Part shown: positions 1 to 64,000 of the stretch, one piece after another
Layout: the number at the start of each line of letters is the position of its first letter
How positions within the stretch are numbered: the stretch's first letter is position 1
Source of the DNA: Frigoriflavimonas asaccharolytica
GTDB lineage: Bacteria; Bacteroidota; Bacteroidia; Flavobacteriales; Weeksellaceae
Assembly (NCBI RefSeq): GCF_013294015.1
Contig: NZ_JABSNO010000003.1
Span: forward strand, 78,746-142,745
DNA length: 64,000 nucleotides
Direction: 5' to 3'
Made by a program: the position numbers and the translations under genes
Notes under the pieces: generated by a model
What the model was told of the DNA's origin: nothing
Databases searched by the model: none
The model's input: the letters and a program-made list of their open reading frames with translations, nothing else

Positions 1-67
1 ATAGTTGACAATTATCAGCAATTTTTACATTTAAAAATTTCGTAAATTTGCGATTATTAAAGTAGCA

Positions 68-595
68 ATGGACTCTCTAAACGAAATTTTTTCCGAACCA
101 TATTTTCCTTACGCATTCGCGTTGGTTTTTATAATTCCGATCATTTTTTTATTGAGACTTTTCGTTTTTAAATATATTGAATTTAAAAATAGAGAATTTA
201 AAATGCTTACTGTAAAAGGGAATGCAGAAAATAAAAGCCAATCTTATGAAAGGATGGCACTTTTTTTAGAAAGGATAAAACCTTCTAATTTGGTTTCTAA
301 TTTCGATGCTAAATTAGAAAAGCATGAATTTCTTTTTTTAACGGAAAAATCTATAATAGAAGAATTTAATTATAATACGTCTCAACAAATTTACATTACC
401 AAAAATACGTGGTCTTCTGTAGTTATGGCTAAAGATGAAGTTATAAAATTGTTGCAAGAAACATACAATAAGATTGGAGAAAACGCCAATTTAGAAGAAT
501 ATAAAACACTTTTGCTGCTCAATTATATGAACGGTGAAGATTATATCAGCCAGACAATTGATGAATTGAAGCGAGAAGTTTTGCTGGTTACCTAA
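68..595 (+). CDS. hypothetical protein with N-terminal transmembrane helix
   Basis: 175-aa ORF. Hydrophobic segment FALVFIIPIIFLLRLFVF near the N-terminus. No recognisable catalytic motif. Confidence 0.35.
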   Translation: MDSLNEIFSEPYFPYAFALVFIIPIIFLLRLFVFKYIEFKNREFKMLTVKGNAENKSQSYERMALFLERIKPSNLVSNFDAKLEKHEFLFLTEKSIIEEFNYNTSQQIYITKNTWSSVVMAKDEVIKLLQETYNKIGENANLEEYKTLLLLNYMNGEDYISQTIDELKREVLLVT

Positions 596-615
596 TACAA
601 TTAATTTTACACAAA

Positions 616-1227
616 ATGATACCAAATTTTAAAGCACATCCATGGCACGGAATTTCCGTAGGGGAAGAATGTCCAGACGTAGTGAATGTTTTTATAGAAA
701 TAGTACCTTCGGATACTATAAAATATGAAGTAGATAAGGAAAGTGGTTTCCTAAAAGTAGATCGCCCACAGCAATTTTCTAATATAATTCCTGCATTGTA
801 TGGTTTTGTACCTAGAACATATTGCCACGATGAAGTTTTGAGACTAGCTTTAGAAAGTGGAGCAGAAGACGTAACTATTGGAGATAATGATCCTTTGGAT
901 ATCTGTGTTTTGAGTTCTCATAATATTCACTCTGGCGGAATGTTGATGGAAGCTTTGCCAATTGGTGGTTTTAAAATGATAGATGCAGGTGAAGCAGACG
1001 ATAAAATTGTAGCAGTAATGAAAGGAGATCACGCTTTCGGGCATTTCCGAGATATTTCTGAATTGCCGCAAGCTGAAGTAAAACGTTTGATGCACTATTT
1101 CCTTACCTACAAAAATTTACCAGACGAACCTGCAAAATGTAGAATTCATGAAGTTTACGGAGCTGATCATGCAAAAGAAGTAGTTTTAGCTTCTATGCGA
1201 GATTATGCAAGTAAATTTGGCGGATAA
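616..1227 (+). CDS. ppa: inorganic pyrophosphatase (family I, soluble)
   Basis: 203 aa. HPWHG N-terminal motif and a length and D/E-rich pattern typical of soluble PPase. Confidence 0.9.
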   Translation: MIPNFKAHPWHGISVGEECPDVVNVFIEIVPSDTIKYEVDKESGFLKVDRPQQFSNIIPALYGFVPRTYCHDEVLRLALESGAEDVTIGDNDPLDICVLSSHNIHSGGMLMEALPIGGFKMIDAGEADDKIVAVMKGDHAFGHFRDISELPQAEVKRLMHYFLTYKNLPDEPAKCRIHEVYGADHAKEVVLASMRDYASKFGG

Positions 1228-1314
1228 CATTAAACAATATCCAAATTTCATAAATTTTTACGGTAAATTCATAGTTTTTGCCTGTTAAATTTTTAAACAT
1301 CAGAATTATTTATG

Positions 1315-1322
1315 TACTTTTG
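1315..1322 (+). promoter_or_regulatory. candidate Bacteroidetes -7 promoter element (TAnnTTTG) upstream of hppA
   Basis: tacttttg matches TAnnTTTG about 45 bp upstream of the ATG at 1368. No clear -33 TTG at canonical spacing. Confidence 0.25.
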
Positions 1323-1367
1323 ATTTTCTTTAAATAATTTAACAGAAATTAACATTAAACAAAAACT

Positions 1368-4121
1368 ATGAATAATCTTTTCTATTTGGTACCAATATTT
1401 GGTGTCATTGCTCTTATTTACACTTTTATCCAAAGTGCATGGGTTACCAAACAACCAGACGGCGATAGCCGCATGAAAGAAATTGCTGGCTATATTGCAG
1501 ATGGAGCAATGGCTTTCTTAAAAGCAGAATACAAAGTAATGAGTTACTTTGTTGTAGTAGCTGCTCTATTGTTAGGTGTAATGGGATATGCGGATAAAAA
1601 TAGCCACTGGTCTATTGCATTGGCATTTATCTTTGGTGCATTTTTCAGTGCTTTAGCCGGATTCTTAGGAATGAGGATCGCTACAAAATCCAACGTAAGA
1701 ACTGCAGAAGCTGCAAAAACATCACTTTCAAAAGCATTGAAGGTTTCCTTTACAGGAGGTTCTGTAATGGGAATGGGAGTTGCTGGTTTGGCTGTTTTGG
1801 GTTTAGGTAGTTTGTTTATTATTTTAAAAATGGTATTTGCTCCAGATTCTGCTGTAGACAGCGAAGAAATGAAGCGTGCTATTGAAATCCTGACAGGTTT
1901 TTCTTTGGGTGCAGAATCTATCGCACTTTTTGCAAGAGTAGGAGGTGGAATATACACTAAAGCGGCAGATGTAGGTGCGGATTTAGTAGGAAAAGTAGAA
2001 GCAGGAATACCAGAAGACGATCCAAGAAATCCGGCAACTATTGCAGATAACGTAGGAGATAATGTAGGAGATGTAGCAGGAATGGGAGCAGATTTATTCG
2101 GTTCTTATGTAGCTACCGTTTTAGCAACTATGGTTTTGGGTAGAGAAACTACTGGTATAGATTTAAATCCATTAGTTGATGGATTTGGAGGTTTATCTCC
2201 GATTTTATTGCCGATGCTTATTGCAGGTGTTGGTATCATACTTTCGATAATAGGTACTTTTTTCGTTCGTATCTCGGAAAGTGCAGGATTGAATACTTCG
2301 ACTGTGCAAAATGCATTAAATATGGGGAATTATGGTTCCATTGTATTAACCGCAATTGCATGTTTCTTCTTAGTTACCAATATTTTGCCAGCAGAAATGT
2401 CTTTAAGAGGCTTTAATTTCACTAGTATGGATGTTTTTTATTCCATTTTAGTTGGTTTAGCAGTTGGTACTTTAATGAGCATCATTACAGAATATTATAC
2501 AGCAATGGGGAAAAGACCAGTGCAAAGTATTGTAGATCAATCTTCTACTGGTCATGCAACAAATATTATTGGTGGATTGGCAGTAGGAATGGAATCTACA
2601 TTTTTACCAATTTTGGTTTTAGCAGCGGGAATTTTTGGATCTTACCATTTTGCAGGTTTGTACGGTGTTGCTATTGCAGCAGCCGGAATGATGGCTACAA
2701 CAGCAATGCAATTAGCAATTGATGCTTTTGGTCCAATTGCAGATAATGCAGGTGGAATTGCAGAAATGAGCGAATTGCCTGCAGAAGTTAGAGAAAAAAC
2801 AGATATTCTAGATGCAGTAGGAAATACCACAGCTGCTACAGGAAAAGGATTTGCAATTGCTTCTGCGGCTTTAACGGCTTTAGCATTATTTGCAGCGTTC
2901 GTAGGAATTGCAGGAATTGATGGTATCGATATTTATAGAGCAGATGTACTTGCAGGTTTATTTGTGGGAGCTATGATTCCATTTATATTTTCTTCTTTAG
3001 CTATTCGTGCTGTTGGAGAAGCTGCAATGGCAATGGTAGAAGAAGTTAGAAGACAATTTCGTGAAATTCCAGGAATTTTGGAAGGAACAGGAAAACCGGA
3101 ATATGACAAATGTGTAGCAATATCTACAGAAGCATCTTTGAGAAAAATGATGTTACCTGGTGCAATTGCTATCGTTTCTCCGCTAATTGTTGGTTTCCTT
3201 TTAGGTCCAGAAGTTTTAGGTGGATTTTTAGCAGGAGCTACTGTTTCTGGAGTATTGATGGGTATGTTCCAAAATAATGCTGGTGGAGCTTGGGATAATG
3301 CAAAAAAATCTTTCGAGCAAGGTGTAGATATTAAAGGTGAAAAATTCTACAAAGGATCTGAACCTCACAAAGCATCTGTAACAGGTGATACTGTAGGAGA
3401 TCCTTTCAAAGATACTTCTGGTCCATCTATGAATATTTTAATTAAATTAATGTCTATCGTTTCTTTAGTTATTGCACCTACTTTAGCGGTGATACACGCA
3501 GATCAAATAAAGGAAAATAGAGCAGCGAAATTAAAAGTAATTACATTAGCTCAAATTAAAGCAGACAATCCAAACGGAGAAGCTGCTGTAGATTTGGCCG
3601 CAATTTCTACGATGAAAGGAGCATTGAATGCAGATGGAGATTTCGTGTATGAAACAGGCGAAATGCAAGAAGTTTCTTTAATGAATGGAAAAAAAATCAT
3701 GATAGGAAATAGCAGTTCTATATTTAATATGGTGAAAAGTATTGAAGGAAAAGATGAATCTATTTTAAATAAAGATGTTTGGTTTACCATAGAAAATCTT
3801 TATTTTGATACTGGAAAAAGTACCATTAAAGCAAGTTCTATGGTTGAATTACAGAATATTGCAGAAGTTTTGAAAGCCAACGAAAATTTAAAGATAAAAC
3901 TTGGTGGGTACACAGATAATTCTGGTTCACAAGAAATCAACCAACCACTATCTCTCCAAAGAGCAGAAAGTGCAAAAAAACAATTGACAGCAATGGGAAT
4001 TGCCGCAGACAGAATTGAGGCAGAAGGATACGGAAGTGAATTTCCTGTTTGTGCTGCAAATGATACTCCAGAATGCAAAGCTCAAAACAGAAGAATAGCT
4101 GTGAGAGTTACAGAATTATAG
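1368..4121 (+). CDS. hppA: membrane-bound H+/Na+-translocating pyrophosphatase with C-terminal OmpA-like domain
   Basis: 917 aa, polytopic. Contains [19 protein letters not shown] and DNVGDNVGD signatures of V-type PPase. The last ~110 aa ([11 protein letters not shown]...[27 protein letters not shown]...NRRIAVRV) match an OmpA C-terminal peptidoglycan-binding domain. Confidence 0.85.
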
Positions 4122-4142
4122 AATTTTTTATTTTAAAAAGAT

Positions 4143-4176
4143 AAACGCCTCAAAGTTTTTGAGGCGTTTTTTTATT
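4143..4176 (+). terminator. rho-independent terminator after hppA
   Basis: Hairpin aaacgcctcaaa/tttgaggcgttt followed by a T-run. Confidence 0.6.
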
Positions 4177-4535
4177 ATCATTTTTTATAATTTAAGAATT
4201 TCATTGCTAAATTTAATATTCGTAATTACCTTAATAATTATTTGTTTATAAAATCTTTTTAAGTAAACATAATCCTGAATATATTTTTTAATACATATAC
4301 TTGCAAATATTAGTTTTAATAAGTTTAATGTTCTCCAAAAAAACATAAATTAATGATTAAAATACTAAACAGAATCTGAATAGAATTACAATAGAACTAT
4401 CGATAGCATTATTGGTAAGAAGAAAGCGCAGAATCAATAATTTTATATGTAGTATTCTTCATAAAATGTGATGCCAACTACAAATGTGCGCACAACTATT
4501 TTTAGTATGATGAAGATAAGGAATTGGTTCAATAA

Positions 4536-4568
4536 AAAAGACCTATCAAATTTGATAAGTCTTTTTGC
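4536..4568 (-). terminator. hairpin terminator downstream of minus-strand gene 4593..5276
   Basis: Inverted repeat aagacctatcaaa/tttgataagtctt with T-runs on both sides; possibly bidirectional. Confidence 0.5.
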
Positions 4569-4592
4569 TTTTTTTATTGTACGATTTAGAAA

Positions 4593-5276
4593 TTAAAATG
4601 TGGAACAGCAAGTTTTAATTTGAAAATCATCATAATACCAAACTACATTTTCTGCATTAGGAACATCTACAGTGAAAGAAACTCCTCCTCTGTTTTTTAG
4701 TACATCATTAAATTTTTGAGCATCATCCGCTGCATTCACAGAGGGAACTATTGTCCATTGCCCATATTCATTACTTGGCAACACATTGTTTGAAGCCAAA
4801 GCAATTGGAATTTTAATTGATGTAAATACTCCCTTATTTGCAACAATTTTATAAGGGTCTTTCAATTTAAAAACTGCTCTGTAGGTAGAATTGTAAAAGT
4901 TGGTAGTATTATACAATTCCATTGCATTTTCTGCAGTGGCATCTCCAACTGCATTTAATGCTACTTTGTAATATATATCGCAACCAGTTGCGATAAGATT
5001 AGCCGTTAAAAAATTAGAATTGAAGGTAGTAGAAACACCAGATCCATCTGTGAATTTCATGGCTTTGTTGGTGTTTCCTACCGGAAAATTTGCAACAATA
5101 CCAGTTCCATTGATGGTTGTCCAACCGTTGACATTATTTAAGGTTGCGGTCTCAAAATTTTCTGTGTAGGTGAAAGTACTGCAATCTTGAGATACATAAA
5201 CACAATCTTCGCTTCTAGAACAATTAGAAAATAAGAAGAGTATATTGAAATAGAATATATATTTTATATTTTTCAT
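4593..5276 (-). CDS. secreted/lipoprotein-like hypothetical protein (Cys-containing)
   Basis: Signal peptide with LFSNCS lipobox-like site and several Cys pairs. 72 bp downstream of the OmpA-family gene on the same strand. Confidence 0.5.
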   Translation of the reverse strand: MKNIKYIFYFNILFLFSNCSRSEDCVYVSQDCSTFTYTENFETATLNNVNGWTTINGTGIVANFPVGNTNKAMKFTDGSGVSTTFNSNFLTANLIATGCDIYYKVALNAVGDATAENAMELYNTTNFYNSTYRAVFKLKDPYKIVANKGVFTSIKIPIALASNNVLPSNEYGQWTIVPSVNAADDAQKFNDVLKNRGGVSFTVDVPNAENVVWYYDDFQIKTCCSTF

Positions 5277-5348
5277 TTTAATAGGATTATTTAATTATAA
5301 AAATAGTATTACTATGCGGTTTAGAACATAGTAATACCAAGATAAGAT

Positions 5349-7154
5349 TTATTTTTTTTGATCCGGACAGATAACTTTCATTTCCGTTCTACGATTCACT
5401 TCATGTTCTGCATCGGTACATTTTGCGCCGTTTATACATTGGTTCAAAATGGCTTTTTCGCCCATTCCTATTGCAATCAATCTTGATTTTGTAATTCCGT
5501 TTGTAATCAAATAGTCTACTACAGATTTTGCTCTTTCGTTAGATAATCTTTGGTTGTATTCATCACTACCTCTCGCATCTGTATGAGAAGAAAGCTCCAC
5601 ATTTGCGTTTGGATTATCTTTCAAGAATTGCAATAATTTATTTAATTCTGGGTATGCTTCTATTCTTAATGTAGCTTTATCAAAATCATAATAAATTTTG
5701 TTTAGGGTAACTTTATTACCACAACCAGCATTATCTGCGCAAATATTCAATTCCATATATACAGATCCACCTACAGTTTTAGATGTTGTAATCTCTTTAA
5801 TTTCAGAGAAATACAATTCTTTTGAAGCATAGATTCTGTATCTTAAATTATTTTGCAATATCATAGTGAAATTTCCATTTGCATCAGACTTGGCAGTTTT
5901 ATTATATTCCGGACTATTACTTTCTGCATATATCAAAGCATTTTTCAGTGGTAATTTTGTTTTGCAATCCGTAATGTTTCCTCTCACAATGATGTGATTT
6001 TGAGTATAATAGATATTCTTACGAACGATAGGGTTTTTATCAAACTCTGCACTGTCTACCGTTGTAACTTCTAGTGGTTCGCCATAAAAAGCTGAATTGA
6101 TTGTGTAAGTATCATAAGGTAGGTTTTTAAATGTAACACTTCCAGATCCGTCTGTAGTTTCTTCTCCAATCGGTTCACCGGTAGAATCAAATAAATTAAC
6201 CTTTACGCCAGCAAGAAACTCTTTCGTTATTTTATCGAACGTGTTTACAATGATGGTGTTGTCTTGTGACTTTGGAATTTCAATCAATGGTTCTGGCTCA
6301 ATCTGTTTCTTTTTGATGCCAAATCTATAATTAAGTCCTAAGGTAACACCATAAGAATCAAAATCGCAGTTGCATTCCGAATTTCTAAATTTTACGTTAT
6401 CCGTTACAACGTTGGTATTATTCACATCGTTGAATTCTCTGTAAGCAGTATAACTAGATCCGCTTAAAAGCTCGGTAGTTTTCTGATGCTTTATGTAGTA
6501 TCCTCCAATACTTAAAGCAACATCTTCTTGGATGTTGAACATCACATTCAATCCACCTTTGAAGGTAAGAAGGCTTTTAGAATCAAAGCCATTGTATTTA
6601 TTAAGGGTTACGTTTGCAGTATTGTCTCTCAACAATAATTCTCCACCAGTTATATTGGAAAGTCCGACTCTTCCATACAATTCTGCACTTATTTTCTTTG
6701 CTTCGTTGGTCTTGAAACTTGGTCCAACACCAAAAAATAACCTCGAAATTTTACCTTCTGTATTTTGAAGATTTGTTAACGAGGTAGCGCCAAACTTTAG
6801 ATTGGTGGTTGGATAAAGATTTTTCATGTTATTTTGAAAATAATCAACATCAAAACCAACACCGAAATATTTCCAGTAATAATTCAAATTCACACCGAAT
6901 TTTAGCCCATTTTGAATCTCTGCATACGCAAGATGATTTTTGACAGTGGGAATGTCATACCCTATATTTGCACCTATTTGAAAATAATTAGTAGTAGCGG
7001 GCAAATCTGGTTTTATGATGGTATCTTGTTTAATACTCATCATTTTAGAATGATTTTCACTGAAAATTAATTCAGTATTTCTAATATTTGATTTTATTTG
7101 GATACTCCAAAGTAAAATCAAACTCAGAAACAGCAAAGTTTGTTTTGTTTTCAT
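5349..7154 (-). CDS. OmpA family outer membrane protein (beta-barrel + Ig/carboxypeptidase-regulatory-like repeats + OmpA_C)
   Basis: Signal peptide. C-terminal YYDFDKATL...SSHTDARGSDEYNQRLSNERAKSV...NRRTE OmpA_C motif. Confidence 0.75.
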   Translation of the reverse strand: MKTKQTLLFLSLILLWSIQIKSNIRNTELIFSENHSKMMSIKQDTIIKPDLPATTNYFQIGANIGYDIPTVKNHLAYAEIQNGLKFGVNLNYYWKYFGVGFDVDYFQNNMKNLYPTTNLKFGATSLTNLQNTEGKISRLFFGVGPSFKTNEAKKISAELYGRVGLSNITGGELLLRDNTANVTLNKYNGFDSKSLLTFKGGLNVMFNIQEDVALSIGGYYIKHQKTTELLSGSSYTAYREFNDVNNTNVVTDNVKFRNSECNCDFDSYGVTLGLNYRFGIKKKQIEPEPLIEIPKSQDNTIIVNTFDKITKEFLAGVKVNLFDSTGEPIGEETTDGSGSVTFKNLPYDTYTINSAFYGEPLEVTTVDSAEFDKNPIVRKNIYYTQNHIIVRGNITDCKTKLPLKNALIYAESNSPEYNKTAKSDANGNFTMILQNNLRYRIYASKELYFSEIKEITTSKTVGGSVYMELNICADNAGCGNKVTLNKIYYDFDKATLRIEAYPELNKLLQFLKDNPNANVELSSHTDARGSDEYNQRLSNERAKSVVDYLITNGITKSRLIAIGMGEKAILNQCINGAKCTDAEHEVNRRTEMKVICPDQKK

Positions 7155-7301
7155 AAAATAGTTAGTTTTTTTAATGGAAACAAAAATAACGCTATTTAGC
7201 CTTATAGCAATGCTTTTTTAAAATTTTCATCAATTAAAATTGAATTTTCCCTTACTTTAAAAAAAATCTCATACTTTTTCATGTATTTTCGTCACAAAAA
7301 T

Positions 7302-8231
7302 TTAGCTATTCGCCTTTGTACAAGTCCAAATAGAGCCATTTTTAGTATTGAATTTTTCAATTTTTTCGTCCGCAAGGAGTTGATCTAAAATCGCGTCGGT
7401 TTCGGAGCGATTTATACCCGACAATACTGAGAATTCTAAAGCAGTCATCGTTTCAAATTTTGAAAAAAGAGATTCCCAATCTTTTTTATAGCTTTCAGTT
7501 TTAATGCTGGGATTTATTTTTTTTAAAATCGCCTCATAACTTTCATATGGTTTTACGCCATACATTATTTCAGATTTCCCTTCATTGTTGATGAAAAATA
7601 GCGTAGGAAAACCTCTTACACCCAATTTTCTAGCAAAATTCAAATCTTCTTGAAATAAGAGATTTGCTGCATTTTCGTAATCTTCTTTAAATTTCACCAT
7701 ATTTAAATCACATTTTTCTGCGGCGAAAGCCAAATTTTCCCAGTCGCAGATATTTTTCTTCTGCAAAAAAACCATTTCTTTTATTTCTCGTAGAAAATCT
7801 TGGGCTTTCTTTTCATCTTGAATTTGTGCCGCTTTGAATGCAATACTTGGTGGATAAGAAGAATGCAACGGATTTTCTAACCATATATCTCCATCAATTG
7901 GCATATCATAATGCGCGCTTACTTCGTCCCAATGTTCTGCAACATCAGAAGGTTTGCTGATGCCACCACTATTGTAGGACCAATCTTTTAGCAAACCGCC
8001 CATTCTATATTCAATTTCTATATCATTTCCATATTCCAATTTCAGTTTTCTCAATTGTGGTTCTATTCCCCAACAAGATGAGCAAATAGGATCTGTAAAA
8101 TAGATGATTTTCACCGATTTTTCTTTTGAATTTTCATCAAAATTTTCAGCATTTTTTGTTGAATTATCTTCGGCTATTTCGCAAATTCCTGTATCTATAT
8201 CGCACAATAGTGGATTTTTTTCTTCTTGCAT
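7302..8231 (-). CDS. DsbA-like thioredoxin-fold protein
   Basis: CSSC CxxC motif in a DsbA-like context (YFTDPICSSCWGIEPQL). C-terminal winged-helix-like segment. Confidence 0.55.
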   Translation of the reverse strand: MQEEKNPLLCDIDTGICEIAEDNSTKNAENFDENSKEKSVKIIYFTDPICSSCWGIEPQLRKLKLEYGNDIEIEYRMGGLLKDWSYNSGGISKPSDVAEHWDEVSAHYDMPIDGDIWLENPLHSSYPPSIAFKAAQIQDEKKAQDFLREIKEMVFLQKKNICDWENLAFAAEKCDLNMVKFKEDYENAANLLFQEDLNFARKLGVRGFPTLFFINNEGKSEIMYGVKPYESYEAILKKINPSIKTESYKKDWESLFSKFETMTALEFSVLSGINRSETDAILDQLLADEKIEKFNTKNGSIWTCTKANS

Positions 8232-8362
8232 AATTTAAATTTTAAATATGAATTTTGTTCTAGCACTTTATCTTTTAAGGAATTCTATTTCCAAATATTT
8301 TCCGCCAGTAAATGGTGTTTATTTGGTAAAATTAGTTTTAATTTTTTGTGTATAGTTACATT

Positions 8363-8905
8363 TTATTCCTTTCTATGAAGCAAATTTTTAATTTCCAGAT
8401 ACACTTTGTTATTTAATACAAAAGTATTTGAAAATTTATTATTTAGATGCATTTCAAAATTATATGCTAAACCTGGTCCAGTTCTTCCATTTTTAGTATA
8501 GTAAAACGATGTTGGCAATAAATTAATTAAACATAGAAGATTTCGTTTAAATGATCTACTAAAATTTGGACGATTGCCGTAATCATCTACAACCTTCAAT
8601 TTAAATATTTTCTTTCCTAAAGTTTGTCCTGTTAAAGTTTCAGAAATAGCACCAATAATTATTACCATTGGAATAGAATACAAAAAACTTAGAAACGGAT
8701 TTAACTTAAATATAAAGATCAAAATAAAAATATTTGGTATTAAATCTATTACTTTAGATAACAGTCTTGCTGTATGATTGTCCTTAGATTTTGTATCGAA
8801 TTTAAAATCATAATCAATCGCTTGGTAAATTCTATTTCCACCTGCATCAAAATTTTGTGTTGGTCTATGAATTAATCTTTTTTCCTTTATTTCTGAAATT
8901 TTCAC
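8363..8905 (-). CDS. RDD family membrane protein
   Basis: Two hydrophobic helices flanking a GQTLGKKIFKLKVV RDD-like segment. Confidence 0.45.
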   Translation of the reverse strand: MKISEIKEKRLIHRPTQNFDAGGNRIYQAIDYDFKFDTKSKDNHTARLLSKVIDLIPNIFILIFIFKLNPFLSFLYSIPMVIIIGAISETLTGQTLGKKIFKLKVVDDYGNRPNFSRSFKRNLLCLINLLPTSFYYTKNGRTGPGLAYNFEMHLNNKFSNTFVLNNKVYLEIKNLLHRKE

Positions 8906-8922
8906 TTTTTAATGATTAAATT

Positions 8923-10071
8923 TTAACAAAAATATTTCCTCAAATTCGCCACAGCTTCTTCCAAAGTTTCATCTTTTTTTGCAAAACTAATTCGCAGTTT
9001 ACCCGTATTTTTTTCGTCATGATAGAAAGCAGAGTAGGGAATTGTTGCCACTTTTGCTTTTTCTATTAGTAATAATGAAAAATCTTTGTCGCTTATTTTG
9101 GAATTAATGTTGGTGAAATCAAAGGTTTGTGCATAGCCACTTTTCGCTTTTTCAGAAATAGTGAAAGGTACATCTTCCATTAATGTTAAAAAATAATCTC
9201 TTTTATTTTGGAAATAGATGCGATTCTCTTTTTCATCGAAAATTTCTAAAAATTTTGCCAAAGCATATTGTGCATGAAGATTGGTGGTGAAGCAAATATA
9301 TTGATGCACAGATTGCAAATGTGCCGTCAACTTTTCCGAAGCCAAAATATAACTCGTTTTCCAGCCAAATAAATAGAACATTTTTTCCAAAGAAAAAAGG
9401 CAAACACATCTTTCTTTTATTTCTGGATGGTGATATGCGCTGTAAAATTGATGATCATCAAAAACCAAAACATCATAAACTTCATCAGATAGAATGACGA
9501 TATTTCTATCTTTTATTAGTTCCCAAAGTGTATCCCAATCTTCTTTATTCCAAATTTTTCCAGTTGGATTATGAGGAAAATTTACAATAATCACCCTCGT
9601 TTTTTCCGTGATTGAATCTTCTAAAACCGACCATTCTAAAGGAGAATTATCTTTGGAACTGATAAAAATTGGTTTGGCTTTTCGCATTTCTACCAATGGA
9701 AGATAGGTTTCATAGCAAGGTTCTATGATGATTACTTCATCGTTTTCTTGCACAAGCGCTTGCATCGCAATATGCAATCCATAAGTAGCACCTGGAATTA
9801 TAGAAATTTCTTTCTCAGTAATGAAAAGGGGATTTTCTCTTCTCTTATTAAATTGTAATATATTTTCAATTAAAATGGGAAGAGCAGGAGCAGATGCAAA
9901 TTTTTTAAAATCCTTTTCTGCAGATTCTTTTAAAAATTGAGATAATCTAGAATCCATCGGGAAATCTGGTGCATTTTGTGCAAGATTTATAGCGGAATGA
10001 AGCCTAGAATGATTGCCAATATCTGTAAAAATATTAACTTCTTTTGCAGAATGTATTTTATTGAAATTCAT
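8923..10071 (-). CDS. PLP-dependent aminotransferase class I/II (methionine/aromatic aminotransferase-like), paralog 2
   Basis: IPGATYG, NFPHNPTGK and SLEKMF...GWK (PLP-binding Lys) motifs. Confidence 0.8.
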   Translation of the reverse strand: MNFNKIHSAKEVNIFTDIGNHSRLHSAINLAQNAPDFPMDSRLSQFLKESAEKDFKKFASAPALPILIENILQFNKRRENPLFITEKEISIIPGATYGLHIAMQALVQENDEVIIIEPCYETYLPLVEMRKAKPIFISSKDNSPLEWSVLEDSITEKTRVIIVNFPHNPTGKIWNKEDWDTLWELIKDRNIVILSDEVYDVLVFDDHQFYSAYHHPEIKERCVCLFSLEKMFYLFGWKTSYILASEKLTAHLQSVHQYICFTTNLHAQYALAKFLEIFDEKENRIYFQNKRDYFLTLMEDVPFTISEKAKSGYAQTFDFTNINSKISDKDFSLLLIEKAKVATIPYSAFYHDEKNTGKLRISFAKKDETLEEAVANLRKYFC

Positions 10072-10121
10072 AATTTCCTATTTTTAAATCTAACTAGAAC
10101 AACATTTTTTGCTTTTAAAAA

Positions 10122-11264
10122 TTAAAGATTTCTTAAATTTTCCACTGCTTTTATTATGGTTTCCTCTTTTTTTGCAAAACAAAATCTTACGGTTCCTGTA
10201 TTTTTTTCATTGTGGAAAAATGCAGAAGTAGGAATTAAGGCCACTTTTTTTTCTACAGTTAGCCAAATTGCAAATTCTTTATCCGTCATTTTAGGTTTTA
10301 TATTGGTAAATTTTCCCAATTGAAAATAGCTTCCATTTGCTTTTTCATTAATGATGAAGGGTGTTTCTTGCATCAAATCAAAAAATAAATCGCGTTTATT
10401 TTGCATTATTCTTTTATTTTCTACCACATCAAAAACTTCTAGATATTTTGCCAAGGCTCTTTGCGACGGAGAATTAACGCAGAACGTCATATATTGATGC
10501 ACTTGCCTGAAAGCCATACTCAATTCTTCTTCCGCAAAAATATACCCGATTTTCCAGCCTGTTGCATGAAACATTTTACCAAAAGAATAAATGCAAATAG
10601 ATCTTTTTCTTAATTCTGGATGATGAAAAACAGACATCAACTCTAGATCATCGTAAATTAAAAGATCATAAACTTCATCCGAAATTACTATAATATCTTT
10701 ATCCTTTATATAAGAATATAATTTTTCTAAAGATTCTTTGGTCCAGACTTTACCGGTAGGATTATGCGGGGAATTCACAATTACGGCCTTCGTTTTTTCT
10801 GTAATTGCATTTTCAAAATGATCCCAATTCAATTCAAAATCATTATCTAACTGCACAAAAACAGGAATACCGCCATTCATCTCAATTGAAGGAACGTAAG
10901 AATCATAGCAAGGTTCAAATACAATAACTTCATCACCAAAATCTATTATTGTTTTGAGGGCGCAATATATTCCGTAGGTTGCTCCAGGTATTATGGTGAT
11001 GTTTTCCTTATCTATTAATATTGGTAATTTTCTATTTTTATTAAAAATTGATAAATTTTCTACCAGTAATGGATCTCCTTGAAGTGGTGTATATTGATTG
11101 TGATTTTCTAAAGTTGCTTGTGCTAAAAAGTTTTTCAACCGAATATCGATTTCATTATCTGGAAATCCCTGTGCAAGATTTACAGCATGATGTTTATTTG
11201 CCAAGGCAGACATTTCCGAAAAAATGGTAAGATCTCTGCCAGAATGTTTTTTTGAAAGCTTCAT
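10122..11264 (-). CDS. PLP-dependent aminotransferase class I/II, paralog 1
   Basis: Collinear with the 8923..10071 product. IPGATYG, NSPHNPTGK and SFGKMF...GWK motifs. Confidence 0.8.
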   Translation of the reverse strand: MKLSKKHSGRDLTIFSEMSALANKHHAVNLAQGFPDNEIDIRLKNFLAQATLENHNQYTPLQGDPLLVENLSIFNKNRKLPILIDKENITIIPGATYGIYCALKTIIDFGDEVIVFEPCYDSYVPSIEMNGGIPVFVQLDNDFELNWDHFENAITEKTKAVIVNSPHNPTGKVWTKESLEKLYSYIKDKDIIVISDEVYDLLIYDDLELMSVFHHPELRKRSICIYSFGKMFHATGWKIGYIFAEEELSMAFRQVHQYMTFCVNSPSQRALAKYLEVFDVVENKRIMQNKRDLFFDLMQETPFIINEKANGSYFQLGKFTNIKPKMTDKEFAIWLTVEKKVALIPTSAFFHNEKNTGTVRFCFAKKEETIIKAVENLRNL

Positions 11265-11331
11265 ATGGTAAATTTAGTAAGATAAAATAGAGAATTTGCA
11301 AATAATTTGATATTTTTAACAAAAAATTGAG

Positions 11332-12333
11332 ATGGATAAAAAAATAATTGCACTTTTTTCTATTATTGCTCTTAACTCTTGTACTGCACAAGTTGGTTTT
11401 GAAAGCAAAGCGTTTAAAAATTCTTACGAAACTATCACTGCTTCAGATTTAAAAAAGCATTTGTACATCATAGCTGGTGATGAAATGGAAGGTAGAGATA
11501 CAGGATCTGAAGGTCAGAAAAAAGCAGGAAGATATATGATAGAGGAATACAAAAAAATGGGAATTTCTCAACCAAAATCTATGGCGGATTATTATCAAAA
11601 AGTTCCGGCAGAATTTATGAATGGAAAAAGAGGAAGTTTACCAGATTCTGAAAATATTCTTGCTTTTATAGAAGGCAGCGAAAAACCAGAAGAGATTATT
11701 GTAATTTCTGCGCATTATGATCATGTAGGAATGGATTCTAAAGGTGTAGTTTACAATGGTGCAGATGATGATGGAAGTGGAACTGTGGGTGTAATGGAAA
11801 TTGCAGAAGCATTTCAATTTGCGAAAAAAAATGGAAACGGACCAAAAAGATCGATACTTTTTCTTCATGTAACTGGCGAAGAACATGGTTTGCACGGTTC
11901 TAGATATTATGCAGAAAATCCTGTTTTCCCGATGGCAAATACAGTGGTAGATTTAAATATAGATATGATCGGTAGAGACGATCCTGCAAATAGAGGGAAA
12001 GATTACGTGTATGTGATTGGTTCTGAAATGCTTTCGAAAGAATTGAAAGTTATAAATGAAACCTCAAATAGCAAAACAGTAAAACTGGAATTGAATTACA
12101 AATACGACGATAAAAATGATCCAGATAGATTGTACTACAGATCTGATCATTACAACTTTGCTAAAAATGGAATTCCGGTAATTTTTTATTTTGATGGAAT
12201 TCATGAAGATTACCACAAACCAACAGATACACCAGACAAAATTGATTACGAATTGCTGAAAAAACGCACGCAATTGGTTTTTGCTACTGCATGGGAATTG
12301 GCAAATAGAGAGGCACGAATTAAAGTTGACTAA
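11332..12333 (+). CDS. M28 family zinc aminopeptidase (lipoprotein)
   Basis: Signal/lipobox LNSCTAQ. SAHYDHVG, GADDDGSG and HVTGEEHGLHGS metal-ligand motifs of the M28 family. Confidence 0.8.
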   Translation: MDKKIIALFSIIALNSCTAQVGFESKAFKNSYETITASDLKKHLYIIAGDEMEGRDTGSEGQKKAGRYMIEEYKKMGISQPKSMADYYQKVPAEFMNGKRGSLPDSENILAFIEGSEKPEEIIVISAHYDHVGMDSKGVVYNGADDDGSGTVGVMEIAEAFQFAKKNGNGPKRSILFLHVTGEEHGLHGSRYYAENPVFPMANTVVDLNIDMIGRDDPANRGKDYVYVIGSEMLSKELKVINETSNSKTVKLELNYKYDDKNDPDRLYYRSDHYNFAKNGIPVIFYFDGIHEDYHKPTDTPDKIDYELLKKRTQLVFATAWELANREARIKVD

Positions 12334-12368
12334 CTAAATTTCTTATGTAAAAACGATATTATAAAATT

Positions 12369-12815
12369 TTGTTAAAATTCATTTGTGTGCATTTATTTAT
12401 CTTTTTTAAGATTTATATTTGCACCGTGAATTTTAAGAATTTTATAGTAAGTATTATTTCCTGCGTCTTTCTACTATCAATGGTAGAGGGAAAATCTGGC
12501 GACTACCTTAGTTATCAAAATTCTTTTAAAGCCGCTACTTCTCAAAATTTTAAATCAAAACCTCAACTAGAGAAAAATTTTAAAAAAAATCATTTAGTTA
12601 TTCAAGACTCTTCAAATAATTTCATATTTGAAAGTTTAGATGATTTTTCAATCTTAGATAATTTTTCAAATTCTATTGGTTTTTCTACTGCTGATTTCAG
12701 TTTATTCTGCAAAGCATTAGACCCATCCAAAAATCTAGTTTCGAAAAGTGTTTTTGCAAATGCAGAACTTCACCCAGTAAAAACGTATATTCTGATTGAA
12801 TCTTTCAGAATTTAG
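12369..12815 (+). CDS. hypothetical protein (weak ORF in AT-rich spacer)
   Basis: 148-aa ORF with no motifs in very AT-rich DNA; may be non-coding. Confidence 0.2.
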   Translation: MLKFICVHLFIFFKIYICTVNFKNFIVSIISCVFLLSMVEGKSGDYLSYQNSFKAATSQNFKSKPQLEKNFKKNHLVIQDSSNNFIFESLDDFSILDNFSNSIGFSTADFSLFCKALDPSKNLVSKSVFANAELHPVKTYILIESFRI

Positions 12816-12935
12816 ACCAACTTTCTTTTTCTATTTAATCTAAATTCTATTTTAGATCAAACATTTTTGAGTTTATTTTTAAACTCAATATCAGCCTATT
12901 CCATTATTTTCCCTTAATAAATTAGATTTTTTGCT

Positions 12936-14018
12936 ATGAAAAAATTCGCATCCTTATTTGCGTTTGTTTTGTTGTTGTCGTTAACGAACTGCACCAACAA
13001 AGCAGAAGAAAAAGAAACCGCAGAAGTATTTCCAGTAACTACTGCACTTCAAAAAGATACCATTGTAACGAAAGAATATGTATCTCAAATCCGCTCTGTA
13101 AAAAATATAGAAATACGAGCACAAGAAAAAGGCTTTCTGCAAAATGTATACGTAGACGAAGGTCAGTACGTAAAAGCAGGTCAACCATTATTTCGCATTA
13201 TGCCACAATTGTATCAGGCAGAATACCAAAAAGCAATGGCAGAAGTAGAAGAAGCCAAAATAGAATTGCAAAATGCAAGCACTCTGGCAAATAACAATGT
13301 AGTTTCTAAAAATGAACAACGTATGGCCAAAGCTAAATTAGATGGCGCCAAAGCTGAAGCAAATTTAGCCAATTTGCACTTATCTTTTACCAATGTGAGA
13401 GCGCCATTTTCTGGCATTATCAATCGTTTACCAATGAAATTGGGAAGCTTGGTAGATGAAGGGGATTTGCTAACGAGCCTTTCAGATAACGGAGATATTT
13501 ATGCATATTTCAATGTGTCTGAGCCAGAATACATTTCCTACCAAACAAAAATGGCAGATAGAGGAGATGTGCATGTCAATTTACTAATGGCAAATGGTGA
13601 GCAATTTCCACAAGCCGGAATTATACAAACTATTGAAGGAGAATTTGATGCAGAAACTGGAAATATTGCCTTCCGCGCAAAGTTTCCAAATCCGAATGCT
13701 CTGCTAAGAAATGGCGAAACGGGTAAAATTTTGATGAATTTTCCTTTAAATAATGCCTTAATTATTCCGCAGAAAGCAACCTACGAAATTCAAGATCAGA
13801 AATATGTTTTTGTGGTGGATAAAACAGGTAAAGTAGTGTCTAGAAATATAAAAATTGCCTACGAATTACCAGATGTTTACGTGGTGAGTTCTGGGCTATC
13901 TGCAAAAGATAAATTTGTAGTAGACGGCGTGCAAAAATTAAAAGAGAACCAAAAGGTGAAGGTTAAATATCAGCAAGCTCAACAAGTGATTTCTTCTTTG
14001 AAACTACAAGCAGATTAA
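12936..14018 (+). CDS. efflux RND transporter periplasmic adaptor (membrane fusion protein), lipoprotein
   Basis: LTNCTNK lipobox. HlyD/AcrA-like coiled-coil and barrel segments. Directly precedes the RND pump. Confidence 0.85.
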   Translation: MKKFASLFAFVLLLSLTNCTNKAEEKETAEVFPVTTALQKDTIVTKEYVSQIRSVKNIEIRAQEKGFLQNVYVDEGQYVKAGQPLFRIMPQLYQAEYQKAMAEVEEAKIELQNASTLANNNVVSKNEQRMAKAKLDGAKAEANLANLHLSFTNVRAPFSGIINRLPMKLGSLVDEGDLLTSLSDNGDIYAYFNVSEPEYISYQTKMADRGDVHVNLLMANGEQFPQAGIIQTIEGEFDAETGNIAFRAKFPNPNALLRNGETGKILMNFPLNNALIIPQKATYEIQDQKYVFVVDKTGKVVSRNIKIAYELPDVYVVSSGLSAKDKFVVDGVQKLKENQKVKVKYQQAQQVISSLKLQAD

Positions 14019-14037
14019 TTTTTAAAAATTATACATT

Positions 14038-17000
14038 ATGTTTAAAAGATTTATCCGAAGACCAGTATTATCCATAGTGATATCGCTGATCATAGTTTTT
14101 TTGGGAATTTTATCACTCGTTGCACTTCCAGTTACTCAGTTTCCGTCTATTTCGCCACCAAAAGTGAATATTACGGCAGAATTTCCGGGTGCGAATAATG
14201 AATTGCTCATAAAATCTGTAGTAATTCCCCTAGAAAGAGCCATAAATGGTGTTCCGGGAATGAAATATATGGCTTCAGATGCTGGAAATGATGGCGAAGC
14301 ATCTATACAAGTAGTGTTTGATTTGGGTACCGATCCAAATGTAGCTGCCGTGAATGTGCAGAATAGAATTTCTTCTGCAATTAATAAATTACCACCGTTA
14401 GTAGTAAGAGAAGGTGTGAAAATTACAAGAGAAGAACCAAATATGCTTTTGTATGTTAATATTTACAGTGACGACCCAAAAGCCAACCAGAAATTTTTAT
14501 TCAATTACGCAGATATCAATGTAACTTCAGAATTAAATAGAATAAAAGGAGTAGGAGATGTAGATATTTTGGGAACACGGGAATATGCAATGAGAATTTG
14601 GTTGAAACCAGACCGTTTAATTGCTTATGATATCTCTGCAGATGAAGTAATGGCAGCATTAGATGAGCAAAGTATAGAGGCATCACCAGGAAAAACAGGC
14701 GAAAGTTCTGGCAAACGTTCGCAATCTTTTGAGTATGTTCTAAAATATCCGGGAAGATATACCACAGAAGCGCAGTATGGCAACATCATCTTAAAAGCAA
14801 AATCTGGTGGAGAATTTGTCCGCTTAAAAGATGTTGCAAATATTGAGTTTGGTAGTTCTATGTATGATATTTATTCCACATTCAAAGGAAAACCTGCCGC
14901 ATCTATCATGGTGAAACAGTCTTACGGTTCTAATGCAAGCGACGTTATAAAAAATGTAAAAGTTTTGATGGCAGATTTGCAGAAAAACAATTTCCCAAAA
15001 GGAATGCACTATGATTTAAGTTATGATGCTTCCACATTTTTAGATGCATCTATAGAAAAAGTGATTCACACTTTATTTGAAGCCTTTATTTTAGTAGGAA
15101 TAGTGGTGTTTTTATTTTTAGGAGATTGGCGATCTACTTTAATTCCAACTATAGCCGTTCCCGTTTCGTTGATAGGAACATTTGCAATTATGTCTGCATT
15201 TGGTATTACCTTAAATATGATATCGCTCTTTGCTTTGGTTATGGCAATTGGTGTGGTTGTAGATGATGCCATCGTCGTCATAGAAGCAGTTCATGCCAAG
15301 ATGGAAGAAAAAGGTTTGTCCCCATTGAAAGCCACAGAAGAAGCCATGCACGAAATTAGTGGAGCTATTATCGCCATTACATTGGTGATGGCATCTGTTT
15401 TTATTCCAGTTGCTTTTATGAGTGGACCAGTAGGAATTTTCTACAGACAATTTTCTGTAACTATGGTTTCCTCAATCATATTATCTGGTGTAGTTGCATT
15501 AACCTTGACACCAGCTTTATGCGCTTTAATATTAAAAAACAACCACGGCAAAGTTAAAAAGCAAAGCCTTGTAGACAAAGGTTTAGAAAAATTTAATAAA
15601 ACCTTCAACCGTGGAGCAGATAAATACAAAAATGTATTAAATAAAACTGTTTCCAAAAAGATGATAACGCTACCAGTGTTACTTATTTTCTGCTTAGGAA
15701 TCTATTTAATTGGCAATAAATTGCCTTCTGGTTTCATACCAACGGAAGATCAAGGGATGATTTATGCCATCATACAAACGCCACCTGGTTCCACGTTGGA
15801 AAGAACAAATCAAATTGCTTTAAATCTTCAAAAGAAAGCAGAAGAAGTGGAAGGTGTACAATCTGTATCTTCTCTAGCAGGTTTTGAAATTTTGACGGAA
15901 GGTACTGGTTCCAACTCAGGTTCATGTATTATTAATTTAAAAAATTGGAGCGATCGTTCTAGTTCTGCGGTAGATATTATGGGAAAATTAGAAGAAAAAG
16001 CCAAGGAAATTCCCGGTGCAGATATAGAATTTTTCCAACCACCTTCTATTCCCGGTTATGGAGCAGCAGGAGGTTTTGAGCTGCGGCTTCTGGATAAAGC
16101 CGGAAGTGGAGATTACCACAATATGGAAAAAGTGAGCAAAGATTTTGTTTCAGAATTGAAGAAAAGACCAGAGTTAGGCTCTGCATTTACATTCTATTCC
16201 GCAAGTTTTCCGCAATATATGTTGAAAATAGACAATGATTTGGCAGAGCAAAAAGGTGTGAGTATTTCTAAAGCCATGGACAATCTTTCTACTTTGATAG
16301 GTTCTAATTACGAAACCAGCTTTATTAAATTTGATAGACCTTACAAAGTAATTGTGCAAGCAAGTCCAGAATATCGAGCTCTACCCAGTGATTTGCTAAA
16401 ATTATATGTGAAAAATGATAAAGATGAAATGGTGCCTTATTCAGATTTTATGCATCTGGAAAAAGTGTACGGACTGTCTGAAATCACCCGGCATAATATG
16501 TATAACGCTGCAGAAGTAAGCGGAACACCAGCCAATGGATACAGTTCTGGGCAAACCATAAAAGCCATACAAGAAGTAGCAGATAAAACCTTGCCACGTG
16601 GTTTTGGTATAGATTGGGCAGGAATTTCTAAAGATGAAGTTTCTCGTGGAAACGAAGCTGTTTATATATTTTTAATATGTTTGGGTTTTGTCTACCTCAT
16701 ATTATCTGCACAATATGAAAGTTTTATTTTGCCATTGCCCGTAATTTTATCCTTACCAACTGGAATTTTTGGGGCATTTCTTTGCTTGTCTCTTTTAGGT
16801 TTAGAAAATAATATCTACGCACAAGTTGCAATGGTGATGCTCATTGGATTGCTCGGAAAAAATGCAGTTTTAATTGTAGAATTTGCCGTCCAGAGAAAAG
16901 CCGAAGGAATTGGCGTTCGCGAAGCTGCTATAGAAGGCGCTTATGCAAGATTTCGCCCAATTTTGATGACATCTTTTGCATTCATTGCAGGTTTGTTGCC

Positions 17001-17226
17001 ATTAGTAATTGCAAGCGGACCAGGTGCAATTGGAAACAGAACAATCGGTACTGCAGCAGCAGGTGGAATGCTTATAGGAACACTTTTCGGGGTGTTTATT
17101 ATACCAGGATTATACTTTATTTTCGGAAGTATTGCCGCCAAAATGAAAATGGCAAAATATGAATCTGAATCCCCATTAACAGAACAAACAGAACCATACT
17201 TACACGATGATAAATTTGAAGATTAA
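14038..17226 (+). CDS. efflux RND transporter permease (AcrB/HAE1 family)
   Basis: 1062 aa, 12 TM, two large periplasmic loops and typical AcrB-like N-terminus (MFKRFIRRPVLSIVISLIIVFLG). Confidence 0.9.
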   Translation: MFKRFIRRPVLSIVISLIIVFLGILSLVALPVTQFPSISPPKVNITAEFPGANNELLIKSVVIPLERAINGVPGMKYMASDAGNDGEASIQVVFDLGTDPNVAAVNVQNRISSAINKLPPLVVREGVKITREEPNMLLYVNIYSDDPKANQKFLFNYADINVTSELNRIKGVGDVDILGTREYAMRIWLKPDRLIAYDISADEVMAALDEQSIEASPGKTGESSGKRSQSFEYVLKYPGRYTTEAQYGNIILKAKSGGEFVRLKDVANIEFGSSMYDIYSTFKGKPAASIMVKQSYGSNASDVIKNVKVLMADLQKNNFPKGMHYDLSYDASTFLDASIEKVIHTLFEAFILVGIVVFLFLGDWRSTLIPTIAVPVSLIGTFAIMSAFGITLNMISLFALVMAIGVVVDDAIVVIEAVHAKMEEKGLSPLKATEEAMHEISGAIIAITLVMASVFIPVAFMSGPVGIFYRQFSVTMVSSIILSGVVALTLTPALCALILKNNHGKVKKQSLVDKGLEKFNKTFNRGADKYKNVLNKTVSKKMITLPVLLIFCLGIYLIGNKLPSGFIPTEDQGMIYAIIQTPPGSTLERTNQIALNLQKKAEEVEGVQSVSSLAGFEILTEGTGSNSGSCIINLKNWSDRSSSAVDIMGKLEEKAKEIPGADIEFFQPPSIPGYGAAGGFELRLLDKAGSGDYHNMEKVSKDFVSELKKRPELGSAFTFYSASFPQYMLKIDNDLAEQKGVSISKAMDNLSTLIGSNYETSFIKFDRPYKVIVQASPEYRALPSDLLKLYVKNDKDEMVPYSDFMHLEKVYGLSEITRHNMYNAAEVSGTPANGYSSGQTIKAIQEVADKTLPRGFGIDWAGISKDEVSRGNEAVYIFLICLGFVYLILSAQYESFILPLPVILSLPTGIFGAFLCLSLLGLENNIYAQVAMVMLIGLLGKNAVLIVEFAVQRKAEGIGVREAAIEGAYARFRPILMTSFAFIAGLLPLVIASGPGAIGNRTIGTAAAGGMLIGTLFGVFIIPGLYFIFGSIAAKMKMAKYESESPLTEQTEPYLHDDKFED

Positions 17227-18646
17227 ACCAGCAATTGCCATTACAGTTTTCCTTGCGCTTGCAAGTTGTAGAGCACCAATGGCAACAGTGATAAAAGATG
17301 AAGTAAAGGAAACTTTGCCACCAAAATTCGCCGAAGAAAATACCACAGAAATAAACAGTGGCACTACACCATGGCGACAATTTTTTACAGATGCAGATCT
17401 GATAAATTTAATAGAAATTGCGCTGAAAAATAACCAAGAATTGCTCATCACGCTACAAAATATAGAAATAGCAAAATCCAACGTCCTTTTTCAAAATGGA
17501 AAATTGAACCCAACATTTATTGCAGCAGCAAGTGTTGGCGTAGAAAAAGTAGGAAGATACACCAGTACTGGAGCAGGAGATGCAAGTACAGAAATCACCG
17601 AAGGAAAAGAAGTTCCGGATAATTTGGGCAATCTAGACGTTGGTGTTTCTGCAAATTGGGAGGTAGATATCTGGCACAAATTGCGTACGGAAAAGCAAGC
17701 TGCAGTTGCCAAATATCTTTCTACAGTAGAAGGCAAAAATTTTTTGCTGTCTAATTTAATTCAAGAAATAGCCACAGATTATTATGAATTATTAACCTTA
17801 GACAATCAATTAGATGTCATACAGCAATACACCGTTTTGCAAACCAAAGCATTGGCAGTGGCAAAAATTCAAAAACAAGCAGCGGCAACCACAGAATTGG
17901 CGGTGAAAAAATTTGAAGCTGAATTGGCAAAATCTAAAGCTGGAGAATTTACCTACAAGCAAAATATTGTAGAGAAAGAAAACGCTATCAATGTGCTTTT
18001 GGGCAGATATCCGCAAGCTATTGTGCGCCATAAAGAAAATTTTATGACGAGCATTCCGCAATTGGTTTATACAGGAATTCCTTCTGAATTGCTCTCTAAT
18101 CGTCCAGATATAAAGCAAGCAGAATTAGAATTGCAAGCAGCAAAATTAGACGTTCAGGCGGCGAGAAAAGAATTTTATCCCTCTTTAGAAATATCTACAG
18201 CTTTAGGATTAAATGCCTTCAAACCGGGCTATTTGTTAAAACTTCCAGAATCTGTTGCCTATAGTTTGGCAGGAGATTTAGCTGGACCATTAATAAATAA
18301 ATCTGCCATAAAAGCCAATTTTGCGAGTGCAGATGCCATGCAAATACAGGCACTTTATGAATATGATAAAACGATTTTAAATTCCTACATAGAAATTTCT
18401 AATTTAATGAGTAAAGTAAAAAACATCGAGCAGTATTATCAATTAAAGTCTCAGGAAACGGAAGCTTTAAATCAATCTATCAATATTGCAGATATTTCAT
18501 TTAAAAATTCTCGAGCAGATTATCTAGAAGTTTTGATGACGCAAAGAGACGCTTTAGATTCTAAAATGGAATTGATAGAAGCAAAAAAGCAGCAATTAAC
18601 AACAGTTGTAGATGTCTACAAAGGACTTGGTGGTGGCTGGAAATAG
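17207..18646 (+). CDS. efflux transporter outer membrane factor (TolC/NodT family lipoprotein)
   Basis: LASCRA lipobox and two coiled-coil/barrel repeats. Overlaps the pump stop by 20 bp. Confidence 0.85.
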   Translation: MINLKIKPAIAITVFLALASCRAPMATVIKDEVKETLPPKFAEENTTEINSGTTPWRQFFTDADLINLIEIALKNNQELLITLQNIEIAKSNVLFQNGKLNPTFIAAASVGVEKVGRYTSTGAGDASTEITEGKEVPDNLGNLDVGVSANWEVDIWHKLRTEKQAAVAKYLSTVEGKNFLLSNLIQEIATDYYELLTLDNQLDVIQQYTVLQTKALAVAKIQKQAAATTELAVKKFEAELAKSKAGEFTYKQNIVEKENAINVLLGRYPQAIVRHKENFMTSIPQLVYTGIPSELLSNRPDIKQAELELQAAKLDVQAARKEFYPSLEISTALGLNAFKPGYLLKLPESVAYSLAGDLAGPLINKSAIKANFASADAMQIQALYEYDKTILNSYIEISNLMSKVKNIEQYYQLKSQETEALNQSINIADISFKNSRADYLEVLMTQRDALDSKMELIEAKKQQLTTVVDVYKGLGGGWK

Positions 18647-18655
18647 AGAAGATAA

Positions 18656-18700
18656 AAGAAAGACCATTTCATACAATTGAAATGGTCTTTCTTTTATCTG
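18656..18700 (+). terminator. rho-independent terminator after efflux operon
   Basis: aagaaagaccatttc/gaaatggtctttctt hairpin plus T-rich tail. Confidence 0.6.
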
Positions 18701-18842
18701 ATTTTTCATTGAAATAAATGATTGTAGAGAATTCCTAACTTCAAATGAGAATTATTTTCATCTGTATATAATTTTTTTTAAAAAATGAATTTGAGAAAAA
18801 ATATTTTCTTTACGAATATTTAGGATTTGCAACTGAAGTTAG

Positions 18843-18875
18843 CACAAAAAACCTTGCTTTTGAGGGCAAGGTTTT
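18843..18875 (-). terminator. terminator for minus-strand gene 18891..20876
   Basis: aaccttgc/gcaaggtt hairpin; on the minus strand it is followed by a T-run. Confidence 0.5.
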
Positions 18876-18890
18876 ATTGTAAAAAATTAA

Positions 18891-20876
18891 TTATTTTAAT
18901 AAAGTTACATGACCAACATAATTATGTTTTTTACGTTGAATAAATTCAATTGGTTTTGTAATTCCATTTAAAGTAGAAGAAGCGGATTCTATTTTTATTA
19001 GATTCATATCACCATTTTCTAAAATTTCTACTATCGATTTTACACTCACTATTTCTTTGGTTTTAGGGTTTGTAAAAGTTGAATTTAATCGATGACCATC
19101 TTCTGGATCTTCAACCATTAATTCGGATAAATCAATAGTACTTGCAGTTGCCCAACCTTCAGTTAATTTTGGATTATGAGGTAAAAATGCTTCTATTTTA
19201 TCAACTTTAATAGCAATACTTGATATTTTCATACAACTAAAATCAAACCTTCTATTGTAAGAGATAGTATTGATTGGCGCACCATTTATTGTTGTGCTTG
19301 CAAATGGTAAATGACTTGCATCTAATAATTTTATAGAGTAAGGTGGAGAATAACAAGCAGTGGTATTTCCTGGCACAAATGGTTCATATACAATTCCGCT
19401 CGGCGAAGTAATTTCTAAAACTGCACCTACAGAAGTTGTGCCTCCCATTGCAAAACTTACTTGTCCTGTAAAATCACCTGCATGTAATCCATGTACAATT
19501 GTACAACATTTTTTTAATAAAGTAACATTTGCAGAAGTGGGTGTTGGTGGTGATGCAACATTCACGGTAACACATCCTAAAGTAGTTGTACAACCTGAAG
19601 AAGTGCAAGTTGCAATGATACAAATTGTATTAGTTCCTTCATTCAAATCATTGAATGAAACTGTCATGCTTCCATTATTAGAAGTAAGTAGATAGTTATT
19701 TGTTGTTCCTAAAGGAGAAGTTCTATTTAAAGCGAAAGAATCAACACCATTTATTAAAACTTTAATTTTTGTAGCCCAAACACCACTTGACAAACTATTT
19801 GAATGAGGTCGATAATTAATTGTTAAGGTTTTTGTATTGTTGCTTGCATTATAAGGTATATTTAATACCGACCCAATATTTGCACTTGTACCTGAACCAC
19901 TTGGAAACTGAACAGAAGCTGTCGGATCTGGTGTACATCCACAAGTAGTAGTTGTTTTATTAGAATTAGAATTTTCTGTAACTCCATCCCAACCTTTGTA
20001 TTCACTTTCAGCAAGTCCATCCCAACCTTTTCTTGGTTTGCCAAAGGCAATACTCAATCCTACATTTACGCCAAGTGCAGAATAACTGGTGCTTTTGGTT
20101 TCTCCTTTTACATACGTTCCGTTGTTCACAAAATTTGCTTCGTAAAATCCGGCCTGGTTTGGTGGTCCAGTTGGTACCAAAGTACTTATTTGTGTTTCCA
20201 CTTTCGGACCTAAAATATAACTGGCATCTGCAAATAATCCCAAATTTTGAGTAATCCAATATTGCATTCTTACTTTTGGGGTAATTGCTAAACCACTTGT
20301 TTTGGTTTCTGGCAAAGTCCACAAAGCTTTTTCGTAGGTTTGTCCGTTGTATTGTGTGGTTTGCACGGCACTCAATTCTTTTTGTGTCATAGAGAAATAT
20401 TCTGCCAAAACCATTGGAGAAATGGTAAATTTTTCTCCCAAATTAAAATTTACTTGTGGTCCAATTCCTATTCTAAATCCTGGGTTTCTTGGATCAACTC
20501 CTTTATAAGCTACAGAAATTGAAGTGCTACCAAAAATTGGAAAAGTATTTGGTAATGCAGCACTTGGGTTTCCGCTGCCACCAAAGTTGTATTGTCCGCC
20601 AATGTTTATACCTAGTGTTGTTTTTGGCCAACCGTCCCAACCTTTGCGAAAAGCTATAAGTGGTTGGTAATAATCTAAACTTACTCCAGATGAATTGGTT
20701 ATATAAGCATTTTTTGTGGTGCTACTTGGCATTGTGCTTCCGTAACCAACAGATATTGCGGATTTTGTAATACCGTTCCATCCTTTTACGATGTCATCTT
20801 TCTTTGAACTTTCTTGCGCATTTGCGAACAGTATTGTTCCTAAAAGAAAAGCTGTTAAAATTGTTTTTGTTTTCAT
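18891..20876 (-). CDS. secreted outer-membrane-like protein with repeated KGWDG motifs and Cys-rich C-terminal region
   Basis: Signal peptide (LFANAQ). Four (K/R)GW(D/N)G motifs bracket a porin-like N-terminal ~300 aa. A Cys-rich segment follows (TTTCGCTPD, ICIIATCTSSGCTTTLGCV). Confidence 0.5.
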   Translation of the reverse strand: MKTKTILTAFLLGTILFANAQESSKKDDIVKGWNGITKSAISVGYGSTMPSSTTKNAYITNSSGVSLDYYQPLIAFRKGWDGWPKTTLGINIGGQYNFGGSGNPSAALPNTFPIFGSTSISVAYKGVDPRNPGFRIGIGPQVNFNLGEKFTISPMVLAEYFSMTQKELSAVQTTQYNGQTYEKALWTLPETKTSGLAITPKVRMQYWITQNLGLFADASYILGPKVETQISTLVPTGPPNQAGFYEANFVNNGTYVKGETKSTSYSALGVNVGLSIAFGKPRKGWDGLAESEYKGWDGVTENSNSNKTTTTCGCTPDPTASVQFPSGSGTSANIGSVLNIPYNASNNTKTLTINYRPHSNSLSSGVWATKIKVLINGVDSFALNRTSPLGTTNNYLLTSNNGSMTVSFNDLNEGTNTICIIATCTSSGCTTTLGCVTVNVASPPTPTSANVTLLKKCCTIVHGLHAGDFTGQVSFAMGGTTSVGAVLEITSPSGIVYEPFVPGNTTACYSPPYSIKLLDASHLPFASTTINGAPINTISYNRRFDFSCMKISSIAIKVDKIEAFLPHNPKLTEGWATASTIDLSELMVEDPEDGHRLNSTFTNPKTKEIVSVKSIVEILENGDMNLIKIESASSTLNGITKPIEFIQRKKHNYVGHVTLLK

Positions 20877-20967
20877 AATTTTTATTTTAAATTTTTTCTT
20901 TTTTAATGAATTTAATTTTTAGTGGAAAATTTTAAGATTATTATTCCACAAATGTGAAAAGAATTTG

Positions 20968-20996
20968 TACATAAAAAAATCCCTAAAAGTAGGGAT
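20968..20996 (-). terminator. terminator after response regulator gene
   Basis: atccctaaaagtagggat hairpin, followed on the minus strand by a T-run. Confidence 0.5.
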
Positions 20997-21027
20997 GAAG
21001 GAGATTTGAGACTTCGAGATTTAGGGA

Positions 21028-21642
21028 TTACACGTTTTTGTAATACCAAGCAATGGCTTCTCCTAAAGAAGAGATGTGCAATTTTTCGTAGATGTTTTTT
21101 GTATGAGAATTTACTGTGGAATAACTTACACCCAAAAAATCCGCAACCATTTTGTAGCTTTTGCCTTCTGCAAGAGATTTCAGAACTTCTTGCTCTTTTG
21201 GCGTAAGGAATTCCAGATTTTTCTTTGGAGCAAAATACTCCAAAACCTTTTTTGCAATCGCAGGATTGATGGAAGCGCCGCCTTCATAAACTTCTTCTAT
21301 CGCTTGCAAAATTCTGGTGGCAGAATCAGATTTTAAGATGTAACCACTTGCTCCACCAGTAATACTTTTGAAAATTTTATCGCTGTCATCAAATGCAGTT
21401 TGTATCAATACCTTTATCTGTGGAAGATTTGTTTTAATGATTTTCAAACCTTCCAAACCATCTACTTCTGGCATATTAATATCCATCAATACTACATCTG
21501 GCTTAAATTCTTGCATTATGGCAAGTACGTTTGCACAGTTTTCGGCTTCACCAATGTATTCCAAATTTTCGCTCATAGAAATAAGGGCTTTCAAACTTTG
21601 GAGCCTTTCTTTGCTATCATCAAATGCGAAAATTCTAATCAT
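21028..21642 (-). CDS. two-component response regulator, NarL/FixJ (LuxR) family
   Basis: Receiver domain (DDS...VLMDINMP...K) plus C-terminal LuxR HTH (LTPKEQEVLK...GKSYKMVADFLGVSYSTVNSH). Confidence 0.85.
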   Translation of the reverse strand: MIRIFAFDDSKERLQSLKALISMSENLEYIGEAENCANVLAIMQEFKPDVVLMDINMPEVDGLEGLKIIKTNLPQIKVLIQTAFDDSDKIFKSITGGASGYILKSDSATRILQAIEEVYEGGASINPAIAKKVLEYFAPKKNLEFLTPKEQEVLKSLAEGKSYKMVADFLGVSYSTVNSHTKNIYEKLHISSLGEAIAWYYKNV

Positions 21643-21685
21643 TTTTTTACCAGCTAATATTGTACAAAGATATACGGAAAAACAG

Positions 21686-24559
21686 CTATTTTTTCTCCCT
21701 AATTATAGGGATACTTACAATTATCTTAGTTCCATCGTGGTTTATTAATTCAAATGTGCCACCTAATTCTTCGGCTCTTTTTTTCATATTATCAATGCCA
21801 TTTCCTTTTTTTGCAGCCTCAGAGAAACCAATGCCATCATCTTCAATTTCTAACACATAATTGCCCTCTATTTTTTGCAATGTAACGCAGACTTCATTTG
21901 GATGTGCGTGTTTTAGAATATTATTAAAGGCTTCTTTGCAAATTAGTATGATGTTTTTTCGGGTTGCAAAATCTTTTATTTCAGAATCTACACTTCCATC
22001 TAATAACAACCCGTAATGTATATCTGCATTGCCCAATATTTCGCTGGTAATATTTTTTATTCTGGTACTCACAGACATAAATTCATCATTTGAAGGCTTT
22101 AAACTCCAAATGATATCACCTATGTTTTCAGAAATATTTTTTGCTTGAGCTTCTATTTTTTCTAAAATTTTTTTTACTTCAGTTGGGTTTTTATCTAAAT
22201 ATTTCTGAGCTATTGCACTGTTTATCTGCAAACTGCTCAGTGAAGCGCCCAAATCGTCGTGCAGATTGGCTGTAATTTCATTTCTTTGATGTTCTAAAGC
22301 CAATTGTTTTTCAAATGCAATTTTTTGCTTTTCCAATTTTCTTCTGTTGTAATACATAAACAATAAGCCAGAAAAAAGAAAAGTTAGCAAACTCCAAAAT
22401 AATATCGATTGAAAAAACGGCGTTTGAATCTCAAATTTTAATTGAATCTCGCTCTGGTGGATTTCATTATTTTCATCTACTGCTCTTATTTTCAATAGGG
22501 TAGTGCCATTATTTAATTTTAAATTTAAAAAATTACCAGATATATTTAGAAAATTAGAATCATTCACAGAATATTGAAAATTTTTGAAATGCCCAGAAAT
22601 ATCTACTCCTGCAAGTTCTAAAGAATTATTGTTTTGATCGCTTTTTAACTTGAAATTATTGGCTAATGATACTACCTTACCATTTATTTTCAGTTCTATT
22701 AATTTTGGGAAAAGACGATACCGATAGTGGTAATTTCGCTCTGGAATTTTGGATATCCCTACATCTGTTGCAGCGTATACCGTATCATTTTTTACATCTA
22801 AAAAATTGATGGTATTGGAAGATAATCCGTCTGAAGTAGTGAGCTTTGTAATATCTGCATCTGCTTTATTTTTAAAATTCAAAATGGTAATTCCTGTTTT
22901 AGAGGCAATCCAAAGTTTGTTCTTAATGCATAACAAGTAAGAAATATTGATGGGAATTCTAGGATCACCAATAAATTTTTTTAGTATTTTTTTATTCTTG
23001 ACTAGGTATAGATTTCCTTTGTAGGTGCTTATCCAAATTCCCAAATTATCGCCGGCTTCAAAGTATTGTATCCTATCATTTTGCAAAAGAATGTTGGGTA
23101 TAATGAGTTGATATTGGTTTGAAATAATATCATATTCATACAAACCATCATTGGCAGAAAAATAGAAAATTTGGTTGTTTTTTCTTTTTATATTTAAAAT
23201 TCTTTGCTTCGGAAAATTTAATAATGAATACTTTTCAGTAGCAATATCGTATTTCATCAATCCTGCAATAGTGCCCAAAATAAGTGTCTCATTATTCAAT
23301 TTCGCAGATGATTTTAAATTTAATGTAGATTTTGCATCATTTAAAATGGCCAAAGTTTTTTTGAAATTTATATTCAATCCGATATCACTAACAACGATGG
23401 TTTTATCTGGAAAAAAGTGAATGTTTCTAATCCACAAATTATTTTTAAAGGTATGATTAAAAAAATACTGTTTCTCTGTTTTCCCATCTTTCATGTAAAT
23501 TTCACCTTGATAATTACCCGCATATAATTTACCATCATCAGACATTTTTGCACACAAAAAATTGGTGATATCTTTTGCCGCATAATTCACTTTTTTGATG
23601 GTTTTGTGAGTGTAGTACATCAATCCGTTGTTCAAAGTGGCTATCCAAACATTGTTTTGATCGTCTACAAAAGCAGTGTTTACATTGTATTTGTTTTTAA
23701 TAATAGAAAGCAATTTCAAGGTATTTTCATCATATATTAAGATGGTACCATCATTACAAGTGATGCTCAATTTAGTTTTAGAAAATTGAAACCACTTTAC
23801 AGACTGCTCAATTTTTTTATTGGTAATTTCAATTTGAAAATTTTTTATACTTTTTACGTTAAACTTGCATATTTTGTGTGGACTAAATCTATAAATAGAA
23901 TTGTTGTTGAAATAGCTATTGATCACATCATCGGTAAATTCTTCTTTTATAGTACCAATATGCTTATTGTTGATGTAAAATTTGCTTTCAGTAGTTTTTC
24001 TATTATTTACTTTTTTCTCGGTATATATGGTTTCAACAAACTGATTTTTTAGATAAAAGGACAAATTATTTTGGTTTTTGCTTAGTCTTTTTCTATTTTC
24101 AATATATTTATCTTTCACCGTAAAACTGCCTGCATTACTCATGAAAAACAATTCGTTATCTCTGATAGGATATATCGCGTTGAAGAGAGAATTGCTTACA
24201 TCTGCAACAGTTTTGTCTTTTTCTAAGCAAACAAATTGGTTCAACTTAACATCAAAATAGCTAGGAGCTTGCTTGTAGCAAATTGCCCAAATGCTGCCAT
24301 CTTTTTGCTTGATGATTTGAATTACATCATTGGAAGGCAATCCGTTTTTTGTGGTATAATTGATGAATCTTTTCCCATCAAACCGAGAAATTCCATTGTC
24401 TGTGGCTACCCAAATAAAACCTTCATCATCCAACAAACATTGATACACCAAATTGCTTGGCAAACCATCTTTTGTAGAAAAAGAATTGGTGAGATTGTAA
24501 TTTTGGGCATAAAAATTTTGTCCGAAAAACAGAATGTAGAAATAAAACAGATATTTCAA
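21686..24559 (-). CDS. sensor histidine kinase with N-terminal two-component-regulator beta-propeller (Y_Y_Y) domain
   Basis: 957 aa with signal peptide, long propeller-like repeat region and one TM. HisKA_3-like H-box (ANLHDDLGASLSSL) and HATPase_c (KEAFNNILKHAH...EDDGIGF). Confidence 0.8.
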   Translation of the reverse strand: MKYLFYFYILFFGQNFYAQNYNLTNSFSTKDGLPSNLVYQCLLDDEGFIWVATDNGISRFDGKRFINYTTKNGLPSNDVIQIIKQKDGSIWAICYKQAPSYFDVKLNQFVCLEKDKTVADVSNSLFNAIYPIRDNELFFMSNAGSFTVKDKYIENRKRLSKNQNNLSFYLKNQFVETIYTEKKVNNRKTTESKFYINNKHIGTIKEEFTDDVINSYFNNNSIYRFSPHKICKFNVKSIKNFQIEITNKKIEQSVKWFQFSKTKLSITCNDGTILIYDENTLKLLSIIKNKYNVNTAFVDDQNNVWIATLNNGLMYYTHKTIKKVNYAAKDITNFLCAKMSDDGKLYAGNYQGEIYMKDGKTEKQYFFNHTFKNNLWIRNIHFFPDKTIVVSDIGLNINFKKTLAILNDAKSTLNLKSSAKLNNETLILGTIAGLMKYDIATEKYSLLNFPKQRILNIKRKNNQIFYFSANDGLYEYDIISNQYQLIIPNILLQNDRIQYFEAGDNLGIWISTYKGNLYLVKNKKILKKFIGDPRIPINISYLLCIKNKLWIASKTGITILNFKNKADADITKLTTSDGLSSNTINFLDVKNDTVYAATDVGISKIPERNYHYRYRLFPKLIELKINGKVVSLANNFKLKSDQNNNSLELAGVDISGHFKNFQYSVNDSNFLNISGNFLNLKLNNGTTLLKIRAVDENNEIHQSEIQLKFEIQTPFFQSILFWSLLTFLFSGLLFMYYNRRKLEKQKIAFEKQLALEHQRNEITANLHDDLGASLSSLQINSAIAQKYLDKNPTEVKKILEKIEAQAKNISENIGDIIWSLKPSNDEFMSVSTRIKNITSEILGNADIHYGLLLDGSVDSEIKDFATRKNIILICKEAFNNILKHAHPNEVCVTLQKIEGNYVLEIEDDGIGFSEAAKKGNGIDNMKKRAEELGGTFELINHDGTKIIVSIPIIREKK

Positions 24560-24695
24560 TAATTTTTTAATAATCTAAGAAAATTACAGTAAGCTAATGT
24601 ATTACTATTTCAAGATTTATGTATAAATTAATTATTTTTTTTTTTGAATTAAAAAGCATGAATGTTCTCAGAACTTTTTGTAAAAAAATGTCATA

Positions 24696-25598
24696 TTAAG
24701 GAGAATCCATTTGTATTTCTTGCTTCAAAATTTTCAACAATTCTTTTCTAGAAATTCCTTTTTTTGAGGTTATTTTTAAGTTGAGAAGCCGAACATCTTC
24801 TGAAGTATATTTCTTTTTGATAATTGTTTCCGTTAAATGATCTAACCTGAAATTTTGCGCATCTATATTTGTAATGAATCCATCTTTTTCACTAATAGTA
24901 TAAAAAGATTTTCCTTCATCAGTTTCTAAATAGGTTGCTATTATTTCAACTTTGTCAGTTTTGTAATGAAATAATTCTGAATTGTGGTACAAAGAATAGG
25001 AACCAAAAATTAGTAGAAAATTAAAAGCAGTATGAAACAAGACACCATACCAAAAGCCAATTTTTAAACGCAGGTATCCCAATATAATCCCAGTTGAAAT
25101 CTGAGAAAATGTGATGAGTGGAGCACACAAAAAGAATAAAAGTGTTTTCTCATTTTGAAAATTGAAAGCGTGAATAAGACCAAAACAAATAGCAAAACCA
25201 TAGAAATACCAACTATAATTTTTTCGCCAATGATATTCTAATTTATTTTTACCCAATAGTTTATTGATACCTCTAAAAATATAATTATTCTTAAATCTCA
25301 AAGGAAATCGAAAAACAAATTCCTCCCAAAGTGGTGCAAAGACACAACCGAAAAGTAAAATTTCAAGTAGAGAGAATGAACCAAGATCGGCTTCCTTTAA
25401 ATCTAGAATATAATCTGCAAAAGAATAAATCGGGATCACTACCAAAATCCACAAAAATTGCACGACCAATAAAATGGAGAAAATTTTCGCTTTTGTATCG
25501 AAAGATTGCTTTGCAGGTGAAAGTTCTCTCGGGTTTTTAAGAAAACTTATAAATGCTTTAGTTTCTTCTTTGAATTCTAATATTGCTTTATTTATCAT
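24696..25598 (-). CDS. CPBP family intramembrane metalloprotease (CAAX protease/Abi-like) with C-terminal extension
   Basis: Motifs PLWEEFVFRFPL and LFHTAFNF in a polytopic membrane protein. Confidence 0.65.
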   Translation of the reverse strand: MINKAILEFKEETKAFISFLKNPRELSPAKQSFDTKAKIFSILLVVQFLWILVVIPIYSFADYILDLKEADLGSFSLLEILLFGCVFAPLWEEFVFRFPLRFKNNYIFRGINKLLGKNKLEYHWRKNYSWYFYGFAICFGLIHAFNFQNEKTLLFFLCAPLITFSQISTGIILGYLRLKIGFWYGVLFHTAFNFLLIFGSYSLYHNSELFHYKTDKVEIIATYLETDEGKSFYTISEKDGFITNIDAQNFRLDHLTETIIKKKYTSEDVRLLNLKITSKKGISRKELLKILKQEIQMDSP

Positions 25599-25621
25599 AG
25601 TTTACATCAATACTATACAAA

Positions 25622-26128
25622 TTACTGCAATAGATTTTTATACAAAGAATAATTCTCATCATCAAAACACACAAAAATGATGTTTTTAATCGTTTCACTT
25701 TTCCATTGAGTTACTGTTTCAAAAGCAATTTTAGCTGCTTTGTCTTTTGGGAAACCGTAAATTCCTGTACTGATATTAGGAAATGCAATACTTGTCAAAT
25801 TATTTGCTTCTGCTAATTTTAAACATTCTATATAGCAAGATCGTAATTTTTCTTCCTCGTTTGAATTTCCATTATTCCATCTAGGACCAACGGTATGTAT
25901 AATTTTTTCAGCACTTAGATTTCCAGCATTTGTAATTACAGCTTCGCCAACTTTACAGCCACCTTGTTTATTTCTAATTGTGTAGCATTCTTCTAAAATT
26001 TTTGGACCTCCAGCTTTGTGAATTGCTCCATCTACACCACCACCTCCTAGTAAACTAGTGTTTGCTGCATTTACTATTGCGTCAACTTTAATTTTAGTTA
26101 TATCTCCTTTTAGTAATTCAATTTTCAT
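25622..26128 (-). CDS. macro domain protein (O-acetyl-ADP-ribose deacetylase-like)
   Basis: [16 protein letters not shown]...[10 protein letters not shown] macro-domain signature. Confidence 0.8.
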
Positions 26129-26189
26129 ATCAAGAGGTTTTAAAATTTCTTACGTAAAGTAATTACAAGATTTATTAATTCTCAAATTC

Positions 26190-28979
26190 TCAAATTAACT
26201 TCTCCGCAATATACTTCGCTGTTTTAGATATTTTATTTTTTGCTAAATTTTCTGGCGTACCTTCAAATACGATTACGCCACCATGTTTACCGGCTTCTGG
26301 ACCGAGATCTATCACCCAATCTGCAGATTTTATAATGTCTGGTTGATGCTCAATTACGATTACAGAATGTCCTAATTCTATTAAAGCATTGAAGGAAATT
26401 AGCAACTTTTTGATATCATGAAAATGCAAACCAGTGGAAGGTTCGTCGAAAATAAATAAGACTTTTTCTGCCGTTTTTCCTTTCACCAAAAATGAGGCAA
26501 GTTTCACACGTTGCGCTTCTCCACCAGAAAGTGTGGAAGAACTTTGTCCTAGTTGCAGATAGCCCAAACCAACATCTTGCAAAGGTTGCAATTTCGTGGC
26601 TATTTTATTTTGTTTATTATCATTAAAAAACTCGATAGATTCGTCTACCGTCATGTGCAAAATATCCGAAATATTCTTTTCGTCATATTTAACTTCTAAA
26701 ATTTCTTTTTTGAAACGCGCACCTTTGCAAACTTCGCATTCCAATTCTATATCTGCCATAAATTGCATTGCAACCGTGATAACGCCTTCTCCTTTGCACT
26801 CATCACATCTTCCACCATCTACATTGAAGGAGAAATGTTTGGTTTTGTAGCCCATCATCACAGATAATTTTTGCTTGGCATACAATTCTCGAATATCGTC
26901 GTAGGCTTTCAAATAGGTAACAGGATTGGATCTGGAAGATTTCCCAATAGGATTTTGATCTATTAATTCTATATTTCTCACCAAATTTAATGGAAATTCT
27001 ACAGAATCATAATCCATTTTTTTGCCACCCATTCCCAATTGAATTTGCACTTCTCGGGTCAGAACTTCTTTCATTAAGGTAGATTTTCCACTACCAGAAA
27101 CGCCCGAAATTACAACCAAACATTCCAAAGGAATATTTACATCTACATTTTTAAGATTATTTTCTCTCGCACCTTTTATTTTAATAAATTCTTTGGCTTT
27201 CCTTCTCTTCGTGGGAATTTCTAATTCTAATTTTCCAGTGAGATAGTCGGAGGTTAATGTATTTGCGTTTTTCAATTCATCATAAACTCCAGCAAAAACC
27301 AATTCGCCACCTAAATATCCAGCTTCCGGACCAATATCTATAATGTAATCTGCAGCTTTCATCATATCTTCATCATGTTCTACAACGATGACGGTGTTTC
27401 CAAGATCTCGCAGATTTTTTAAAACTTGGATGAGGTTTTCTGTATCGCGAGAATGCAAACCGATGGAAGGCTCATCAAGAATATAAATACTCCCAACCAA
27501 AGAACTTCCGAGAGATGTTGCTAAATTTATCCGCTGACTTTCCCCACCAGAAAGGGTATTTGACGTTCTGTTGATGCTCAAGTATCCTAGACCAACTTTC
27601 ATCAAGAATTCTAATCTTGTGATGATTTCGTAGAGCAATCTTTTGGCAATTTCTGCATCATGATCCGTTAAATTTAAACCTTTCATCAATGGTAAAAGCT
27701 CGTCCAAAGGCAATTCTACGGTAGATTGTATGTTGTGGCCATCAATTTTTACCCAAGAAGATTCTTCTCGCAAACGCAAACCATCACAGCTATAGCATTT
27801 GGTTTTGCCACGAAATCTGGAAAGCATTACACGGTATTGGATTTTGTATAAATTTTCTTCTACCATTTTGAAGAAATTATCTATAGAAGGAAAATCTTTC
27901 TTGCCATCTCCTTTCCACAAATAGTTTTTTTGCTCTTTAGATAATTCAAAATAGGGTTTGTGTATCGGGAAATCTTTTGCAGCTTTGATGAATTTTCTTT
28001 TCCATTCACTCATAGAGTCGCCTTTCCAAGCGGTAACTGCATCTTCAAAAACGGATAGATTTTTATTTGTAATTACTAAATCTTCATCAATACCAATCAC
28101 TTTTCCGTAGCCTTCGCAAGTTGGGCAAGCTCCTAAAGGATTATTAAAACTGAATAAATGTACGGTTGGTTCTAAAAATTCTTTGCCGTCTAATTCAAAT
28201 TTGTTAGAAAATTCTCGTATTTCATTAGTCTCCATGTTTTTTAGAGAGCAATATCCATGACCTTCGTAGAATGCCATTTGTATAGAATCTGCTAATCTTT
28301 GCTGAAAACTTTCATCTTCTTCATAGTTAAATCTATCGATGACCAGATGAATTTCCATATCTTTTTCTGGCACAAATCCAAAACTTTCTAAATCTTCTAT
28401 TCCGGCTACATTTCCATTTACTTCCAATCTTGTGAAACCTAGCAATTTTAAAGATTTTAAACTTTCTTCAAATTTTTCTGTTTCAAAGACTAAAGGCGTT
28501 CTTAATAAAAAAGAAACATCTTTTCCTGCTTTTTTGATGAAATCCATTACATCAGAAACGGAATCTTTCTTCACTTCCTCGCCAGAAATTGGGGAAAATG
28601 TGTGGCCGATTCTCGCAAAGAGTAACTTCATATAATCGTAGATTTCTGTAGAAGTTCCTACGGTAGAGCGAGGGTTGCTAGAAATAACCTTTTGCTGAAT
28701 AGCGATAGATGGAGCCAAACCCTTGATATCGTCGATTTTCGGTTTTTCTAATTTTCCAAGAAATTGGCGTGCATAAGAACTCAAACTTTCTACGTATCTG
28801 CGTTGTCCTTCTGCATAAATAGTATCAAAAGCGAGGGAAGATTTTCCGCTGCCAGAAACACCTGTGATCACGATTAATTTATTTTTCGGAATAAGTACAT
28901 CTATATTTTTTAAATTATTTAGATGCGCATTTTTTACGAAAAGTTGAGTTTTTATATTGATATTTTCTAGTGTAACCAT
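26190..28979 (-). CDS. uvrA: excinuclease ABC subunit A
   Basis: 929 aa with two ABC ATPase modules (GVSGSGKSSLAFDTIYAEGQRRYVESLS...; second GVSGSGKSTL) and zinc-finger Cys clusters. Confidence 0.9.
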   Translation of the reverse strand: MVTLENINIKTQLFVKNAHLNNLKNIDVLIPKNKLIVITGVSGSGKSSLAFDTIYAEGQRRYVESLSSYARQFLGKLEKPKIDDIKGLAPSIAIQQKVISSNPRSTVGTSTEIYDYMKLLFARIGHTFSPISGEEVKKDSVSDVMDFIKKAGKDVSFLLRTPLVFETEKFEESLKSLKLLGFTRLEVNGNVAGIEDLESFGFVPEKDMEIHLVIDRFNYEEDESFQQRLADSIQMAFYEGHGYCSLKNMETNEIREFSNKFELDGKEFLEPTVHLFSFNNPLGACPTCEGYGKVIGIDEDLVITNKNLSVFEDAVTAWKGDSMSEWKRKFIKAAKDFPIHKPYFELSKEQKNYLWKGDGKKDFPSIDNFFKMVEENLYKIQYRVMLSRFRGKTKCYSCDGLRLREESSWVKIDGHNIQSTVELPLDELLPLMKGLNLTDHDAEIAKRLLYEIITRLEFLMKVGLGYLSINRTSNTLSGGESQRINLATSLGSSLVGSIYILDEPSIGLHSRDTENLIQVLKNLRDLGNTVIVVEHDEDMMKAADYIIDIGPEAGYLGGELVFAGVYDELKNANTLTSDYLTGKLELEIPTKRRKAKEFIKIKGARENNLKNVDVNIPLECLVVISGVSGSGKSTLMKEVLTREVQIQLGMGGKKMDYDSVEFPLNLVRNIELIDQNPIGKSSRSNPVTYLKAYDDIRELYAKQKLSVMMGYKTKHFSFNVDGGRCDECKGEGVITVAMQFMADIELECEVCKGARFKKEILEVKYDEKNISDILHMTVDESIEFFNDNKQNKIATKLQPLQDVGLGYLQLGQSSSTLSGGEAQRVKLASFLVKGKTAEKVLFIFDEPSTGLHFHDIKKLLISFNALIELGHSVIVIEHQPDIIKSADWVIDLGPEAGKHGGVIVFEGTPENLAKNKISKTAKYIAEKLI

Positions 28980-29338
28980 GGTAAAATTAAGACTAACAAA
29001 ATTACGGAAAATATGTGGATTTAATTTGTTGCATTTGGATGAAATCTTTCTTAATAAATGATTTTTCTTATAAAAAATGATGATCGATAACTCTTATTTT
29101 AACTTCTTGTTTTTTATATTTGCGCAAAATTCATTTAAATTTATCTTTTATAATTATCAATAACGGATTTTTTGGCTTGCTATATTTTGAATTCCGACAT
29201 GAGCGAAAGTCTTTTTTTGACCAAATAAAATTGTAAGCAGAAGGCATAAGCAAAATTATAGCGAAGGCATTATTCGAAGGATACAAAACGAAATTCAAGC
29301 TAACCAAAAAATCATATTAGAAATCCTAACTAAAATTT

Positions 29339-31150
29339 ATGCTAAAAAAAATAATTCCAATTTCAGTATTATTATTCTCTTTAAATGCTTATTCTCAAGA
29401 AAAAGAGGTAGCAATTGAGGAAGTACTATTGCATGATAAATTTCTGAACTTGAAATATGAGAATGCCAATGAAAATGTAGTGGTAATAACTAAAAAAGAT
29501 ATAGAAAATTCTCCTGCGCAAAGTATAGACGATCTTTTGCAACAATACGTTGGAATGGATGTAAAAAGACGAGGAGCCAATGGCGTACAAAGTGATATTT
29601 CCATAAGAGGTGGCAGTTTTGAGCAGGTTTTGATCCTATTAAATGGCATCCGAATGAATGATTCTCAAACTGGCCACAATTCATTCAATATTCCTGTAGA
29701 TGTGAGCAATGTAGAACGTATAGAAATTATAAAAGGTCCTGCTGCAAGACGTTTCGGACAGAATGCTTATGCGGGAGTTATCAATATCGTAACGAAAACA
29801 TCTTCTGAAGAAACGATAAAAAGCTCCATAGAAGTTGGTGATTTTAATACTAGAAATTTAACGGCAAGTGGAACTTTTGGTACGGAAAAATTTACAAATT
29901 TAATCCAAGTTAGTTCTGCAAAATCCGATGGCTATAGATATAATACAGATTATGATATTGCGAATTTTTATTATCAAAACCAATATAAACTGAAAAACGG
30001 TAAAATCCTTTTTCAAGGAGGATATTCTGAAAAGAAATTTGGAGCAAATGGATTTTATGCATCACCAAAAGCGACGGAACAATATGAAGAAGTGCAAGCA
30101 TCTGTAGTAAGTTTGGGTTTGGAACAAAAATTTGAAAAATTTAATTTTAATACCAGTATTTCCTGGAGAAGAGGGCAGGATATGTATCTTTTCAATCGAG
30201 AAAAACCGGAAATTTATAGAAATATACACATCGGCAATAATCTGCAGGCAGAGGCAAATGGAAGTTATCAATCTAAATTGGGTACTACAGGATTGGGCGT
30301 AGAATATAGAAAAGAGTTTTTGGTAAGCAATAATCTTGGGGAAAGAGAAAGAGATGTGACGCAACTTTTTTTTGAACATCATTTTTCCCTTTTAAATAAT
30401 AAATTAACGATTTCGCCTGGAATTTCTTGGGCTAATTTTTCTGGAAAAGACAACTTTTTTTATCCAGGTTTAGATGTTGGATATGCTATAAATGATCAAA
30501 ATAAAATTTATGGTAACGTAGCGAAAGTACATAGAATTCCTACGTTTACAGATTTGTATTATGTAAGTGGAACGGAACAAGGAAATCCGGAATTGAACCC
30601 AGAAAGCGCAATTTCTTACGAATTTGGTTACCGCTTTGAAAAAAATAATTGGTTGGCAAAAGCGAGTGTATTTGGAAGAAATTCTGAAGATGCAATAGAT
30701 TTTGTGAAACAAACGCTTGCTGATAAATGGATGGCGGAAAATATTGGAAATATAGACACCAAAGGTTTGGAGGTTGAACTGAAAAAAACGGCAAACAATT
30801 TTATAAAATCATATTCCCTCGGTTACGTATTTCTGGAAAATAGATTGAGTCAAAGTCAACCTTTTTCTAGATATGTTTTAGATAATTTCAAGCATCAGCT
30901 TATTGGTAAATTAGAGAATAAATTTGGTAAATATGTTTCTACTCAATTGATTTATAGATACCAAGAAAGGATGAATAAAGACAGTTATCATCTTCTAGAT
31001 GCAAGAGTAAACCTGGATTATAAAGATGTAACGCTATTTGTATTGGTAAATAATGTAACCAACACCAAATATACAGAAGCTTTTGGAGTTCCGATGCCAA
31101 ATAGATGGTTTCATGTTGGGGTTTCTTATGAAATTCAATTTAAAAAATAA
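29339..31150 (+). CDS. TonB-dependent receptor (small, ~600 aa)
   Basis: Signal peptide, plug-domain motif (DISIRGGSFEQVLILLNGIRMND) and a C-terminal barrel ending in aromatic residue F. Confidence 0.8.
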   Translation: MLKKIIPISVLLFSLNAYSQEKEVAIEEVLLHDKFLNLKYENANENVVVITKKDIENSPAQSIDDLLQQYVGMDVKRRGANGVQSDISIRGGSFEQVLILLNGIRMNDSQTGHNSFNIPVDVSNVERIEIIKGPAARRFGQNAYAGVINIVTKTSSEETIKSSIEVGDFNTRNLTASGTFGTEKFTNLIQVSSAKSDGYRYNTDYDIANFYYQNQYKLKNGKILFQGGYSEKKFGANGFYASPKATEQYEEVQASVVSLGLEQKFEKFNFNTSISWRRGQDMYLFNREKPEIYRNIHIGNNLQAEANGSYQSKLGTTGLGVEYRKEFLVSNNLGERERDVTQLFFEHHFSLLNNKLTISPGISWANFSGKDNFFYPGLDVGYAINDQNKIYGNVAKVHRIPTFTDLYYVSGTEQGNPELNPESAISYEFGYRFEKNNWLAKASVFGRNSEDAIDFVKQTLADKWMAENIGNIDTKGLEVELKKTANNFIKSYSLGYVFLENRLSQSQPFSRYVLDNFKHQLIGKLENKFGKYVSTQLIYRYQERMNKDSYHLLDARVNLDYKDVTLFVLVNNVTNTKYTEAFGVPMPNRWFHVGVSYEIQFKK

Positions 31151-31164
31151 AATTCAATTTTTCA

Positions 31165-31202
31165 TAAAAAAAAGAGCAATAATTAATTTGCTCTTTTTTT
31201 AT
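31165..31202. terminator. bidirectional terminator between convergent genes
   Basis: aaagagcaa...ttgctcttt hairpin flanked by A-run and T-run. Confidence 0.55.
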
Positions 31203-31220
31203 ATTTTATTTAAATAATTA

Positions 31221-32780
31221 TTAATTATTCAAATCTGTTGGTTCTTCTTTTATTTCAATTTTTGGCTTAGTAGAATTCCCTAGATGTTTTTTTGCTAGAT
31301 TTGCAGTTGCTTCATCTTCACCCTTTAGATAATTGGGTAAATTAAGACCTGCCATATTGAAAAGATCATTCAAAGGTGGTACAGATTTCATCATTCCCGA
31401 TACAAAATTTGATGTAGAAGTGCTACCATCTGCATTATTTCCGCCATCCCAAACGGTAATTTTATCAATTTTAATATTCTTAACAGCTTCTACTTGGGTT
31501 TTAACCAATTCTGGTAGTTTTTCTATTAATAATAATTGGAAGGCAGAATTTGTATCTCCACCTGCAGCTTTCACAATTTTATCATAACCATCTGCTTGTT
31601 TCGTCAAAATTTCATACAAACCTCTCGCTTCTGCGTCCATTTTTGCAAAGATTGCATCTGCTTCTCCACGAGCTTGCAATCTTATTTTTTCTGCATCTGC
31701 TTCTGCATCTATTATTTGCTTTTGTTTTGCAATTTCTGCTGGTATTACGATATTCGCATTTTGGGTTGCTCTTTCTCTTTCTGCACGGGCTTTTTCTGCC
31801 TTTTGCTCTGCAACATAAGATTCTTCTAAAGCTCTTGCAGCTTGCACTTTTTCTGCAGTCATTGCTAATTTTGTAGCTTCTGCTTCTTTTTCTCTTCGTA
31901 ACGCATCAGATTGAGCGATGGTTATTTTCGCTTCGTTTTCTCCTTTCACAGCAATAGAGTCTGCTTCTGAAGTTGCGATTCTAGATTCTTTCATTGCAAC
32001 AGCTCTACCAATACTTTCATCTTTTGCGGCAGAAGCAATGCTTACTTCTCTATCTTTATTGGTGATTGCAATTTTTACATCACGATCTCTGTGCGTTTCT
32101 GCAATCTGTGTTTCACGTTCTCTATCTGCAATTGCTTTTCCTGTTTCCCCAATTTTTTCTTGTTCTGCAACAGAAATTTTCGCCTCGTTGATTGCTTTTG
32201 CAGCGGCTTCTTTTCCTAATGCTTCTATATAACCAGATTCATCTTTGATGTCTGTTACGTTAACGTTGATCAATTTTAAACCAATTTTTTTCAATTCATT
32301 GTCTACGTTTTTCGCAATATTTTCTAGAAATTTATCTCTGTCTGAGTTAATCTCCTCAATCGTCATCATCGCAACAACCAAACGCAATTGCCCGAAAAGT
32401 ATATCTTTAGATAATTCTTGAATTTGCTCCGTCGTTAAACCCAATAATCTTTCTGCAGCATTTCCCATAGAATCTGATTCTGTAGAAATTGCAATTGTAA
32501 ATCTACAAGGTACATCTACACGAATATTTTGTTTGGAAAGTGCATTGGTAAGATTGGCTTCAATAGAAATTGGTTTTAAATCCAAATAAGCATAATCTTG
32601 TATCACTGGCCAAATAAATGCACCTCCACCATGTATGCATTTCGCAGATGTGCCACCAGTTTTACCATAAATTACCAAAACTTTGTCCGAGGGACATCTT
32701 TTATATCTTGAGATAAGTGCGAGTATGGTTGCAAATACTACTACTGCAGCTACTCCTATTAAAATAAATCCTTCCATCAT
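31221..32780 (-). CDS. flotillin-like SPFH/band-7 protein (YqiK-like)
   Basis: N-terminal TM and SPFH domain. Long Ala/Glu/Lys-rich coiled coil. Preceded by an NfeD-like gene. Confidence 0.8.
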   Translation of the reverse strand: MMEGFILIGVAAVVVFATILALISRYKRCPSDKVLVIYGKTGGTSAKCIHGGGAFIWPVIQDYAYLDLKPISIEANLTNALSKQNIRVDVPCRFTIAISTESDSMGNAAERLLGLTTEQIQELSKDILFGQLRLVVAMMTIEEINSDRDKFLENIAKNVDNELKKIGLKLINVNVTDIKDESGYIEALGKEAAAKAINEAKISVAEQEKIGETGKAIADRERETQIAETHRDRDVKIAITNKDREVSIASAAKDESIGRAVAMKESRIATSEADSIAVKGENEAKITIAQSDALRREKEAEATKLAMTAEKVQAARALEESYVAEQKAEKARAERERATQNANIVIPAEIAKQKQIIDAEADAEKIRLQARGEADAIFAKMDAEARGLYEILTKQADGYDKIVKAAGGDTNSAFQLLLIEKLPELVKTQVEAVKNIKIDKITVWDGGNNADGSTSTSNFVSGMMKSVPPLNDLFNMAGLNLPNYLKGEDEATANLAKKHLGNSTKPKIEIKEEPTDLNN

Positions 32781-32805
32781 TGATTATGTTATTTTTAATT
32801 AATTT

Positions 32806-33375
32806 TTAAATTTTTTCTACAAATACTATTTTATTTTCTATTTTCATCACCTTTACAATGCTGCCTGCCTCAATTTTTTCTTTTTCATGTGTCATTGCAT
32901 CCAATTCATGAATGCTTCCTTTAATGCTTATTTGCACTTTACCAGAACCAGTTTCATGCCCAGGAATTGTCATATAAATTTCTCCAGATTTTCCCAGTAC
33001 ATTATTTAAATCAAAAGTATTGTCTTCTTGTAATTTTAAAATTTGTTTGATGATGACAAAAAATATTGCAACAAATATAAGTCCTACTACAAAGGCGAAT
33101 AATACTAATAAAGTTTCACTAAATTTTCCATAGAAAGCAGCGCCCGTCCAGCCAAAACCTAGCAGAAAATTAATTAAATTTCTGAAAGTAAAAAGTTCAA
33201 AAGGTGCATCAATATGTTGAAAATCTCCATTAAAATCCGCATCTACATCTGCAGAAGCATCTGAACCTATAAAAGTAAGGATGGTTTGAAATATAAAAAT
33301 TAACGAGGCAAAAAAAGCGAGATACCAAAATGATTGCAGCAAAGTTGGCATTTCAGAAAAATATTCTGGAAACAT
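32806..33375 (-). CDS. NfeD-like membrane protein (YqiJ-like), flotillin partner
   Basis: Multiple TM helices with a C-terminal OB-fold-like soluble tail. Sits immediately upstream of the flotillin gene. Confidence 0.6.
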   Translation of the reverse strand: MFPEYFSEMPTLLQSFWYLAFFASLIFIFQTILTFIGSDASADVDADFNGDFQHIDAPFELFTFRNLINFLLGFGWTGAAFYGKFSETLLVLFAFVVGLIFVAIFFVIIKQILKLQEDNTFDLNNVLGKSGEIYMTIPGHETGSGKVQISIKGSIHELDAMTHEKEKIEAGSIVKVMKIENKIVFVEKI

Positions 33376-33457
33376 AATGTTATTTAATACTGCTAATATA
33401 ATTAAAAGAAAATAATTAAATTGAAATAATTTCTGAACTTAAAAAATCAAATATTTA

Positions 33458-34339
33458 TCAATCCAAAATACCTCTTATTTCTGGATATTCAGATATTTTT
33501 TTAAATTGATATTTTTTAGATTTTTGCAAACTAGCAATCAATAATTTTAATTCCTTTACAGAATTCTCGTCTCTCAAATATTGATCATGCGTAAGAATTA
33601 CCAAATGTTTTGATGTTTTTTCTAAATTATTTTTAAAAATACTATCAATGTTTGCGATCATCACTTTATGATCTTCCGCAAGTTTCATATCCTTTGTTGG
33701 TCGCCATTCAAGATCCCAACCAACTACTTTAAAACCATCTTTGTATAGCAAATCTGCAGCTGATTTGGAAGATTTGATGTCCGTAGAATTTACATTTTTC
33801 ATTCTCCATATATTTCTACCTGGTGTTCTTACAATTTTGGTTTTTAAATTCAAACTATCTTTTGCGTTTCTAAAATCTGCAAGTACATTTTCGGGATTTT
33901 TATAAAATTCGCTGTATTGATTCTTAGCGTGAGAATAGCTGTGGTTTGCAATTTCAAATAGGGAATCTGCTTCCAATTGTTCATACATTTTCTTTTGAAA
34001 GCTGCTGCTTTTTGCATGCTTCGCAACAATAAATGTTGTAACAGGAATTTTGGCTTCATCAATAATTTTAATCAGATTGTCTGTTCCATTATTAGGTCCA
34101 TCATCAAAAGTAAAATATAATGTTCTGCGTTCGTCTACAATTTCTGGATTTTCTACGTAATTATCTTTTGCATCTTTTTTTATTTTTTCCTCATCTTTAT
34201 GTGAGGATTTCATCGTTGCAATTTTTTTCTGATCTCCTACATTAGATTTTAAAAAGTGATAAGAAATTGCAGATGCAAACAAGACAGCAAAACCGACAAG
34301 AATTTTTACTTTAGGTTCTGTCGCAGAAAATTTTTTCAT
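33458..34339 (-). CDS. polysaccharide deacetylase family protein (NodB homology)
   Basis: TFDDGP motif plus a His-containing NodB-like segment. N-terminal signal/anchor. Confidence 0.7.
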   Translation of the reverse strand: MKKFSATEPKVKILVGFAVLFASAISYHFLKSNVGDQKKIATMKSSHKDEEKIKKDAKDNYVENPEIVDERRTLYFTFDDGPNNGTDNLIKIIDEAKIPVTTFIVAKHAKSSSFQKKMYEQLEADSLFEIANHSYSHAKNQYSEFYKNPENVLADFRNAKDSLNLKTKIVRTPGRNIWRMKNVNSTDIKSSKSAADLLYKDGFKVVGWDLEWRPTKDMKLAEDHKVMIANIDSIFKNNLEKTSKHLVILTHDQYLRDENSVKELKLLIASLQKSKKYQFKKISEYPEIRGILD

Positions 34340-34489
34340 GTAATTGGAAGTGTTAAATTTAGTTAAAGTTTATTAAATTATCTTAACAAAAAATATGCCA
34401 AATTGAAATTTTTACTAAAATTTTTCTAAAAAAAAATGTCCTCCATTTAGAAGAACAATTTTAAGTAAAGAGAAAGATTAAGTAAGCAA

Positions 34490-34885
34490 TTATTGATTGC
34501 CACCTGGTAAACTATCTCTCGTATTCTTTTGCACTGCAATAGCACCAAACAATGCTAAAAGAAAGGCAAATGCATAAAATCCCTTTTCACTTGGCAAGAT
34601 TGTAGCGTTCCACAAACCAACAATTAATAAGCAGATTGATAGTATTGTGGCAAACCAGCAAATACCATAATAGATATTGGTAACGGGAAGACCTTCTAAT
34701 TTATCTCGCACACTTTTTTGTAGAGATATAACACCAAAAAGTCCGAACATCAAAACGGTGAAATAATATCCTTGCTCATTCAATTCCATTTCTGCGCGAA
34801 ATAACCCAATTAAAAATCCTATTGTTCCAGATCCGAGTGCTATCCAAGAAGCAGCTACGAAGGCATTAGAAGTTTTTTGCATCAT
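34490..34885 (-). CDS. YiaA/YiaB family inner membrane protein
   Basis: Two homologous two-helix repeats (FLIGLF...GYYFTV / ICLLIVGLW...GFYAFAF). Confidence 0.6.
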   Translation of the reverse strand: MMQKTSNAFVAASWIALGSGTIGFLIGLFRAEMELNEQGYYFTVLMFGLFGVISLQKSVRDKLEGLPVTNIYYGICWFATILSICLLIVGLWNATILPSEKGFYAFAFLLALFGAIAVQKNTRDSLPGGNQ

Positions 34886-34992
34886 GTTTTTATTTTATAA
34901 ATTATTGTTCAAAAATAAACTTTTTTCTGAGATACTAAATTTTAAATTTCATAAATATATTTATTTATCAGAATTTTTTCACAAATTTCCAT

Positions 34993-35496
34993 TTGAATAA
35001 ATATTTTATGAATACCTTTAATAAAAAAATCATGAAAAATAAAACTGTTTTCCAATTTATTTCAGAACCAAGCGACGTAAACTACGGTGGGAATGTGCAT
35101 GGCGGAAGTGTGATGAAATGGATAGACCAAGCAGGATATGCTTGCGCAAGTAGTTGGTCTTCTAGTTATTGTGTAACCGTTTATGTAGGCGGAATCAGGT
35201 TTTATTCTCCCATAAAAATAGGACACTTGGTGAAAGTGGAAGCGGAAGTAATTTATACGGGAGAAACAAGTATGCAGATAAGCATCAATGTATTTTCTAG
35301 AAACATAAAACACAAAATTTTTGAAAAGAAAACGCATTGCATCATCGTTTTTGTTGCGGTAGACGACGAAGGAAAATCCGTTTCTGTGCCCAAGTTTTTT
35401 CCGAAATCTAAAAAAGACAAAAAGATGGAAAAATATGCAATAAAATTAATGAAATTGAGAAAAAATATTGAAGAAGAAATGAAACCGTTTTTGTAG
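34993..35496 (+). CDS. acyl-CoA thioesterase (hotdog fold, YciA-like)
   Basis: NYGGNVHGG motif; the true start is probably the internal Met at MKNKTVFQF. Confidence 0.7.
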   Translation: MNKYFMNTFNKKIMKNKTVFQFISEPSDVNYGGNVHGGSVMKWIDQAGYACASSWSSSYCVTVYVGGIRFYSPIKIGHLVKVEAEVIYTGETSMQISINVFSRNIKHKIFEKKTHCIIVFVAVDDEGKSVSVPKFFPKSKKDKKMEKYAIKLMKLRKNIEEEMKPFL

Positions 35497-35660
35497 ATAA
35501 TTTACTGTTTAATATCCTTTACAACAGTTCGTATTGCAATTTTACTTTTTTAGAAATACGGTGTTTTTTATTGCCTCGTTCTTCTCAAGATTTGCAAATT
35601 GACCAGTGAAATTCTTATGGAATTGTTTAATTTTTGATTTTGCAAAATTAAAATTAGCAG

Positions 35661-37136
35661 TTAAAGTCCATTCAAAAACTCTTCCGCATTTTTATAATGT
35701 GCACTACGTTTCTCCTCATCCATTTTAGTAAAAGTATGGTACATCATACCAACTCTCGGATTTCCTTTGAAAAAATCTTGATTTTCACCAACAAACCTCC
35801 AAAATAATCCGTCCCAAATTTTGTCCCAATCTCCAGAAGGGTAGTTGCTCATTTTTTTGATGTAATTAGAACCGCTTAAATACGGTTTGGTAGCGAAAGT
35901 TCCACCATCTGCAAATTGGCTCATTCCGTAGATATTGGGAACCATCACCCAATCATAAGCATCAATAAATAATTCCATAAACCACTGGTACACTTCATCT
36001 GGATCTATTTCGCAAAGCAACATGAAATTTCCCAAAACCATTAATCTTTCGATATGATGACAATATCCGGTTTTCAAAACTTTTTTTATCGTCTCATCAA
36101 TTGCTGGAATTCCCGTAGTTCCATCATAAAAACTTTTTGGCATTTTTCTCTTGAAACCAAAGAAATTTTTATTTCTAGAAAATACGCCTTTTGCCAAATA
36201 CATTCCGTGAATAAACTCGCGCCAACCTATAATTTGACGAATAAAACCTTCCAAAGAATTGAGTGGAATTTCGTTCTTCTTTGCAAAATTTAAGGTTCGT
36301 TCAACAACTTGCATTGGCGTAAGTAAACCTGCATTCATCAACGGAGAAAGCAAACTATGGTTAAGAAAATGTTCTTTTTCTACTATCGCATCTTCATAAA
36401 TACCAAAATCGTGGAAACGAAAATCTAAAAACTGCTCCAACCAATTTTCTGCTTCTTCATGTGTTGCTGGATAATATGAATTTTCTGAAATTTCGCCTAA
36501 ACTTTGAGCAAAATTATTTTGAACATAAAGTACTGCTTCCTTCCAATACGCAGATTTTTCTGGAAAATCTATGCTTGGTGGAATTTTATTTTTCGGATAT
36601 TTCTTGCGATTATCTGCATCATACGTCCATTTTCCACCTTCGGGATTTCCGTTTTCGTCAATTAATATATTTAAACGAATTCTTTCTTCTTTATAAAATG
36701 AAGTTTGGAAATAGGATTTTTTATTGGGATCAAAAAATTTTTGCAAATCTTTGAGATTATTGATGAAATAAGGAGTTTCTAAAATATTTAGTTGAATGTT
36801 TTCCGAAACTTTTGCCAATCTTTTTTCCAAATTAAAATCTGCAGGATAAAGCACATTTATTTCTGTAATATTTTTAGAATCTATTTCTTTATTAAATTTT
36901 CTAATATCAGAGCATTCAGTTTCACTTTCTATATAATGTACTTTTGCTCCTTTTTCTTCTAAATATTTTTGATAATATTTCATAGAAGCACGATGAAAAG
37001 CCAACTTTTGTTTATGAAATTTGTATTGTTGGAAAAATAAATATTCTTCTACCAAATAAAAATCGCCTTTATTTTCTAGTAAAGGATTATCTGCAATCAA
37101 CTGATGCGGAAAAACTATATTGATTATTTTAGACAT
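35661..37136 (-). CDS. cryptochrome/photolyase-family protein (COG3046-like photolyase-related protein)
   Basis: 491 aa with a GWREF motif and C-terminal aromatic-rich FAD-pocket-like segment (WDKIWDGLFWRF). Lacks the 4-Cys FeS-BCP signature. Confidence 0.55.
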   Translation of the reverse strand: MSKIINIVFPHQLIADNPLLENKGDFYLVEEYLFFQQYKFHKQKLAFHRASMKYYQKYLEEKGAKVHYIESETECSDIRKFNKEIDSKNITEINVLYPADFNLEKRLAKVSENIQLNILETPYFINNLKDLQKFFDPNKKSYFQTSFYKEERIRLNILIDENGNPEGGKWTYDADNRKKYPKNKIPPSIDFPEKSAYWKEAVLYVQNNFAQSLGEISENSYYPATHEEAENWLEQFLDFRFHDFGIYEDAIVEKEHFLNHSLLSPLMNAGLLTPMQVVERTLNFAKKNEIPLNSLEGFIRQIIGWREFIHGMYLAKGVFSRNKNFFGFKRKMPKSFYDGTTGIPAIDETIKKVLKTGYCHHIERLMVLGNFMLLCEIDPDEVYQWFMELFIDAYDWVMVPNIYGMSQFADGGTFATKPYLSGSNYIKKMSNYPSGDWDKIWDGLFWRFVGENQDFFKGNPRVGMMYHTFTKMDEEKRSAHYKNAEEFLNGL

Positions 37137-37139
37137 ATT

Positions 37140-37268
37140 TTATTTATTTCTACGGCATTTTTCACTGCAATATTTCACTTCTTCCCAATTTTTCTCCCAT
37201 TTTTTTCTCCAAGAAAAAGGAAGTTTACAGACTGGGCAAATTTTTGTGGGCAAATCAGATTTTTTCAT
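37140..37268 (-). CDS. DUF2256-like small zinc-ribbon protein (42 aa), not in ORF track
   Basis: Manual translation gives [46 protein letters not shown]...CSEKC arrangement and WRKKW motif typical of DUF2256. Its ATG overlaps the upstream gene stop as ATGA. It ends 3 bp before the next gene's start. Confidence 0.65.
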
Positions 37269-37894
37269 TCAAACTCTGGTATTTCCGACGTTCTTACGTA
37301 TGGAAAAGTGTCTAATTTGGATAAACTATAATAAGAATTTAAACCTGAAATTCCTGCAGATTTAGATTTTTGTAAATCTATTTGTCCTAAATTATTCACC
37401 AAATCATCTGCTAAAATTAATTGCTCCACATTACCAATAATAAATTTGCAATCGTTTGGTAAATCTATAATGCTAGATAATTTCATTCCAATTTTAATGG
37501 GACTTTCTTTTACAAATGGTGCGAAAAAATCTTCTACATATTCTTTTTCAATGTTCATTCTATCAAATTCAGATTCTTCCGAACCTAATTTTGCAGAAGT
37601 ATAATGCGCTTTTTTTATTAAATTTTCTGGAATGTGGTTGATGCTGTACCTTTCCGTGGATTTAATATTTTTAAAAGTATCGCTTTCTTTTTCTACTTGC
37701 GGTCTCAAAACGAACGCCAATTGTGCAGGATGAGAACCCAAATGTACAACGGAAGAAATAACGGCAACATTTTCTACACCTTCTTCAGATTTTGTTGCTA
37801 TTAAGTTGGCAGGTTTTATTCCGGTGATGGAATTGATGAGATTTAATCTGTATTTACGTTCCAGATTTTCTATTTTTGATTTTTTTAAATTCAT
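37265..37894 (-). CDS. flavin reductase-like (FMN-binding split-barrel) family protein
   Basis: 209 aa, pattern consistent with flavin reductase-like domain proteins; lies within the photolyase-related cluster. Confidence 0.55.
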
Positions 37895-37913
37895 AAATTG
37901 TAATTTTTAACAA

Positions 37914-37990
37914 CTCTCGCAGATTTTTCAAATTTTGCAGATTTTTGTATAAAAATAAATAATCTGCATCATTAGCAAAATCTGCGAGAG
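37914..37990. promoter_or_regulatory. nested inverted repeat (GCAGATTTTT units) in an intergenic spacer of the photolyase-related cluster
   Basis: Outer arms ctctcgcagatttt (37914-37927) and aaaatctgcgagag (37977-37990). Inner arms ttgcagattttt and aatctgca. Confidence 0.4.
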
Positions 37991-38000
37991 AAAGATCTTT

Positions 38001-38957
38001 TTAATTTTCAAATTCTTTTTGCAACACTTTTTTAATTTTTTTCCAGAAATTAAAAAATGAAGGAAAATCGCCGTAAATATTGGTCAATGTCTCTCTTTCT
38101 TCTTTAATTCCCAAATAATGAGCATTGGTTGGATGTTCTTTATAAATAATATTTTCTTTTGAAATAATTTTATTTAAATCAGAAAATTCACTAATAATAA
38201 TTTTTATATTAGGAATATTTTCGGATAAATTTAGAGCAAAATCTAGACATTTTTCTGATACGGGAAATTGCTTAAAATGGGAAGTTTCTAATAATAATAT
38301 TCTTTGAAAATTGTCTTCTAAATGCCAATTGAAATCTAAATTGTAGTAATTGTAAACTAGAGTTTTTTCATTATTAAGGATAGGATTTTCTATTTTTGGA
38401 AGCATTGTTTGCAAATTCAAAACCTCTACATCTTTTAAAATTTCGGGAATTTGTAAATCAGGTAATGTAGAATAATCAACATCCATGAAAGTATCTTTCT
38501 GATTACCTTCAAAATATTTATTAAAATTTTCTTGATTTGCAAAATATTTTTTGCTAGAAAAACTTCCAGCAACCCATTGCCAACTTAAATGATTGCTTGC
38601 CAAATCTCCATCTAGCAAATTATAATACAACCATTTTGCAGGATTGAACCAGTGAGAATGTGCAATATTACAAGTGATAGAAGCAATGTACATCCGCAAA
38701 TGGTTGTGAATATATCCGCTTGTATAAAGTTCAGAAATGCCTTTGTCTATAATATTTATCCCAGTATTTCCTACAAAAATTGCCTTTGGAATTTCCCAAT
38801 TTTCTACATTTTCTTGCATTTTCTTTAAATCTGAAAATATCAAATCTTGTTTTGCTTTGTAAACTTCTTGAAAAAAATCTCTCCAAGCCAATTCTTGCAC
38901 TAATCTTTCTACCTCAAACCATTGCAAATTTAAAGTTTTCAAATGCTCAAAAACCAT
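38001..38957 (-). CDS. photolyase/cryptochrome FAD-binding-domain-like protein, atypical (lacks N-terminal alpha/beta domain)
   Basis: The first ~140 aa carry WRDFF, TGINIIDKG...HNHLRMY and LLDGDLASNHLSWQWVAGS motifs. In canonical photolyases these lie in the C-terminal third. About 170 further residues follow with no clear motif. Confidence 0.6.
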   Translation of the reverse strand: MVFEHLKTLNLQWFEVERLVQELAWRDFFQEVYKAKQDLIFSDLKKMQENVENWEIPKAIFVGNTGINIIDKGISELYTSGYIHNHLRMYIASITCNIAHSHWFNPAKWLYYNLLDGDLASNHLSWQWVAGSFSSKKYFANQENFNKYFEGNQKDTFMDVDYSTLPDLQIPEILKDVEVLNLQTMLPKIENPILNNEKTLVYNYYNLDFNWHLEDNFQRILLLETSHFKQFPVSEKCLDFALNLSENIPNIKIIISEFSDLNKIISKENIIYKEHPTNAHYLGIKEERETLTNIYGDFPSFFNFWKKIKKVLQKEFEN

Positions 38958-39097
38958 TTTTGTAGATATTGCACCACGAGAAATGTACGGGCTTAAATGC
39001 GTGACAGCACCATTTCCAAAATTTCTAGTGGAAGAATATTTTACAGGATTTATCTCAGAAATCCTTGTTTTTATCGCTGATATGGAAGTTGGGAAGT

Positions 39098-39367
39098 CTA
39101 TCGCTTTGAAATTTTATTGTTGGAAATTGCATTCTGCCGAGAACATTTGAAGCGAGAAATATCATCGCTTCGTTTTTTGAGGTGTTTTTTGCTAACACCA
39201 GAATTCACTCGTTTTCGCCATAATTTGAAAGAACTTTCTTTCAATTCGGTGCGCATTAGTTGAATAACATCTGCTTCTGCAAAGCCAAATTGGAATTTTA
39301 TGGCTTCAAAAGGCGTTCTATCTTCCCATGCCATTTCTATGATTCTATCTGTTTGTCTGTCTGTCAT
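39098..39367 (-). CDS. DUF2132/TIGR03643-like small protein
   Basis: IIEMAWEDRTPFEAIKFQFG motif, which I recall as characteristic of the DUF2132 family. Basic C-terminal tail. Confidence 0.5.
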   Translation of the reverse strand: MTDRQTDRIIEMAWEDRTPFEAIKFQFGFAEADVIQLMRTELKESSFKLWRKRVNSGVSKKHLKKRSDDISRFKCSRQNAISNNKISKR

Positions 39368-39450
39368 GCTGTTAGGTTCAAAATTTAAAATTCAATGGTT
39401 TAAAGTTTTTAAGAATTAAATCTTAATCAATTATCATTTTTCATTTATAT

Positions 39451-40215
39451 TTAAAGTTTCTCTGTCAAATATTTCCAATATCTTTTTGGTACGTGTTGGT
39501 AGTGTAATTTCAAGTTTTTTCGTTCGGGTATATTTGTTTTAAAAAAGTAGCGTTGCCACAACTTTTGGTATCTTTTTTCTTCATCATGCAGCAATTCATC
39601 TATCTTTTGAAACTGATATATTTGGTCAGATTCTGGATTAAAAAATTCCATTGTTTTCAAATCGTAAAAAACGCCGTAGTGTCTTTTCAAATCGTAAATC
39701 ATCCACTTTTGGTCTTGATATCGATCTTTAAAGTGCTTCACAATTAAGGGTAAAACATTAAAATCTGGTTCAATCTTCGCAAAATAAACATCATCTTTCA
39801 ATTTTTCAAACCGTACAAAAGCGTGCATTCTGTGGATTTCTCTATTGACGGATTTATTTATTTTTGCAATTTCCAAAATTTCATCGTCGCTGTAATTTAA
39901 TAAAACATCAACAGTAGGATTTTTAATTGATTTTTTTACGGCATTTAAAACTAAAAATTCTACATCTTTTCTTTCGGATAAATATACTTTCAGCAATTTT
40001 GAAACTCCAGTTTTACCGATATTTTTTTCTAATTTTTTTAAAACTCTATCTGATTTTTCAATAGAAGTTAGCACTTCATGAAGATTTGAAAACATGTTTT
40101 CACTCAAATAATTTTCTTTAGCAATTATTTCTGCTGGCTCATATTTATATTCAAAAACCTCGAATATTGCGGTAAATAAGCCTTCAAAACTGCCATCATA
40201 GAGTAGAGTAGTCAT
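39451..40215 (-). CDS. TIGR03915/DUF4130-like probable DNA metabolism protein (partner of radical SAM TIGR03916)
   Basis: 254 aa; abuts the upstream radical-SAM gene with no gap. N-terminal MTTLLYDGSFEGLFTAIFEVFE pattern resembles this family. Confidence 0.5.
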   Translation of the reverse strand: MTTLLYDGSFEGLFTAIFEVFEYKYEPAEIIAKENYLSENMFSNLHEVLTSIEKSDRVLKKLEKNIGKTGVSKLLKVYLSERKDVEFLVLNAVKKSIKNPTVDVLLNYSDDEILEIAKINKSVNREIHRMHAFVRFEKLKDDVYFAKIEPDFNVLPLIVKHFKDRYQDQKWMIYDLKRHYGVFYDLKTMEFFNPESDQIYQFQKIDELLHDEEKRYQKLWQRYFFKTNIPERKNLKLHYQHVPKRYWKYLTEKL

Positions 40216-41472
40216 TTAAAATAAACTAAGTTGCTCTGAAAAAGGGTTCTGAAATTTCGATTTCATACTATTCATTATAATTTTTTTAAAATTTTGCTCC
40301 TCAATATATTTGTTGAAAATATTTGGATTGTCAAATTCAACAAAATATTTTGCTCTATTTAAAGCAACGCCCATTTTCTTTAAATTTTCTAAAGTCAGTT
40401 TTTGAAAACGTCTTGCATTAATGATTTTATTCACCGATTTTCCGCCAATTCCTGGAATTCTCATCAGCATTCCTTTGGATGCAGTATTTACGTTGATAGG
40501 AAATTGCTCGCGATGACGCAAAGCCCAAGCCAATTTTGGATCTACTTCTAGGTCTAAAAATGGATTTTCTTTCTCCAAAATTTCATGTGCTTTAAAACCA
40601 TAAAAACGCATCAACCAATCTGCTTGGTACAATCTATTTTCTCGCAGCATTGGAACTTGAGAATCTATGGAAGGCAATCTCGCATCCGTCAACATTGGCA
40701 CGTAGCCAGAATAATAAACTCTTTTTAGATTGAAATTTTGATAAAAATGATCTGCAACTTTTATAATTTTTAAATCGGTTTCGTCTGTTGCTCCCACAAT
40801 CATTTGGGTAGATTGTCCGGCAGGTGCAAATTTTGGAACTTTTCTAAAGATTTTTTTCTCTTCTTTGTACAATGCCAATTCATTTTTTACAAAACCCATT
40901 GGTTTGATCATCTCGGAATGAGATTTTTCTGGTGCTAATAATTTTAAACCTTTTTCTGTAGGAATTTCTATATTGATAGAAAGTCTATCTGCATAAAGTC
41001 CTGCTTCTTTCATGATTTCATCACTTGCGCCAGGAATGGATTTTAAGTGAATATATCCGTTAAAATTATGCTCTAAACGTAATTTTTTTGCTACCCGAAC
41101 CAAACGTTCCATGGTGGTATCTGAATCTTTGAAGATCCCAGAACTTAAAAATAAACCTTCAATATAATTTCTACGGTAGAAATTCATCGTCAAATCTACC
41201 ACCTCTTCTACAGTGAAGGCTGCACGTTTGATATCGTTTGTTTTGCGGGAAACGCAGTAGGCACAATCATAGATGCAATGATTGGTTAAAAGAATTTTTA
41301 AAAGTGAAACGCATCGTCCATCTTCAGTGTACGAATGGCAAATACCGGAAGCATGACTGTTTCCTAAGCCGCCGTTGTTTTTACGATTTCCACCACTAGA
41401 AGAGCAAGAAACATCGTATTTTGCTGCATCTGCGAGGATTTCTAATTTTTCTTTTATGCGTTCTAAATTCAT
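40216..41472 (-). CDS. putative DNA modification/repair radical SAM protein (TIGR03916-like) with C-terminal HhH
   Basis: CIYDCAYC CxxxCxxC radical-SAM cluster motif. C-terminal helix-hairpin-helix (MLMRIPGIGGKSVNKIINAR). Confidence 0.75.
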   Translation of the reverse strand: MNLERIKEKLEILADAAKYDVSCSSSGGNRKNNGGLGNSHASGICHSYTEDGRCVSLLKILLTNHCIYDCAYCVSRKTNDIKRAAFTVEEVVDLTMNFYRRNYIEGLFLSSGIFKDSDTTMERLVRVAKKLRLEHNFNGYIHLKSIPGASDEIMKEAGLYADRLSINIEIPTEKGLKLLAPEKSHSEMIKPMGFVKNELALYKEEKKIFRKVPKFAPAGQSTQMIVGATDETDLKIIKVADHFYQNFNLKRVYYSGYVPMLTDARLPSIDSQVPMLRENRLYQADWLMRFYGFKAHEILEKENPFLDLEVDPKLAWALRHREQFPINVNTASKGMLMRIPGIGGKSVNKIINARRFQKLTLENLKKMGVALNRAKYFVEFDNPNIFNKYIEEQNFKKIIMNSMKSKFQNPFSEQLSLF

Positions 41473-41503
41473 TAATTTATTAAAATTTAATGATGTAAAA
41501 ATA

Positions 41504-41511
41504 CAAAAATA
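41504..41511 (-). promoter_or_regulatory. candidate -7 promoter element (TAnnTTTG) for the radical-SAM/photolyase-related operon
   Basis: Minus-strand tatttttg about 32 bp upstream of the ATG at 41472. Confidence 0.25.
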
Positions 41512-41586
41512 AAGTAAGAAAACATTCTAAAATTAACTTATTTGAATTTATTTATACCTTTATTGATTTAGAGCAATCGTTTATTG

Positions 41587-42450
41587 TTATTTCCTAATCC
41601 ATTTTAGAATTTCGGGAAGTATAATTTTTTCACGTTTTTCTTTACTGAAAAATCTAGGGACATGACCCGTTTTCATCATATAAATTAGTTTGTGATCTAC
41701 CTTATGTAAAAATAATACGGAATCTAAAGCAAGACCTTGTTTTCTATTTACAAGCAAATCTTGATCTCCTTGAAATAAAAGTGTTGGCACATTTGAAACT
41801 TGATAAATTGGACTTGCTATTTTAAAGCTTTCAGGAATTTTTTTTCTATTAAATTTTTCACCAACAACATCTTGAATTGTTGGCAACGCGTATCTAGAGT
41901 AGGTGGTAGCTAGAAATTGAGGTGTATAAAAATCAGTAGGTCCGCTTAGAGATATGATTTTCGAAATTAATTGGGGATTTTGATACCCATACAAAAGCGC
42001 TAAATGTGCGCCCGCACTCTCTCCTAAAATAATGAAATTGTCTTCTGGTAAAAGTGTTTTTGTAGAAAACTCGTTAAATTTTTTGATGGCAGATTCTATA
42101 TCCTCTAGTTGATCTTTGTAGGTAATTCCCTTTCTCACGAGTCTATAATTGATATTAATTGTAGGAATATTTTTGCTGTGCAAATAATTCTGAATCATAA
42201 TCATTTTTTGTTTTCTACCTCTTTTCCAAGCGCCACCATGCACAATAACGACTGCAGATCTATCTCTTTCGAAATATGCTGGTAAGAAAACATCCATATT
42301 TTGTTTTTTTTCTTCGCCGTATTTTAAATTATAAATTTTTTGCTCATTATTTTCTCCTACCCAGATTTTGTATTGAGAAGTACAAGATTGCAGTGCAAAG
42401 GATAACAAACCGAGAAACCAAAATATATAATTGAAGAATAATTTTTTCAT
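41587..42450 (-). CDS. alpha/beta hydrolase (esterase/lipase-like), secreted
   Basis: HGGAW oxyanion-hole motif and GESAGAH nucleophile elbow. Signal peptide. Confidence 0.7.
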   Translation of the reverse strand: MKKLFFNYIFWFLGLLSFALQSCTSQYKIWVGENNEQKIYNLKYGEEKKQNMDVFLPAYFERDRSAVVIVHGGAWKRGRKQKMIMIQNYLHSKNIPTININYRLVRKGITYKDQLEDIESAIKKFNEFSTKTLLPEDNFIILGESAGAHLALLYGYQNPQLISKIISLSGPTDFYTPQFLATTYSRYALPTIQDVVGEKFNRKKIPESFKIASPIYQVSNVPTLLFQGDQDLLVNRKQGLALDSVLFLHKVDHKLIYMMKTGHVPRFFSKEKREKIILPEILKWIRK

Positions 42451-42504
42451 AAACGTAGGTGGAAATGAGATAATAATTTCCGAAAAAGATAAGCCAAAAT
42501 TAAA

Positions 42505-42545
42505 CCAAAAAAAAGAGACTTTTTTAAAAAGTCTCTTTTGGTTTT
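42505..42545 (-). terminator. rho-independent terminator after dnaJ
   Basis: Perfect palindrome aagagactttttaaaaagtctctt, followed on the minus strand by a T-run. Confidence 0.6.
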
Positions 42546-42554
42546 TTGGGAATA

Positions 42555-43670
42555 TTAATTGAAAAAATCTCGAACCTTGTCGAAGAAAGTTTTTTCTTTT
42601 CCAGAAGGTTCTGCAAGCATTTCGCCATTTTCCACTTGTTTTTTGAAAAAATCTTCTTGAGAATCAGTCAATTTTTGGGGTGTCCACACATTGATGTGAA
42701 CGTACATATCTCCTTTTCCGTAAGATTCTAAACTTGGTAAACCTTTGCCTGCCAATCTCAAAATTTTACCAGATTGCGTACCTGCATCAATTTTAATCTT
42801 AACTTTACCTCCAACGGTATTTATTTCTTTTGAAGTTCCCAAAGCTGCTTCTGCAAAAGAAATATATAATTCTTGGTGAAGGTTATCGCCTTCTCTTTTT
42901 ATATTTTCATCGGCTTGTTCTTCTACCACAACCAACAAATCTCCTGGAATTCCGCCAAAAGGTGCATCGTTCCCTTTTCCGCGAACATTGAGTTGAATTC
43001 CATCTCTTGCACCTGCAGGAATAGAAATCGTTACTTCTTCGTCTTCTTTTCTTAAACCTTGATTATTTGCGCCTTCAGGAATTTTGTCGGCAATTTTTCC
43101 AACTCCTTGGCAAGTACTACAAGTGGTTTGCGTTTGCATTTGCCCGAACATGGTATTCATCAATTTGATTTGTGCACCAGTTCCGTTGCAAGTAGTACAA
43201 GTTTTTGAAGTAGCTCCTGGAACTACTTTCAATCTTTTTACTTTAATAGTTTTTTGCGTCCCGTTGACAATATCTTCCAAAGAAAGTTTGATTCTCACTC
43301 TCAAATTGGAACCTCGAACTTGTTGAGTTCTGGTTTGACCGCCGCCAAAACCACCACCTCCTCCAAAAATATCTCCAAATTGACTGAAAATATCATCCAT
43401 ATTCATACCGCCGCCAAAACCGCCTCCTCCGAAGCCGCCGTTTCCGCTCATTCCAGCGTGTCCGTATTGGTCGTATCTGGCTTTTTTGTTGCCATCACTT
43501 AAAACTTCGTAGGCTTCTGCAGCTTCTTTAAATTTTTCTTCAGCAGATTTGTCATCTGGATTTTTATCTGGGTGAAATTTAATTGCCATCTTTCGATAGG
43601 CCTTTTTTATTTCGTCTGCACTTGCAGATTTAGATATTTCTAATATTTCGTAATAGTCTCTTTTCGCCAT
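42555..43670 (-). CDS. dnaJ: molecular chaperone DnaJ
   Basis: J domain (HPD in KFHPDKNP), G/F-rich region and four CxxCxGxG zinc-finger repeats. Confidence 0.9.
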
Positions 43671-43756
43671 TTTTTTTTAATATAATTGATAGATGAATGA
43701 TGTTTACATTTTGATAAATAAGATGCATTAATCAATAATCTATCATCATTTATTTT

Positions 43757-44308
43757 TTATTGTCCCGTTACTACTTTTGCAAAGCGAATTACTCTATCGT
43801 GCAATTGATAACCAGTTTCTACTACATCTACAATTTTCCCTTTTAAATCTTCTGATGGTGCGGGAATGCTTGTAATACCTTCGTGCAAATCCACATTAAA
43901 GACATCTCCAACATTCACTTCCATTGGTTTTAGACCTTTTTCTACTAATTTATTTTTCAATTTTGTATAAATTAATTCTATTCCGCTTTTATCTGCTTCA
44001 TCTGAAATATTTTTCAACGCTCTTTCAAAATCGTCTAAAACGCCAAGCATAGAAATCATTAAATCTTGATTTGCGTATTGAAAAAAGTTCATTTTTTCTT
44101 TGGCCGTACGTTTTTTGTAGTTTTCAAATTCTGCATACAATCTTATGTATCTGTCTTTTTCTTCTGCCAAAAGTTCCTCGGGAGTTTTTACCACTGGCTC
44201 ATTTTCAGCTGAATTTTCTTCTGAAATTTCAGAATTTACATCGGTATTGTTAGTTTCATTTTCTAGAAATTCTGCGTCGTCTGTGTGCGTATCTTTATTA
44301 TCTATCAT
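43757..44308 (-). CDS. grpE: nucleotide exchange factor GrpE
   Basis: 183 aa with GrpE-like coiled-coil and C-terminal beta domain. Immediately upstream of dnaJ. Confidence 0.85.
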   Translation of the reverse strand: MIDNKDTHTDDAEFLENETNNTDVNSEISEENSAENEPVVKTPEELLAEEKDRYIRLYAEFENYKKRTAKEKMNFFQYANQDLMISMLGVLDDFERALKNISDEADKSGIELIYTKLKNKLVEKGLKPMEVNVGDVFNVDLHEGITSIPAPSEDLKGKIVDVVETGYQLHDRVIRFAKVVTGQ

Positions 44309-44641
44309 AATTTTTTCTTTTTAATAAATTGCAGTTCGCAAAGATTTTGCCAATTTTTTTAGTTGGACAATTAGGCAGATAAATTTTTTAAGTAATTTGT
44401 AATTCGGTCAATTAAGTTTTGAAAATTTAAATTTAAAAAAAATAAATTTCAACGTAGGAAGAATAAATTTTGACGATAATTTGCAGCCCGACTTGAGTGG
44501 AAATCCTTTTTTGCAAAAAAAGATTGGGAACGGAAGGCGGATTATGCTGCCCAAAAAACTGACACCTACTTTACGTTTGTGTAGATGAGATTTCTGCAGG
44601 AAAATAAACTTTGCTTTTTAAAGGATTGTTATTGTGTTTTT

Positions 44642-45970
44642 TTACACTAAGCCAGGAAAAACTGTTTCTATTAAAAGATAAATATTTAGCGTTAAAATGA
44701 TAGCAGCAATGAAGAATATTACAATTTTCAGCCATGTTTTGTTTACGAATTCGCCCATTTTCGCTTTTGAATTCGTGAACATTACTAATGGAATGACGGC
44801 AAAACTGAGTTGCATTGAAAGGATAACTTGGCTTAAAACAAGCAAGTCCATTGTCCCTTTTTCGCCGTAAATAATGGCGACAGCTAGTGCTGGAATTATT
44901 GCAATCAATCTGGTGATTAAGCGGCGTAACCATGGTTTTAATTTGATGTTTAAAAAACCTTCCATCACTATTTGTCCGGCTAAAGTACCTGTTAATGTTG
45001 AATTTTGACCAGAAGCGAGCAGTGCAACGGCAAAAAATATGCTTGCTAAACTGGTGCCCAAAAGTGGCGACAGCAATTCATGTGCATCAAAAATATCTGC
45101 AACATCTTGATAGCCCGTATTGTGGAATGTGGCTGCGGCAACAATTAAAATTGCTGCATTTACAAAAAATGCTAAAAACAAGGAAAATGTGCTGTCTATG
45201 GTTGCGAATTTAATTGCCATTTTTTTCCCTTCTCTGTCTCTGCTATAATTTCGCGTTTGAACGATTGAACTATGCAAATACAGATTGTGCGGCATTACTG
45301 TTGCGCCCAAAATTCCGATGGCGATGTAGAGCATTGATGGATTGTAGACAATTTGTGTTGTAGGAATTAAACCTTTCAACATTGGGAAAATATCTGGTTT
45401 GCTGGCTAATATTTCGTAGCCAAAACATGCGAAAATTACAAAAATTAGACCTGCTACAAATGCTTCTATCCATCTGAAACCTTTGGATTGTAATAATAAG
45501 ATAATGAAAACATCAATACCTGTAATCACAATTCCCCAAGTAAGTGGAATGCCGAATAGTAAATTTAAAGCTATTGCAGAACCAATTACTTCGGCTAAAT
45601 CGCATGCTGCAATTGCAATTTCGCATAGGAGCCAAAGTATGAAATTGGTAGTTGGCTTGAAATGGTCTCGGCAAGCTTGGGCTAAATCTCGTTCTGCAAC
45701 CACACCTAATTTTAAGGATAAATGTTGCAATATAATTGCGAAAATATTTGAAATTAGAATAACTGAAAGCAAGGCATATCCAAATTTTGCACCTCCTGCA
45801 ATATCAGTTGCCCAATTTCCAGGATCCATATATCCAACAGCTACCATTAATCCAGGTCCTGTGAATGCTATTAATTTTTTCCAAAATCCAGCATCTTTAG
45901 GTATATTTATAGATGAATAAACTTCTGAAAGGGAATTCTGATGTTTTTCTTTTCGCCAAGCTCTGCTCAT
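44642..45970 (-). CDS. mntH: Nramp family divalent metal (Mn2+/Fe2+) transporter
   Basis: 442 aa polytopic. GPGLMVAVGYMDPGNWATDIAGG Nramp signature. Confidence 0.85.
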   Translation of the reverse strand: MSRAWRKEKHQNSLSEVYSSINIPKDAGFWKKLIAFTGPGLMVAVGYMDPGNWATDIAGGAKFGYALLSVILISNIFAIILQHLSLKLGVVAERDLAQACRDHFKPTTNFILWLLCEIAIAACDLAEVIGSAIALNLLFGIPLTWGIVITGIDVFIILLLQSKGFRWIEAFVAGLIFVIFACFGYEILASKPDIFPMLKGLIPTTQIVYNPSMLYIAIGILGATVMPHNLYLHSSIVQTRNYSRDREGKKMAIKFATIDSTFSLFLAFFVNAAILIVAAATFHNTGYQDVADIFDAHELLSPLLGTSLASIFFAVALLASGQNSTLTGTLAGQIVMEGFLNIKLKPWLRRLITRLIAIIPALAVAIIYGEKGTMDLLVLSQVILSMQLSFAVIPLVMFTNSKAKMGEFVNKTWLKIVIFFIAAIILTLNIYLLIETVFPGLV

Positions 45971-46112
45971 AAATCAAATGTTAGTTTGAACTAACAAATT
46001 TAGTATAAAATTTCTAACTATTTAGTTTTTAATTTAATAAATTCATTTTTAAAATTTGAAATAAAAAAAATCCCGATAGAAATCGGGATTTTTTTATAAA
46101 TGTTGATTGTAA

Positions 46113-47453
46113 TTATTTTGCAAATCTTACAGCCATTTTTCTATCAACTGCTCTGTCTTCTACACTTGCAGTAGCTGGCAATGTTGCAAAATCGCTTCCG
46201 TAACCATCTGCAGCAATTACTTGTGCAGCAACTCCTTTATCGGAAAGCCATTTTTTAATATATTCTGCTCTTGCTTTTGATAATGTTTTATTTGATGCCT
46301 CATTTCCGCTTTTATCTGTATATCCAGCAACTTTAATCTTAGATTCTGGGAAAGCTTTTAGTATCGCTAGAAGATTGTCCATTTGTCCTTCGGATCCTGC
46401 TTCAAAAACGGTAGAAGAACCAATTTTGAAATTTACATGATCAAAAGAATACCAAACATTTTTCAAAGCTTCATCATCTGCTGCATTTTTATAATTTCCA
46501 TATTTTAAGAAAGTGATCATTTGCTCTTCCATTCCACCTTTGTAGCCTTTTAGCATTACACCATTCAAATCAATATCTGCATCTTCTTTTGTCATTGTAG
46601 TTGATGTAGAATTTGCTGCGTTTAAAGTATCTGCAGGAGTACTGTTATTCATCATTGTAGAATCTTCAGTATTTGCAGGAGTAACTACATCTTTCTTACC
46701 TTCACATTTTTTCCACAAAAATATAGAAACAGCTATTAATAATAATAAAGGAAGGAGCCATTTCCAAATTGAACCTCCACCATTATTATCGTTATTATTT
46801 TCTACTGTAGGAATGTTTTCTCTTACATTTGAAACTTTGCTTGAAGCGCTAGAAGTTACGGAACTTGCAGCAGAAGATACTGAACCTGCTGCGGAAGAAA
46901 TCGTATTTGTAGCAGAAGTAATACTTTCATTTGCACTTCCAAACACATCACCTAAACCTAAAGAACCTAAAGAAAGTCCTGCTGGTAAAAGTGTAGAAAC
47001 AATTCCTTTTTGATCTTTTAGCAAAGAAGAAACTCCAGAAGCACCAAGATTATTATCCGCTGCATATTTTCCTACAGAACCTAGTGTAGCACCAGTAACC
47101 ATATTTAATAATGAGTTTGAAGTTGAATTACTTACTCCAGAAAAACTAGAAACAGCGTTCATTAATCCACCAATTTTGTCTCCAAAAACTGAAGATAAAA
47201 TTGTAGTAATCATAGAATTATTAGAGGAACCTCCTAATAAATTACCGAGCATTCCACTAGATGCTGCACCTGTAATAGCATCCAAAACTCCTGGTTTTTC
47301 TGCATTGTTCGCCATACCACCAACAATGGCAGGTAATAAAGCTGAAATTGCTTTAGAAATACCCGATTCACTTTCCCCAAATTGAGTAGCTGCTTGAGAT
47401 ACTAAAGCTGGACCTAGTTGCCCTTTAATAAGATCAATAATGTTTAATGACAT
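46113..47453 (-). CDS. OmpA family protein with N-terminal DUF937-like Gly/Ser-rich domain
   Basis: Low-complexity G/S/A-rich N-terminal half, one TM, and C-terminal OmpA_C (GYTDKSGNEASNKTLSKARAEYIKKWL...DRKMAVRF). Confidence 0.6.
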   Translation of the reverse strand: MSLNIIDLIKGQLGPALVSQAATQFGESESGISKAISALLPAIVGGMANNAEKPGVLDAITGAASSGMLGNLLGGSSNNSMITTILSSVFGDKIGGLMNAVSSFSGVSNSTSNSLLNMVTGATLGSVGKYAADNNLGASGVSSLLKDQKGIVSTLLPAGLSLGSLGLGDVFGSANESITSATNTISSAAGSVSSAASSVTSSASSKVSNVRENIPTVENNNDNNGGGSIWKWLLPLLLLIAVSIFLWKKCEGKKDVVTPANTEDSTMMNNSTPADTLNAANSTSTTMTKEDADIDLNGVMLKGYKGGMEEQMITFLKYGNYKNAADDEALKNVWYSFDHVNFKIGSSTVFEAGSEGQMDNLLAILKAFPESKIKVAGYTDKSGNEASNKTLSKARAEYIKKWLSDKGVAAQVIAADGYGSDFATLPATASVEDRAVDRKMAVRFAK

Positions 47454-47548
47454 AATAGTTTTTTTATTTGATTAATAATCAAAGGTAAGGATTTTTCTTG
47501 TATAGAAATTTAATATCATGTAGATATTTATCTATTATTCACAATTTA

Positions 47549-49024
47549 TTAATATGATTTAGCGAAAATTACACGTTGAATCGACTTTTTACCAGAAATT
47601 AATGAAACTCCATCTTCTAAAGGATTTTCCAATGGAATACATCTAATAGTTGCTTTTGTATCTTGTTTTATTTTTTCTTCTTCTTCTGGAGTACCATCCC
47701 AATGTGCAGAAATAAAACCTCCTTTTTCTTGTAGTACTTTTTTAAATTCTTCGTAAGTATCTACTTTTGTGATATTATCTTGTTGAAAATCTTTTGCTTT
47801 TGTATAAATATCTGTTTGTATTGTTTTCAAAAGTTCATCTATATAAGTGTCTAAATTTTCTAAAGGTTGAACTTCTTTTGTAAGATTATCTCTTCTTGCA
47901 ACTTCTACAGATTTATTTTCCAAATCTTTAGGACCAATCGCCAATCTAATTGGAACACCTTTTAATTCGTATTCTGCAAATTTCCAGCCTGGTTTATTTT
48001 GATCGTCATTATCATATTTCACAGAAATTCCTTTGGATTCTAATTTTGCTTTTATATCAAAAACGACATTATCAATTTCTGCTAGTTGCTCTTCATTCCT
48101 AAAAATTGGAACAATCACAACTTGAATTGGCGCAAGTAGTGGTGGCAATACCAATCCTTTATCATCTGAGTGTGCCATTATTAAAGCACCCATCAATCTT
48201 GTAGAAACTCCCCAAGAAGTTGCCCATGCGTATTCTATTTTCCCTTCTTTATTGGTAAACTTCACATCAAATGCCTTGGCAAAATTTTGCGCGAGAAAAT
48301 GTGAAGTTCCAGCTTGCAAAGCTTTTCCATCTTGCATCATTGCTTCTATGCAATAGGTTTCTTCAGCTCCTGCAAATTTTTCACTGTCGGTTTTCAATCC
48401 TTTAATCACAGGAACAGCCATGAAATTTTGTACAAAATTTGCGTACACGTGAATCATCTTTTCAGTTTCTTCTACAGCTTCTGCAGAAGTTGCATGTGCA
48501 GTATGTCCTTCTTGCCAAAGAAATTCTGTTGTTCTCAAAAATAAACGTGTTCGCATTTCCCAACGCACAACGTTTGCCCATTGGTTAATTAAAATTGGTA
48601 AATCTCTATAACTTTGAACCCAATTTTTGTAAGTACTCCAAATGATTGCCTCAGAAGTAGGTCTTACGATAAGCTCTTCTTCTAATTTTGCATCTGGGTC
48701 TACAATTAATTTCTGCGGATTGTTAGGATCGGTTTTTAATCTGTAGTGCGTTACAACTGCACACTCTTTTGCAAAACCTTCTGCATTCTTTTCTTCAGCT
48801 TCAAAAAGACTCTTTGGTACAAATAGAGGAAAATATGCATTTTGATGCCCAGTTTCTTTAAATTTTCTATCCAATTCCTCCTTCATTTTCTCCCAGATTG
48901 CATAACCGTATGGTTTGATAACCATACAACCTCGAACTCCAGAATTTTCTGCAAGATCTGCTTGCACAACAAGTTCATTGTACCACTTGCTGTAATCTTC
49001 ACTTCTTGCTGTTAATTTTGCCAT
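47549..49024 (-). CDS. proS: proline--tRNA ligase (archaeal/eukaryotic-type class II)
   Basis: 491 aa with class II aaRS motifs and C-terminal anticodon-binding domain. Typical Bacteroidetes-type ProRS N-terminus. Confidence 0.9.
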
Positions 49025-49163
49025 AATAAATCAATTTATAATTTAACATTTTAGATTAATCGAATCTAAAAATAAAGTAGTATTTTTATAAAAATTTCCA
49101 ATTAATAGTTTGGAATATTTTTTGTATTAATTGCAAATATAAATTAATTAAAACTTTTTCAAG

Positions 49164-50240
49164 ATGAAAAATATAAATTTACTCTACGATAGCTTAAAAA
49201 TAGTGAGGAAAAATGCATTATATATTATGGCTAGCAGTTTTCTCCTTATTTCTTGCGGCACGCAAATGGGAGGATACACAGAAACAGACGGTGTCTACTA
49301 TGATCCAAATACGGATACACTCCCACAAGGTGTAATCATCAACAACGAAGGAAATGTGGTAGGTGATTACTATGATTATCAAAATACTTCGTCTGTTATC
49401 TCAAATAGTGAAATGGTATCACAAGAACAAGATAGCAGATACCAAGATTGGAATTCAAATTCGAACTCAAATGCTACGGATTCTGATTGGGGTTCTTTTG
49501 CAGGAAGTGATCTAAATTATTATAACAACAATTTTTATGGATGGAATTCTCCATGGGGATTTGGCTATAATAATTTTGGCGGAGGTTTCGGATGGGGCGG
49601 AGGTTTCGGATACGGTATTGGATTTGGAAATTATGGATGGGGAGGTTTTGGATATAATAATTACTGGGGTTCACCTTGGGGTTATGGTTACAATTCTTAT
49701 TTCGGATTTAATCCTTACAACAATTTTTATGGAGGATATTACGGAAACGGATTATTTGGAAATAATTTTTATGGCAATGGATATTATGGAAACGCAATAA
49801 GATACAAAAGAAGCGGAGCAAATGGTAGAGTTTATAATTCTAATTCAAATGGCTTCATTCAAAATGGAAATAAGCAGAATTCTAACGCCTTTAGAAATGC
49901 TAATAATCAAAACAACGGAAGATTTAGAAATGAAAATTCTAACAGAGTAGGAGAGAGAACCAACAATACGCCAAGATATAGAAATCAGTCTATGCAAAAT
50001 TCTACAAATGGTAATTCTGTTCCTAGATTTAGAAATCCATCTACACAGCAAACTCCATCGACGAATAATACGAGAAACAATTCCTACAGAAACGATACTA
50101 ACGTACGTCCAACGCAACAATCTTCGCCAGTTAGAAGTAATTCAAATTCTGGTAGTTATAATTCTGGTACTAGGTCCAGTGGAAGTTCTAGCAGCGGAAG
50201 TTCTAGCGGAGGATCAAGATCTGGCGGTTTCAGAAGATAA
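49164..50240 (+). CDS. Gly/Tyr/Trp/Phe/Asn-rich low-complexity lipoprotein with Ser/Arg/Asn-rich tail
   Basis: LISCGTQ lipobox. Central aromatic-Gly repeats (GWNSPWGFGYNNFGGGFGWGGGFGYGIGFGNYGWGGFGYNNYWGSPWGYGYNSYFGFNPYNNFYGGYYGNG). C-terminal N/S/R-rich disordered tail ending SRSGGFRR. Confidence 0.5.
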   Translation: MKNINLLYDSLKIVRKNALYIMASSFLLISCGTQMGGYTETDGVYYDPNTDTLPQGVIINNEGNVVGDYYDYQNTSSVISNSEMVSQEQDSRYQDWNSNSNSNATDSDWGSFAGSDLNYYNNNFYGWNSPWGFGYNNFGGGFGWGGGFGYGIGFGNYGWGGFGYNNYWGSPWGYGYNSYFGFNPYNNFYGGYYGNGLFGNNFYGNGYYGNAIRYKRSGANGRVYNSNSNGFIQNGNKQNSNAFRNANNQNNGRFRNENSNRVGERTNNTPRYRNQSMQNSTNGNSVPRFRNPSTQQTPSTNNTRNNSYRNDTNVRPTQQSSPVRSNSNSGSYNSGTRSSGSSSSGSSSGGSRSGGFRR

Positions 50241-50264
50241 TTTTATTAAAATAATATTCAACAC

Positions 50265-51701
50265 ATGTTAAAAAAATCTTTAATTATTTGCAGTATTTCC
50301 GTAGCATATTTTATACATGCTCAAGATGCTTCTACAATTACTAATACAATCGATGTATATTCAAATGGAGCTATGCAAGGTTCTGCTAAATATAATGCAA
50401 TGGTAGGTTCTACTGGAGCTTTAGGCGGAGATGGAACATCTTTACTAAACAATCCTGCAGGTTTGGGTGTTGCAATCTCAGGAAGTTTTTCTGGAACTCT
50501 GGTAGTAGACAATTATAAAAATACAAGTAATTTACAGGGGAATTCTTTTGGTTATAAAAATACCAATACAGATGGTAATTTTAGTGGTATTACAACATTT
50601 CAATTGTTGACGGAATCTCCTTGGAAGTTTGTAAACGTGGGAATTAATTACACAAGTCAAAATTTAGATAATTATGTAGAAACACCTGGTAATTCTAATA
50701 TCAAATTGCAGAAAAATTTATTAGATTCTAATAATAATGCAGTGACTGGAAATTTATCTTATCTAAGACACGCTTACAATAGAACAGGAAATTTATCTAA
50801 GTTAGGAATTGGAGTAGGTGCAAATTATGACAATAGATTGTATGTAGGAATTGGATTAAATATCCATTCCGCAGAAGTTACACAATACGATTCTGCTGCT
50901 TTTGGTTTGGATCTAGATAATTCTGTTACAAATTTTGACAAGCAATTTACCCCTTTTTCCGAATCTAGTAGTGGGTTTTCTGCGAATGTTGGGGTTATTG
51001 GAAAAATTACCAATACCTTGAGACTTGGTGCAGCTATAGAATCGCCAACATTCTGGAATATTCAGAGGGTTTTTTCAGAATATTATGAAGATAATTCTGG
51101 TTTTATTTCATATGAGAATTTCACAGAAGATAGAACATTAACTACACCAATGAAGGCAATATTAAGCGCTTCGCTAGTTCCTACCAAAAATTTTGCAGTA
51201 AATGTAGATTATACAATTGGGGTTACTAAATCTAAATATAAAAATCAAGGTCCTGCTGAACAAGAACTAAATGATTTCTTTAAAGAAAATTCTAAAAATA
51301 CTTCGGAAATTAAAGTTGGTGCTGAATATAGAATTAAGGCATTGCGTTTGAGAGGTGGATACGCTTATGCAGCAAATCCGTTTGATGAAATTTCTCTATC
51401 TGCATACAATGCTGCAGGAATTGCGGGAACAGCATCATCTGATAATTTATTTTTAGGAAGTAGAAATACAATTGGTGCAGGAATTGGATATGATTGGAAA
51501 TCGTTTTTTCTAGATGCTGCATATCAAAACATTAATTCTAAATATGATAGCCCTTTTCTTGCAGGTACTGTTGGGACTCCTAGTCAAATAGGAACTGGCT
51601 ACTATTCGCAAGATTTTGATGCTACAAATCCAGTATCCGCGGTTTCTCAAGTAGAAAACAAAAGAAATTTATTTTCTTTAACGCTTGGTTGGAAATTCTA
51701 A
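50265..51701 (+). CDS. FadL/TodX/PorV-like outer membrane beta-barrel protein
   Basis: Signal peptide. N-terminal NPAGLGV motif typical of the FadL-like family. Alternating beta-strand pattern ending in aromatic residue F. Confidence 0.45.
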   Translation: MLKKSLIICSISVAYFIHAQDASTITNTIDVYSNGAMQGSAKYNAMVGSTGALGGDGTSLLNNPAGLGVAISGSFSGTLVVDNYKNTSNLQGNSFGYKNTNTDGNFSGITTFQLLTESPWKFVNVGINYTSQNLDNYVETPGNSNIKLQKNLLDSNNNAVTGNLSYLRHAYNRTGNLSKLGIGVGANYDNRLYVGIGLNIHSAEVTQYDSAAFGLDLDNSVTNFDKQFTPFSESSSGFSANVGVIGKITNTLRLGAAIESPTFWNIQRVFSEYYEDNSGFISYENFTEDRTLTTPMKAILSASLVPTKNFAVNVDYTIGVTKSKYKNQGPAEQELNDFFKENSKNTSEIKVGAEYRIKALRLRGGYAYAANPFDEISLSAYNAAGIAGTASSDNLFLGSRNTIGAGIGYDWKSFFLDAAYQNINSKYDSPFLAGTVGTPSQIGTGYYSQDFDATNPVSAVSQVENKRNLFSLTLGWKF

Positions 51702-51725
51702 AATAAAAATTGGTATTAAATTATG

Positions 51726-51756
51726 AAGCTCTGGATTTTTCCAGAGCTTTTTTTAT
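51726..51756 (+). terminator. rho-independent terminator after the OMP gene
   Basis: aagctctgga/tccagagctt hairpin plus T-run. Confidence 0.55.
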
Positions 51757-52445
51757 TAATGTACATGAAAAAAATGCAAACAAAATCCCGCAGCAATTCC
51801 TAACAGCACTGCTCCAGTTTTTTCCCAATCTATATTGTGATTTTTATTGCTCTCAAAAATAATAACAGAAGATATATGCAGAAATATACCAGCTACTATT
51901 GCTAGAAAATATGTTTGGTATTCTGGATTGATAAATTTGCCTAAAAACATTCCTAAAGGTGATGCCAAGGCAAAAAGAATAATAATAATCCAAGATGTAG
52001 CGTTGAATTTTTTATTTTTAAATAAAAAAGCACCTAATATAAAAGAAATAGGAATATTGTGGATTAATATTCCCTGCAAAAATGGCGAGAATAGTGTGCT
52101 CTCATCTGCAAGTGGAATTCCCTCTATAAATGCATGTATGAATAATCCAAACATCAAAGTTATGGGTAAAATTCCTTCTTCCGTTGGATGATGAAAGTGC
52201 CCGTGTTCAAAGCCTTTTGTAAATATTTCTAACAGCATTTGCAGCAAAACGCCACCTATTACAAAAAATGCGATATGTGGTTTTCCAGAAAGATAAATTT
52301 CGGGAAAAATTTCGTTTAGACAGACTGTGATTAGAAATCCTGCGCTTAAAATTAGAATAAATTTTGCCAATTTTTTCTGCTGTCCAAAAAATTTACCAAG
52401 CATTATACCAATAAAAACACTCGATATTAATAGTATTGCAATCAT
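51756..52445 (-). CDS. ZIP family metal (zinc) transporter
   Basis: Polytopic. His-rich loop (HGHFHHPTEEG) and conserved ZIP TM motifs (HNIPISFILGAF). Confidence 0.8.
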   Translation of the reverse strand: MIAILLISSVFIGIMLGKFFGQQKKLAKFILILSAGFLITVCLNEIFPEIYLSGKPHIAFFVIGGVLLQMLLEIFTKGFEHGHFHHPTEEGILPITLMFGLFIHAFIEGIPLADESTLFSPFLQGILIHNIPISFILGAFLFKNKKFNATSWIIIILFALASPLGMFLGKFINPEYQTYFLAIVAGIFLHISSVIIFESNKNHNIDWEKTGAVLLGIAAGFCLHFFHVH

Positions 52446-53194
52446 TTTCTTTTAAATATAGTAATGCACCTTGGTGAAATTTGATTGTCAAAATTATTTA
52501 ATTGATAATCTCCAAACAGTTTTACTCTTTCAAAGTTAAATTTTTTCGATATCATTTCTATTTCATTTTCTGTGTGCAATTTCACTTTTTCGAAAAAATG
52601 AAAGTCCTGTCCATTGTCTGTAAATCTAATATCTTTTATTATATGTTGATTTTCAATTCTTTTAGAAATTTTAAAAGTGATGTTATCTTTTACGATTGTA
52701 TGCTCCTCTTGCAAATTATTTTTCACAAAAGTTTCATTTAAAAAATCTAAAACAAAAAAGCCACTATCTTTTAAGATTCCATCCACGGATTGGAAAACTT
52801 TTTCATCATCTTCCAAACTTTCAAAATAGCCAAAACTTGTGAAAAGATTGAACACAGCATCTACTTTTTCAGTGATGATTTTTCCAAAAATTGGTTCACG
52901 CATATCATGAACTTCAAAGGATACTTTAGAACTTGCTCCATACTTTTCTGCTAAAATTTTGTTGTGATTGATGCTTTCTTCAGATAAATCTAATCCCAAA
53001 ACGTCAAATCCCAATTTATATAAGAAAAGAGAATGTCTTCCCTTTCCGCAAGCCAAATCAATTATTTTAGAACCGTTTTTTAGATCTAAATCTTTGACTA
53101 ACAATGAAATAAAATTTTCTGCTTCTGCAAAATCCCTGTCTTTATAAAGAATATGATAATAAGGTGTATTAAACCAATTTTTAAACCAAGTCAT
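52442..53194 (-). CDS. class I SAM-dependent methyltransferase
   Basis: IIDLACGKGRHS glycine-rich motif I and DLSEE motif II. Confidence 0.7.
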   Translation of the reverse strand: MTWFKNWFNTPYYHILYKDRDFAEAENFISLLVKDLDLKNGSKIIDLACGKGRHSLFLYKLGFDVLGLDLSEESINHNKILAEKYGASSKVSFEVHDMREPIFGKIITEKVDAVFNLFTSFGYFESLEDDEKVFQSVDGILKDSGFFVLDFLNETFVKNNLQEEHTIVKDNITFKISKRIENQHIIKDIRFTDNGQDFHFFEKVKLHTENEIEMISKKFNFERVKLFGDYQLNNFDNQISPRCITIFKRK

Positions 53195-53224
53195 TTTGCA
53201 AAAATAGATTAAATTTGCAAAACT

Positions 53225-54403
53225 ATGAATACAGATAACTTACAAATTCAGATAAAAACATTTTTCGGATTAGAACCTATCCTTGCAGAAGAGATAAAAA
53301 AACTGGGCGGGAAAAACGTAGAGATTAAAAATAGAGCCGTAAACTGCGAAGGAGATCTTGGCTTTCTATACAAAATTAATTATTCCGCGAGAACAGCTTT
53401 GAAGATAATGGTTCCATTAATGACTTTTAAAGCATGGGACGAAGATCGTTTCTATGATAAATTAGTCAAATTTGAGTGGGACGAATATTTAGATATAGAC
53501 CAAACTTTTGCCATAGATGCAACCGTATATTCGGAGAGATTTAAGCATTCTCAGTATATGTCTTTGAAAATGAAAGATGCTATTGTAGATTATTACAAGG
53601 CAAAATACAATTCCAGACCAGATGTAGATGCGAAAAATCCACAAATAAAATTTCATTTACATATTGATAGAGAATTAGTGACTATTTCTTTGGATTCTTC
53701 CGGAGATGCTTTGTACAAAAGAGGTTACAGACAAGATCATGGAGATGCACCCATCAATGAAGTTTTGGCTTCTGGGATGTTGCAACTTTCTGGTTGGGAC
53801 GGAAAAGGCAATTTCTTGGATCCAATGTGTGGATCTGGAACTTTATTAATAGAAGCTGCAATGATAGCGATGGATCTGCCTGCACAAATTTTCCGAAAAG
53901 AATTTTCTTTTCAAAATTGGAAAAATTATGATCATGCTTTGTTTACAGAAATAAAAGAAGCAAGAGTAAATAAATTAAAAGATTTCACAGGTAAAATTGT
54001 TGGTTATGATATTAATCCAGAGATGATTGCAGCTACAGAAATTAACATTAGAAATGCGGAGATGGAAGATGTGATAGAGGTGAGGCAACAAGATTTCTTT
54101 GAAAGTAAAAAAGAACTTTTCCCATTGCACATTGTATTCAATCCGCCTTACGACGAGCGTTTAGAAATTTCTGATACAGATTTTTATCAAAAAATTGGAG
54201 ATACCTTCAAGCATAAATACCCAAATACATTGGCGTGGTTTATATCTGCAGATTTGGATGCCTTGAAAAAAGTTGGTTTAAGACCGAGTAGAAAAATTAA
54301 ACTATTTAATGGGAAATTAGAATGCAGATTCTTGCAATACGAAATGTACGAAGGCACCAAACGAACGCATAAATTTGAAGATAAAAAAGAGGAAGAATCT
54401 TAA
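53225..54403 (+). CDS. THUMP-domain class I SAM-dependent RNA methyltransferase (RlmL/RlmK-like)
   Basis: N-terminal THUMP-like region. DPMCGSGTLLIEAA motif I and NPPYDERL (N/D-PPY) motif IV. Confidence 0.75.
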   Translation: MNTDNLQIQIKTFFGLEPILAEEIKKLGGKNVEIKNRAVNCEGDLGFLYKINYSARTALKIMVPLMTFKAWDEDRFYDKLVKFEWDEYLDIDQTFAIDATVYSERFKHSQYMSLKMKDAIVDYYKAKYNSRPDVDAKNPQIKFHLHIDRELVTISLDSSGDALYKRGYRQDHGDAPINEVLASGMLQLSGWDGKGNFLDPMCGSGTLLIEAAMIAMDLPAQIFRKEFSFQNWKNYDHALFTEIKEARVNKLKDFTGKIVGYDINPEMIAATEINIRNAEMEDVIEVRQQDFFESKKELFPLHIVFNPPYDERLEISDTDFYQKIGDTFKHKYPNTLAWFISADLDALKKVGLRPSRKIKLFNGKLECRFLQYEMYEGTKRTHKFEDKKEEES

Positions 54404-54541
54404 TATTTAATAGAAAAAACATTAAATTTATACAAAATTTCCAAATCAGAGGAATTTAATAAACTTTTAAGGCTAAAATTAAATCTATTATGCTGAAAAT
54501 AGTATTATAAATTTTATCTTTGTATTTTAAAATAAGAGCGT

Positions 54542-55519
54542 ATGTACGAAAAATTAGTTAGGAAAGAAGTGATGAAAATGCTAGACGGAAACGTGATGGG
54601 CTACATCAATGATTTTCTGACACCTATAGAAAAAATTTGGCAACCTTCGGATTATCTTCCAGATCCAACGAGTTCCAATTTCCAGTATGAAGTTGAGGAG
54701 TTGCAAACATTTGCAAGAGAAATGCCGTATGATCTTTTTGTAACATTGATTGGAGATTGCATTACCGAAGAAGCTCTTCCATCCTATGAAACTTGGATTA
54801 TGGGAATAGAAGGTATAGACCAACACAATGGTAATAATTGGTCTAAATGGGTAAGATCTTGGACTGCTGAAGAAAATAGACATGGAGATTTACTCAATAA
54901 ATATTTGTATTTGTGTGGAAGAGTAAATATGCGAGAAATGGAAGTTACTACGCAATATTTAATCGCAGATGGCTTTGATTTAGGTACTGCAAACGATCCT
55001 TACAAAAACTTTGTTTATACAAGCTTTCAAGAAACAGCAACTAATATTTCACATAGAAGAGTAGGAACTTTAGCAAAGCAATCTGGTAACAAAAAATTGG
55101 CTCAAATGTGTGGTCTAATTGCTGCAGATGAAGCCAGACACGCAAAAGCATATTCTCACTTTGTAAAAGAAATTTTCAAATTAGATCCATCAGAAATGAT
55201 GATTGCGTTTGAAGAAATGATGAGAAATAAAATTGTAATGCCTGCACATTTAATGCGTCAATCCGGACAAAAAGCTGGTGAACTTTGGGAGCATTTTTCG
55301 GATGCTGCACAAAGATGTTCCGTTTATACTGGTCAGGATTACATCAATATATTGAGCGATCTTTTGCAAGATTGGAAAATTGAACATATCGATGGTTTGA
55401 GCGAGAAGGCACAAAAAGCACAAGAATATCTGATGAAACTACCGAAAAGATTACAAAAAATTACGGAAAGAATGGCAACGCCAGATAGAGATTGTACTTT
55501 TAAATGGGTGGCAATCTAA
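54542..55519 (+). CDS. soluble acyl-ACP desaturase (di-iron, plant/actinobacterial DesA-type)
   Basis: Two E...EENRHG / E...DEARHA di-iron ligand motifs in a 325-aa soluble protein. Confidence 0.8.
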   Translation: MYEKLVRKEVMKMLDGNVMGYINDFLTPIEKIWQPSDYLPDPTSSNFQYEVEELQTFAREMPYDLFVTLIGDCITEEALPSYETWIMGIEGIDQHNGNNWSKWVRSWTAEENRHGDLLNKYLYLCGRVNMREMEVTTQYLIADGFDLGTANDPYKNFVYTSFQETATNISHRRVGTLAKQSGNKKLAQMCGLIAADEARHAKAYSHFVKEIFKLDPSEMMIAFEEMMRNKIVMPAHLMRQSGQKAGELWEHFSDAAQRCSVYTGQDYINILSDLLQDWKIEHIDGLSEKAQKAQEYLMKLPKRLQKITERMATPDRDCTFKWVAI

Positions 55520-55546
55520 TATTTTTTTCATAAAGATAATATAGAG

Positions 55547-55575
55547 GTGATGGATTTATTCCATCACTTTTTTTA
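55547..55575 (+). terminator. rho-independent terminator after desaturase gene
   Basis: gtgatgga/tccatcac hairpin followed by ttttttt. Confidence 0.6.
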
Positions 55576-55607
55576 TTTCGTATATTTGCAATTCAAACAC
55601 TCAAAGT

Positions 55608-56039
55608 ATGAAAAGCAACAAAAAATTAGCAATTGATTTTGACGGTACCGTAGTTCATGACGGTTACCCAGGTATAGGAAAGCCGAGAACATTCGCATTT
55701 GAAACTTTAAAAAAATTACAATCTGAAGGATATAGATTAATTTTATGGACCTACAGAAGTGGAAAATATTTGGATGAAGCTGTAGAATTTTGCAAAGATA
55801 ATGGCCTGATATTTTATGCCATCAATTCCAGTTTTGAAGGAGAAGTATTTGATATTCAATCACAATCTAGAAAAATAGATGCAGATCTTTTTATAGATGA
55901 TCGTAATTTAGGTGGATTTCCTGGTTGGGGAGAAATCTATAATATCATCACAGATAAAATTGAATTTCGTGTAGAAGGTAATGAAGTTCTTGCCTATTCT
56001 AAAATGAAAAAAGAGAAGAAAAAAGGTCTTTTCTGGTAG
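55608..56039 (+). CDS. small HAD-superfamily-like hydrolase
   Basis: IDFDGTV motif I (DxDGT) near the N-terminus. 143 aa. Confidence 0.5.
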   Translation: MKSNKKLAIDFDGTVVHDGYPGIGKPRTFAFETLKKLQSEGYRLILWTYRSGKYLDEAVEFCKDNGLIFYAINSSFEGEVFDIQSQSRKIDADLFIDDRNLGGFPGWGEIYNIITDKIEFRVEGNEVLAYSKMKKEKKKGLFW

Positions 56040-56121
56040 TATTAAAACAATTTAAAATTTACGAGTTTCGCAATATAACAATTGTATCTCTTTTAAATTT
56101 TCACATTATTAAATTTATTAA

Positions 56122-56934
56122 ATGATCAAATTAAAATCCCTAGAAGAAATCTATATCATGCGAGAAAGTGCGCAATTGGTTTCTAAAACTTTGGGTATGC
56201 TCGCAAAAGAAATAAAACCAGGATGCACAACTTTGCATTTAGACAATCTAGGTGCAGAATTTATCCGTGATAATGGTGGCGTTCCTGCATTTTTAGGCCT
56301 GTATGGTTTTCCAAAAAATTTATGCATTTCGCCAAACGAAGAAGTTGTGCATGGAATACCAAATGAAAAACCATTGGAAGAAGGTGATATTCTTTCTGTA
56401 GATTGTGGCGTACTGATGAATGGATATGTCGGAGATCATGCTTATTCTTTTGAAGTAGGAAATGCGAAACCGGAAACTAAAAAATTATTGAAAATAACTA
56501 AAGAATCATTGTACAAAGGTATCGAGCAGTGTGTGCGCGGAAAGAGAATAGGAGATATTTCTTACGCGATACAATCTTACTGCGAAAATAATGGATATGG
56601 TGTAGTGAAAGAATTGGTAGGACATGGATTGGGAAAAGAAATGCACGAAGATCCATCGGTTCCAAACTATGGAAGAAGAGGAAGTGGAAAAGTGATAAAA
56701 GATGGCTTGACAATCGCGATTGAACCCATGATAAATCTTGGAACAGATAAAGTGAAATTCCATAGTGATGGTTGGACGGTTACAAGTTTAGACAATTCTC
56801 CATCTGCACATTTTGAGCATAATGTGGCCGTTATAAACGGAAAACCAGTTTTACTTTCCACATTTAAATTCATTTATGAAGCTTTGGGAATAGAAAGTGA
56901 TGAGGAAGAACCTTTCTTTTATGATTTTTCTTAA
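56122..56934 (+). CDS. map: type I methionine aminopeptidase
   Basis: Pita-bread fold metal ligands (DCGVLMNGYVGD, HGLG, EPM). Confidence 0.9.
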   Translation: MIKLKSLEEIYIMRESAQLVSKTLGMLAKEIKPGCTTLHLDNLGAEFIRDNGGVPAFLGLYGFPKNLCISPNEEVVHGIPNEKPLEEGDILSVDCGVLMNGYVGDHAYSFEVGNAKPETKKLLKITKESLYKGIEQCVRGKRIGDISYAIQSYCENNGYGVVKELVGHGLGKEMHEDPSVPNYGRRGSGKVIKDGLTIAIEPMINLGTDKVKFHSDGWTVTSLDNSPSAHFEHNVAVINGKPVLLSTFKFIYEALGIESDEEEPFFYDFS

Positions 56935-56949
56935 TATTAAAACTTTAGT

Positions 56950-57717
56950 TTGAAAAAAATTTCTAAATTTATTTTAAATAAAATTCCAAGACCTTTTCTC
57001 ATCTCGTTAAGTGTTTTTTTTCGTCCCTTGATCATTCTATTTTTTAAAGGAAATAAATTTACAGATCCTATAGATGGGAATTCTTACCGAAAATTTTTGC
57101 CTTATGGTTACGGAAAATCTCGTGAAAACGCGCTTTCGCCCGGAACTTTAAGTTTGGAACGTCACCGCCAGATGTGGCTTTTTCTTGAAAATGAAACTGA
57201 ATTTTTCACAAAAAATTTAAAGGTTTTGCATATTGCCCCAGAGCAAGAATTTCTTCGCAAATTCAAAAAAATGAAAAATTTGGACTATACTTCTGCAGAT
57301 TTATATTCGCCAATTGTAGATGTGAAAGCAGATATTTTGAATTTACCATTTGCGGATGAAACTTATGACGTTGTTTTCTGCAATCATGTTTTAGAACATA
57401 TAGAAGACGATGCAAAGGCAATGAGCGAACTTTATCGAGTGATGAAAAAAGGAAGTTGGGGCATTTTTCAAGTTCCGATGAAAAATTCTTTAGCCAAAAC
57501 TTTTGAAGATTTTACAATCACAGATCCGAAAGAACGTCAGAAACATTTCGGACAGTATGATCACGTTCGTTGGTATGGTTTAGATTATTTTGATAGGTTG
57601 CGAAATTCAGGATTTCAAACAGAAATTTCATATTATTCTCAAAAATTTTCATCTGAAGAAATTGAAAAATTTGGATTGATGAAAAACGAAATTTTGCCAG
57701 TGGTCTATAAAAATTAA
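56950..57717 (+). CDS. class I SAM-dependent methyltransferase (type 11-like)
   Basis: Motifs VLHIAPEQ and VVFCNHVLEHIEDD...MKKGSWG. Confidence 0.65.
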   Translation: MKKISKFILNKIPRPFLISLSVFFRPLIILFFKGNKFTDPIDGNSYRKFLPYGYGKSRENALSPGTLSLERHRQMWLFLENETEFFTKNLKVLHIAPEQEFLRKFKKMKNLDYTSADLYSPIVDVKADILNLPFADETYDVVFCNHVLEHIEDDAKAMSELYRVMKKGSWGIFQVPMKNSLAKTFEDFTITDPKERQKHFGQYDHVRWYGLDYFDRLRNSGFQTEISYYSQKFSSEEIEKFGLMKNEILPVVYKN

Positions 57718-57723
57718 TGAAAT

Positions 57724-57752
57724 TTAAGAAGTCAAAATTTAAAACTTCTTTT
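57724..57752. terminator. possible bidirectional hairpin terminator
   Basis: aagaagt...acttctt hairpin with weak T tail. Confidence 0.35.
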
Positions 57753-57814
57753 AATTGAAATTTAAAAAAAGTTTTATGGCATTTTGTGTGTAAGTTGAAT
57801 ACGTTTTATTTAAA

Positions 57815-58984
57815 TTAATCCACAATTCTGCGTTCGATATCCATTGGCAATCTTGCTAAAAGTTCATAATTTAATTGATTGCTAAATTCGCTAAAGGAAG
57901 AAACTGTCAACTCTTGATCGCCTTGTTTACCTATTAAAACCACTTCATCGCCAATTTTTGCATTGGGCAGATTCGTAATATCAATAGTTAGCATATTCAT
58001 ATTTATCGTACCAATCACATCTTCCCGATTTCCATTTATTAAAACCTTACCCTGATTGCTTAAACCTCTAGCATAGCCAAAAGCATAACCAACTGGTAAG
58101 ATGGCTATTTTTGTAGGAATATTGGTGTAAAATGCGGTACCATAACCAATAAATTCACCCGCTTTCACAATTTTGGTTTCTATAATATTTGTTTTCCAAG
58201 AAATTACACGCTTCAAAGGATTTTCTTGAATTTTATTTTTCAATGCGTAATATATAAAAGTTTCGTTGTTTGGAAAATATCCGTATTGCAAAATTCCAAC
58301 TCTTGCCATATCAAAAACATACTTTGGGTACCGAAGAATTCCAGCGGAACAAGCAACATGATATAGCGGTTTCAAATGCTCTTCTGTAGCAAATCTCTTT
58401 TTTATTTTTTTAAATACTTTTATCTGGTCAGCAATTCTCTTAAAATTCGTAACGCTTTCAGAACCTGCTAAATGCGTACAAACACCTTTTATTTCTAATA
58501 AATTTTCATTTTCCTTTATTAATGAAATTACTTTCTCCAAACGAGAAAAATCTATACCAGTCCGGTTCATTCCTGTTTCAAATTCTAAATGAATTTTCGC
58601 AGATTTTGATAGTTTTTTGGCACATTTCAAAGCTCTTTCCAGCGATGAAATATTGATGATATAAAATTCTACACCATTTTCTATGGCCCAAATCATTTCT
58701 GTTTTAGTTAAATTTCCTAAAATCAAAAGAGTATAATCACCATTGATAGCATTTAAAAATCTTTCAGCTTCTTGAGCTCCATAAAGAGAAAAATGCCTAA
58801 CTCCACAATCATATGCAAGTTGGCAATAGGTTTCTATATCGTGCCCATAAGCATTTCCTTTTACTACAGAAGATAAAATAGTTTTTTCGCCCAACATATT
58901 TTGGATGAAATCTATGTTGTTCTTCAATGCGCTTTTAGATAATTCTAGCCAAGAAGTAGTTTTTAGTTTAGATTGCATTTTCAA
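57815..58984 (-). CDS. alanine racemase family PLP enzyme
   Basis: VVKGNAYGHD matches the alanine racemase PLP-lysine signature (VVKANAYGHG). C-terminal beta domain. Confidence 0.7.
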   Translation of the reverse strand: MKMQSKLKTTSWLELSKSALKNNIDFIQNMLGEKTILSSVVKGNAYGHDIETYCQLAYDCGVRHFSLYGAQEAERFLNAINGDYTLLILGNLTKTEMIWAIENGVEFYIINISSLERALKCAKKLSKSAKIHLEFETGMNRTGIDFSRLEKVISLIKENENLLEIKGVCTHLAGSESVTNFKRIADQIKVFKKIKKRFATEEHLKPLYHVACSAGILRYPKYVFDMARVGILQYGYFPNNETFIYYALKNKIQENPLKRVISWKTNIIETKIVKAGEFIGYGTAFYTNIPTKIAILPVGYAFGYARGLSNQGKVLINGNREDVIGTINMNMLTIDITNLPNAKIGDEVVLIGKQGDQELTVSSFSEFSNQLNYELLARLPMDIERRIVD

Positions 58985-60107
58985 GAATTTTATAAAATAA
59001 AGTAGCGGCAGTTTCTGTAATTTCGTCTGGAAAATCGTAATCTGGATTATGCAAAGCTGGGCAATCTACTCCAGAACCAATACCAAACATTGCCCCAGAA
59101 ATTTTTTGGGTAAACAATCCAAAATCTTCTCCCCATTTAAAAGGATTTTCTAATTTTTGATGATTTAAATTTAAATTCTCCGCAGATTTTTTAATTATTT
59201 TCACCGCATTTTTATCGTTTTGATTAGAGAAAAACTCTTGTGTCCACGATGTTTTAATTTTTAAAGAATATTTTTCAGCGATTAGATCTAAATAGTTTTG
59301 CAAAATTTCTACACGTTTATCAAACCATTTTGGATCCCAACTTCTAATGGTTAAATGTAATTCTCCACTTCCTGCAGAAATACCATAATCTTTTGTTCCA
59401 AACTCCGAATAAATAGGGGTAATTAAAAAGAATTTGTCTTTTTTTACATCTTTTTCTGTCAATTTTTCGCAAAATTGTAAAATTTCGGAAATCGCTAATG
59501 CGGGATTTTCGCCATGTTCTGGTTCTGCTGCATGTGCTGTTCTGCCGTTTAATTCTATTATTAAACTTCTCACATTTGCGGTAAAAGCTCCAGATTTGTA
59601 TACTATTTTATTAAGTGGAATTCCTGGCAAATTGTGTAAAGCAAAAACCTGATTTATATTCAATTTTTTGAATACTTTATCTGCCATCACAGCTTTCGCG
59701 CCCGTTCCGTTTTCTTCGGCAGGTTGCCAAAGTAAAACTATTTTGCCTTTATTTATTGGTTTCTCTGTCAGCAATTCTGCAACGGCTAATAAAATCGTCG
59801 TATGTCCATCATGTCCACATTTATGAGAAACTTTTGGATCTGTAGATTTGTGCTCAAAATCGTTGGTTTCTGTTATTGGCAATGCATCAATATCTGCACG
59901 AAGCATTATTGTTTTACCTTTTTTTTTACCTTCAAAAGTTGCGATAATGCCAGTTCCCCCTACTTTAGAAATTTTTGCGTCTGTATTTTCTATTAGATAA
60001 TCAAATATTTTCTGGCAAGTTCGGAATTCTTGTGTTGATAATTCAGCAAAATTTTTGTGAAGGTCTTTGCGAATGAGCTCTAAATTTTTGAAAAGTGTTT
60101 TGGACAT
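58968..60107 (-). CDS. M20 family amidohydrolase (N-acyl-amino acid amidohydrolase/hippuricase-like)
   Basis: HKCGHDGH metal-binding motif. 17-bp overlap with the downstream racemase gene. Confidence 0.8.
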   Translation of the reverse strand: MSKTLFKNLELIRKDLHKNFAELSTQEFRTCQKIFDYLIENTDAKISKVGGTGIIATFEGKKKGKTIMLRADIDALPITETNDFEHKSTDPKVSHKCGHDGHTTILLAVAELLTEKPINKGKIVLLWQPAEENGTGAKAVMADKVFKKLNINQVFALHNLPGIPLNKIVYKSGAFTANVRSLIIELNGRTAHAAEPEHGENPALAISEILQFCEKLTEKDVKKDKFFLITPIYSEFGTKDYGISAGSGELHLTIRSWDPKWFDKRVEILQNYLDLIAEKYSLKIKTSWTQEFFSNQNDKNAVKIIKKSAENLNLNHQKLENPFKWGEDFGLFTQKISGAMFGIGSGVDCPALHNPDYDFPDEITETAATLFYKILENAI

Positions 60108-60341
60108 TTATTTTTGTTAGAATTTGAAGGTTCAATTCAAGAAGATTACCAACAAATTGAACACTTATTTCTCAAAAATAAGAAAATTATCTGTCAATTC
60201 TAAATTTACGCGGCAATAATATATTTTTTTGCTGATTAAAAATTCAAATGAAATGCACTAATTAGCTGCTAAAATATTATAGTTTACTCATAATTTCAGT
60301 AACTTTGTGAAATTAAATATTCATTAAAGAAAACGAAAATA

Positions 60342-61232
60342 TTGGAAAATTCTAAAAAGCATCAAGCCGGATTTGTAAACATAGTAGGGAAACCAAACGC
60401 TGGGAAATCCACCTTGCTCAACAATTTAATGGGCGAAAAATTGGCTATTGTTACGCAAAAGGCACAAACTACAAGACATAGAATTTTCGGAATTTATAAT
60501 GAAGAAGATTTGCAAATTGTATTCTCTGATACTCCTGGAGTGATGGAACCAAAATATGGCTTGCAAGAAAAAATGATGGATTTTGTGAAAGATTCTTTAC
60601 AGGATGCAGATGTATTTCTATTTATTATTGATATTACAGATGAGACGGAAGCGAATGCTTATTTAATTGATAGATTGAATAAAATACCAGTTCCTGTGCT
60701 TATTTTAATAAATAAAATAGATGTTTCTACTCAAGAAAATTTAGAGAAAATAATAGAAGAATGGCATGAGCGGATTCCAAAGGCAGAAATATTGCCGATA
60801 TCCGCAAAAGAAGCCATTAATACTGCATTGATTTTACCGAAATTAAAATCTATGTTGCCAGAAAGTCCACCATATTACGGCAAAGATCAATTGACGGATA
60901 AGCCAGAACGTTTTTTCGTAAACGAAGCTATTCGCGAGAAAATTCTTTTAAATTACGAGAAAGAAATTCCATATTCTGTAGAAGTAGTTACAGAAATATT
61001 CAAAGAAAAAGACAACGCTATTGTGATAGAGGCGGTAATTTACGTAGAAAGAGATTCTCAAAAAGGTATTATCATTGGGCACAAAGGTGAAATGATAAAA
61101 AAAGTAGGTACTGAAGCAAGATTAGATTTAGAGAAATTCTTTGGAAAAAAGATACATTTAAGTCTTTTTGTGAAAGTGAAAAAGGATTGGAGGAAAAATG
61201 ACAGAGATCTAAAGAATTTTGGATACTCTTAG
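60342..61232 (+). CDS. era: GTPase Era
   Basis: G1 GKPNAGKST, G3 DTPG and G4 NKID motifs. C-terminal KH domain. Confidence 0.9.
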   Translation: MENSKKHQAGFVNIVGKPNAGKSTLLNNLMGEKLAIVTQKAQTTRHRIFGIYNEEDLQIVFSDTPGVMEPKYGLQEKMMDFVKDSLQDADVFLFIIDITDETEANAYLIDRLNKIPVPVLILINKIDVSTQENLEKIIEEWHERIPKAEILPISAKEAINTALILPKLKSMLPESPPYYGKDQLTDKPERFFVNEAIREKILLNYEKEIPYSVEVVTEIFKEKDNAIVIEAVIYVERDSQKGIIIGHKGEMIKKVGTEARLDLEKFFGKKIHLSLFVKVKKDWRKNDRDLKNFGYS

Positions 61233-61294
61233 TATTTCCAAAGCTTTTTTTGAATTTAAACCTTTTTACTATTTTTGATTAAAATTACAAACCT

Positions 61295-61723
61295 ATGATT
61301 CAAAGCTCAAAGAAATTTTTTATTTTCTTCCAAAATTCTATTTTGTTAATTGTAAGAATGTTGGTTGGTCTAGCGATGTTGAGTCATGGTTTTCCAAAAT
61401 TGCAGACGCTTATAAATGGAGGGAAAATTGAGTTCTATAATTTTTTAGGATTAAGTTCTACGATTTCATTAGGTCTTACGGTTTTTTCAGAATTTGTTTG
61501 CTCTATCTTTTTAATTCTTGGTTTGTTTTCTAGATATGCTGCTTTTTTTCTAGCATTTACAATGATTATTGCAGCTTTTGTATTTCATGGTGGAGATCCT
61601 TGGGAAAAGCAAGAGATGTCGATTATTTATTTATGCTCTTATTTTTTGTTATTGGCTTTTGGTGCAGGTAAATTTTCTATAGATAGTTTAATTGATAAAA
61701 GAAAAAGCACTAAAATTTATTAG
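61295..61723 (+). CDS. DoxX family membrane protein
   Basis: 142 aa, four TM helices with DoxX-like pattern. Confidence 0.65.
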   Translation: MIQSSKKFFIFFQNSILLIVRMLVGLAMLSHGFPKLQTLINGGKIEFYNFLGLSSTISLGLTVFSEFVCSIFLILGLFSRYAAFFLAFTMIIAAFVFHGGDPWEKQEMSIIYLCSYFLLLAFGAGKFSIDSLIDKRKSTKIY

Positions 61724-61777
61724 TCAAAATCTTCGCATCTCTAAATTATTAGTAACAGTATTTTTAAAAAGATTAGT

Positions 61778-61882
61778 TATAAGTGAATCTACTTATAAAC
61801 TTAAATATAAGTCATTTCGCTTATAATTTGAAATATAAGTGAATTCGCTTATAAAATGAATTATAAGCGATTTTGCTTATAA
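61778..61882. repeat. four tandem 21-bp imperfect palindromes (TATAAG-N8-CTTATAA) at exact 28-bp periodicity
   Basis: Copies start at 61778, 61806, 61834 and 61862. Arms are conserved, the central 8 bp vary. Copy 3 (tataagtgaattcgcttataa) is nearly perfectly palindromic. Confidence 0.65.
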
Positions 61883-61952
61883 TGTTAATAAAATGTACAA
61901 ATGATTTGTTGTAATTGCAATAATGTTTTACTAAAAAAAGTATCTTTGTAGA

Positions 61953-62564
61953 ATGAAAGCCGTGATAACTGCAGACATCATAAATTCTACCAAATCATCA
62001 TCTAATTCTTGGATAGTTGATCTAAAAAAAGCACTAAAAAATTTCGGGAAAGAAGGGAAAGATTGGGAAATTTTTCGTGGTGATGAGTTTCAAATACTTT
62101 TGGACAAGCCAGAATTAGCCTTCATCATATCTGTAATGATAAAAGCATCGCTAAATTCAAACGGAATAGATGCAAAGATGGCGATTGGATTAGGCGAAAT
62201 AAGCTATCATGGTAAAACGATAAAGGAAAGCAACGGCTCTGCATTTATTAATTCTGGTAGAACTTTAGATATATTAAAGGGCGAAAAATATCAAAAACTA
62301 GCCCTAAAAAGTGATATTTCTGGTTTTGACGAGCAATTTAAACTTATCTTTCAACTATTAGAAACTACTTTTGACAACTGGACAGAAAGCTCTGCGAAAG
62401 CCATACTTGCATATCTTCAAAATCAAGAATTAAACCAAATAGAGATTGCAAAAAAGTTGGGAATATCTCAAAGTGCATTCAGCCAATTTCTGAAAAAAAC
62501 GAATGCAGAAGCAATTATTGCTACAGACCAATATTATAGAAAAAAAATAGCTGAAATTTCATGA
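61953..62564 (+). CDS. SatD-like protein with C-terminal helix-turn-helix
   Basis: 203 aa. C-terminal HTH (LNQIEIAKKLGISQSAFSQFLKK). Followed by a DUF3307-like gene whose start overlaps its stop. Confidence 0.5.
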   Translation: MKAVITADIINSTKSSSNSWIVDLKKALKNFGKEGKDWEIFRGDEFQILLDKPELAFIISVMIKASLNSNGIDAKMAIGLGEISYHGKTIKESNGSAFINSGRTLDILKGEKYQKLALKSDISGFDEQFKLIFQLLETTFDNWTESSAKAILAYLQNQELNQIEIAKKLGISQSAFSQFLKKTNAEAIIATDQYYRKKIAEIS

Positions 62565-63259
62565 TATTTTTACTTCTCATATTGGCGCATCTGCTTGGAG
62601 ATTTTATTCTTCAACCAAATTCTTGGGTAGCTGATAAAGAGAAGAAAAAGTTAAAAAGCATTTATTTGTACATTCACGTGTTGATTCATGCTGCACTAAC
62701 AGCTATATTTCTTTGGGATTTACAGCTTTGGTGGATGGTTGCAATTATTGCTATAAGTCATTTTTTGATAGATGCCGCAAAATTATTATATCAAAAAGCA
62801 AATAATAGAAAATTTTGGTTTTTTCTAGATCAGGCGCTTCACATTTTTATAATTTTAGGTTTACTATTTATTTTAAATGGTCTCGATTTTAATTTTGAAA
62901 TCACCCATCAAACTGTGAAAATAATAACAGGTTTTGTATTTATAACAGTTCCTACCTCTATTTTAATAAAAAATTTACTTTCAGCTTGGTCACCAATTAC
63001 TATAGATCATAGCAAAATACAAACAGAATCTCTTGTAAACGCAGGAAAGTATATTGGGATTTTAGAAAGAGTTTTGGTTTTCATATTCATAATCGTCAAT
63101 CATTGGGAAGGAGTTGGATTTATGATTGCCGCAAAATCCGTTTTTAGATTTAGTGATTTGGCAGAGGCAAAACAAAGAAAATTAACAGAATATGTATTAA
63201 TAGGAACATTATTAAGTTTTGGAATCGCAATTTTAACCGCAATGGCAATCAATTATTAG
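62561..63259 (+). CDS. DUF3307-like polytopic membrane protein
   Basis: N-terminal LAHLLGDFILQ motif. Start overlaps the stop of the SatD-like gene. Confidence 0.5.
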   Translation: MIFLLLILAHLLGDFILQPNSWVADKEKKKLKSIYLYIHVLIHAALTAIFLWDLQLWWMVAIIAISHFLIDAAKLLYQKANNRKFWFFLDQALHIFIILGLLFILNGLDFNFEITHQTVKIITGFVFITVPTSILIKNLLSAWSPITIDHSKIQTESLVNAGKYIGILERVLVFIFIIVNHWEGVGFMIAAKSVFRFSDLAEAKQRKLTEYVLIGTLLSFGIAILTAMAINY

Positions 63260-63278
63260 TTTATAAAAATTAAAAAAT

Positions 63279-64000
63279 CATGAGTAACAAAGGAGCCTTA
63301 TTATACGAAGGAAAAGCAAAACAAGTATTTGAAACAGATAAAGCAGATGAAGTAATCGTGAGATTTAAAGATGATGCAACTGCATTTAACGCTCAAAAAA
63401 GAGGGCAAGTAGATCTAAAGGGCGAGATGAATAATGCCATCACAACACTTATCTTTGAGTATTTGAATGCGCAAAATATAGAAACTCATTTCATTTCCAA
63501 AATTTCTGAAAGGGAACAACTGGTAAAAAAAGTAAGCATTATTCCAATAGAAATGGTAGTAAGAAACTATTCTGCAGGAAGCATGGCGCAAAGATTGGGA
63601 ATAGAAGAAGGTATAAAATCTCCAATTACCATTTTTGATCTTTGTTTGAAAGATGATGCTCTTGGAGATCCTTTGATAAATGATTATCACGCAATTTTTC
63701 TAGGAGCTGCAACCAGAGAAGATCTAAGCGAAATGTATGCTTTGACAGAAAAAATAAATAAGATTTTAATACAATTATTTGATGAGATAGGAATTATCTT
63801 GGTTGATTTTAAAATAGAACTTGGCAAAACATCCGATGGCAAAATAATATTAGCAGACGAAATTTCGCCAGATACTTGCAGACTTTGGGACAAAGAAACT
63901 ATGAAAAAGCTAGATAAAGATAGATTCCGAAGAGATTTGGGAGATGTAACGGAGGCTTATGTCGAAATTTACAACAGATTGAAAAATCATTTAAACAAAT
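63279..64000 (+). CDS. purC: phosphoribosylaminoimidazole-succinocarboxamide synthase (partial, continues beyond window)
   Basis: [21 protein letters not shown]-terminus and downstream SAICAR synthetase motifs. No stop in window, so absent from the ORF track. The minus-strand ORFs 63415..63690 and 63687..63893 are spurious. Confidence 0.85.

Follow-up and report, generated by a model that had tools for sequence, protein, structure and literature searches.

The window analyzed here, a 64,000 nt stretch of Frigoriflavimonas asaccharolytica DNA (assembly GCF_013294015.1, contig NZ_JABSNO010000003.1, positions 78,746-142,745 of the forward strand), carries at 35661-41472 seven collinear minus-strand ORFs that fall into two modules, each conserved on its own. 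Module A consists of a TIGR03916 radical-SAM/helix-hairpin-helix (rSAM) protein and its TIGR03915/DUF4130 partner; module B comprises a DUF2805 protein, a NewPHL/SPL photolyase, a flavin-reductase-like protein, a DUF2256 protein, and a CryPro-type (6-4) photolyase homologue with a DPRP domain (Table 1). It is likely that together they make up a UV-damage repair island, with two independently conserved modules set head to tail and probably one promoter upstream of the rSAM gene. The fusion of the modules is genuine but limited to a narrow Weeksellaceae clade, and the cluster is better regarded as a useful clue than as a new pathway. An earlier sequence-only reading had described seven closely packed genes on one strand, connected with DNA photodamage; all seven were found, and the connection is supported. 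All score above the curated cut-offs of their family profiles, and the searches that reading proposed (TIGR03916, TIGR03915, TIGR03643, PF10013, FAD_binding_7, Flavin_Reduct) all gave matches. Six of its seven family labels are borne out by the profile scores, the exception being that of the small protein discussed below.

Table 1. Genes, gene junctions, and candidate control elements of the cluster (window positions).
Feature	Positions	Spacing	Strand	Basis
Degenerate remnant of operator-like palindrome, TTAGAAT-N6-TTACTTT	41511..41530		(-)	comparison with relatives
Candidate Bacteroidetes-type -7 box, TATTTTTG = TAnnTTTG	41504..41511	32 nt upstream of rSAM ATG	(-)	consensus match
Radical-SAM protein, C-terminal helix-hairpin-helix (TIGR03916), 418 aa	40216..41472		(-)	profile match
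rSAM to DUF4130		0 nt	(-)	from coordinates
TIGR03915/DUF4130 partner, 254 aa	39451..40215		(-)	profile match
DUF4130 to DUF2805 (A-B spacer, joins modules)	39368..39450	83 nt	(-)	from coordinates
DUF2805/TIGR03643 small basic protein, 89 aa	39098..39367		(-)	profile match
DUF2805 to NewPHL		4-nt overlap	(-)	from coordinates
NewPHL/SPL-class photolyase, revised 366 aa (public annotation: 318 aa from 38957)	38001..39101		(-)	profile + homologue alignment
NewPHL to flavin-reductase-like gene		106 nt	(-)	from coordinates
106-nt spacer with strong nested hairpin, arms ~37977-37990 / 37914-37927	37895..38000		(-)	RNA fold
Split-barrel flavin-reductase-like protein, 209 aa	37265..37894		(-)	profile match
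Flavin-reductase-like gene to DUF2256		4-nt overlap	(-)	from coordinates
DUF2256 four-cysteine zinc-ribbon mini-protein, 42 aa	37140..37268		(-)	profile match
DUF2256 to DPRP		3 nt	(-)	from coordinates
CryPro/FeS-BCP-family (prokaryotic 6-4 photolyase) homologue without Fe-S cysteines, 491 aa	35661..37136		(-)	profile + structure matches

The rSAM protein matches TIGR03916 at 686 bits (cut-off 343.5), and also Radical_SAM and HHH_3. Its C66-x3-C70-x2-C73 motif and cysteines C23, C45, and C54 are invariant in 82/82 homologues; no solved homologue was found, and the HhH region bears a weak resemblance to RuvA. The partner, whose start codon immediately follows the rSAM stop, scores 268 bits to TIGR03915 (cut-off 112) and 175 bits to DUF4130. 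Across 80 metagenome loci module A is an invariant pair (rSAM identity 64-91%), with the partner gene directly after rSAM in ~72 and the remainder cut by contig ends; genes for an XRE-type HTH protein and an HD hydrolase are its usual neighbours there. The pair was earlier described as an uncharacterised putative repair system, and so it still stands (bioRxiv 10.64898/2026.08.19.745780). It is damage-regulated via LexA in Verrucomicrobia (PMC4951493) and via DdaA in Moraxellaceae (PMC12392091), and the window pair would be a damage-inducible, light-independent enzyme pair for nucleic-acid repair or modification.

In its abutting genes, CxxxCxxC motif, HhH domain, and scores far over the cut-offs, the window pair resembles the TIGR03916/TIGR03915 (“rSAM_link_UDG”) system; it differs in that no uracil-DNA-glycosylase (UDG)-like domain is present in the DUF4130 partner, and in its fusion to a photolyase operon, which none of the 80 other loci examined showed. 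Spore photoproduct lyase (SplB), which also belongs to the radical-SAM enzymes and undoes a UV photoproduct in DNA independently of light, offers a functional analogy only. The Verrucomicrobia LexA study names a validated LexA target “splB” right after its account of this operon (PMC4951493), but no family-level match of the window rSAM protein to SplB was found: NCBIfam matches other than TIGR03916 are far under their cut-offs, and neither the partner protein nor the HhH domain is an SplB feature.

Module B begins with the small basic protein, which matches PF10985 (DUF2805) at 121 bits and TIGR03643 at 113 bits (cut-off 66.6). Its TIGR03643 label had been correct; DUF2132, the Pfam family first suggested, is rejected in favour of DUF2805. 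No solved homologue was found for this protein. In 38 of the 62 well-flanked module B loci its gene immediately precedes NewPHL, and in many lineages the two overlap by 4 nt, as ATGA or ATAG. In the window, the position homologous to the NewPHL start is an ATA (39099-39101), which overlaps the DUF2805 stop as ATAG. Read in the same frame, the 48 codons that precede the first ATG encode a match to the N-terminal sequence conserved among the homologues (“xDFPT...TRNF..GAVT.LSPYISRG”), and what had been taken for a 140-bp gap before the photolyase-like ORF is coding sequence. Alignment predicts that translation starts at the ATA, and that the public annotation misses 48 conserved residues; NewPHL is translationally coupled to DUF2805.

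The NewPHL protein (FAD_binding_7, 85.6 bits) had been called atypical; it belongs instead to the NewPHL/SPL class, which is biochemically characterised and repairs CPDs in single-stranded DNA (PMC7736829; PMC8476157). It shares with NewPHL (Emmerich et al. 2020, PMC7736829), alternatively named short photolyase-like, SPL, subgroup “Ba” (Xu et al. 2021, PMC8476157), a FAD/catalytic domain at the N-terminus, the lack of an N-terminal alpha/beta domain, and a ~150-aa C-terminal domain that contains a conserved Trp and an aromatic “SFF/GFF” motif; motifs bearing CPD-site residues are conserved as well. The four Fe-S cysteines are absent, as in subgroup Ba, and the gene is linked to one of the FeS-BCP family, as in Cyclobacterium marinum, where an SPL and an FeS-BCP gene in one operon had already been noted (PMC8476157). 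It differs from characterised members in its predicted ATA start and its coupling to DUF2805. The C-terminal domain, termed an “unknown fold” in 2020 (PMC7736829), is modelled here as a photolyase-like alpha/beta domain resembling the photolyase N-terminal domain.

The flavin-reductase-like protein matches PF01613 (Flavin_Reduct, 60.6 bits) and, over its full length (E = 3e-43), the structural-genomics entry PDB 3fge (“putative flavin reductase with split barrel domain”), which shares the PF01613 fold. That this gene is linked to photolyase operons was observed in the genomic comparisons of this analysis. DUF2256 (PF10013, 80.8 bits; identity 76-93% across phyla) is encoded just ahead of DPRP in most loci, the gaps being mainly -7 to +16 nt. 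It had been expected, with DUF2132, near photolyase genes: DUF2256 does travel with them, and the second protein, which does so too, is DUF2805.

The last protein of the module (DPRP, 180 bits, plus a FAD_binding_7 match) aligns over its full length with Vibrio cholerae (6-4) photolyase 7ykn, PhrB 4dja, and CryB 3zxs (E = 1e-72 to 3e-81). Its earlier label, COG3046-like and photolyase-related, holds; the COG3046 protein is a member of the prokaryotic (6-4) photolyase family. Like the FeS-BCP/CryPro proteins (A. fabrum PhrB 4dja, R. sphaeroides CryB 3zxs, V. cholerae 7ykn/8a1h, C. crescentus) it has a DPRP N-terminal and a FAD domain, and the catalytic “HHIxRLM” motif is retained. Unlike them it has none of the four [4Fe-4S] cysteine ligands: PhrB C350 is replaced by Ile and C454 by Lys, and C438 and C441 fall inside a 7-10 residue deletion around the CxxC. 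The same four are absent in 40/42 linked Bacteroidota orthologues and in 94/95 close cluster representatives with a readable region. FeS-BCPs are (6-4) photolyases (PMC3204975, PMC12082625), but the cofactor is reported to be necessary for solubility of the Fe-S-bearing orthologues (PMC12082625), so that activity of the homologue is less certain.

These proteins could conceivably form a light sensor, regulatory rather than for repair, with the photolyase-like proteins mainly cryptochrome-like and DUF2805 and DUF2256 as DNA-binding outputs. Rhodobacter CryB, which is a member of the family, is entered in the PDB under the name “cryptochrome B” (3zxs), a regulatory function of the C-terminal extensions of SPL is brought up by Xu et al. 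(PMC8476157), and both small proteins are basic, with genes coupled in translation to those of the two flavoproteins. Such a role is nevertheless very improbable, given the conservation of the CPD-binding-residue motifs and the catalytic His-His motif, the DNA repair by characterised NewPHL/SPL members and several FeS-BCPs, and, in Kaistella polysaccharea, the position of the NewPHL/DPRP pair directly after a uvrA paralogue. Module B is better read as a Bacteroidota photoreactivation operon. With reduced FAD and under blue or near-UV light, NewPHL would most likely split cyclobutane pyrimidine dimers, preferably in single-stranded DNA, and the CryPro homologue would most likely reverse (6-4) photoproducts, here without the [4Fe-4S] cluster usual in the family. 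The other three proteins would be auxiliary: DUF2805 and DUF2256, each coupled to a photolyase, probably as binding partners or DNA-binding helpers, and the split-barrel reductase probably in making flavin reduced or keeping it so.

Loci with module B are spread over Flavobacteriales, Cytophagales, Chitinophagales, and Sphingobacteriales. The 62 well-flanked loci include DUF2256 in 42, DPRP in 39, DUF2805 in 38, and the flavin-reductase-like gene in 24; rSAM or DUF4130 is in none. Module A was found within 10 kb of module B in 0/80 Bacteroidota loci, and module B genes within 8 kb of module A in 0/80 metagenome loci. The fused order was seen only in the window, Halpernia humi, H. frigidisoli, and two related metagenome contigs (DUF4130 identity 76-84%); the seven genes do co-occur elsewhere. 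Since the other four lineages have an identical gene order and known flanks unlike those of the window, the arrangement is more than chance. In K. polysaccharea the rSAM pair (2.29 Mb) and the NewPHL and DPRP genes (0.30 Mb) are 2 Mb apart on one chromosome.

This distribution bears on the sequence-only proposal of a single uncharacterised seven-gene pathway, in which the rSAM pair, reductase, and photolyase-like proteins would have the same lesions as targets, with the reductase feeding electrons to the rSAM cluster and to the flavins in combined light and dark UV repair. Radical-SAM enzymes require a low-potential electron donor, which would suit such a scheme, as would the damage-inducibility of the rSAM pair elsewhere, the tight gene spacing with a single promoter-like box, and the order kept in five lineages with differing known flanks. 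It is an improbable reading all the same: five of the genes are a widespread Bacteroidota operon, the rSAM pair has its own conserved context, and outside the clade linkage is absent from both sets of 80 loci, with the Kaistella modules far apart. The reductase also occurs with photolyases in loci lacking rSAM, as in the 24/62 above and an Opitutaceae locus (L169); it belongs to the photolyase module, not to the rSAM pair.

For the two-module island, the control region would lie upstream of rSAM. Within 35500-41700 the candidate -7 box there is the sole intergenic sense-strand TAnnTTTG that precedes a cluster gene, and the block around it (“TTTTTGTAtTTTTAC”) is common to the Halpernia loci. 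At the equivalent place, Halpernia and the two metagenome contigs (L170, L171) have TTAGTA..-N4-6-TTTACTAA, a type of palindrome found upstream of rSAM in 38/85 loci against 1/1616 background windows. The window copy is degenerate, which counts against the island reading; 10/14 half-site bases match by eye. The A-B spacer has neither a TAnnTTTG box nor a terminator-like site in sequence scans, and is unconserved in sequence and length among the fused species (83, 40, 56 nt); none of the spacers within the cluster has a terminator-like site. From the single box, the lack of terminator-like sites, and the conservation of the rSAM upstream block but not of the A-B spacer, we infer one transcription unit, with all seven genes probably read from the promoter upstream of rSAM.

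The modules might also be neighbours after a rearrangement, independently transcribed and regulated, their adjacency without functional meaning. The linkage is phylogenetically narrow, the H. humi block is flanked by a transposase and a toxin-antitoxin pair, and there is a stable hairpin within the cluster; the 83-nt and 106-nt spacers are long enough for promoters, and the former could hold one missed by a simple consensus scan, a point against the island as well. This is unlikely, though less so than the preceding alternatives, in view of an order and tight spacing that persist in five lineages with DUF4130 just 76-84% identical and known flanks different, and of an A-B spacer without a -7 box or terminator-like site. 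If the island reading is right, module A was placed directly upstream of module B in an ancestor of Frigoriflavimonas and Halpernia, which would bring dark and light UV repair under one control region. The maintenance of the fused order in five lineages with differing known flanks hints that the linkage is selected, which counts against the island reading: function may be more integrated than simple juxtaposition.

The 106-nt spacer after NewPHL folds at -33 kcal/mol (z = -5.8; equalled by 0/200 shuffles), with both hairpin arms exact and no T-run following. It could terminate or process the transcript, contrary to the island reading; candidate roles are as an attenuator, a stabiliser, or a REP-like element. 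In both Halpernia species the same spacer contains structured repeats of different sequence.

The best-supported reading of this region is a UV-repair island of two modules. Seven ORFs occupy it, all on the minus strand. Two of them, a TIGR03916-type radical-SAM/helix-hairpin-helix protein (rSAM) and its TIGR03915 partner (DUF4130), are referred to as module A. The other five, module B, encode a DUF2805 protein, an FAD protein of the NewPHL class, a flavin-reductase-like protein, a DUF2256 mini-protein, and a COG3046 protein homologous to the CryPro family of prokaryotic (6-4) photolyases (DPRP). Profile searches upheld six of the seven family labels proposed by the sequence-only reading, with scores well above curated cut-offs (FAD_binding_7, 85.6 bits for the FAD protein; Flavin_Reduct, 60.6 bits for the reductase-like protein; DUF2256, 80.8 bits for the mini-protein). 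The remaining label, DUF2132 for the small protein, was wrong, the Pfam match being DUF2805; the TIGR03643 label given to the same protein stood, at 113 bits. The reductase-like protein matched 3fge, an uncharacterised split-barrel protein, with E = 3e-43, and PDB sequence searches with the DUF2805 and DUF4130 proteins gave nothing usable. By exact protein match, the source species is Frigoriflavimonas asaccharolytica (Weeksellaceae).

Positions of cluster features in the window and of related features at compared loci (L-numbers).
Feature	Sequence	Position	Strand
Seven-gene cluster	window	35661-41472	-
CryPro homologue gene	window	35661-37136	-
Spacer after NewPHL gene, with hairpin	window	37895-38000	
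NewPHL gene, revised	window	38001-39101	-
48 codons upstream of first NewPHL ATG	window	38958-39101	-
DUF2805-NewPHL junction	window	39098-39101	-
ATA codon at homologous start position	window	39099-39101	-
Spacer between modules A and B	window	39368-39450	
-7 box upstream of rSAM gene	window	41504-41511	-
Degenerate palindrome copy	window	41511-41530	
TonB-dependent receptor and uvrA paralogue genes	window (L081)	~27,000-31,200 (17808-20957)	
uvrA paralogue, NewPHL and CryPro homologue genes, Kaistella polysaccharea	L174	4994-10601	
Flanks of Halpernia humi block (Gp49/HI1420 toxin-antitoxin pair at one end, rve transposase gene at the opposite end)	L083	6873-7462, 13634-14290	
Canonical photolyase gene with surrounding genes, Opitutaceae MAG	L169	5503-8621	
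Overlapping DUF2256 and DPRP genes, Alteromonas macleodii	L167	4476-6153	

The CryPro homologue matches PF04244 (DPRP; 180 bits) and PF03441 (37 bits), and aligns over its full length with the (6-4) photolyases of V. cholerae, A. fabrum, and R. sphaeroides (E = 1e-72 to 3e-81). It keeps the catalytic His-His motif, with CHHIERLM aligned to the AHHIQRLM of the A. fabrum enzyme PhrB (4dja) and of the V. cholerae enzyme, and (6-4) photoproducts are probably its substrate. All four ligand cysteines of the [4Fe-4S] cluster are absent: PhrB C350 is replaced by Ile and C454 by Lys, while C438 and C441 fall in a deletion of 7-10 residues at the CxxC, the region as a whole covering approximately residues 330-450. 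It is therefore a homologue of the family rather than an “FeS” BCP. The corresponding segment is also free of cysteine in 40 of 42 linked Bacteroidota orthologues, and a canonical CxxC...C pattern was found in only one of 95 readable cluster representatives (out of the best 150 at 50% identity). Judged by these alignments, there is a large putative subfamily of (6-4) photolyase homologues without the cluster. The papers searched, to which access was partial, describe neither such a cysteine-less branch nor a characterised member of it. The [4Fe-4S] cluster has been called a hallmark, its loss preventing recovery of soluble protein (2025 study, PMC12082625); cluster-less homologues could provide ready-made natural controls for its debated role.

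The FAD protein fits the NewPHL class (Emmerich et al., PMC7736829), equivalent to SPL subgroup “Ba” (Xu et al., PMC8476157). It shares the class traits of a catalytic domain placed first, a C-terminal “Z” domain of ~150 aa, an absence of Fe-S cysteines, and genetic linkage to an FeS-BCP-family gene. Its topology is inverted, with the FAD/catalytic domain leading and no N-terminal alpha/beta domain; in the AlphaFold model (pLDDT 94.4, pTM 0.92), helices extend to about residue 215 and an alpha/beta fold spans residues 247 to 365. The C-terminal domain, used as a query, is alpha/beta, so its match to photolyases is probably to their N-terminal domain. Among 43 sequences, the aromatic motif of the Z domain is conserved, with S348, F349, and F350 invariant and W353 nearly so. 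The motifs QELAWRDF, HNHLRMY, and LLDGDLASNHLSWQW align with those of 1tez and 4u63, and conservation extends to the CPD-site motifs (E. coli E274, W277, N341, M345, W384) and to most FAD ligands. Ser appears to stand in place of E. coli A377 and G381, as aligned by eye, the computed numbering being one or two positions off. Light-dependent repair of CPDs in single-stranded DNA has been reported for alphaproteobacterial and actinobacterial members of the class only (PMC7736829, PMC8476157).

The start of the NewPHL gene required revision. What the sequence-only reading took for a 140-bp gap before the FAD protein is coding sequence: the 48 codons preceding the first ATG are conserved and unbroken, lie in frame, and encode IDFPTSISAIKTRISEINPVKYSSTRNFGNGAVTHLSPYISRGAISTK. 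Most homologues have 365-374 aa and open with M[DEN]FPT...; at the homologous position in the window the codon is ATA, within cgATAGac, overlapping the TAG stop of DUF2805 by the usual four bases. The revised protein has 366 aa, and the Pfam match, at residues 20-154 of the 318-aa ORF, spans 68-202 of it. The public annotation has the 318-aa form, without the conserved N-terminal segment. In E. coli photolyase, residues that bind the FAD phosphate lie in this segment (T.LSPY..G). The same ATA/ATAG junction occurs in 12 of 80 Bacteroidota loci and in both metagenome contigs carrying the seven-gene order (L170, L171); it is found in both Halpernia species and at L003, L009, L018, L021, L025, L040, and L041, with the variant ATAA at L019, and other lineages have ATGA. 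Where the ATA-junction loci have a canonical in-frame start, the first one is 13-79 codons further downstream.

These junctions bear on how the gene might be expressed. If the 318-aa ORF were a truncated pseudogene, its upstream codons would not be expected to be intact, in frame, and conserved, nor the junction to recur across loci, and this possibility was rejected. A frameshifted DUF2805-NewPHL fusion protein was likewise rejected: the sequence shows no evident slippery site, and a DUF2805 Pfam domain or an extension that long is absent from all of the 120 homologues listed. It is simpler to assume that translation terminates and then reinitiates, and the ATA codon may be a site of such reinitiation or of AUA initiation. 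NewPHL genes that start with ATA are truncated by automated annotation.

The rSAM protein of module A matches TIGR03916 over model positions 1-415, at 686.2 bits against a cut-off of 343.5; a Radical_SAM domain was also matched, along with a C-terminal helix-hairpin-helix (HHH_3) at 27.4 bits against a cut-off of 27. Six cysteines are invariant in all 82 homologues aligned: the CxxxCxxC triad (C66-x3-C70-x2-C73) and three upstream of it (residues 23, 45, and 54), which could be ligands of a second, auxiliary Fe-S cluster. A structure search yielded no solved relative. The DUF4130 protein (254 aa, without the UDG-like extension) matches TIGR03915 at 267.7 bits (cut-off 112.25) and PF13566 at 175 bits. 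The two genes abut in the window, and among 80 metagenome loci DUF4130 follows rSAM at every one that a contig end does not cut. The papers searched contain no biochemical characterisation of the pair. A 2026 preprint predicts that the two form a complex and have a nucleic-acid role (bioRxiv 10.64898/2026.08.19.745780), and regulation by DNA damage was seen in two studies covering at least two phyla (PMC4951493, PMC12392091). Cleavage of SAM and action on DNA are putative activities of the rSAM protein.

The two modules are ordinarily found apart. Alignment of the FAD protein against one genome per species gave module B loci, of which the best 80, mainly from Flavobacteriales, Cytophagales, Chitinophagales, and Sphingobacteriales, were taken with 10 kb of flank, or less near contig ends; the seven window proteins were mapped on them by tblastn. 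At the 62 well-flanked loci, DUF2256 was present in 42, DPRP in 39, DUF2805 in 38, and the flavin-reductase-like gene in 24, and 16 had the complete five-gene order; tblastn detected rSAM and DUF4130 in none of the 62. Intergenic gaps among the flavin-reductase-like, DUF2256, and DPRP genes at these loci are mostly -7 to +16 nt. An extra photolyase-family gene (~450 aa) follows NewPHL in 21 loci, and DUF2452 and SDR genes are occasional additions. The converse scan, of the rSAM protein against metagenome contigs, gave 80 loci at 64-91% identity, none with a module B gene within 8 kb. Upstream of module A at these loci, XRE-type HTH and HD-hydrolase genes are the usual neighbours; downstream, by eye from the sequences, are histidine-kinase, PhoU-like, and phosphate-transporter-like genes.

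Module A directly upstream of module B was seen in the window, in Halpernia humi (L083) and H. frigidisoli (L164, L165), and on the two metagenome contigs, with DUF4130 proteins 76-84% identical to that of the window. The sequence-only reading would have been refuted had the genes never occurred together elsewhere; they do, but in one narrow clade only. The known flanks of these loci are all unlike those of the window; L164 and L170 have in common an upstream Exo_endo_phos gene and a downstream gene for an HI0933-like oxidoreductase, and L170 and L171 have an SDR gene added after DPRP. The flanks of the H. humi block (see table) are consistent with the seven genes moving as a unit. In the closest relatives beyond this group the fusion is absent: Kaistella jeonii, K. 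chaponensis, and Chryseobacterium sp. MP_3.2 have NewPHL and DPRP only. K. polysaccharea, whose chromosome is complete, has the rSAM pair at 2.29 Mb, between rpoBC and the rplL operon, and NewPHL and DPRP at 0.30 Mb, immediately downstream of a gene for a uvrA paralogue (927 aa), itself preceded by a divergently oriented gene for a TonB-dependent receptor. The same receptor-uvrA pair lies in the window, ~6.7 kb beyond the cluster, which suggests an ancestral position beside uvrA.

Same strand, short gaps, and a single -7 box make the cluster a putative single operon, but a stable hairpin lies in one spacer. The box, of the Bacteroidetes type (TAnnTTTG), lies 32 nt before the rSAM start codon; no other intergenic copy precedes a cluster gene on the sense strand. 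The Halpernia loci conserve the block surrounding it but not the spacer between the modules (83, 40, and 56 nt). Downstream of NewPHL, the 106-nt spacer folds to a nested hairpin (-33 kcal/mol, z = -5.8) with no T-run after it; in both Halpernia species this spacer holds structured repeats of other sequence. No terminator-like site was found in the cluster spacers, and co-transcription from a predicted rSAM promoter is the most economical reading. A sigma-70 promoter scan was set aside, having given 35 matches against 30.1 ± 5.5 in shuffled sequence.

An operator-like palindrome ([AT]CTAA-N3-8-TTAG[TC], or TTAGTA..TTTACTAA) is found 20-70 nt upstream of rSAM (compared loci L084-L163, L083, L164, L170, L171), in 38 of 85 loci against one of 1616 background windows, frequently adjoining the -7 box as TAnnTTTGTTAGTAA (43 of 85). 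It is retained at the Halpernia loci, L170, and L171, and is degenerate in the window. An upstream XRE-type HTH gene is frequent. No motif common to the rSAM upstream region and the module B upstream regions of other genomes was found; the sequences preceding DUF2805 vary, and a palindrome scan with relaxed criteria was swamped by noise, the DNA being AT-rich.

Taken as a two-module UV-repair island, the cluster might work as follows. NewPHL would handle CPDs in single-stranded DNA and the cluster-less CryPro enzyme probably (6-4) photoproducts, each with translationally coupled accessory partners and with the flavin reductase alongside. Module A would be a damage-inducible radical-SAM repair pair, set directly upstream of module B by one ancestral rearrangement. 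The sequence-only reading had proposed one light- or flavin-dependent pathway for all seven genes. Their linkage is a legitimate but weak clue, by guilt by association, that UV lesions are the target of the rSAM pair, and it falls short of establishing an integrated pathway. It seems rather improbable that, in the Frigoriflavimonas/Halpernia clade, rSAM and DUF4130 were recruited for dark radical repair of UV photoproducts, whether photolyase lesions or ones photolyases cannot reach, with the reductase feeding electrons to both the radical-SAM cluster and the photolyase flavins. In that case, the class of substrates would become known for a pair found in about a fifth of bacterial genomes. The fusion with two photolyases narrows the first substrates to try with the rSAM pair to UV photoproducts, especially in single-stranded DNA, and the fused clade identifies culturable organisms for such tests. 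No paper matched every term of a literature search for flavobacterial light-induced photolyase/radical-SAM clusters. The arrangement is less novel than the sequence-only reading had it, since two of its enzymes are of characterised classes, their linkage (SPL with FeS-BCP) is already published (PMC8476157), and the fusion is limited to one clade.

The four cysteines of the DUF2256 protein raised the possibility that it stands in for the Fe-S subdomain that the CryPro homologue lacks. Two observations led to the rejection of this idea: in Alteromonas macleodii, DPRP keeps its four cysteines, yet the DUF2256 gene overlaps its 3' end, and on an Opitutaceae contig DUF2256 adjoins a canonical photolyase. 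DUF2256 and DUF2805 thus appear to be general photolyase companions rather than substitutes for a lost cluster. The proximity of DUF2256 to photolyase genes, as originally claimed, is seen across phyla, and DUF2805, DUF2256, and the split-barrel reductase, found with photolyases in several phyla, are candidate accessory factors of photoreactivation. The Opitutaceae photolyase sits amid DUF2256, DUF2805, SDR, and split-barrel flavin reductase genes, and the A. macleodii overlap is part of a four-photolyase island.

Follow-up and report, generated by a model that had tools for sequence, protein, structure and literature searches.

What does a 42-aa zinc-ribbon-type protein do among photolyase genes, and is its place there more than an accident of one genome? 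The question is raised by a locus of the flavobacterium Frigoriflavimonas asaccharolytica, which we analyzed within a 64,000-nt stretch of contig NZ_JABSNO010000003.1 (hereafter the window). The domain concerned, DUF2256, is among the most frequent domains in bacterial proteins of 50 aa or fewer (PMC11796252) and is placed by Pfam in the TRASH clan (PMC4047054). In the literature that we searched there is no experiment on any DUF2256 protein, and no function is given where the domain is named; a transcriptome paper on blue light in V. cholerae contains nothing on DUF2256. A linkage between DUF2256 and photolyases is likewise not mentioned in the literature searched; databases or subscription papers may already note it. 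The gene itself is an ordinary, annotated member of a known family, and what is new here is the conserved embedding of DUF2256 in photolyase-gene clusters.

Results

A DUF2256 gene is packed between a flavin-reductase-like gene and a photolyase homolog

An earlier note on this DNA had claimed a 42-aa open reading frame, unannotated and translationally coupled between two cluster genes. We found the frame to be present, with a translation identical to the one quoted, and to lie on the minus strand, which that note did not name (Table 1). Direct reading of the plus strand gives TCAT at 37265-37268, which is ATGA in the mRNA, and the ATG of DUF2256 (37268-37266) does overlap the TGA (37267-37265) of the 209-aa Flavin_Reduct frame. 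At the other end, the TAA of DUF2256 (37142-37140) is followed by AAT and then by the ATG (37136-37134) of the 491-aa DPRP frame, the 3-nt spacer that had been described. The word "unannotated" is right for the 60-aa ORF track that the earlier note worked from and wrong for the public record, in which RefSeq WP_173778154.1 and GenBank MFC6267539.1 name this exact protein as a "DUF2256 domain-containing protein"; assembly GCA_042659185.1 also has the identical 42-aa sequence as a gene call, with PF10013. From the spacing of the genes, DUF2256 is possibly coupled translationally with its neighbors. A scan of 35300-41800 for sigma-70 promoters and intrinsic terminators, ill-suited to Bacteroidota promoters, gave counts equal to those in shuffled sequence.

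Of note, DUF2256 and the downstream photolyase gene share a reading frame, with TAA-AAT between them (37134-37268, minus strand), and read-through of a single stop would fuse the two. This looks incidental because the junctions estimated in other loci (-17, -8, -7, -2, +1) are not multiples of three.

Table 1 Features of the cluster around the DUF2256 gene, in coordinates of the window
Feature	Coordinates	Strand	Description
Photolyase-related gene	35661..37136	minus	491 aa, DPRP + FAD_binding_7; begins 3 nt past the DUF2256 stop
DUF2256 gene	37140..37268	minus	42 aa; Cys4 (C11, C14, C34, C38), zinc-ribbon-type; WRKKW motif; net charge +8
Flavin-reductase-like gene	37265..37894	minus	209 aa, PF01613; TGA overlaps the DUF2256 ATG
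Nested hairpin	37912..37992		outer stem of 14 perfectly paired bp, CTCTCGCAGATTTT; lies in the 106-nt spacer that separates the SPL gene from the FlavRed-DUF2256-DPRP unit
Short photolyase-like (SPL/NewPHL-type) gene	38001..39101	minus	N-terminal FAD_binding_7; without alpha/beta domain
DUF2805/TIGR03643 gene	39098..39367	minus	89 aa; recurrent in photolyase clusters
DUF4130/TIGR03915 gene	39451-40215	minus	paired with TIGR03916; annotated as putative DNA repair/modification
Radical-SAM TIGR03916 gene	40216-41472	minus	paired with TIGR03915 at the cluster's upstream end; putative DNA repair/modification gene by annotation

The DUF2256 frame is under purifying selection, as expected of a translated gene

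Membership in DUF2256, which had been proposed from the CxxC...CxxxC and WRKKW features, was borne out when the profile check was run: the protein matches PF10013 with 80.8 bits against a cut-off of 25 (E 7.6e-23), residues 2-41 aligning to profile positions 1-40 of 40, and both features are invariant columns of an alignment of 26 diverse sequences (A1). No NCBIfam model matches the 42-aa protein. Fourteen columns of A1 are invariant (L5, P6, K8, C10, C13, W19, R20, K21, K22, W23, W27, C33, S34, and C37), in a numbering that omits the first Met, so that C10, C13, C33, and C37 there are C11, C14, C34, and C38 of the 42-aa protein. The segment W-R-K-K-W-x3-W between the knuckles is present in the window protein as WRKKWEKNW, and the strict motif occurs in 80 of 83 loci. 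Set beside the Pfam description of PF10013 ("Uncharacterized protein conserved in bacteria", TRASH clan), the window protein is a typical member in size, in its four Cys, and in WRKKW, with no differences.

The family is large and is made of stand-alone small proteins. Among about 5.8 billion clustered proteins we found 705 matches of 74-93% identity in Bacteroidota, Cyanobacteria, Alpha- and Gammaproteobacteria, and Verrucomicrobia, and the majority of these proteins bear the name "DUF2256 domain-containing protein"; an exhaustive HMMER search of 1.84 billion 50%-identity representatives yielded 2,424 DUF2256 clusters. Among the best 150 of these 2,424 representatives, almost all are single-domain proteins of 43-126 aa, and a Rosetta-stone search of the same 150 found no fusion of DUF2256 to a photolyase. 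The medians over 232 family members are 52.5 aa for length and +10 for net charge. The top hit, P0121 (3,179 aa), was rejected as a false positive consisting of 38 near-identical C2H2-like repeats (CPLC...HxxQVH). Tandem duplications of the DUF2256 module within single proteins are rare, as in P0122 (120 aa) and P0123 (92 aa).

We compared the 33 core codons among 79 species and found 0.226, 0.143, and 0.505 differences per site at codon positions 1, 2, and 3, respectively; counted from the window gene, the codon differences in the 79 species were 916 synonymous and 597 non-synonymous. The codon-position pattern, together with the synonymous excess, marks the DUF2256 frame as being under purifying selection, as expected of a translated gene. 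A chance frame that is not a gene might be suspected, given only 42 codons in AT-rich DNA and longer opposite-strand frames that overlap them (37104-37331 and 37120-37365). Against this stand the Pfam match, the amino acid identity across phyla with mostly synonymous change, the exact fit between the flanking genes, and the public gene call, and we give a chance frame practically no credence. The earlier argument from tight packing that this is a real gene is thus upheld by the Pfam E value, the 705 homologs, and the excess of third-codon-position substitutions, and we conclude with great confidence that the 42 codons are a genuine DUF2256 gene, one probably co-transcribed with its neighbors.

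The neighboring cluster holds two proteins of the photolyase superfamily

The whole cluster lies on the minus strand and reads, in order, radical-SAM gene (rSAM), DUF4130, DUF2805, FAD_binding_7-only gene, 106-nt spacer, Flavin_Reduct, DUF2256, and DPRP + FAD_binding_7. The protein directly downstream of DUF2256 scores 180 bits with PF04244 and 37 bits with PF03441 in Pfam, and it matches solved bacterial (6-4) photolyases with E values of 3e-81 (7ykn) and 6e-79 (4dja/PhrB) down to 1e-71, the matches also including 8ijy, 9hnk, and 3zxs/CryB. Aligned to the [4Fe-4S] cysteines (C, C, C, and C) of PhrB and Vc(6-4) are A, P, a gap, and K. Judged by its sequence, the protein is a homolog of PhrB, Vc(6-4), and CryB and, because all four of the cysteines that hold their [4Fe-4S] cluster are missing, not an FeS-BCP in the strict sense. 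All 18 such photolyase proteins in the loci ascertained through DUF2256 are likewise without the four cysteines. Subgroup M of the prokaryotic 6-4 photolyases is without the cluster cysteines and without an intact electron-transfer chain (PMC9178010), and the window homolog, being cysteine-less too, fits that type.

The second protein of the superfamily contains FAD_binding_7 only, at residues 20-154 of its 318-aa form, and the DNA_photolyase domain is absent, which matches the domain definition of the short photolyase-like (SPL) or NewPHL class (PMC8476157, PMC7736829). Xu et al. (2021, PMC8476157) noted a Bacteroidetes species in which SPL and FeS-BCP genes are predicted to share an operon, and the window resembles the Bacteroidetes photolyase clusters (Cyclobacterium marinum, PMC8476157) in that it too has an SPL-type gene and a prokaryotic 6-4 homolog on one strand. 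A small zinc-ribbon gene, a flavin-reductase-like gene, and DUF2805 are not mentioned in PMC8476157, PMC7736829, or PMC9178010.

Three further observations concern the architecture of the cluster. In the SPL gene, about 48-51 conserved in-frame codons, including THLSPYISRGAIS, lie upstream of the first ATG (38957), at 38958-39101 of the minus strand, and there is no ATG, GTG, or TTG among them. The ATA at 39101-39099 of this frame overlaps the TAG stop (39100-39098) of DUF2805 (ATAG) and aligns with the ATG start of the orthologs in loci L054 and L017, which read TAA-ATG there. Halpernia humi (locus L002, 6049-6064) has the same ATAG junction and no in-frame start at the ATG of the window, and its gene is called from ATA. 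The alignments suggest a conserved non-canonical ATA start, or termination-reinitiation, for the SPL gene in Frigoriflavimonas and Halpernia, and they also suggest that the public 318-aa call is N-terminally truncated, leaving out about 48 conserved residues that include the LSPY motif. At the upstream end, the TIGR03916/TIGR03915 pair (39451-41472, minus; 3721-5745 in L002) was found directly upstream of the photolyase cluster in just two of 83 loci, L001 and L002, both Weeksellaceae-type. Within the spacer, the nested hairpin spans about 80 nt with an inner 8-bp stem (MFE -33 kcal/mol, z -6.5) and has no T-run after it; the 14-mer of its outer stem, CTCTCGCAGATTTT, has a related copy with 1 mismatch at 27405-27418 (+), and Halpernia has a different, unrelated inverted repeat at the same spacer position. 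This hairpin may act in processing or attenuation, serve as an operator, or represent a REP-like element; a search of 35000-42000 against Rfam gave only sub-threshold, meaningless matches of miRNA precursors to the intergenic hairpin.

DUF2256 loci are linked to photolyase genes of several classes

We surveyed DUF2256 loci with a one-genome-per-species scan, which found at least 589 of them; 80 from many phyla were kept, and the counts below are over 82 species-level loci. When all ORFs within 3 kb were clustered without supervision, the photolyase/cryptochrome superfamily was the top neighbor cluster by a wide margin, occurring in 44 of the 82 loci, and 81 of the 82 superfamily members in those loci were on the strand of DUF2256. 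In 40 of the 82 loci, no more than 150 nt separated DUF2256 from the nearest photolyase-family gene, which was on its strand and was a cysteine-less DPRP in 12, a CCCC-type (FeS) DPRP in 11, a Cry-DASH in 10 (six members scanned, all above the TIGR02765 cut-off), an SPL in 4, and another full-length type (~500 aa) in 3. With the normal 1-4 photolyase-family copies per genome, the chance that one falls within a few kb of a random gene would be well below 1%, by a rough estimate from typical gene counts.

The linked loci span Bacteroidota, Balneolaeota, Alpha-, Beta-, and Gammaproteobacteria, Verrucomicrobia, and Chloroflexi. DUF2256 is upstream of the photolyase in Bacteroidota and downstream of it in Acidiferrobacterales, Glaciecola, Pseudomonas aestiva, Phenylobacterium, and a Caulobacterales MAG, and since both gene orders occur, the linkage survives rearrangement. 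A flavin-reductase-like gene is near DUF2256 in 13-15 of the loci ascertained in this way. In 38 of the 82 loci there is no photolyase-family gene within 6 kb. We conclude that the linkage of DUF2256 to photolyase genes is non-random and strong but not obligatory.

Other contexts recur by lineage. In cyanobacteria DUF2256 is directly upstream of an Asparaginase_2 gene (8 loci, including L003 and L062; also in Calothrix); in sphingomonads and Erythrobacter it lies between the genes for M17 leucyl aminopeptidase and HolC (DNA polymerase III chi), with NDK further downstream (L028, L045, L047, L067, L072, L076); and in some flavobacteria it follows an SDR+DUF2867 gene. We additionally observed that a further class of the photolyase superfamily, of ~490-540 aa with DNA_photolyase and FAD_binding_7 and the N-terminus VWLKRDLRLxDH, recurs near DUF2256 (L027, L031, L032, L036, L041, L048, L054, L055, L057, L063, L064, L073, L079, L080). 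The one member scanned (L080) was below every NCBIfam photolyase/cryptochrome cut-off, and the class may be the NewCRY-type group mentioned in PMC7736829.

Photolyase orthologs return to DUF2256 in about half of their loci

The survey above was ascertained through DUF2256. In the reverse ASCERTAINMENT, we started from orthologs of the window photolyase (49-66% identity) in metagenome contigs, of which 73 loci had enough upstream flank. A DUF2256 ORF lay within 3 kb in 39 of the 73 (53%). It abutted the photolyase gene upstream in 22, where the junction was estimated at -32 to +58 nt and mostly at -17 to +1; lay ~1.25-1.33 kb upstream, separated by one gene (DASH), in 11; was downstream in 5; and was on the other strand in 1. 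In the other 34 of the 73, this 3-kb range contained no DUF2256. FlavRed>DUF2256>DPRP, the exact triplet of the window, was found in 13 of 80 photolyase-ascertained loci. Halpernia humi has the gene order of the window unchanged (rSAM, DUF4130, DUF2805, SPL, FlavRed, DUF2256, DPRP), and with the 22 abutting loci and the 13 triplets this confirms conservation at the same position in related genomes, a check that the earlier note had named. DUF2256 is an optional member of the cluster and not a fixed partner.

The nearest characterized folds are small zinc fingers, below significance

An AlphaFold2 model of the DUF2256 protein (pLDDT 86.8) has a beta-hairpin knuckle and a C-terminal helix. This topology, together with membership in the TRASH clan (PMC4047054), indicates that the protein probably binds zinc through its four Cys. 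Searches of PDB sequences with the protein and with the profile gave noise-level matches only, among them the C-terminal zinc ribbon of Thermus uL24 (E 0.02-0.07); for rubredoxin, the only match was likewise at noise level (1rb9, E 1.1), with no stretch passing.

The top Foldseek hits were YacG bound to gyrase (4tma, prob 0.77, TM 0.56) and an FCS finger. YacG (PF03884, 1lv3, 4tma), a zinc-finger gyrase inhibitor, resembles DUF2256 in being bacterial, small, and free-standing and in having four Cys within CPxC and (F/Y)CSx(K/R)C knuckles. Membership in the YacG family was rejected, the Pfam score being 13 bits against a threshold of 25.5 (E 0.084). An hhalign comparison of the two families gave a probability of 41% over 29 columns, covering YacG residues 6-34 of 65; the rest of YacG has no counterpart in DUF2256, which ends a few residues after its last Cys. 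That remainder reportedly carries, from structure work on 4tma, the tail that contacts GyrB. Conversely, the WRKKW/Trp stripe of DUF2256 is absent from YacG, and the genomic context differs too. The FCS and MYND zinc fingers (FCS finger of L3MBTL2, 2w0t; MYND, 2dan) belong to the same Pfam clan and share the pattern C-x2-C ... (F/Y)-C-S-x2-C, and by Foldseek they resemble DUF2256 in its knuckle-plus-helix topology; however, they are eukaryotic domains within large proteins, whereas DUF2256 is free-standing, bacterial, and has its own invariant basic/aromatic motif, and the E values (0.5-2.6) are not significant. The similarity of DUF2256 to characterized zinc fingers is below significance in both fold and sequence.

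Discussion

Weighing an accessory role in photoreactivation against its alternatives

We propose that DUF2256 would be expressed as the middle cistron of a three-gene unit, between the flavin-reductase-like protein and the cysteine-less homolog of prokaryotic 6-4 photolyases, and that in F. asaccharolytica this unit would belong to the larger same-strand cluster of light-dependent DNA-repair genes. Its product would be a strongly basic Cys4 mini-protein of the knuckle-plus-helix kind, most probably zinc-binding, whose invariant W-R-K-K-W-x3-W face and basic tail would bind nucleic acid, namely UV-distorted or single-stranded DNA. DUF2256 would then assist photoreactivation as an accessory factor that the cell can dispense with, co-produced with the photolyases that happen to share its cluster in a given genome. 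Taken as a whole, up to and including the functional tie to photoreactivation, we hold this account to be evenly balanced between right and wrong. The tie itself, to photoreactivation or the light-UV response, is a little better placed, and we consider it somewhat probable from the linkage.

How DUF2256 would act is more tentative. Nucleic-acid binding is favored because the partner classes are evolutionarily distinct and have UV-damaged DNA as their common denominator, and because the protein combines a high positive charge with an aromatic/basic invariant motif. Cry-DASH and NewPHL have been reported to be active on single-stranded DNA. The window photolyase is only 40-76% identical even to its subgroup-M orthologs, whereas DUF2256 is 74-93% identical across phyla; with several photolyase classes involved and DUF2256 so much more conserved, we infer that a shared invariant ligand such as DNA is likelier than one protein partner. 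The three Trp may instead form the hydrophobic core of a tiny fold and not a face that contacts DNA. Overall, we regard action through DNA binding as conceivable and on the doubtful side. Still more doubtful, and best read as rather unlikely, is the broadest form of the proposal, that DUF2256 is a widespread accessory factor whose zinc ribbon recognizes UV-distorted or single-stranded DNA, or hands DNA to photolyases, and which has been recruited repeatedly beside 6-4, Cry-DASH, and short photolyases.

The foremost alternative is that DUF2256 is a general housekeeping mini-protein associated with nucleic acid or the ribosome, which in some lineages is carried along with photolyase clusters, or is under common regulation by light but takes no part in repair. 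Its extreme conservation across phyla is typical of partners of universal machinery, about half of its loci are in other contexts (asparaginase, pepA-holC, SpoU methylase), ribosomal protein L24e is in the same Pfam clan (PMC4047054), and the best sequence echo in the PDB is the uL24 zinc ribbon at E 0.02. That last match is not significant, however, and same-strand abutment in about 50% of loci to a family of 1-4 copies per genome is far above random, and the linkage holds up in several phyla even where gene order and photolyase class have changed; we therefore judge the housekeeping reading unlikely. We rate lower, as improbable, a protein-binding regulator like YacG, whose knuckle would dock on a photolyase or on a conserved DNA enzyme such as gyrase and block or tune the way that enzyme binds DNA, for instance in darkness or while repair is under way. 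The Foldseek hits to gyrase-bound YacG and the FCS finger, the hhalign pairing of the two knuckles, the Pfam E value of 0.084, and the common clan all point that way, but every one of these scores is below significance or the family cut-off (13 against 25.5 bits), the alignment stops at residue 34 of the 65 of YacG, the WRKKW segment has no YacG counterpart, and five photolyase classes argue against one co-evolving protein interface.

The position of the window gene, between a Flavin_Reduct gene and a photolyase homolog without the four cluster cysteines, invites another explanation, in which DUF2256 is a rubredoxin-like Fe(Cys)4 mediator that passes electrons from the flavin-reductase-like protein to the FAD of the photolyase and so compensates for the missing [4Fe-4S] cluster and electron-transfer chain. 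The triplet does recur (13 of 80 loci), and subgroup M lacks both the cysteines and an intact chain (PMC9178010). Yet DUF2256 abuts the CCCC FeS-type about as often as the cysteine-less type (11 and 12 loci), it abuts DASH and SPL genes as well, and a flavin reductase is mostly not nearby. The rubredoxin match is noise (E 1.1), CxxC...CxxxC with an FCS-like third knuckle is a zinc-binding TRASH/FCS pattern, and a charge of +10 suits nucleic-acid binding better than electron shuttling. We consider such a mediator very improbable. The equal abutment to the CCCC type also led us to reject, as a main reading, a role for DUF2256 as donor in trans of the four cysteines that the cysteine-less photolyase lacks.

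Significance

From the linkage follows a hypothesis that is concrete, cheap, and testable: DUF2256 would take part in light-dependent UV repair. The linkage also highlights other recurrent members of these clusters, the flavin-reductase-like protein, DUF2805/TIGR03643, and SDR+DUF2867, which are not discussed in PMC8476157, PMC7736829, or PMC9178010. If true, the reading of DUF2256 as an accessory factor would assign a role to a DUF that ranks among the most frequent in small bacterial proteins.

Follow-up and report, generated by a model that had tools for sequence, protein, structure and literature searches.

A photolyase-like gene of Frigoriflavimonas asaccharolytica most likely encodes a 366-residue NewPHL/SPL photolyase of the Bacteroidetes ("Ba"-like) subgroup that is started at ATA 39101 of the window, the 64,000-nucleotide stretch of DNA analyzed here. 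The class was assigned from published descriptions, and the characterized or named proteins A8LJA9, M7YZC8, RfSPL, and CmSPL were compared by description only. The architecture that drew attention to the gene, with the domain order reversed relative to ordinary photolyases, is already known from the NewPHL/SPL class, described in 2020-2021, and adds nothing new. What is mainly new is the position of the start, which probably lies 48 codons upstream of the annotated ATG, at an unusual ATA. The features are collected in Table 1.

Table 1. Features of the photolyase locus, in window coordinates
Feature	Coordinates	Strand	Description
Photolyase-like ORF as flagged	38001..38957	-	318 aa; internal ATG start; RefSeq WP_226927420.1, "FAD-binding domain-containing protein", Frigoriflavimonas asaccharolytica
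Full NewPHL/SPL photolyase CDS (proposed)	38001..39101	-	366 aa plus stop at 38001-38003
All-alpha catalytic (FAD- and CPD-binding) domain plus linker	38406..39101	-	Residues 1 to ~232; FAD_binding_7, Foldseek
Z-domain region	38004..38405	-	Residues 233-366; Rossmann-like alpha/beta fold, five strands; invariant W259, S348-F349-F350
N-terminal extension	38958..39101	-	48 codons, encodes IDFPTSISAIKTRISEINPVKYSSTRNFGNGAVTHLSPYISRGAISTK; FAD-phosphate and DNA-phosphate contact segment
ATA codon, proposed noncanonical start	39099..39101	-	Exact alignment position of the ATG of orthologues; overlaps TAG (39098-39100) as ATAG
DUF2805/TIGR03643 gene	39098..39367	-	89 aa; directly upstream; stop overlaps proposed ATA
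Imperfect palindrome	37914..37990	-	77 nt, 33-nt arms, begins 11 nt after the stop codon

Catalytic domain, Z-domain, and their order

The initial annotation had placed photolyase motifs near the N terminus of the protein, and they were found there (WRDFF at residues 25-29, TG...HNHLRMY at 65-90, and DGDLASNHLSWQWVAGS at 116-132, in the numbering of the 318-residue ORF). FAD_binding_7 (E 3.9e-24) was the sole Pfam domain; it matched residues 20-154 of the ORF with positions 2-139 of the 203-position profile, and the last ~165 residues, described at first as an unassigned tail, indeed lacked any Pfam domain. Foldseek matched the catalytic domain to the catalytic domains alone of photolyases and cryptochromes, over ~205-240 columns, and photolyases of the PDB aligned only to ORF residues ~16-168, with their own residues ~240-440. 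Before the FAD domain, no Pfam match was obtained to PF00875 or PF04244, which occupy that position in canonical photolyases and cryptochromes (class I, II, and III, DASH, and FeS-BCP).

The absence of the canonical N-terminal alpha/beta domain, as first read from the sequence, proved to be a conserved architecture. All 80 loci kept from 582 confirmed relatives matched the query from residues 1-3 to ~348-366, and no N-terminal alpha/beta domain was present either in these 80 loci or in the 120 best homologues. The family profile aligned to residues 220-389 of E. coli photolyase, and the extended protein begins at about E. coli residue 200-220. No antenna domain could be encoded upstream because the DUF2805/TIGR03643 gene is only 140 bp away. 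The idea that an antenna domain lies unnoticed upstream or in a different frame was considered and rejected, as the 140 bp code in frame for the conserved beginning of the catalytic domain and lead directly into the DUF2805 gene. The initial annotation was therefore right that the ~140 bp encode no antenna domain, but they are not a spacer: they hold 48 in-frame sense codons for the conserved N terminus of the family.

Residues of the photolyase active site were retained. The equivalents, numbered in the 366-residue protein, are E70, W73, R74, N133, R136, M137, W151, D164, D166, N170, W174, and W176. Alignment to 1dnp paired E70, W73, N133, M137, and W176 with the E. coli residues that bind the cyclobutane pyrimidine dimer (CPD), E274, W277, N341, M345, and W384, and paired R136, D164, and N170 with the FAD-binding residues R344, D372, and N378; the CPD- and FAD-binding residues were invariant or nearly so among 44 homologues. 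A tryptophan dyad, W174 and W151 (E. coli W382 and W359), was invariant, the column of E. coli W306 was not Trp in the profile, and W102 of the window protein was not conserved in the family. The 366-residue sequence contains two cysteines and no CxxC motif.

By homology, the N-terminal all-alpha domain would bind FAD and form a pocket in which E70, W73, N133, M137, and W176 receive a flipped-out CPD; light-excited FADH- would give an electron and the dimer would be split, and FAD would be photoreduced via the two-Trp chain W174 and W151. The C-terminal alpha/beta Z-domain may pack on the catalytic domain and seal the flavin site, a task that falls to the N-terminal antenna domain in ordinary photolyases. 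As in the D. shibae and M. mesophilicum NewPHLs, the substrate would be CPD in single-stranded DNA, with no antenna chromophore; this analogy extrapolates single-stranded DNA specificity from subgroup A and CPD repair from subgroups A and Ac.

The protein could instead be a cryptochrome-like flavin photoreceptor or regulator in which the Z-domain is an effector or interaction module, a role we regard as unlikely. Xu et al. raise it for the C-terminal extensions of SPLs, and the repair that they report for RfSPL is weak (PMC8476157); moreover, repair assays cover SPL subgroups other than that of the Bacteroidetes. Against a signaling role, all the CPD-binding residues required for repair are conserved, whereas conserved residues, E274 and N341 among them, are missing from NewCRY proteins, the signaling-type relatives (Emmerich et al., PMC7736829). 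Light-dependent CPD repair is also described for two NewPHLs and RfSPL (PMC7736829, PMC8476157). The neighborhood is likewise one of DNA repair, with a TIGR03915/TIGR03916 putative DNA-repair pair and, next to the gene in a photorepair cluster, a homologue of bacterial (6-4) photolyase 865 bp downstream (E 3e-81 to 7ykn/4dja). When 86 loci, counting that of the window, were searched within the fetched flanks, 58 had such a (6-4) photolyase homologue.

The C-terminal domain of ~135 residues, predicted to be folded, is conserved among 44 homologues; its Trp is invariant, and it carries an SFF motif. The motif reads S348-F349-F350 rather than GFF, one distant relative has GGFM, and SFF is presumably equivalent to the published GFF. 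Stretches of the tail (LDFNWHLEDN at ~207-216 and RILLLETSH at ~219-227 of the 318-residue ORF) had been thought to resemble, faintly, a Rossmann-like photolyase N-domain and so to hint at a circular permutation. When the Z-domain model was searched against the PDB with Foldseek, no match was significant; the best were generic Rossmann-like methyltransferases (best E 0.025), and no photolyase appeared in the top 50. Alignment of 84 Z-domains to 58 DPRP N-domains with hhalign was likewise not significant (probability 0.8%); its single match spanned 25 columns and fell at the equivalent beta2-alpha2 position. That the tail is homologous to the photolyase N-domain, and with it a true circular permutation, is not established.

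The 48-codon N-terminal extension

The reading frame of the photolyase is open from 39113 and runs through 366 codons without an internal stop or frameshift. There are 52 open codons between the annotated start and the nearest in-frame stop upstream, and only 4 codons separate that stop from the conserved N terminus of the extension. None of the 48 codons of the extension is ATG, GTG, or TTG. The segment is present in homologues of ~365 residues, seven of its positions (Y22, R26, G31, P38, S41, R42, and G43) were invariant in 44 homologues, and alignment to 1dnp maps E. coli Y222, R226, and T234-S238, which contact FAD and DNA, into it. Moreover, in an AlphaFold2 model of the 366-residue protein (pLDDT 93.9, pTM 0.91), pLDDT was 87-96 across residues 1-50, and the extension was modeled as integral to the fold. 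Finally, comparison of 13 loci that lack a canonical start ("start-less" loci) indicated strong purifying selection on the 48 codons (dN 0.17-0.42, dS saturated).

Each of these observations, namely the selection, the family-invariant and contact residues, and the modeled fold, stands against the 318-residue protein being the real product and the upstream codons an untranslated relic. That ATG 38957 is the only canonical start of the frame, and that the PGAP call agrees with it, speaks for the shorter product, but the internal Met is not conserved, being replaced by E, Q, R, D, or K in other start-less orthologues. The position of the first canonical start also differs among start-less genomes: residue 49 here, ~53 in Halpernia, and 36 and 62 in Cyclobacterium. 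We consider the shorter product improbable.

A further explanation is that the gene is a pseudogene, or a product of sequencing or assembly error, in which an ATG-to-ATA mutation has inactivated a normal gene. One G-to-A change does suffice to turn ATGGAC into ATAGAC. However, the frame is intact and under purifying selection, and the ATA junction is shared by 9 other loci from different families and classes. Short calls are also common, as 51 of the 120 best homologue clusters have a call of 335 aa or less, and all four of those checked were start-less in the same way. Inactivation or artifact is thus hardly credible. The initial annotation had allowed for a truncated or rearranged gene; the idea of a lost antenna domain or pseudogene was rejected, and what survives of it is that the ORF as read is truncated at its 5′ end. 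The RefSeq models of this gene and of at least four checked relatives appear to be truncated at the N terminus, since no ATG, GTG, or TTG is available at the start. We conclude that the 318-residue ORF is very probably an N-terminally truncated reading and that the gene probably starts 48 codons upstream, at ATA.

The ATA codon and the DUF2805 junction

In start-less loci, ATA or ATC occupies the codon that aligns with the ATG of orthologues; K. chaponensis, for example, has ATC where sister Kaistella species have ATG (P0028, P0048). DUF2805 was directly upstream, with stop and start overlapping or closely spaced, in 49 of 85 related loci examined. The overlap with the DUF2805 stop reads ATAG or ATAA in 10 loci, that of the window among them, which represent at least two classes of Bacteroidota; the nine others, which also lack a canonical start, are L005, L016, L017, L020, L034, L041, L081 (Halpernia), L084, and L085 (Cyclobacterium). 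The arrangement resembles the ATGA-type stop/start overlap of translational coupling in that four bases are shared, and a classical ATGA was found at the same junction in 9 other related loci, but the sequence here is ATAG (ATAA in some relatives) instead. As the junction is ATAG or ATAA and not ATGA, the start codon is probably ATA itself.

One way in which such a codon could be used is by coupling to the upstream gene. The stop of DUF2805 overlaps the proposed ATA, and DUF2805 is therefore a likely translational-coupling partner. Comparative data suggest that translation would begin at the ATA and yield the 366-residue product, with initiation most likely by termination-reinitiation coupling, by weak near-cognate initiation, or by both; expression would therefore be low and coupled. 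Near-cognate AUN starts are exemplified by the AUU of infC in E. coli, and the ribosomes of Bacteroidota ignore Shine-Dalgarno sequences. Against the proposed start, ATA initiates poorly in the bacteria for which measurements exist. A literature search found no published precedent for AUA starts in Bacteroidota. The base at -3 of the ATA is G and not the A that Flavobacterium favors at that position (PMC6847099). Because some start-less relatives (L001, L002, L023, L025, and L082) have no DUF2805 upstream, coupling to DUF2805 is not a general explanation.

The junction could also be read as a site of -1 ribosomal frameshifting, in which ribosomes leave the DUF2805 frame at "TCA AAG" or "TCA AAA" before the stop and produce a DUF2805-NewPHL fusion of ~455 residues. 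Consistent with frameshifting, NewPHL is encoded in the -1 frame relative to DUF2805, the two frames are both open over a shared 16 nt, and an "A AAG" or "A AAA" lysine slip site was present in 9 of 10 ATA-type loci versus 1 of 12 canonical-start loci with an overlapping (+1) junction. All ATA loci form one clade in a neighbor-joining (NJ) tree, however, and the correlation is therefore explicable by shared ancestry. There is no canonical X XXY YYZ heptamer, one of the ATA-type loci (L016, TCG AAA) has no slip site, and some start-less loci have no DUF2805 upstream. In addition, no natural DUF2805-NewPHL fusion was found; homologues of 445 and 460 residues carry a different N-terminal extension. 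That extension had no DUF2805 Pfam match, and the two proteins were accordingly rejected as a Rosetta-stone link between the families. We consider frameshifting very unlikely and favor initiation at the ATA. DUF2805 itself had no PDB match, and a literature search on it returned only an uninformative metagenome-correlation paper.

On the other side of the gene, the RNA of the palindrome folds at -33 kcal/mol, a stability that none of 200 shuffles reached (z = -5.9); the palindrome is a probable RNA hairpin that would act as a terminator or stabilizer. Its motif TCTCGCAGATTTT recurs in the window at 27406, inside a long ORF (26190..28979), and, with one mismatch, at 58595, where there is no comparable palindrome. 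A repeated intergenic element was rejected on these grounds, and the hairpin was treated as local. A scan for sigma-70 promoters and terminators, not designed for Bacteroidota promoters, gave counts near the shuffle expectation.

Evenly balanced, in our judgment, is a wider reading: that a deep Bacteroidota lineage of NewPHLs lacks a canonical start and initiates at AUA or AUC at the ancestral AUG position, in many genomes within the ATAG/ATAA overlap with DUF2805, and that the Z-domain is perhaps an antenna-type domain that has changed position. In that case, obligatory termination-reinitiation coupling at a near-cognate codon would yield small amounts of the photolyase, stoichiometrically tied to DUF2805, and DUF2805 would become a dedicated partner of this single-stranded DNA photolyase. 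Database entries for the family in these taxa would then be systematically short by 35-60 residues, FAD contacts among them. Expressing or modeling such proteins from the database sequence would remove part of the FAD site. The start-less loci provide a clean natural test of AUA/AUC initiation and of stop-start coupling in Bacteroidota. Relocation of an antenna-type domain would bear on whether NewPHLs are ancestral or derived.

Comparison with known photolyases

NewPHLs, as described by Emmerich et al. 2020 (PMC7736829), have an N-terminal catalytic domain, a Z-domain of ~150 residues marked by a single conserved Trp and by GFF, and a Trp dyad, and they occur together with a class I or a bacterial (6-4) photolyase. 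Two of them, from D. shibae (DsNewPHL, A8LJA9) and M. mesophilicum (MmNewPHL, M7YZC8), repair CPD in single-stranded DNA only. The window protein resembles those two, as there described, in having the FAD domain first, no antenna domain, a Z-domain of ~135-150 residues with a conserved Trp and a presumably equivalent xFF, the CPD active site, the Trp dyad, and, within the flanks searched, a (6-4) photolyase homologue as genomic company. The characterized NewPHLs are alphaproteobacterial, have ~400 residues, and carry GFF, whereas the present protein is from Bacteroidota, has 366 residues, and carries SFF. Neither a missing canonical start nor an overlap with DUF2805 is mentioned for NewPHLs in the available sections of that paper (PMC7736829).

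SPL is the same class as NewPHL according to Xu et al. 2021 (PMC8476157), in whose scheme the four conserved Cys of an FeS cluster belong to subgroups C and Ac, and subgroup Ba, represented by Cyclobacterium marinum, comprises Bacteroidetes proteins without the four Cys. The window protein is like subgroup Ba (CmSPL) in both its Bacteroidetes origin and its lack of the four FeS-cluster cysteines, and it is 56% identical to proteins of Cyclobacterium amurskyense and C. sediminis (E ~1e-115). Xu et al. treat the C-terminal part of SPLs as an extension of variable length (PMC8476157), in contrast to the compact alpha/beta domain predicted by the AlphaFold2 model here. The light-dependent CPD repair reported for RfSPL is weak only (PMC8476157).

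The window protein is homologous to class I CPD photolyases (E. coli PhrB, 1DNP; Synechococcus, 1TEZ/1OWL) in its catalytic domain (profile E 1e-17 to 3e-22) and retains their FAD and CPD contacts, but it lacks the PF00875 antenna domain, the interdomain linker, and the third Trp and has an extra C-terminal alpha/beta domain. DASH cryptochromes share the proposed niche, repair of CPD in single-stranded DNA, and, unlike the window protein, keep the two domains in canonical order and carry an MTHF antenna. NewPHL and DASH proteins almost never occur in the same genome, according to Emmerich et al. (PMC7736829).

The 5′ end of the photolyase reading frame

The initial annotation described the flagged open reading frame (ORF) as a photolyase whose catalytic motifs lie N-terminally, without an antenna domain and with a tail lacking domain assignment, a description borne out by Pfam searches and PDB alignments. 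Each quoted motif was found where it had been placed, and the ORF is real. The encoded protein matches WP_226927420.1 of Frigoriflavimonas asaccharolytica, annotated as "FAD-binding domain-containing protein," at 100% identity. Its sole Pfam domain, FAD_binding_7 (E = 3.9e-24; residues 20 to 154), covered no more than the first 139 positions of a 203-position profile. The same N-terminal stretch was matched by NCBIfam models for photolyases and cryptochromes, far under their cutoffs, and residues ~16 to 168 aligned with residues ~240 to 440 of PDB photolyases.

Homologues are mostly 362 to 374 amino acids long and carry ~48 more residues at the N-terminus, with the consensus FPTD..I..RI..IDP..Y..TRNF.DGAVT.LSPYISRGVIST in the longer proteins. 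In-frame translation 5′ of the ATG of the 318-amino-acid ORF matched that N-terminus: IDFPTSISAIKTRISEINPVKYSSTRNFGNGAVTHLSPYISRGAISTK. The 52 codons upstream of the ATG contain no stop, a run with a chance of ~0.016 at the window G+C of 32%, and no ATG, GTG or TTG. Profile alignment to E. coli photolyase placed Y222, R226 and T234-S238, which are FAD-phosphate and DNA-backbone contacts, inside the extension. Seven extension residues were invariant in 44 homologues, and the AlphaFold2 model included the extension in the helical domain at pLDDT 87 to 96. Because dN was 0.17 to 0.42 with dS saturated (at least 1.5 or undefined) in 13 loci lacking a canonical start, the 48 codons are under selection and very probably translated. 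Sequence comparison thereby indicates that the 318-amino-acid ORF lacks the 5′ part of the gene.

Features of the minus-strand UV-repair cluster, in gene order
Feature	Position	Strand	Remark
TIGR03916 radical-SAM	40216..41472	-	cluster gene 1
TIGR03915/DUF4130	39451..40215	-	cluster gene 2
DUF2805/TIGR03643	39098..39367	-	89 aa, basic C-terminal tail
DUF2805 stop	39098-39100	-	TAG
NewPHL	38001..39101	-	proposed 366-aa extent
Codon aligned with Met1	39099-39101	-	ATA
N-terminal extension	38958..39101	-	48 codons
Flagged ORF	38001..38957	-	318 aa
Hairpin	37914-37990	-	between NewPHL stop and next gene
Flavin-reductase-like	37265..37894	-	3′ of hairpin
DUF2256	37140..37268	-	42-aa Cys4 mini-protein
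DPRP-type photolyase	35661..37136	-	last cluster gene

Translation start and the DUF2805 junction

The codon aligned with Met1 of the orthologues is ATA, and it overlaps the stop of the upstream DUF2805 gene in the junction ATAG. Junctions were tallied in 85 related loci, 80 of them retained from a scan of genomes and 5 obtained by looking up proteins, with the window's own junction counted too. DUF2805 was directly upstream, with stop and start overlapping or closely spaced, in 49 of the 85. The classical ATGA junction occurred in 9 loci, and TAGTG and TAATG were found at the same place in others. ATAG or ATAA without a canonical start before the conserved domain characterized 10 loci: the window, L005, L016, L017, L020, L034, L041, L081 (Halpernia frigidisoli) and, from Cyclobacterium, L084 (C. 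amurskyense) and L085 (C. sediminis). Six more loci (L001, L002, L023, L025, L082 and L083) had neither a canonical start nor an upstream DUF2805, and their Met1-position codon was ATC or ATA. Within Kaistella, K. jeonii starts MDFPT, K. polysaccharea starts MEFPT, and K. chaponensis has ATC-GAG-TTT-CCA there. The first canonical start varied among start-less genomes (residue 49, ~53, 36 or 62), such that gene callers give N-terminally truncated database proteins of 318, 314, 325 and 305 amino acids; lengths of 335 amino acids or less were found in 51 of the 120 best homologue clusters.

One way in which the extension could be reached is a −1 frameshift from DUF2805 at TCA AAG. Such a shift is geometrically possible, but the site lacks a canonical slippery heptamer, no natural fusion of DUF2805 to NewPHL (the short photolyase class discussed below) was found, and start-less loci without DUF2805 would be left unexplained. 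Two distant NewPHL relatives, P0201 (460 amino acids) and P0230 (445 amino acids), carry an extra N-terminal segment of ~85 residues that is not DUF2805 and had no Pfam match. We infer that the real product is 366 amino acids long and initiated at ATA, most likely aided by termination-reinitiation at the overlapping DUF2805 stop. A literature search turned up no earlier description of AUA initiation in Bacteroidota, and the base at −3 is G, whereas A is favored at Flavobacterium starts (PMC6847099).

Neighboring genes

TIGR03916 and TIGR03915/DUF4130, a pair with a putative role in DNA repair or modification, lie end to end immediately 5′ of DUF2805, an order that is the same in H. frigidisoli, and with their neighbors they form a UV-damage repair island. 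DUF2805, which had no match among solved structures, is conserved as a partner 5′ of NewPHL genes, which suggests a functional link; no mention of it was found in the available portions of PMC7736829 or PMC8476157.

The hairpin is a 77-nucleotide imperfect palindrome with 33-nucleotide arms that are 85% complementary (−33 kcal/mol as RNA; z = −5.9), and it may be a terminator, RNA stabilizer or operator. A 13-mer shared with it elsewhere in the window was not within a comparable element. The start of the DUF2256 gene, which is overlooked with a 50-amino-acid ORF cutoff, overlaps the flavin-reductase-like stop by 4 bases (37265-37268), and the gene ends 3 nucleotides before the last gene. A flavin reductase within a photolyase cluster could bear on flavin supply or reduction.

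The last gene encodes a clear bacterial (6-4) photolyase homologue of the DPRP/FeS-BCP type (E = 3e-81 to 7ykn, 8a1h and 4dja). A 10-residue deletion takes out the CxxC...C cysteines that bind the [4Fe-4S] cluster, and these were also absent from 30 of 30 homologues adjoining NewPHL genes in related loci where the motif was parsable. The protein is apparently a Bacteroidota variant devoid of the FeS cluster.

Class membership and the C-terminal domain

Emmerich et al. 2020 (PMC7736829) define NewPHLs as bacterial-only photolyases of down to ~300 amino acids without an antenna domain, with FAD as sole cofactor, a Trp dyad replacing the triad and all CPD-repair residues in the N-terminal catalytic domain; the two tested repaired CPDs in single-stranded DNA only. 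The C-terminal Z-domain (~150 amino acids; one conserved Trp and a GFF motif; fold not known) was predicted by covariation to seal the FAD site. Working independently, Xu et al. 2021 (PMC8476157) introduced the name SPL for what they state to be the same class; its subgroup Ba, drawn from Bacteroidetes with Cyclobacterium marinum as representative, lacks the four FeS cysteines.

AlphaFold2 modeled the 366-amino-acid protein at pLDDT 93.9 and pTM 0.91, with residues ~245 to 366 as a five-stranded alpha/beta domain plus a long C-terminal helix, a fold retained when the tail was modeled by itself (pLDDT 87.3). The initial annotation raised circular permutation, with the tail corresponding to the photolyase N-domain. 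Universal-stress and HAD-type Rossmann-like folds matched the tail at similar Z, with just 80 to 100 residues aligned. The match table gives no residue ranges, and we infer that the aligned photolyase part is the N-domain because it is the sole alpha/beta part. The predicted resemblance agrees with the likeness to the antenna domain noted for the Z-domain contact map (PMC7736829). Foldseek found no significant match to the tail in the PDB, and an hhalign comparison between 84 Z-domains and 58 DPRP N-domains was negative (probability, 0.8%). Among 210 proteins found by phmmer in 1.8 billion representatives, the Z-domain was C-terminal in proteins of 355 to 460 amino acids wherever the protein was full-length, and no canonical photolyase carried it N-terminally. 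Circular permutation is plausible, with homology of the tail to the N-domain unproven.

Substrate residues E70, W73, N133, M137 and W176 and FAD residues R136, D164 and N170 are conserved, as are W174 and W151, and a counterpart of E. coli W306 is absent. In the tail, W259 and S348-F349-F350 are invariant, the latter being the putative counterpart of the GFF motif (PMC7736829). The protein has two Cys only, lacks CxxC and is 56% identical to two Cyclobacterium proteins. Searched against the PDB with Foldseek, the full model matched canonical photolyases and cryptochromes only (~205 to 240 columns) and no solved NewPHL structure. By these features, compared with the published class description, the protein very probably belongs with NewPHL/SPL, whose named members include A8LJA9, M7YZC8 and CmSPL. 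We conclude that the gene represents, in ordinary form, a photolyase class that is already known from recent work, and so is neither novel nor a pseudogene. The analysis usefully adds the probably mis-set start, where an ATA overlaps the stop of DUF2805 in a junction that recurs across Bacteroidota, as well as the conserved pairing of DUF2805 with NewPHL and the confidently predicted Z-domain fold.

Follow-up and report, generated by a model that had tools for sequence, protein, structure and literature searches.

Operators made of imperfect palindromes, conserved in their outer arms and variable in a centre that the protein does not contact, are familiar from phages lambda and 434, in which the OR1-3 and OL1-3 sites of cI and Cro are regularly spaced at or over the regulator's own promoter and are bound cooperatively by helix-turn-helix (HTH) dimers. 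The lambdoid operators measure 14-17 bp with a period of about 23-24 bp, and the repressor carries a cI-type C-terminal domain. Positions 1 and 6 of the recognition helix furnish the classic base contacts in the 434 and lambda repressors; in the 434 repressor, these are Gln28 and Gln33. The PucR/CdaR regulators combine a GGDEF-like sensory domain with a following HTH, and to our knowledge the known PucR boxes are not phased palindrome arrays. Plasmid iterons are tandem, phased direct repeats of 17-22 bp that adjoin the gene for a DNA-binding protein, the Rep initiator, at an origin furnished with an AT-rich unwinding region and DnaA boxes. Autoregulated toxin-antitoxin operators are represented by the paired palindromes of yefM-yoeB (PMC1802561) and by the ccdAB operator (PMC5389731).

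We analysed a 64,000-nucleotide stretch of the Frigoriflavimonas asaccharolytica genome (GCF_013294015.1, NZ_JABSNO010000003.1:78746-142745), hereafter the window, in which an array of palindromes precedes a gene pair encoding a SatD-like protein and a DUF3307 membrane protein. As in the lambdoid operators, the units are imperfect palindromes with conserved outer arms and variable centres, and the model that we favour for them likewise invokes regular spacing upstream of the regulator's own gene and cooperative binding of HTH dimers. The dimensions differ, with units of 20 bp, a half-site pitch of 14 bp, and a period of 28-29 bp, as does the regulator, in which a cyclase-like palm domain takes the place of the cI-type domain. 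Unlike the lambdoid operators, the SatD array is chromosomal or plasmid-borne rather than phage-borne, and its promoter is predicted to drive a leaderless mRNA. The architecture of SatD recalls that of PucR/CdaR in placing a palm or GGDEF-like domain ahead of an HTH; relative to these regulators, SatD retains both cyclase metal-binding aspartates, D8 and D44. Relative to iterons, which are likewise tandem phased repeats next to the gene of a DNA-binding protein, the SatD units are dyad-symmetric, promoter-associated, and chromosomal, and no Rep gene accompanies them. The likeness to toxin-antitoxin systems comprises an overlapping two-gene cassette of which the first product would be a DNA-binding autoregulator acting on repeated palindromes, the mobility of that cassette on plasmids, and the status of satD in Streptococcus pyogenes as accessory yet essential (PMC11323703). 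Against this likeness stand a second gene that encodes a polytopic membrane protein, DUF3307, the lack of any detected toxin or antitoxin family, and, in Flavobacteriales, the conserved housekeeping neighbourhood of the pair.

A phased array of palindromes upstream of satD

The window contains four TATAAG-N8-CTTATA units with a period of exactly 28 bp, each followed by an A (Table 1). The sequence itself, Tandem Repeats Finder (TRF), and a motif scan agree on this spacing, which an initial annotation of the window had reported. TRF assigned to positions 61778-61882 a period of 28, 3.8 copies, and a score of 119, making the array the top-scoring repeat of the window; the sole higher row is the same array read with a period of 56 (score 149). 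A search of the 64-kb window for TATAAG-N8-CTTATAA with at most one mismatch returned eight matches, corresponding to the four sites on both strands, all inside the array. Shuffled versions of the window yielded 0.24 +/- 0.62 matches and none of 100 shuffles reached eight. As the scan covered 64 kb of the genome, a wider regulon is possible. In unit 3 (TATAAGTGAATTCGCTTATA), which has a GAATTC core, one T/G mismatch interrupts an otherwise perfect 20-bp palindrome, in keeping with its earlier description as almost perfectly palindromic. A candidate fifth unit at -203 (TAGTAAC...TTAAAA), found with a relaxed filter, was too degenerate to be counted. The array ends 70 bp before the satD ATG, at the distance first estimated, and occupies positions -175 to -72.

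The spacer within each unit and the linker between units are both 8 nt long, so that the array can also be read as eight half-sites that alternate in orientation and recur every 14 bp exactly. Where relatives have a 29-bp period, the spacer within the unit is still 8 and the linker is 9; the fixed inner spacer identifies the convergent TATAAG...CTTATA arrangement as the real unit. A 14-bp half-site pitch combined with a 28-29-bp dimer pitch places successive sites on different faces of the helix, which is unusual for simple side-by-side cooperativity. We considered and rejected a CRISPR array, as had the initial annotation: the period is 28 bp, the units are 20 bp, the linkers are 8 bp, and no cas genes lie nearby.

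Table 1. Positions in the window of the array, with units of the form TATAAG-N8-CTTATA, and of the features around it.
Feature	Position	Strand	Remarks
era	60342..61232		upstream neighbour
DoxX gene	61295..61723		upstream neighbour
Whole array, four imperfect palindromes	61777..61882	none	sequence, TRF, motif scan
Unit 1	61778..61797	none	TATAAGtgaatctaCTTATA; N8 = tgaatcta
Unit 2	61806..61825	none	TATAAGtcatttcgCTTATA; N8 = tcatttcg
Unit 3	61834..61853	none	TATAAGtgaattcgCTTATA; N8 = tgaattcg, GAATTC centre
Unit 4	61862..61881	none	TATAAGcgattttgCTTATA; N8 = cgattttg; promoter-proximal, start at -91 from ATG
58-bp gap, array to -7 box	61883..61940	none	contains palindrome ACAAATGATTTGT and GTAAT/TTTTAC words
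Bacteroidota sigma-A -7 box (TAnnTTTG), predicted	61941..61948	+	TATCTTTG; 4 nt before ATG
SatD-like gene, 203 aa	61953..62564	+	N-terminal cyclase/GGDEF-like palm domain, C-terminal HTH
Predicted recognition-helix codons	62469..62498	+	residues 173-182, QSAFSQFLKK
Q178 codon	62484..62486	+	specificity-correlated position
DUF3307 membrane protein gene	62561..63259	+	ATG overlaps satD stop codon (ATGA)

The SatD-like protein and its gene neighbourhood

The protein encoded downstream of the array scores 29.3 bits against the Pfam SatD model PF16264 (cut-off 29; model positions 4-196 of 211), a borderline assignment. The source annotation is 'SatD family protein', and homologues also carry PF16264; a protein of identical sequence is on record from Frigoriflavimonas asaccharolytica. 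The C-terminal HTH spans residues about 148-185; the AlphaFold2 model (pLDDT 93.4) places helices at residues 162-169 and 173-182, and HTH profile matches align with the recognition helix of the MarR-type AdcR. Residues 1-140 (61953-62370) adopt a predicted palm fold that Foldseek matches, with probability 1.0 and an E-value of about 6e-4, to class III adenylyl cyclases, GGDEF domains, and the Cas10 palm; polymerases and primases are not among the closest structural matches, which are nucleotide cyclases and GGDEF domains. In an alignment with the cyclase 3mr7 that is weak (E-value 0.09), the invariant D8 and R42-G43-D44 fall on its two metal-binding aspartates. Full-length Foldseek searches returned weak matches to BAD_0249 (PDB 3onq; probability 0.8-0.9) with TM-scores of about 0.3, and the protein had no matches to the Pfam models GGDEF_2 and HTH_30. 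A nucleotide ligand or product of the palm domain is plausible from the modelled fold, and the fold together with D8 and D44 suggests a transcription factor that binds or makes a nucleotide. PADLOC detected HTH-level similarity to Csa3/CARF regulators only, with no defence system or toxin/antitoxin family assigned, and no NCBIfam model matched DUF3307. We found no solved structure for the SatD family, and a literature search on the regulation of SatD/DUF3307 returned nothing, the results for 'satD' being swamped by papers on satellite DNA.

In every locus with inspected gene content, DUF3307 lies directly 3' of the satD-like gene. The ATGA overlap of satD stop and DUF3307 start (62561-62564) argues for translational coupling, and the two genes are probably co-transcribed. 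A purC-like gene follows DUF3307 after 21 bp on the same strand and may be co-transcribed with the pair in the clade of the window. The gene order era-doxX-satD-DUF3307-purC-purF is shared with close relatives (65-68% identity), in which array and promoter are likewise apart.

The array is conserved across SatD-like loci

We assembled 160 SatD-like loci from species-representative genomes and metagenomes, with six more added by exact-protein look-up. The underlying scans gave 580 confirmed homologues (of at least 599 pattern matches) in species-representative genomes and 433 in metagenomes; a metagenome scan with a single protein found no match, and the alignment-based scan succeeded. The best 120 homologues listed in a second search, seeded with distant members, were all Bacteroidota- or Chlorobi-like and included no Firmicutes SatD, and a phage collection yielded no SatD-like homologue.

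Once redundant upstream regions had been removed, at least two chained TAT-xxx-N8-xxx-ATA units were present in 151 of 157 loci, and three in 107, in a sample dominated by Chryseobacterium. Conserved arrays number 2-6 units. Adjacent units are spaced by 28 bp in 80 pairs and by 29 bp in 202, together 282 of the 292 pairs. The motif is confined to its place: 415 matches fall within 300 bp upstream of the genes, whereas the other 768 kb that were retrieved contain 6.

Two Chitinophagaceae-like loci, L011 (4336-4383) and L117 (2842-2889), possess a second pair of units, TATCAC-N8-GTGATA, 28 bp apart and of the same class as the 5' array, directly after the DUF3307 stop codon; in L011, this pair lies between the operon and a convergent MFS-type gene. 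These 3' units may serve the 5' array as looping partners or may obstruct convergent transcription.

A predicted leaderless promoter

The -7 box TATCTTTG is the only exact TAnnTTTG match on the + strand of the satD intergenic region. Across the whole window, TAnnTTTG is not enriched (117 matches, 107 expected), and the match by itself would not carry the promoter call, which relies on conserved position: the box lies exactly 4 nt before the conserved ATG in 116 of the 157 non-redundant SatD-like loci. The sigma-A box of Flavobacterium psychrophilum is located at -12 to -5 (PMC9723704), which by the same spacing would place the transcription start at the A of the satD ATG. The satD-DUF3307 mRNA is hence predicted to be leaderless across the family; for the window, the initial annotation had proposed a short or leaderless transcript. 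In F. psychrophilum, only 5.5% of the mRNAs analysed are leaderless (PMC9723704). A sigma-70 promoter scan, which is uninformative for Bacteroidota, gave 5 sites with 4.1 expected.

In 106 of the 157 loci, the proximal unit starts at -28 and covers -28 to -9, overlapping the TAnnTTTG box. Unlike in most homologous loci, no unit overlaps the satD promoter in the window, where the array ends 58 bp before the -7 box; occlusion as inferred for the homologues is therefore not directly transferable. No in-phase or degenerate unit was found across the 58-bp gap. The gap does hold a perfect palindrome, ACAAAT-G-ATTTGT (61897-61909), which is unrelated to the array units and may be the site of another factor, and its GTAAT and TTTTAC words may be relics of a TAC-type operator.

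The close relatives hold further palindromes near the promoter. L163, which encodes a Q178 protein, carries three TATAAG-type units and in addition a TAC-type palindrome, AGTTACTTTTTATAGTAATT, at about -38 (about 408-427). The latter resembles the proximal TAC-type unit, TATTACCTTTTTAAGTAATT at -37, of L001, a relative of the R178 type. This arrangement suggests that a switch in specificity was followed by the gain of a new upstream array and the decay of the old proximal operator. In L161 (65% identity), a perfect 16-bp palindrome, TACGGTAATTACCGTA (2474-2489), overlaps with its last two bases the TATCTTTG -7 box; it is unlike that locus's own TATAAG/TATAAT array units.

Half-site sequence tracks residue 178 in the predicted recognition helix

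The three inner bases of the arms vary by lineage, with both arms changing in step. AAG/CTT half-sites occur in the window, in Chryseobacterium, in Bacteroidales, and in one Chlorobi-like MAG; TAC/GTA half-sites occur in Flavobacterium and in L001 and L002; further lineages possess TAG/CTA, CGY/RCG, CAC/GTG, CGG/CCG, CAT/ATG, or TGT/ACA. When the SatD-like alignment is sorted by half-site class, the change tracks the second HTH helix. Among 47 representatives sharing <80% identity, Q178 is the top mutual-information protein column for each of DNA positions 4, 5, and 6, and shares 1.84 of 1.90 bits of entropy with half-site class; the other columns with high mutual information are simply very variable (at least 3 bits). 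The partition of half-site class by residue 178 is perfect in a set of 49 representatives at the same identity limit: Q178 accompanies (A/T)A(G/T) in 28, R178 accompanies (T/A)AC in 9 from two separate clades, A or E accompanies CGN/CAT in 8, and the remaining pairings are N with CAC (2), L with TGT (1), and I with ATA (1).

The two R178 clades are Flavobacterium (INQAAVSRR) and L001/L002/L162 (ISQGAFSR[AS]). The latter groups, at 52-68% identity, with the Q-bearing clade of the window locus, L161, and L163 (ISQSAFSQ[FS]), and this sister relationship implies at least one switch not tied to deep phylogeny. Shared ancestry is a partial confounder of the covariation; the Q/R switch is the only one seen twice independently.

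In the AlphaFold2 model, residue 178 is position 6 and the invariant Q173 is position 1 of the predicted recognition helix 173-182, making them the equivalents of Gln33 and Gln28, respectively, of the 434 repressor. By analogy, the constant outer TAT would be read by Q173, and the inner bases, which vary, by residue 178. Such a specificity code, with the single residue at helix position 6 following the three inner bases of the half-site, could yield orthogonal repressor/operator pairs for Bacteroidota genetics.

Alternative explanations for the array

The palindromes could act as RNA, either as hairpins of a 5' leader, as an sRNA, or as the 3' end or terminator of doxX. The RNA fold predicted for 61770-61890 is strong (-38.6 kcal/mol, z = -7.5), positions 61845-61870 are called as a terminator-like hairpin with T-run, and doxX lies on the same strand without another obvious terminator. 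A strong fold is automatic for any tandem palindrome, however, and the corresponding DNA fold has z = -6.5. The substitutions in the arms also speak against base-paired RNA: the 204 unique units contain 135 arm mismatches, 101 of which (75%) are non-wobble (A-A, T-T, G-A, and similar), and those of wobble type are without strand bias, with 16 of G·U type and 18 of A·C type (antisense G·U). Within the unit, Y at position 7 is matched by R at position 14, and positions 9-12 are 85-98% A/T; this symmetry and A/T-rich centre are features of a DNA dyad. In most loci, the array lies over or upstream of the -7 box of the leaderless gene and hence outside the satD transcript, the gene upstream of the array differs or is divergent in other lineages, and an Rfam scan of 61000-64000 at permissive E-values returned only noise (mir-590 at 21.6 bits, gathering score 65). 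We regard an RNA role as highly improbable and the array, on these features of its sequence, as a DNA element. An iteron-like element had been offered as an alternative in the initial annotation; in its broader form, the array would be a site of replication, partition, or recombination on which the palm-domain protein acts enzymatically. While the tandem phasing of the repeats, a palm fold common to cyclases and Cas10, and the presence of homologous gene pairs on plasmids agree with such a role, the units are palindromes rather than direct repeats, the locus is chromosomal and syntenic, and there is neither a Rep gene nor a DnaA box within 1.7 kb of the array, the nearest DnaA-like box being at 60033. 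Furthermore, the E. coli plasmid pEC34A that carries the gene pair already possesses a ColE1-type replicon (Rop, MobA), and the affinity of the palm domain to cyclases and GGDEF domains instead of polymerases or primases argues against DNA processing, leaving this alternative only a marginal probability.

Were the units operators of a different, unlinked transcription factor, for example a global regulator, their failure to overlap the satD promoter in the window would be readily accommodated. The divergence of half-sites between lineages is instead typical of a local autoregulator, and an unlinked factor would not account for the perfect partition of half-sites with a residue of the SatD recognition helix. 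The array moves with satD into new genomic contexts and onto plasmids, including one of 3.77 kb that encodes, MobA and Rop aside, no other candidate regulator. We thus consider an unlinked factor very unlikely. Short repeats are frequent in AT-rich intergenic DNA and TRF reports many weak matches elsewhere in the window, which could favour a neutral tandem duplication or a selfish, REP/MITE-like repeat without function. Such repeats would not be expected to hold their position, geometry, and copy number across two phyla and more than 150 species while both arms change coordinately, nor to be restricted to one array locus in the 64-kb window; conservation effectively refutes this reading, to which we assign next to no probability.

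A model for SatD autoregulation

The array most likely constitutes a set of cooperative operators that are read by the SatD-like HTH protein of the adjacent gene. The initial annotation had proposed first of all that a dimeric HTH protein, possibly SatD itself, binds the array as a multi-site operator; the recurrence of the array across the family and the covariation of its half-sites with helix position 6 lend that proposal strong support. In the model, one SatD dimer would occupy each 20-bp palindrome, with Q178 facing the AAG trinucleotide in the window. The A/T-rich centre is probably uncontacted and would tune DNA shape, and dimers on units 28 bp apart would interact cooperatively. In this way, the array would give the leaderless satD-DUF3307 operon a steep switch under the control of its own product. 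The geometry of the proximal unit over the -7 box suggests, for most homologous loci, autorepression by promoter occlusion. For the F. asaccharolytica genome, repression is the somewhat favoured outcome; the more distant array of the window could act from afar by wrapping, spreading, or looping, could be an upstream activator site, or could block read-through from doxX. More speculatively, the palm domain probably has a nucleotide as its ligand or substrate, and this nucleotide would modulate DNA binding. The accessory yet essential status of satD in S. pyogenes would fit a repressor of a harmful partner.

The SatD operator array is apparently undescribed and, mechanistically, a classical autoregulatory switch. 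SatD/DUF3307 pairs are widespread, including on proteobacterial plasmids, and the family, named in streptococci, gains a cis-element and likely autoregulation through a leaderless promoter. The array is a lead for annotation and mechanism and brings no new principle.

Distant relatives on plasmids

Searching plasmids with tblastn revealed SatD-like and DUF3307 pairs at 24-29% identity in Vibrio (conjugative), Salinivibrio, Pseudoalteromonas, Pseudomonas fragi, Sphingomonas, and Segatella. Plasmids of the ColE1 type, 3.77 kb in length, from E. coli and Klebsiella also carry the pair. Half-sites unrelated to those of the window recur there at the same pitch. Vibrio lentus possesses three TTAGCC-N6-GGCTAA sites at 2371, 2399, and 2427 (28 bp), Pseudoalteromonas two GTAAC-N8-GTTAC sites 28 bp apart, and Salinivibrio two upstream units at 28-bp spacing; in Segatella, the words TTGATT and AATCAA are each repeated at 28 bp, and in pEC34A and P. 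fragi, two AACC-N5-GGTT-type sites lie about 29 bp apart. No array was seen upstream of the gene pair of the Sphingomonas plasmid (L173). The 28-29-bp phasing runs deep in the family, and the geometry of the protein presumably dictates it.

The plasmid settings hint at a mobile addiction or defence-like module. We consider it unlikely, though conceivable, that SatD-DUF3307 is such a module, self-contained and horizontally mobile, in which a helical SatD oligomer assembled on the 28-bp-phased operators would silence a harmful DUF3307 and a nucleotide, made or sensed by the palm domain, would derepress it. If so, fixed phasing with free drift of the half-sites would reflect the geometry of a nucleoprotein filament and not pairwise cooperativity.

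The pEC34A plasmid (NC_019077.1; 3,770 bp, mobilizable) carries the SatD-like and DUF3307 genes at 1792-3481; besides rop, mobA, and one small hypothetical ORF, the pair is its only cargo, as it is on the 3.77-kb Klebsiella plasmids. Several proteobacterial copies adjoin integrase, transposase, antitoxin, or Pycsar-effector genes. On the Segatella copri plasmid (L169), the interval that separates a divergent HTH regulator gene from the SatD-like gene contains three GCCATATTTTTCGATTAAG direct repeats, 41 and 31 bp apart (2140-2230). These repeats differ from the TTGATT/AATCAA palindromes, which are closer to the SatD start.
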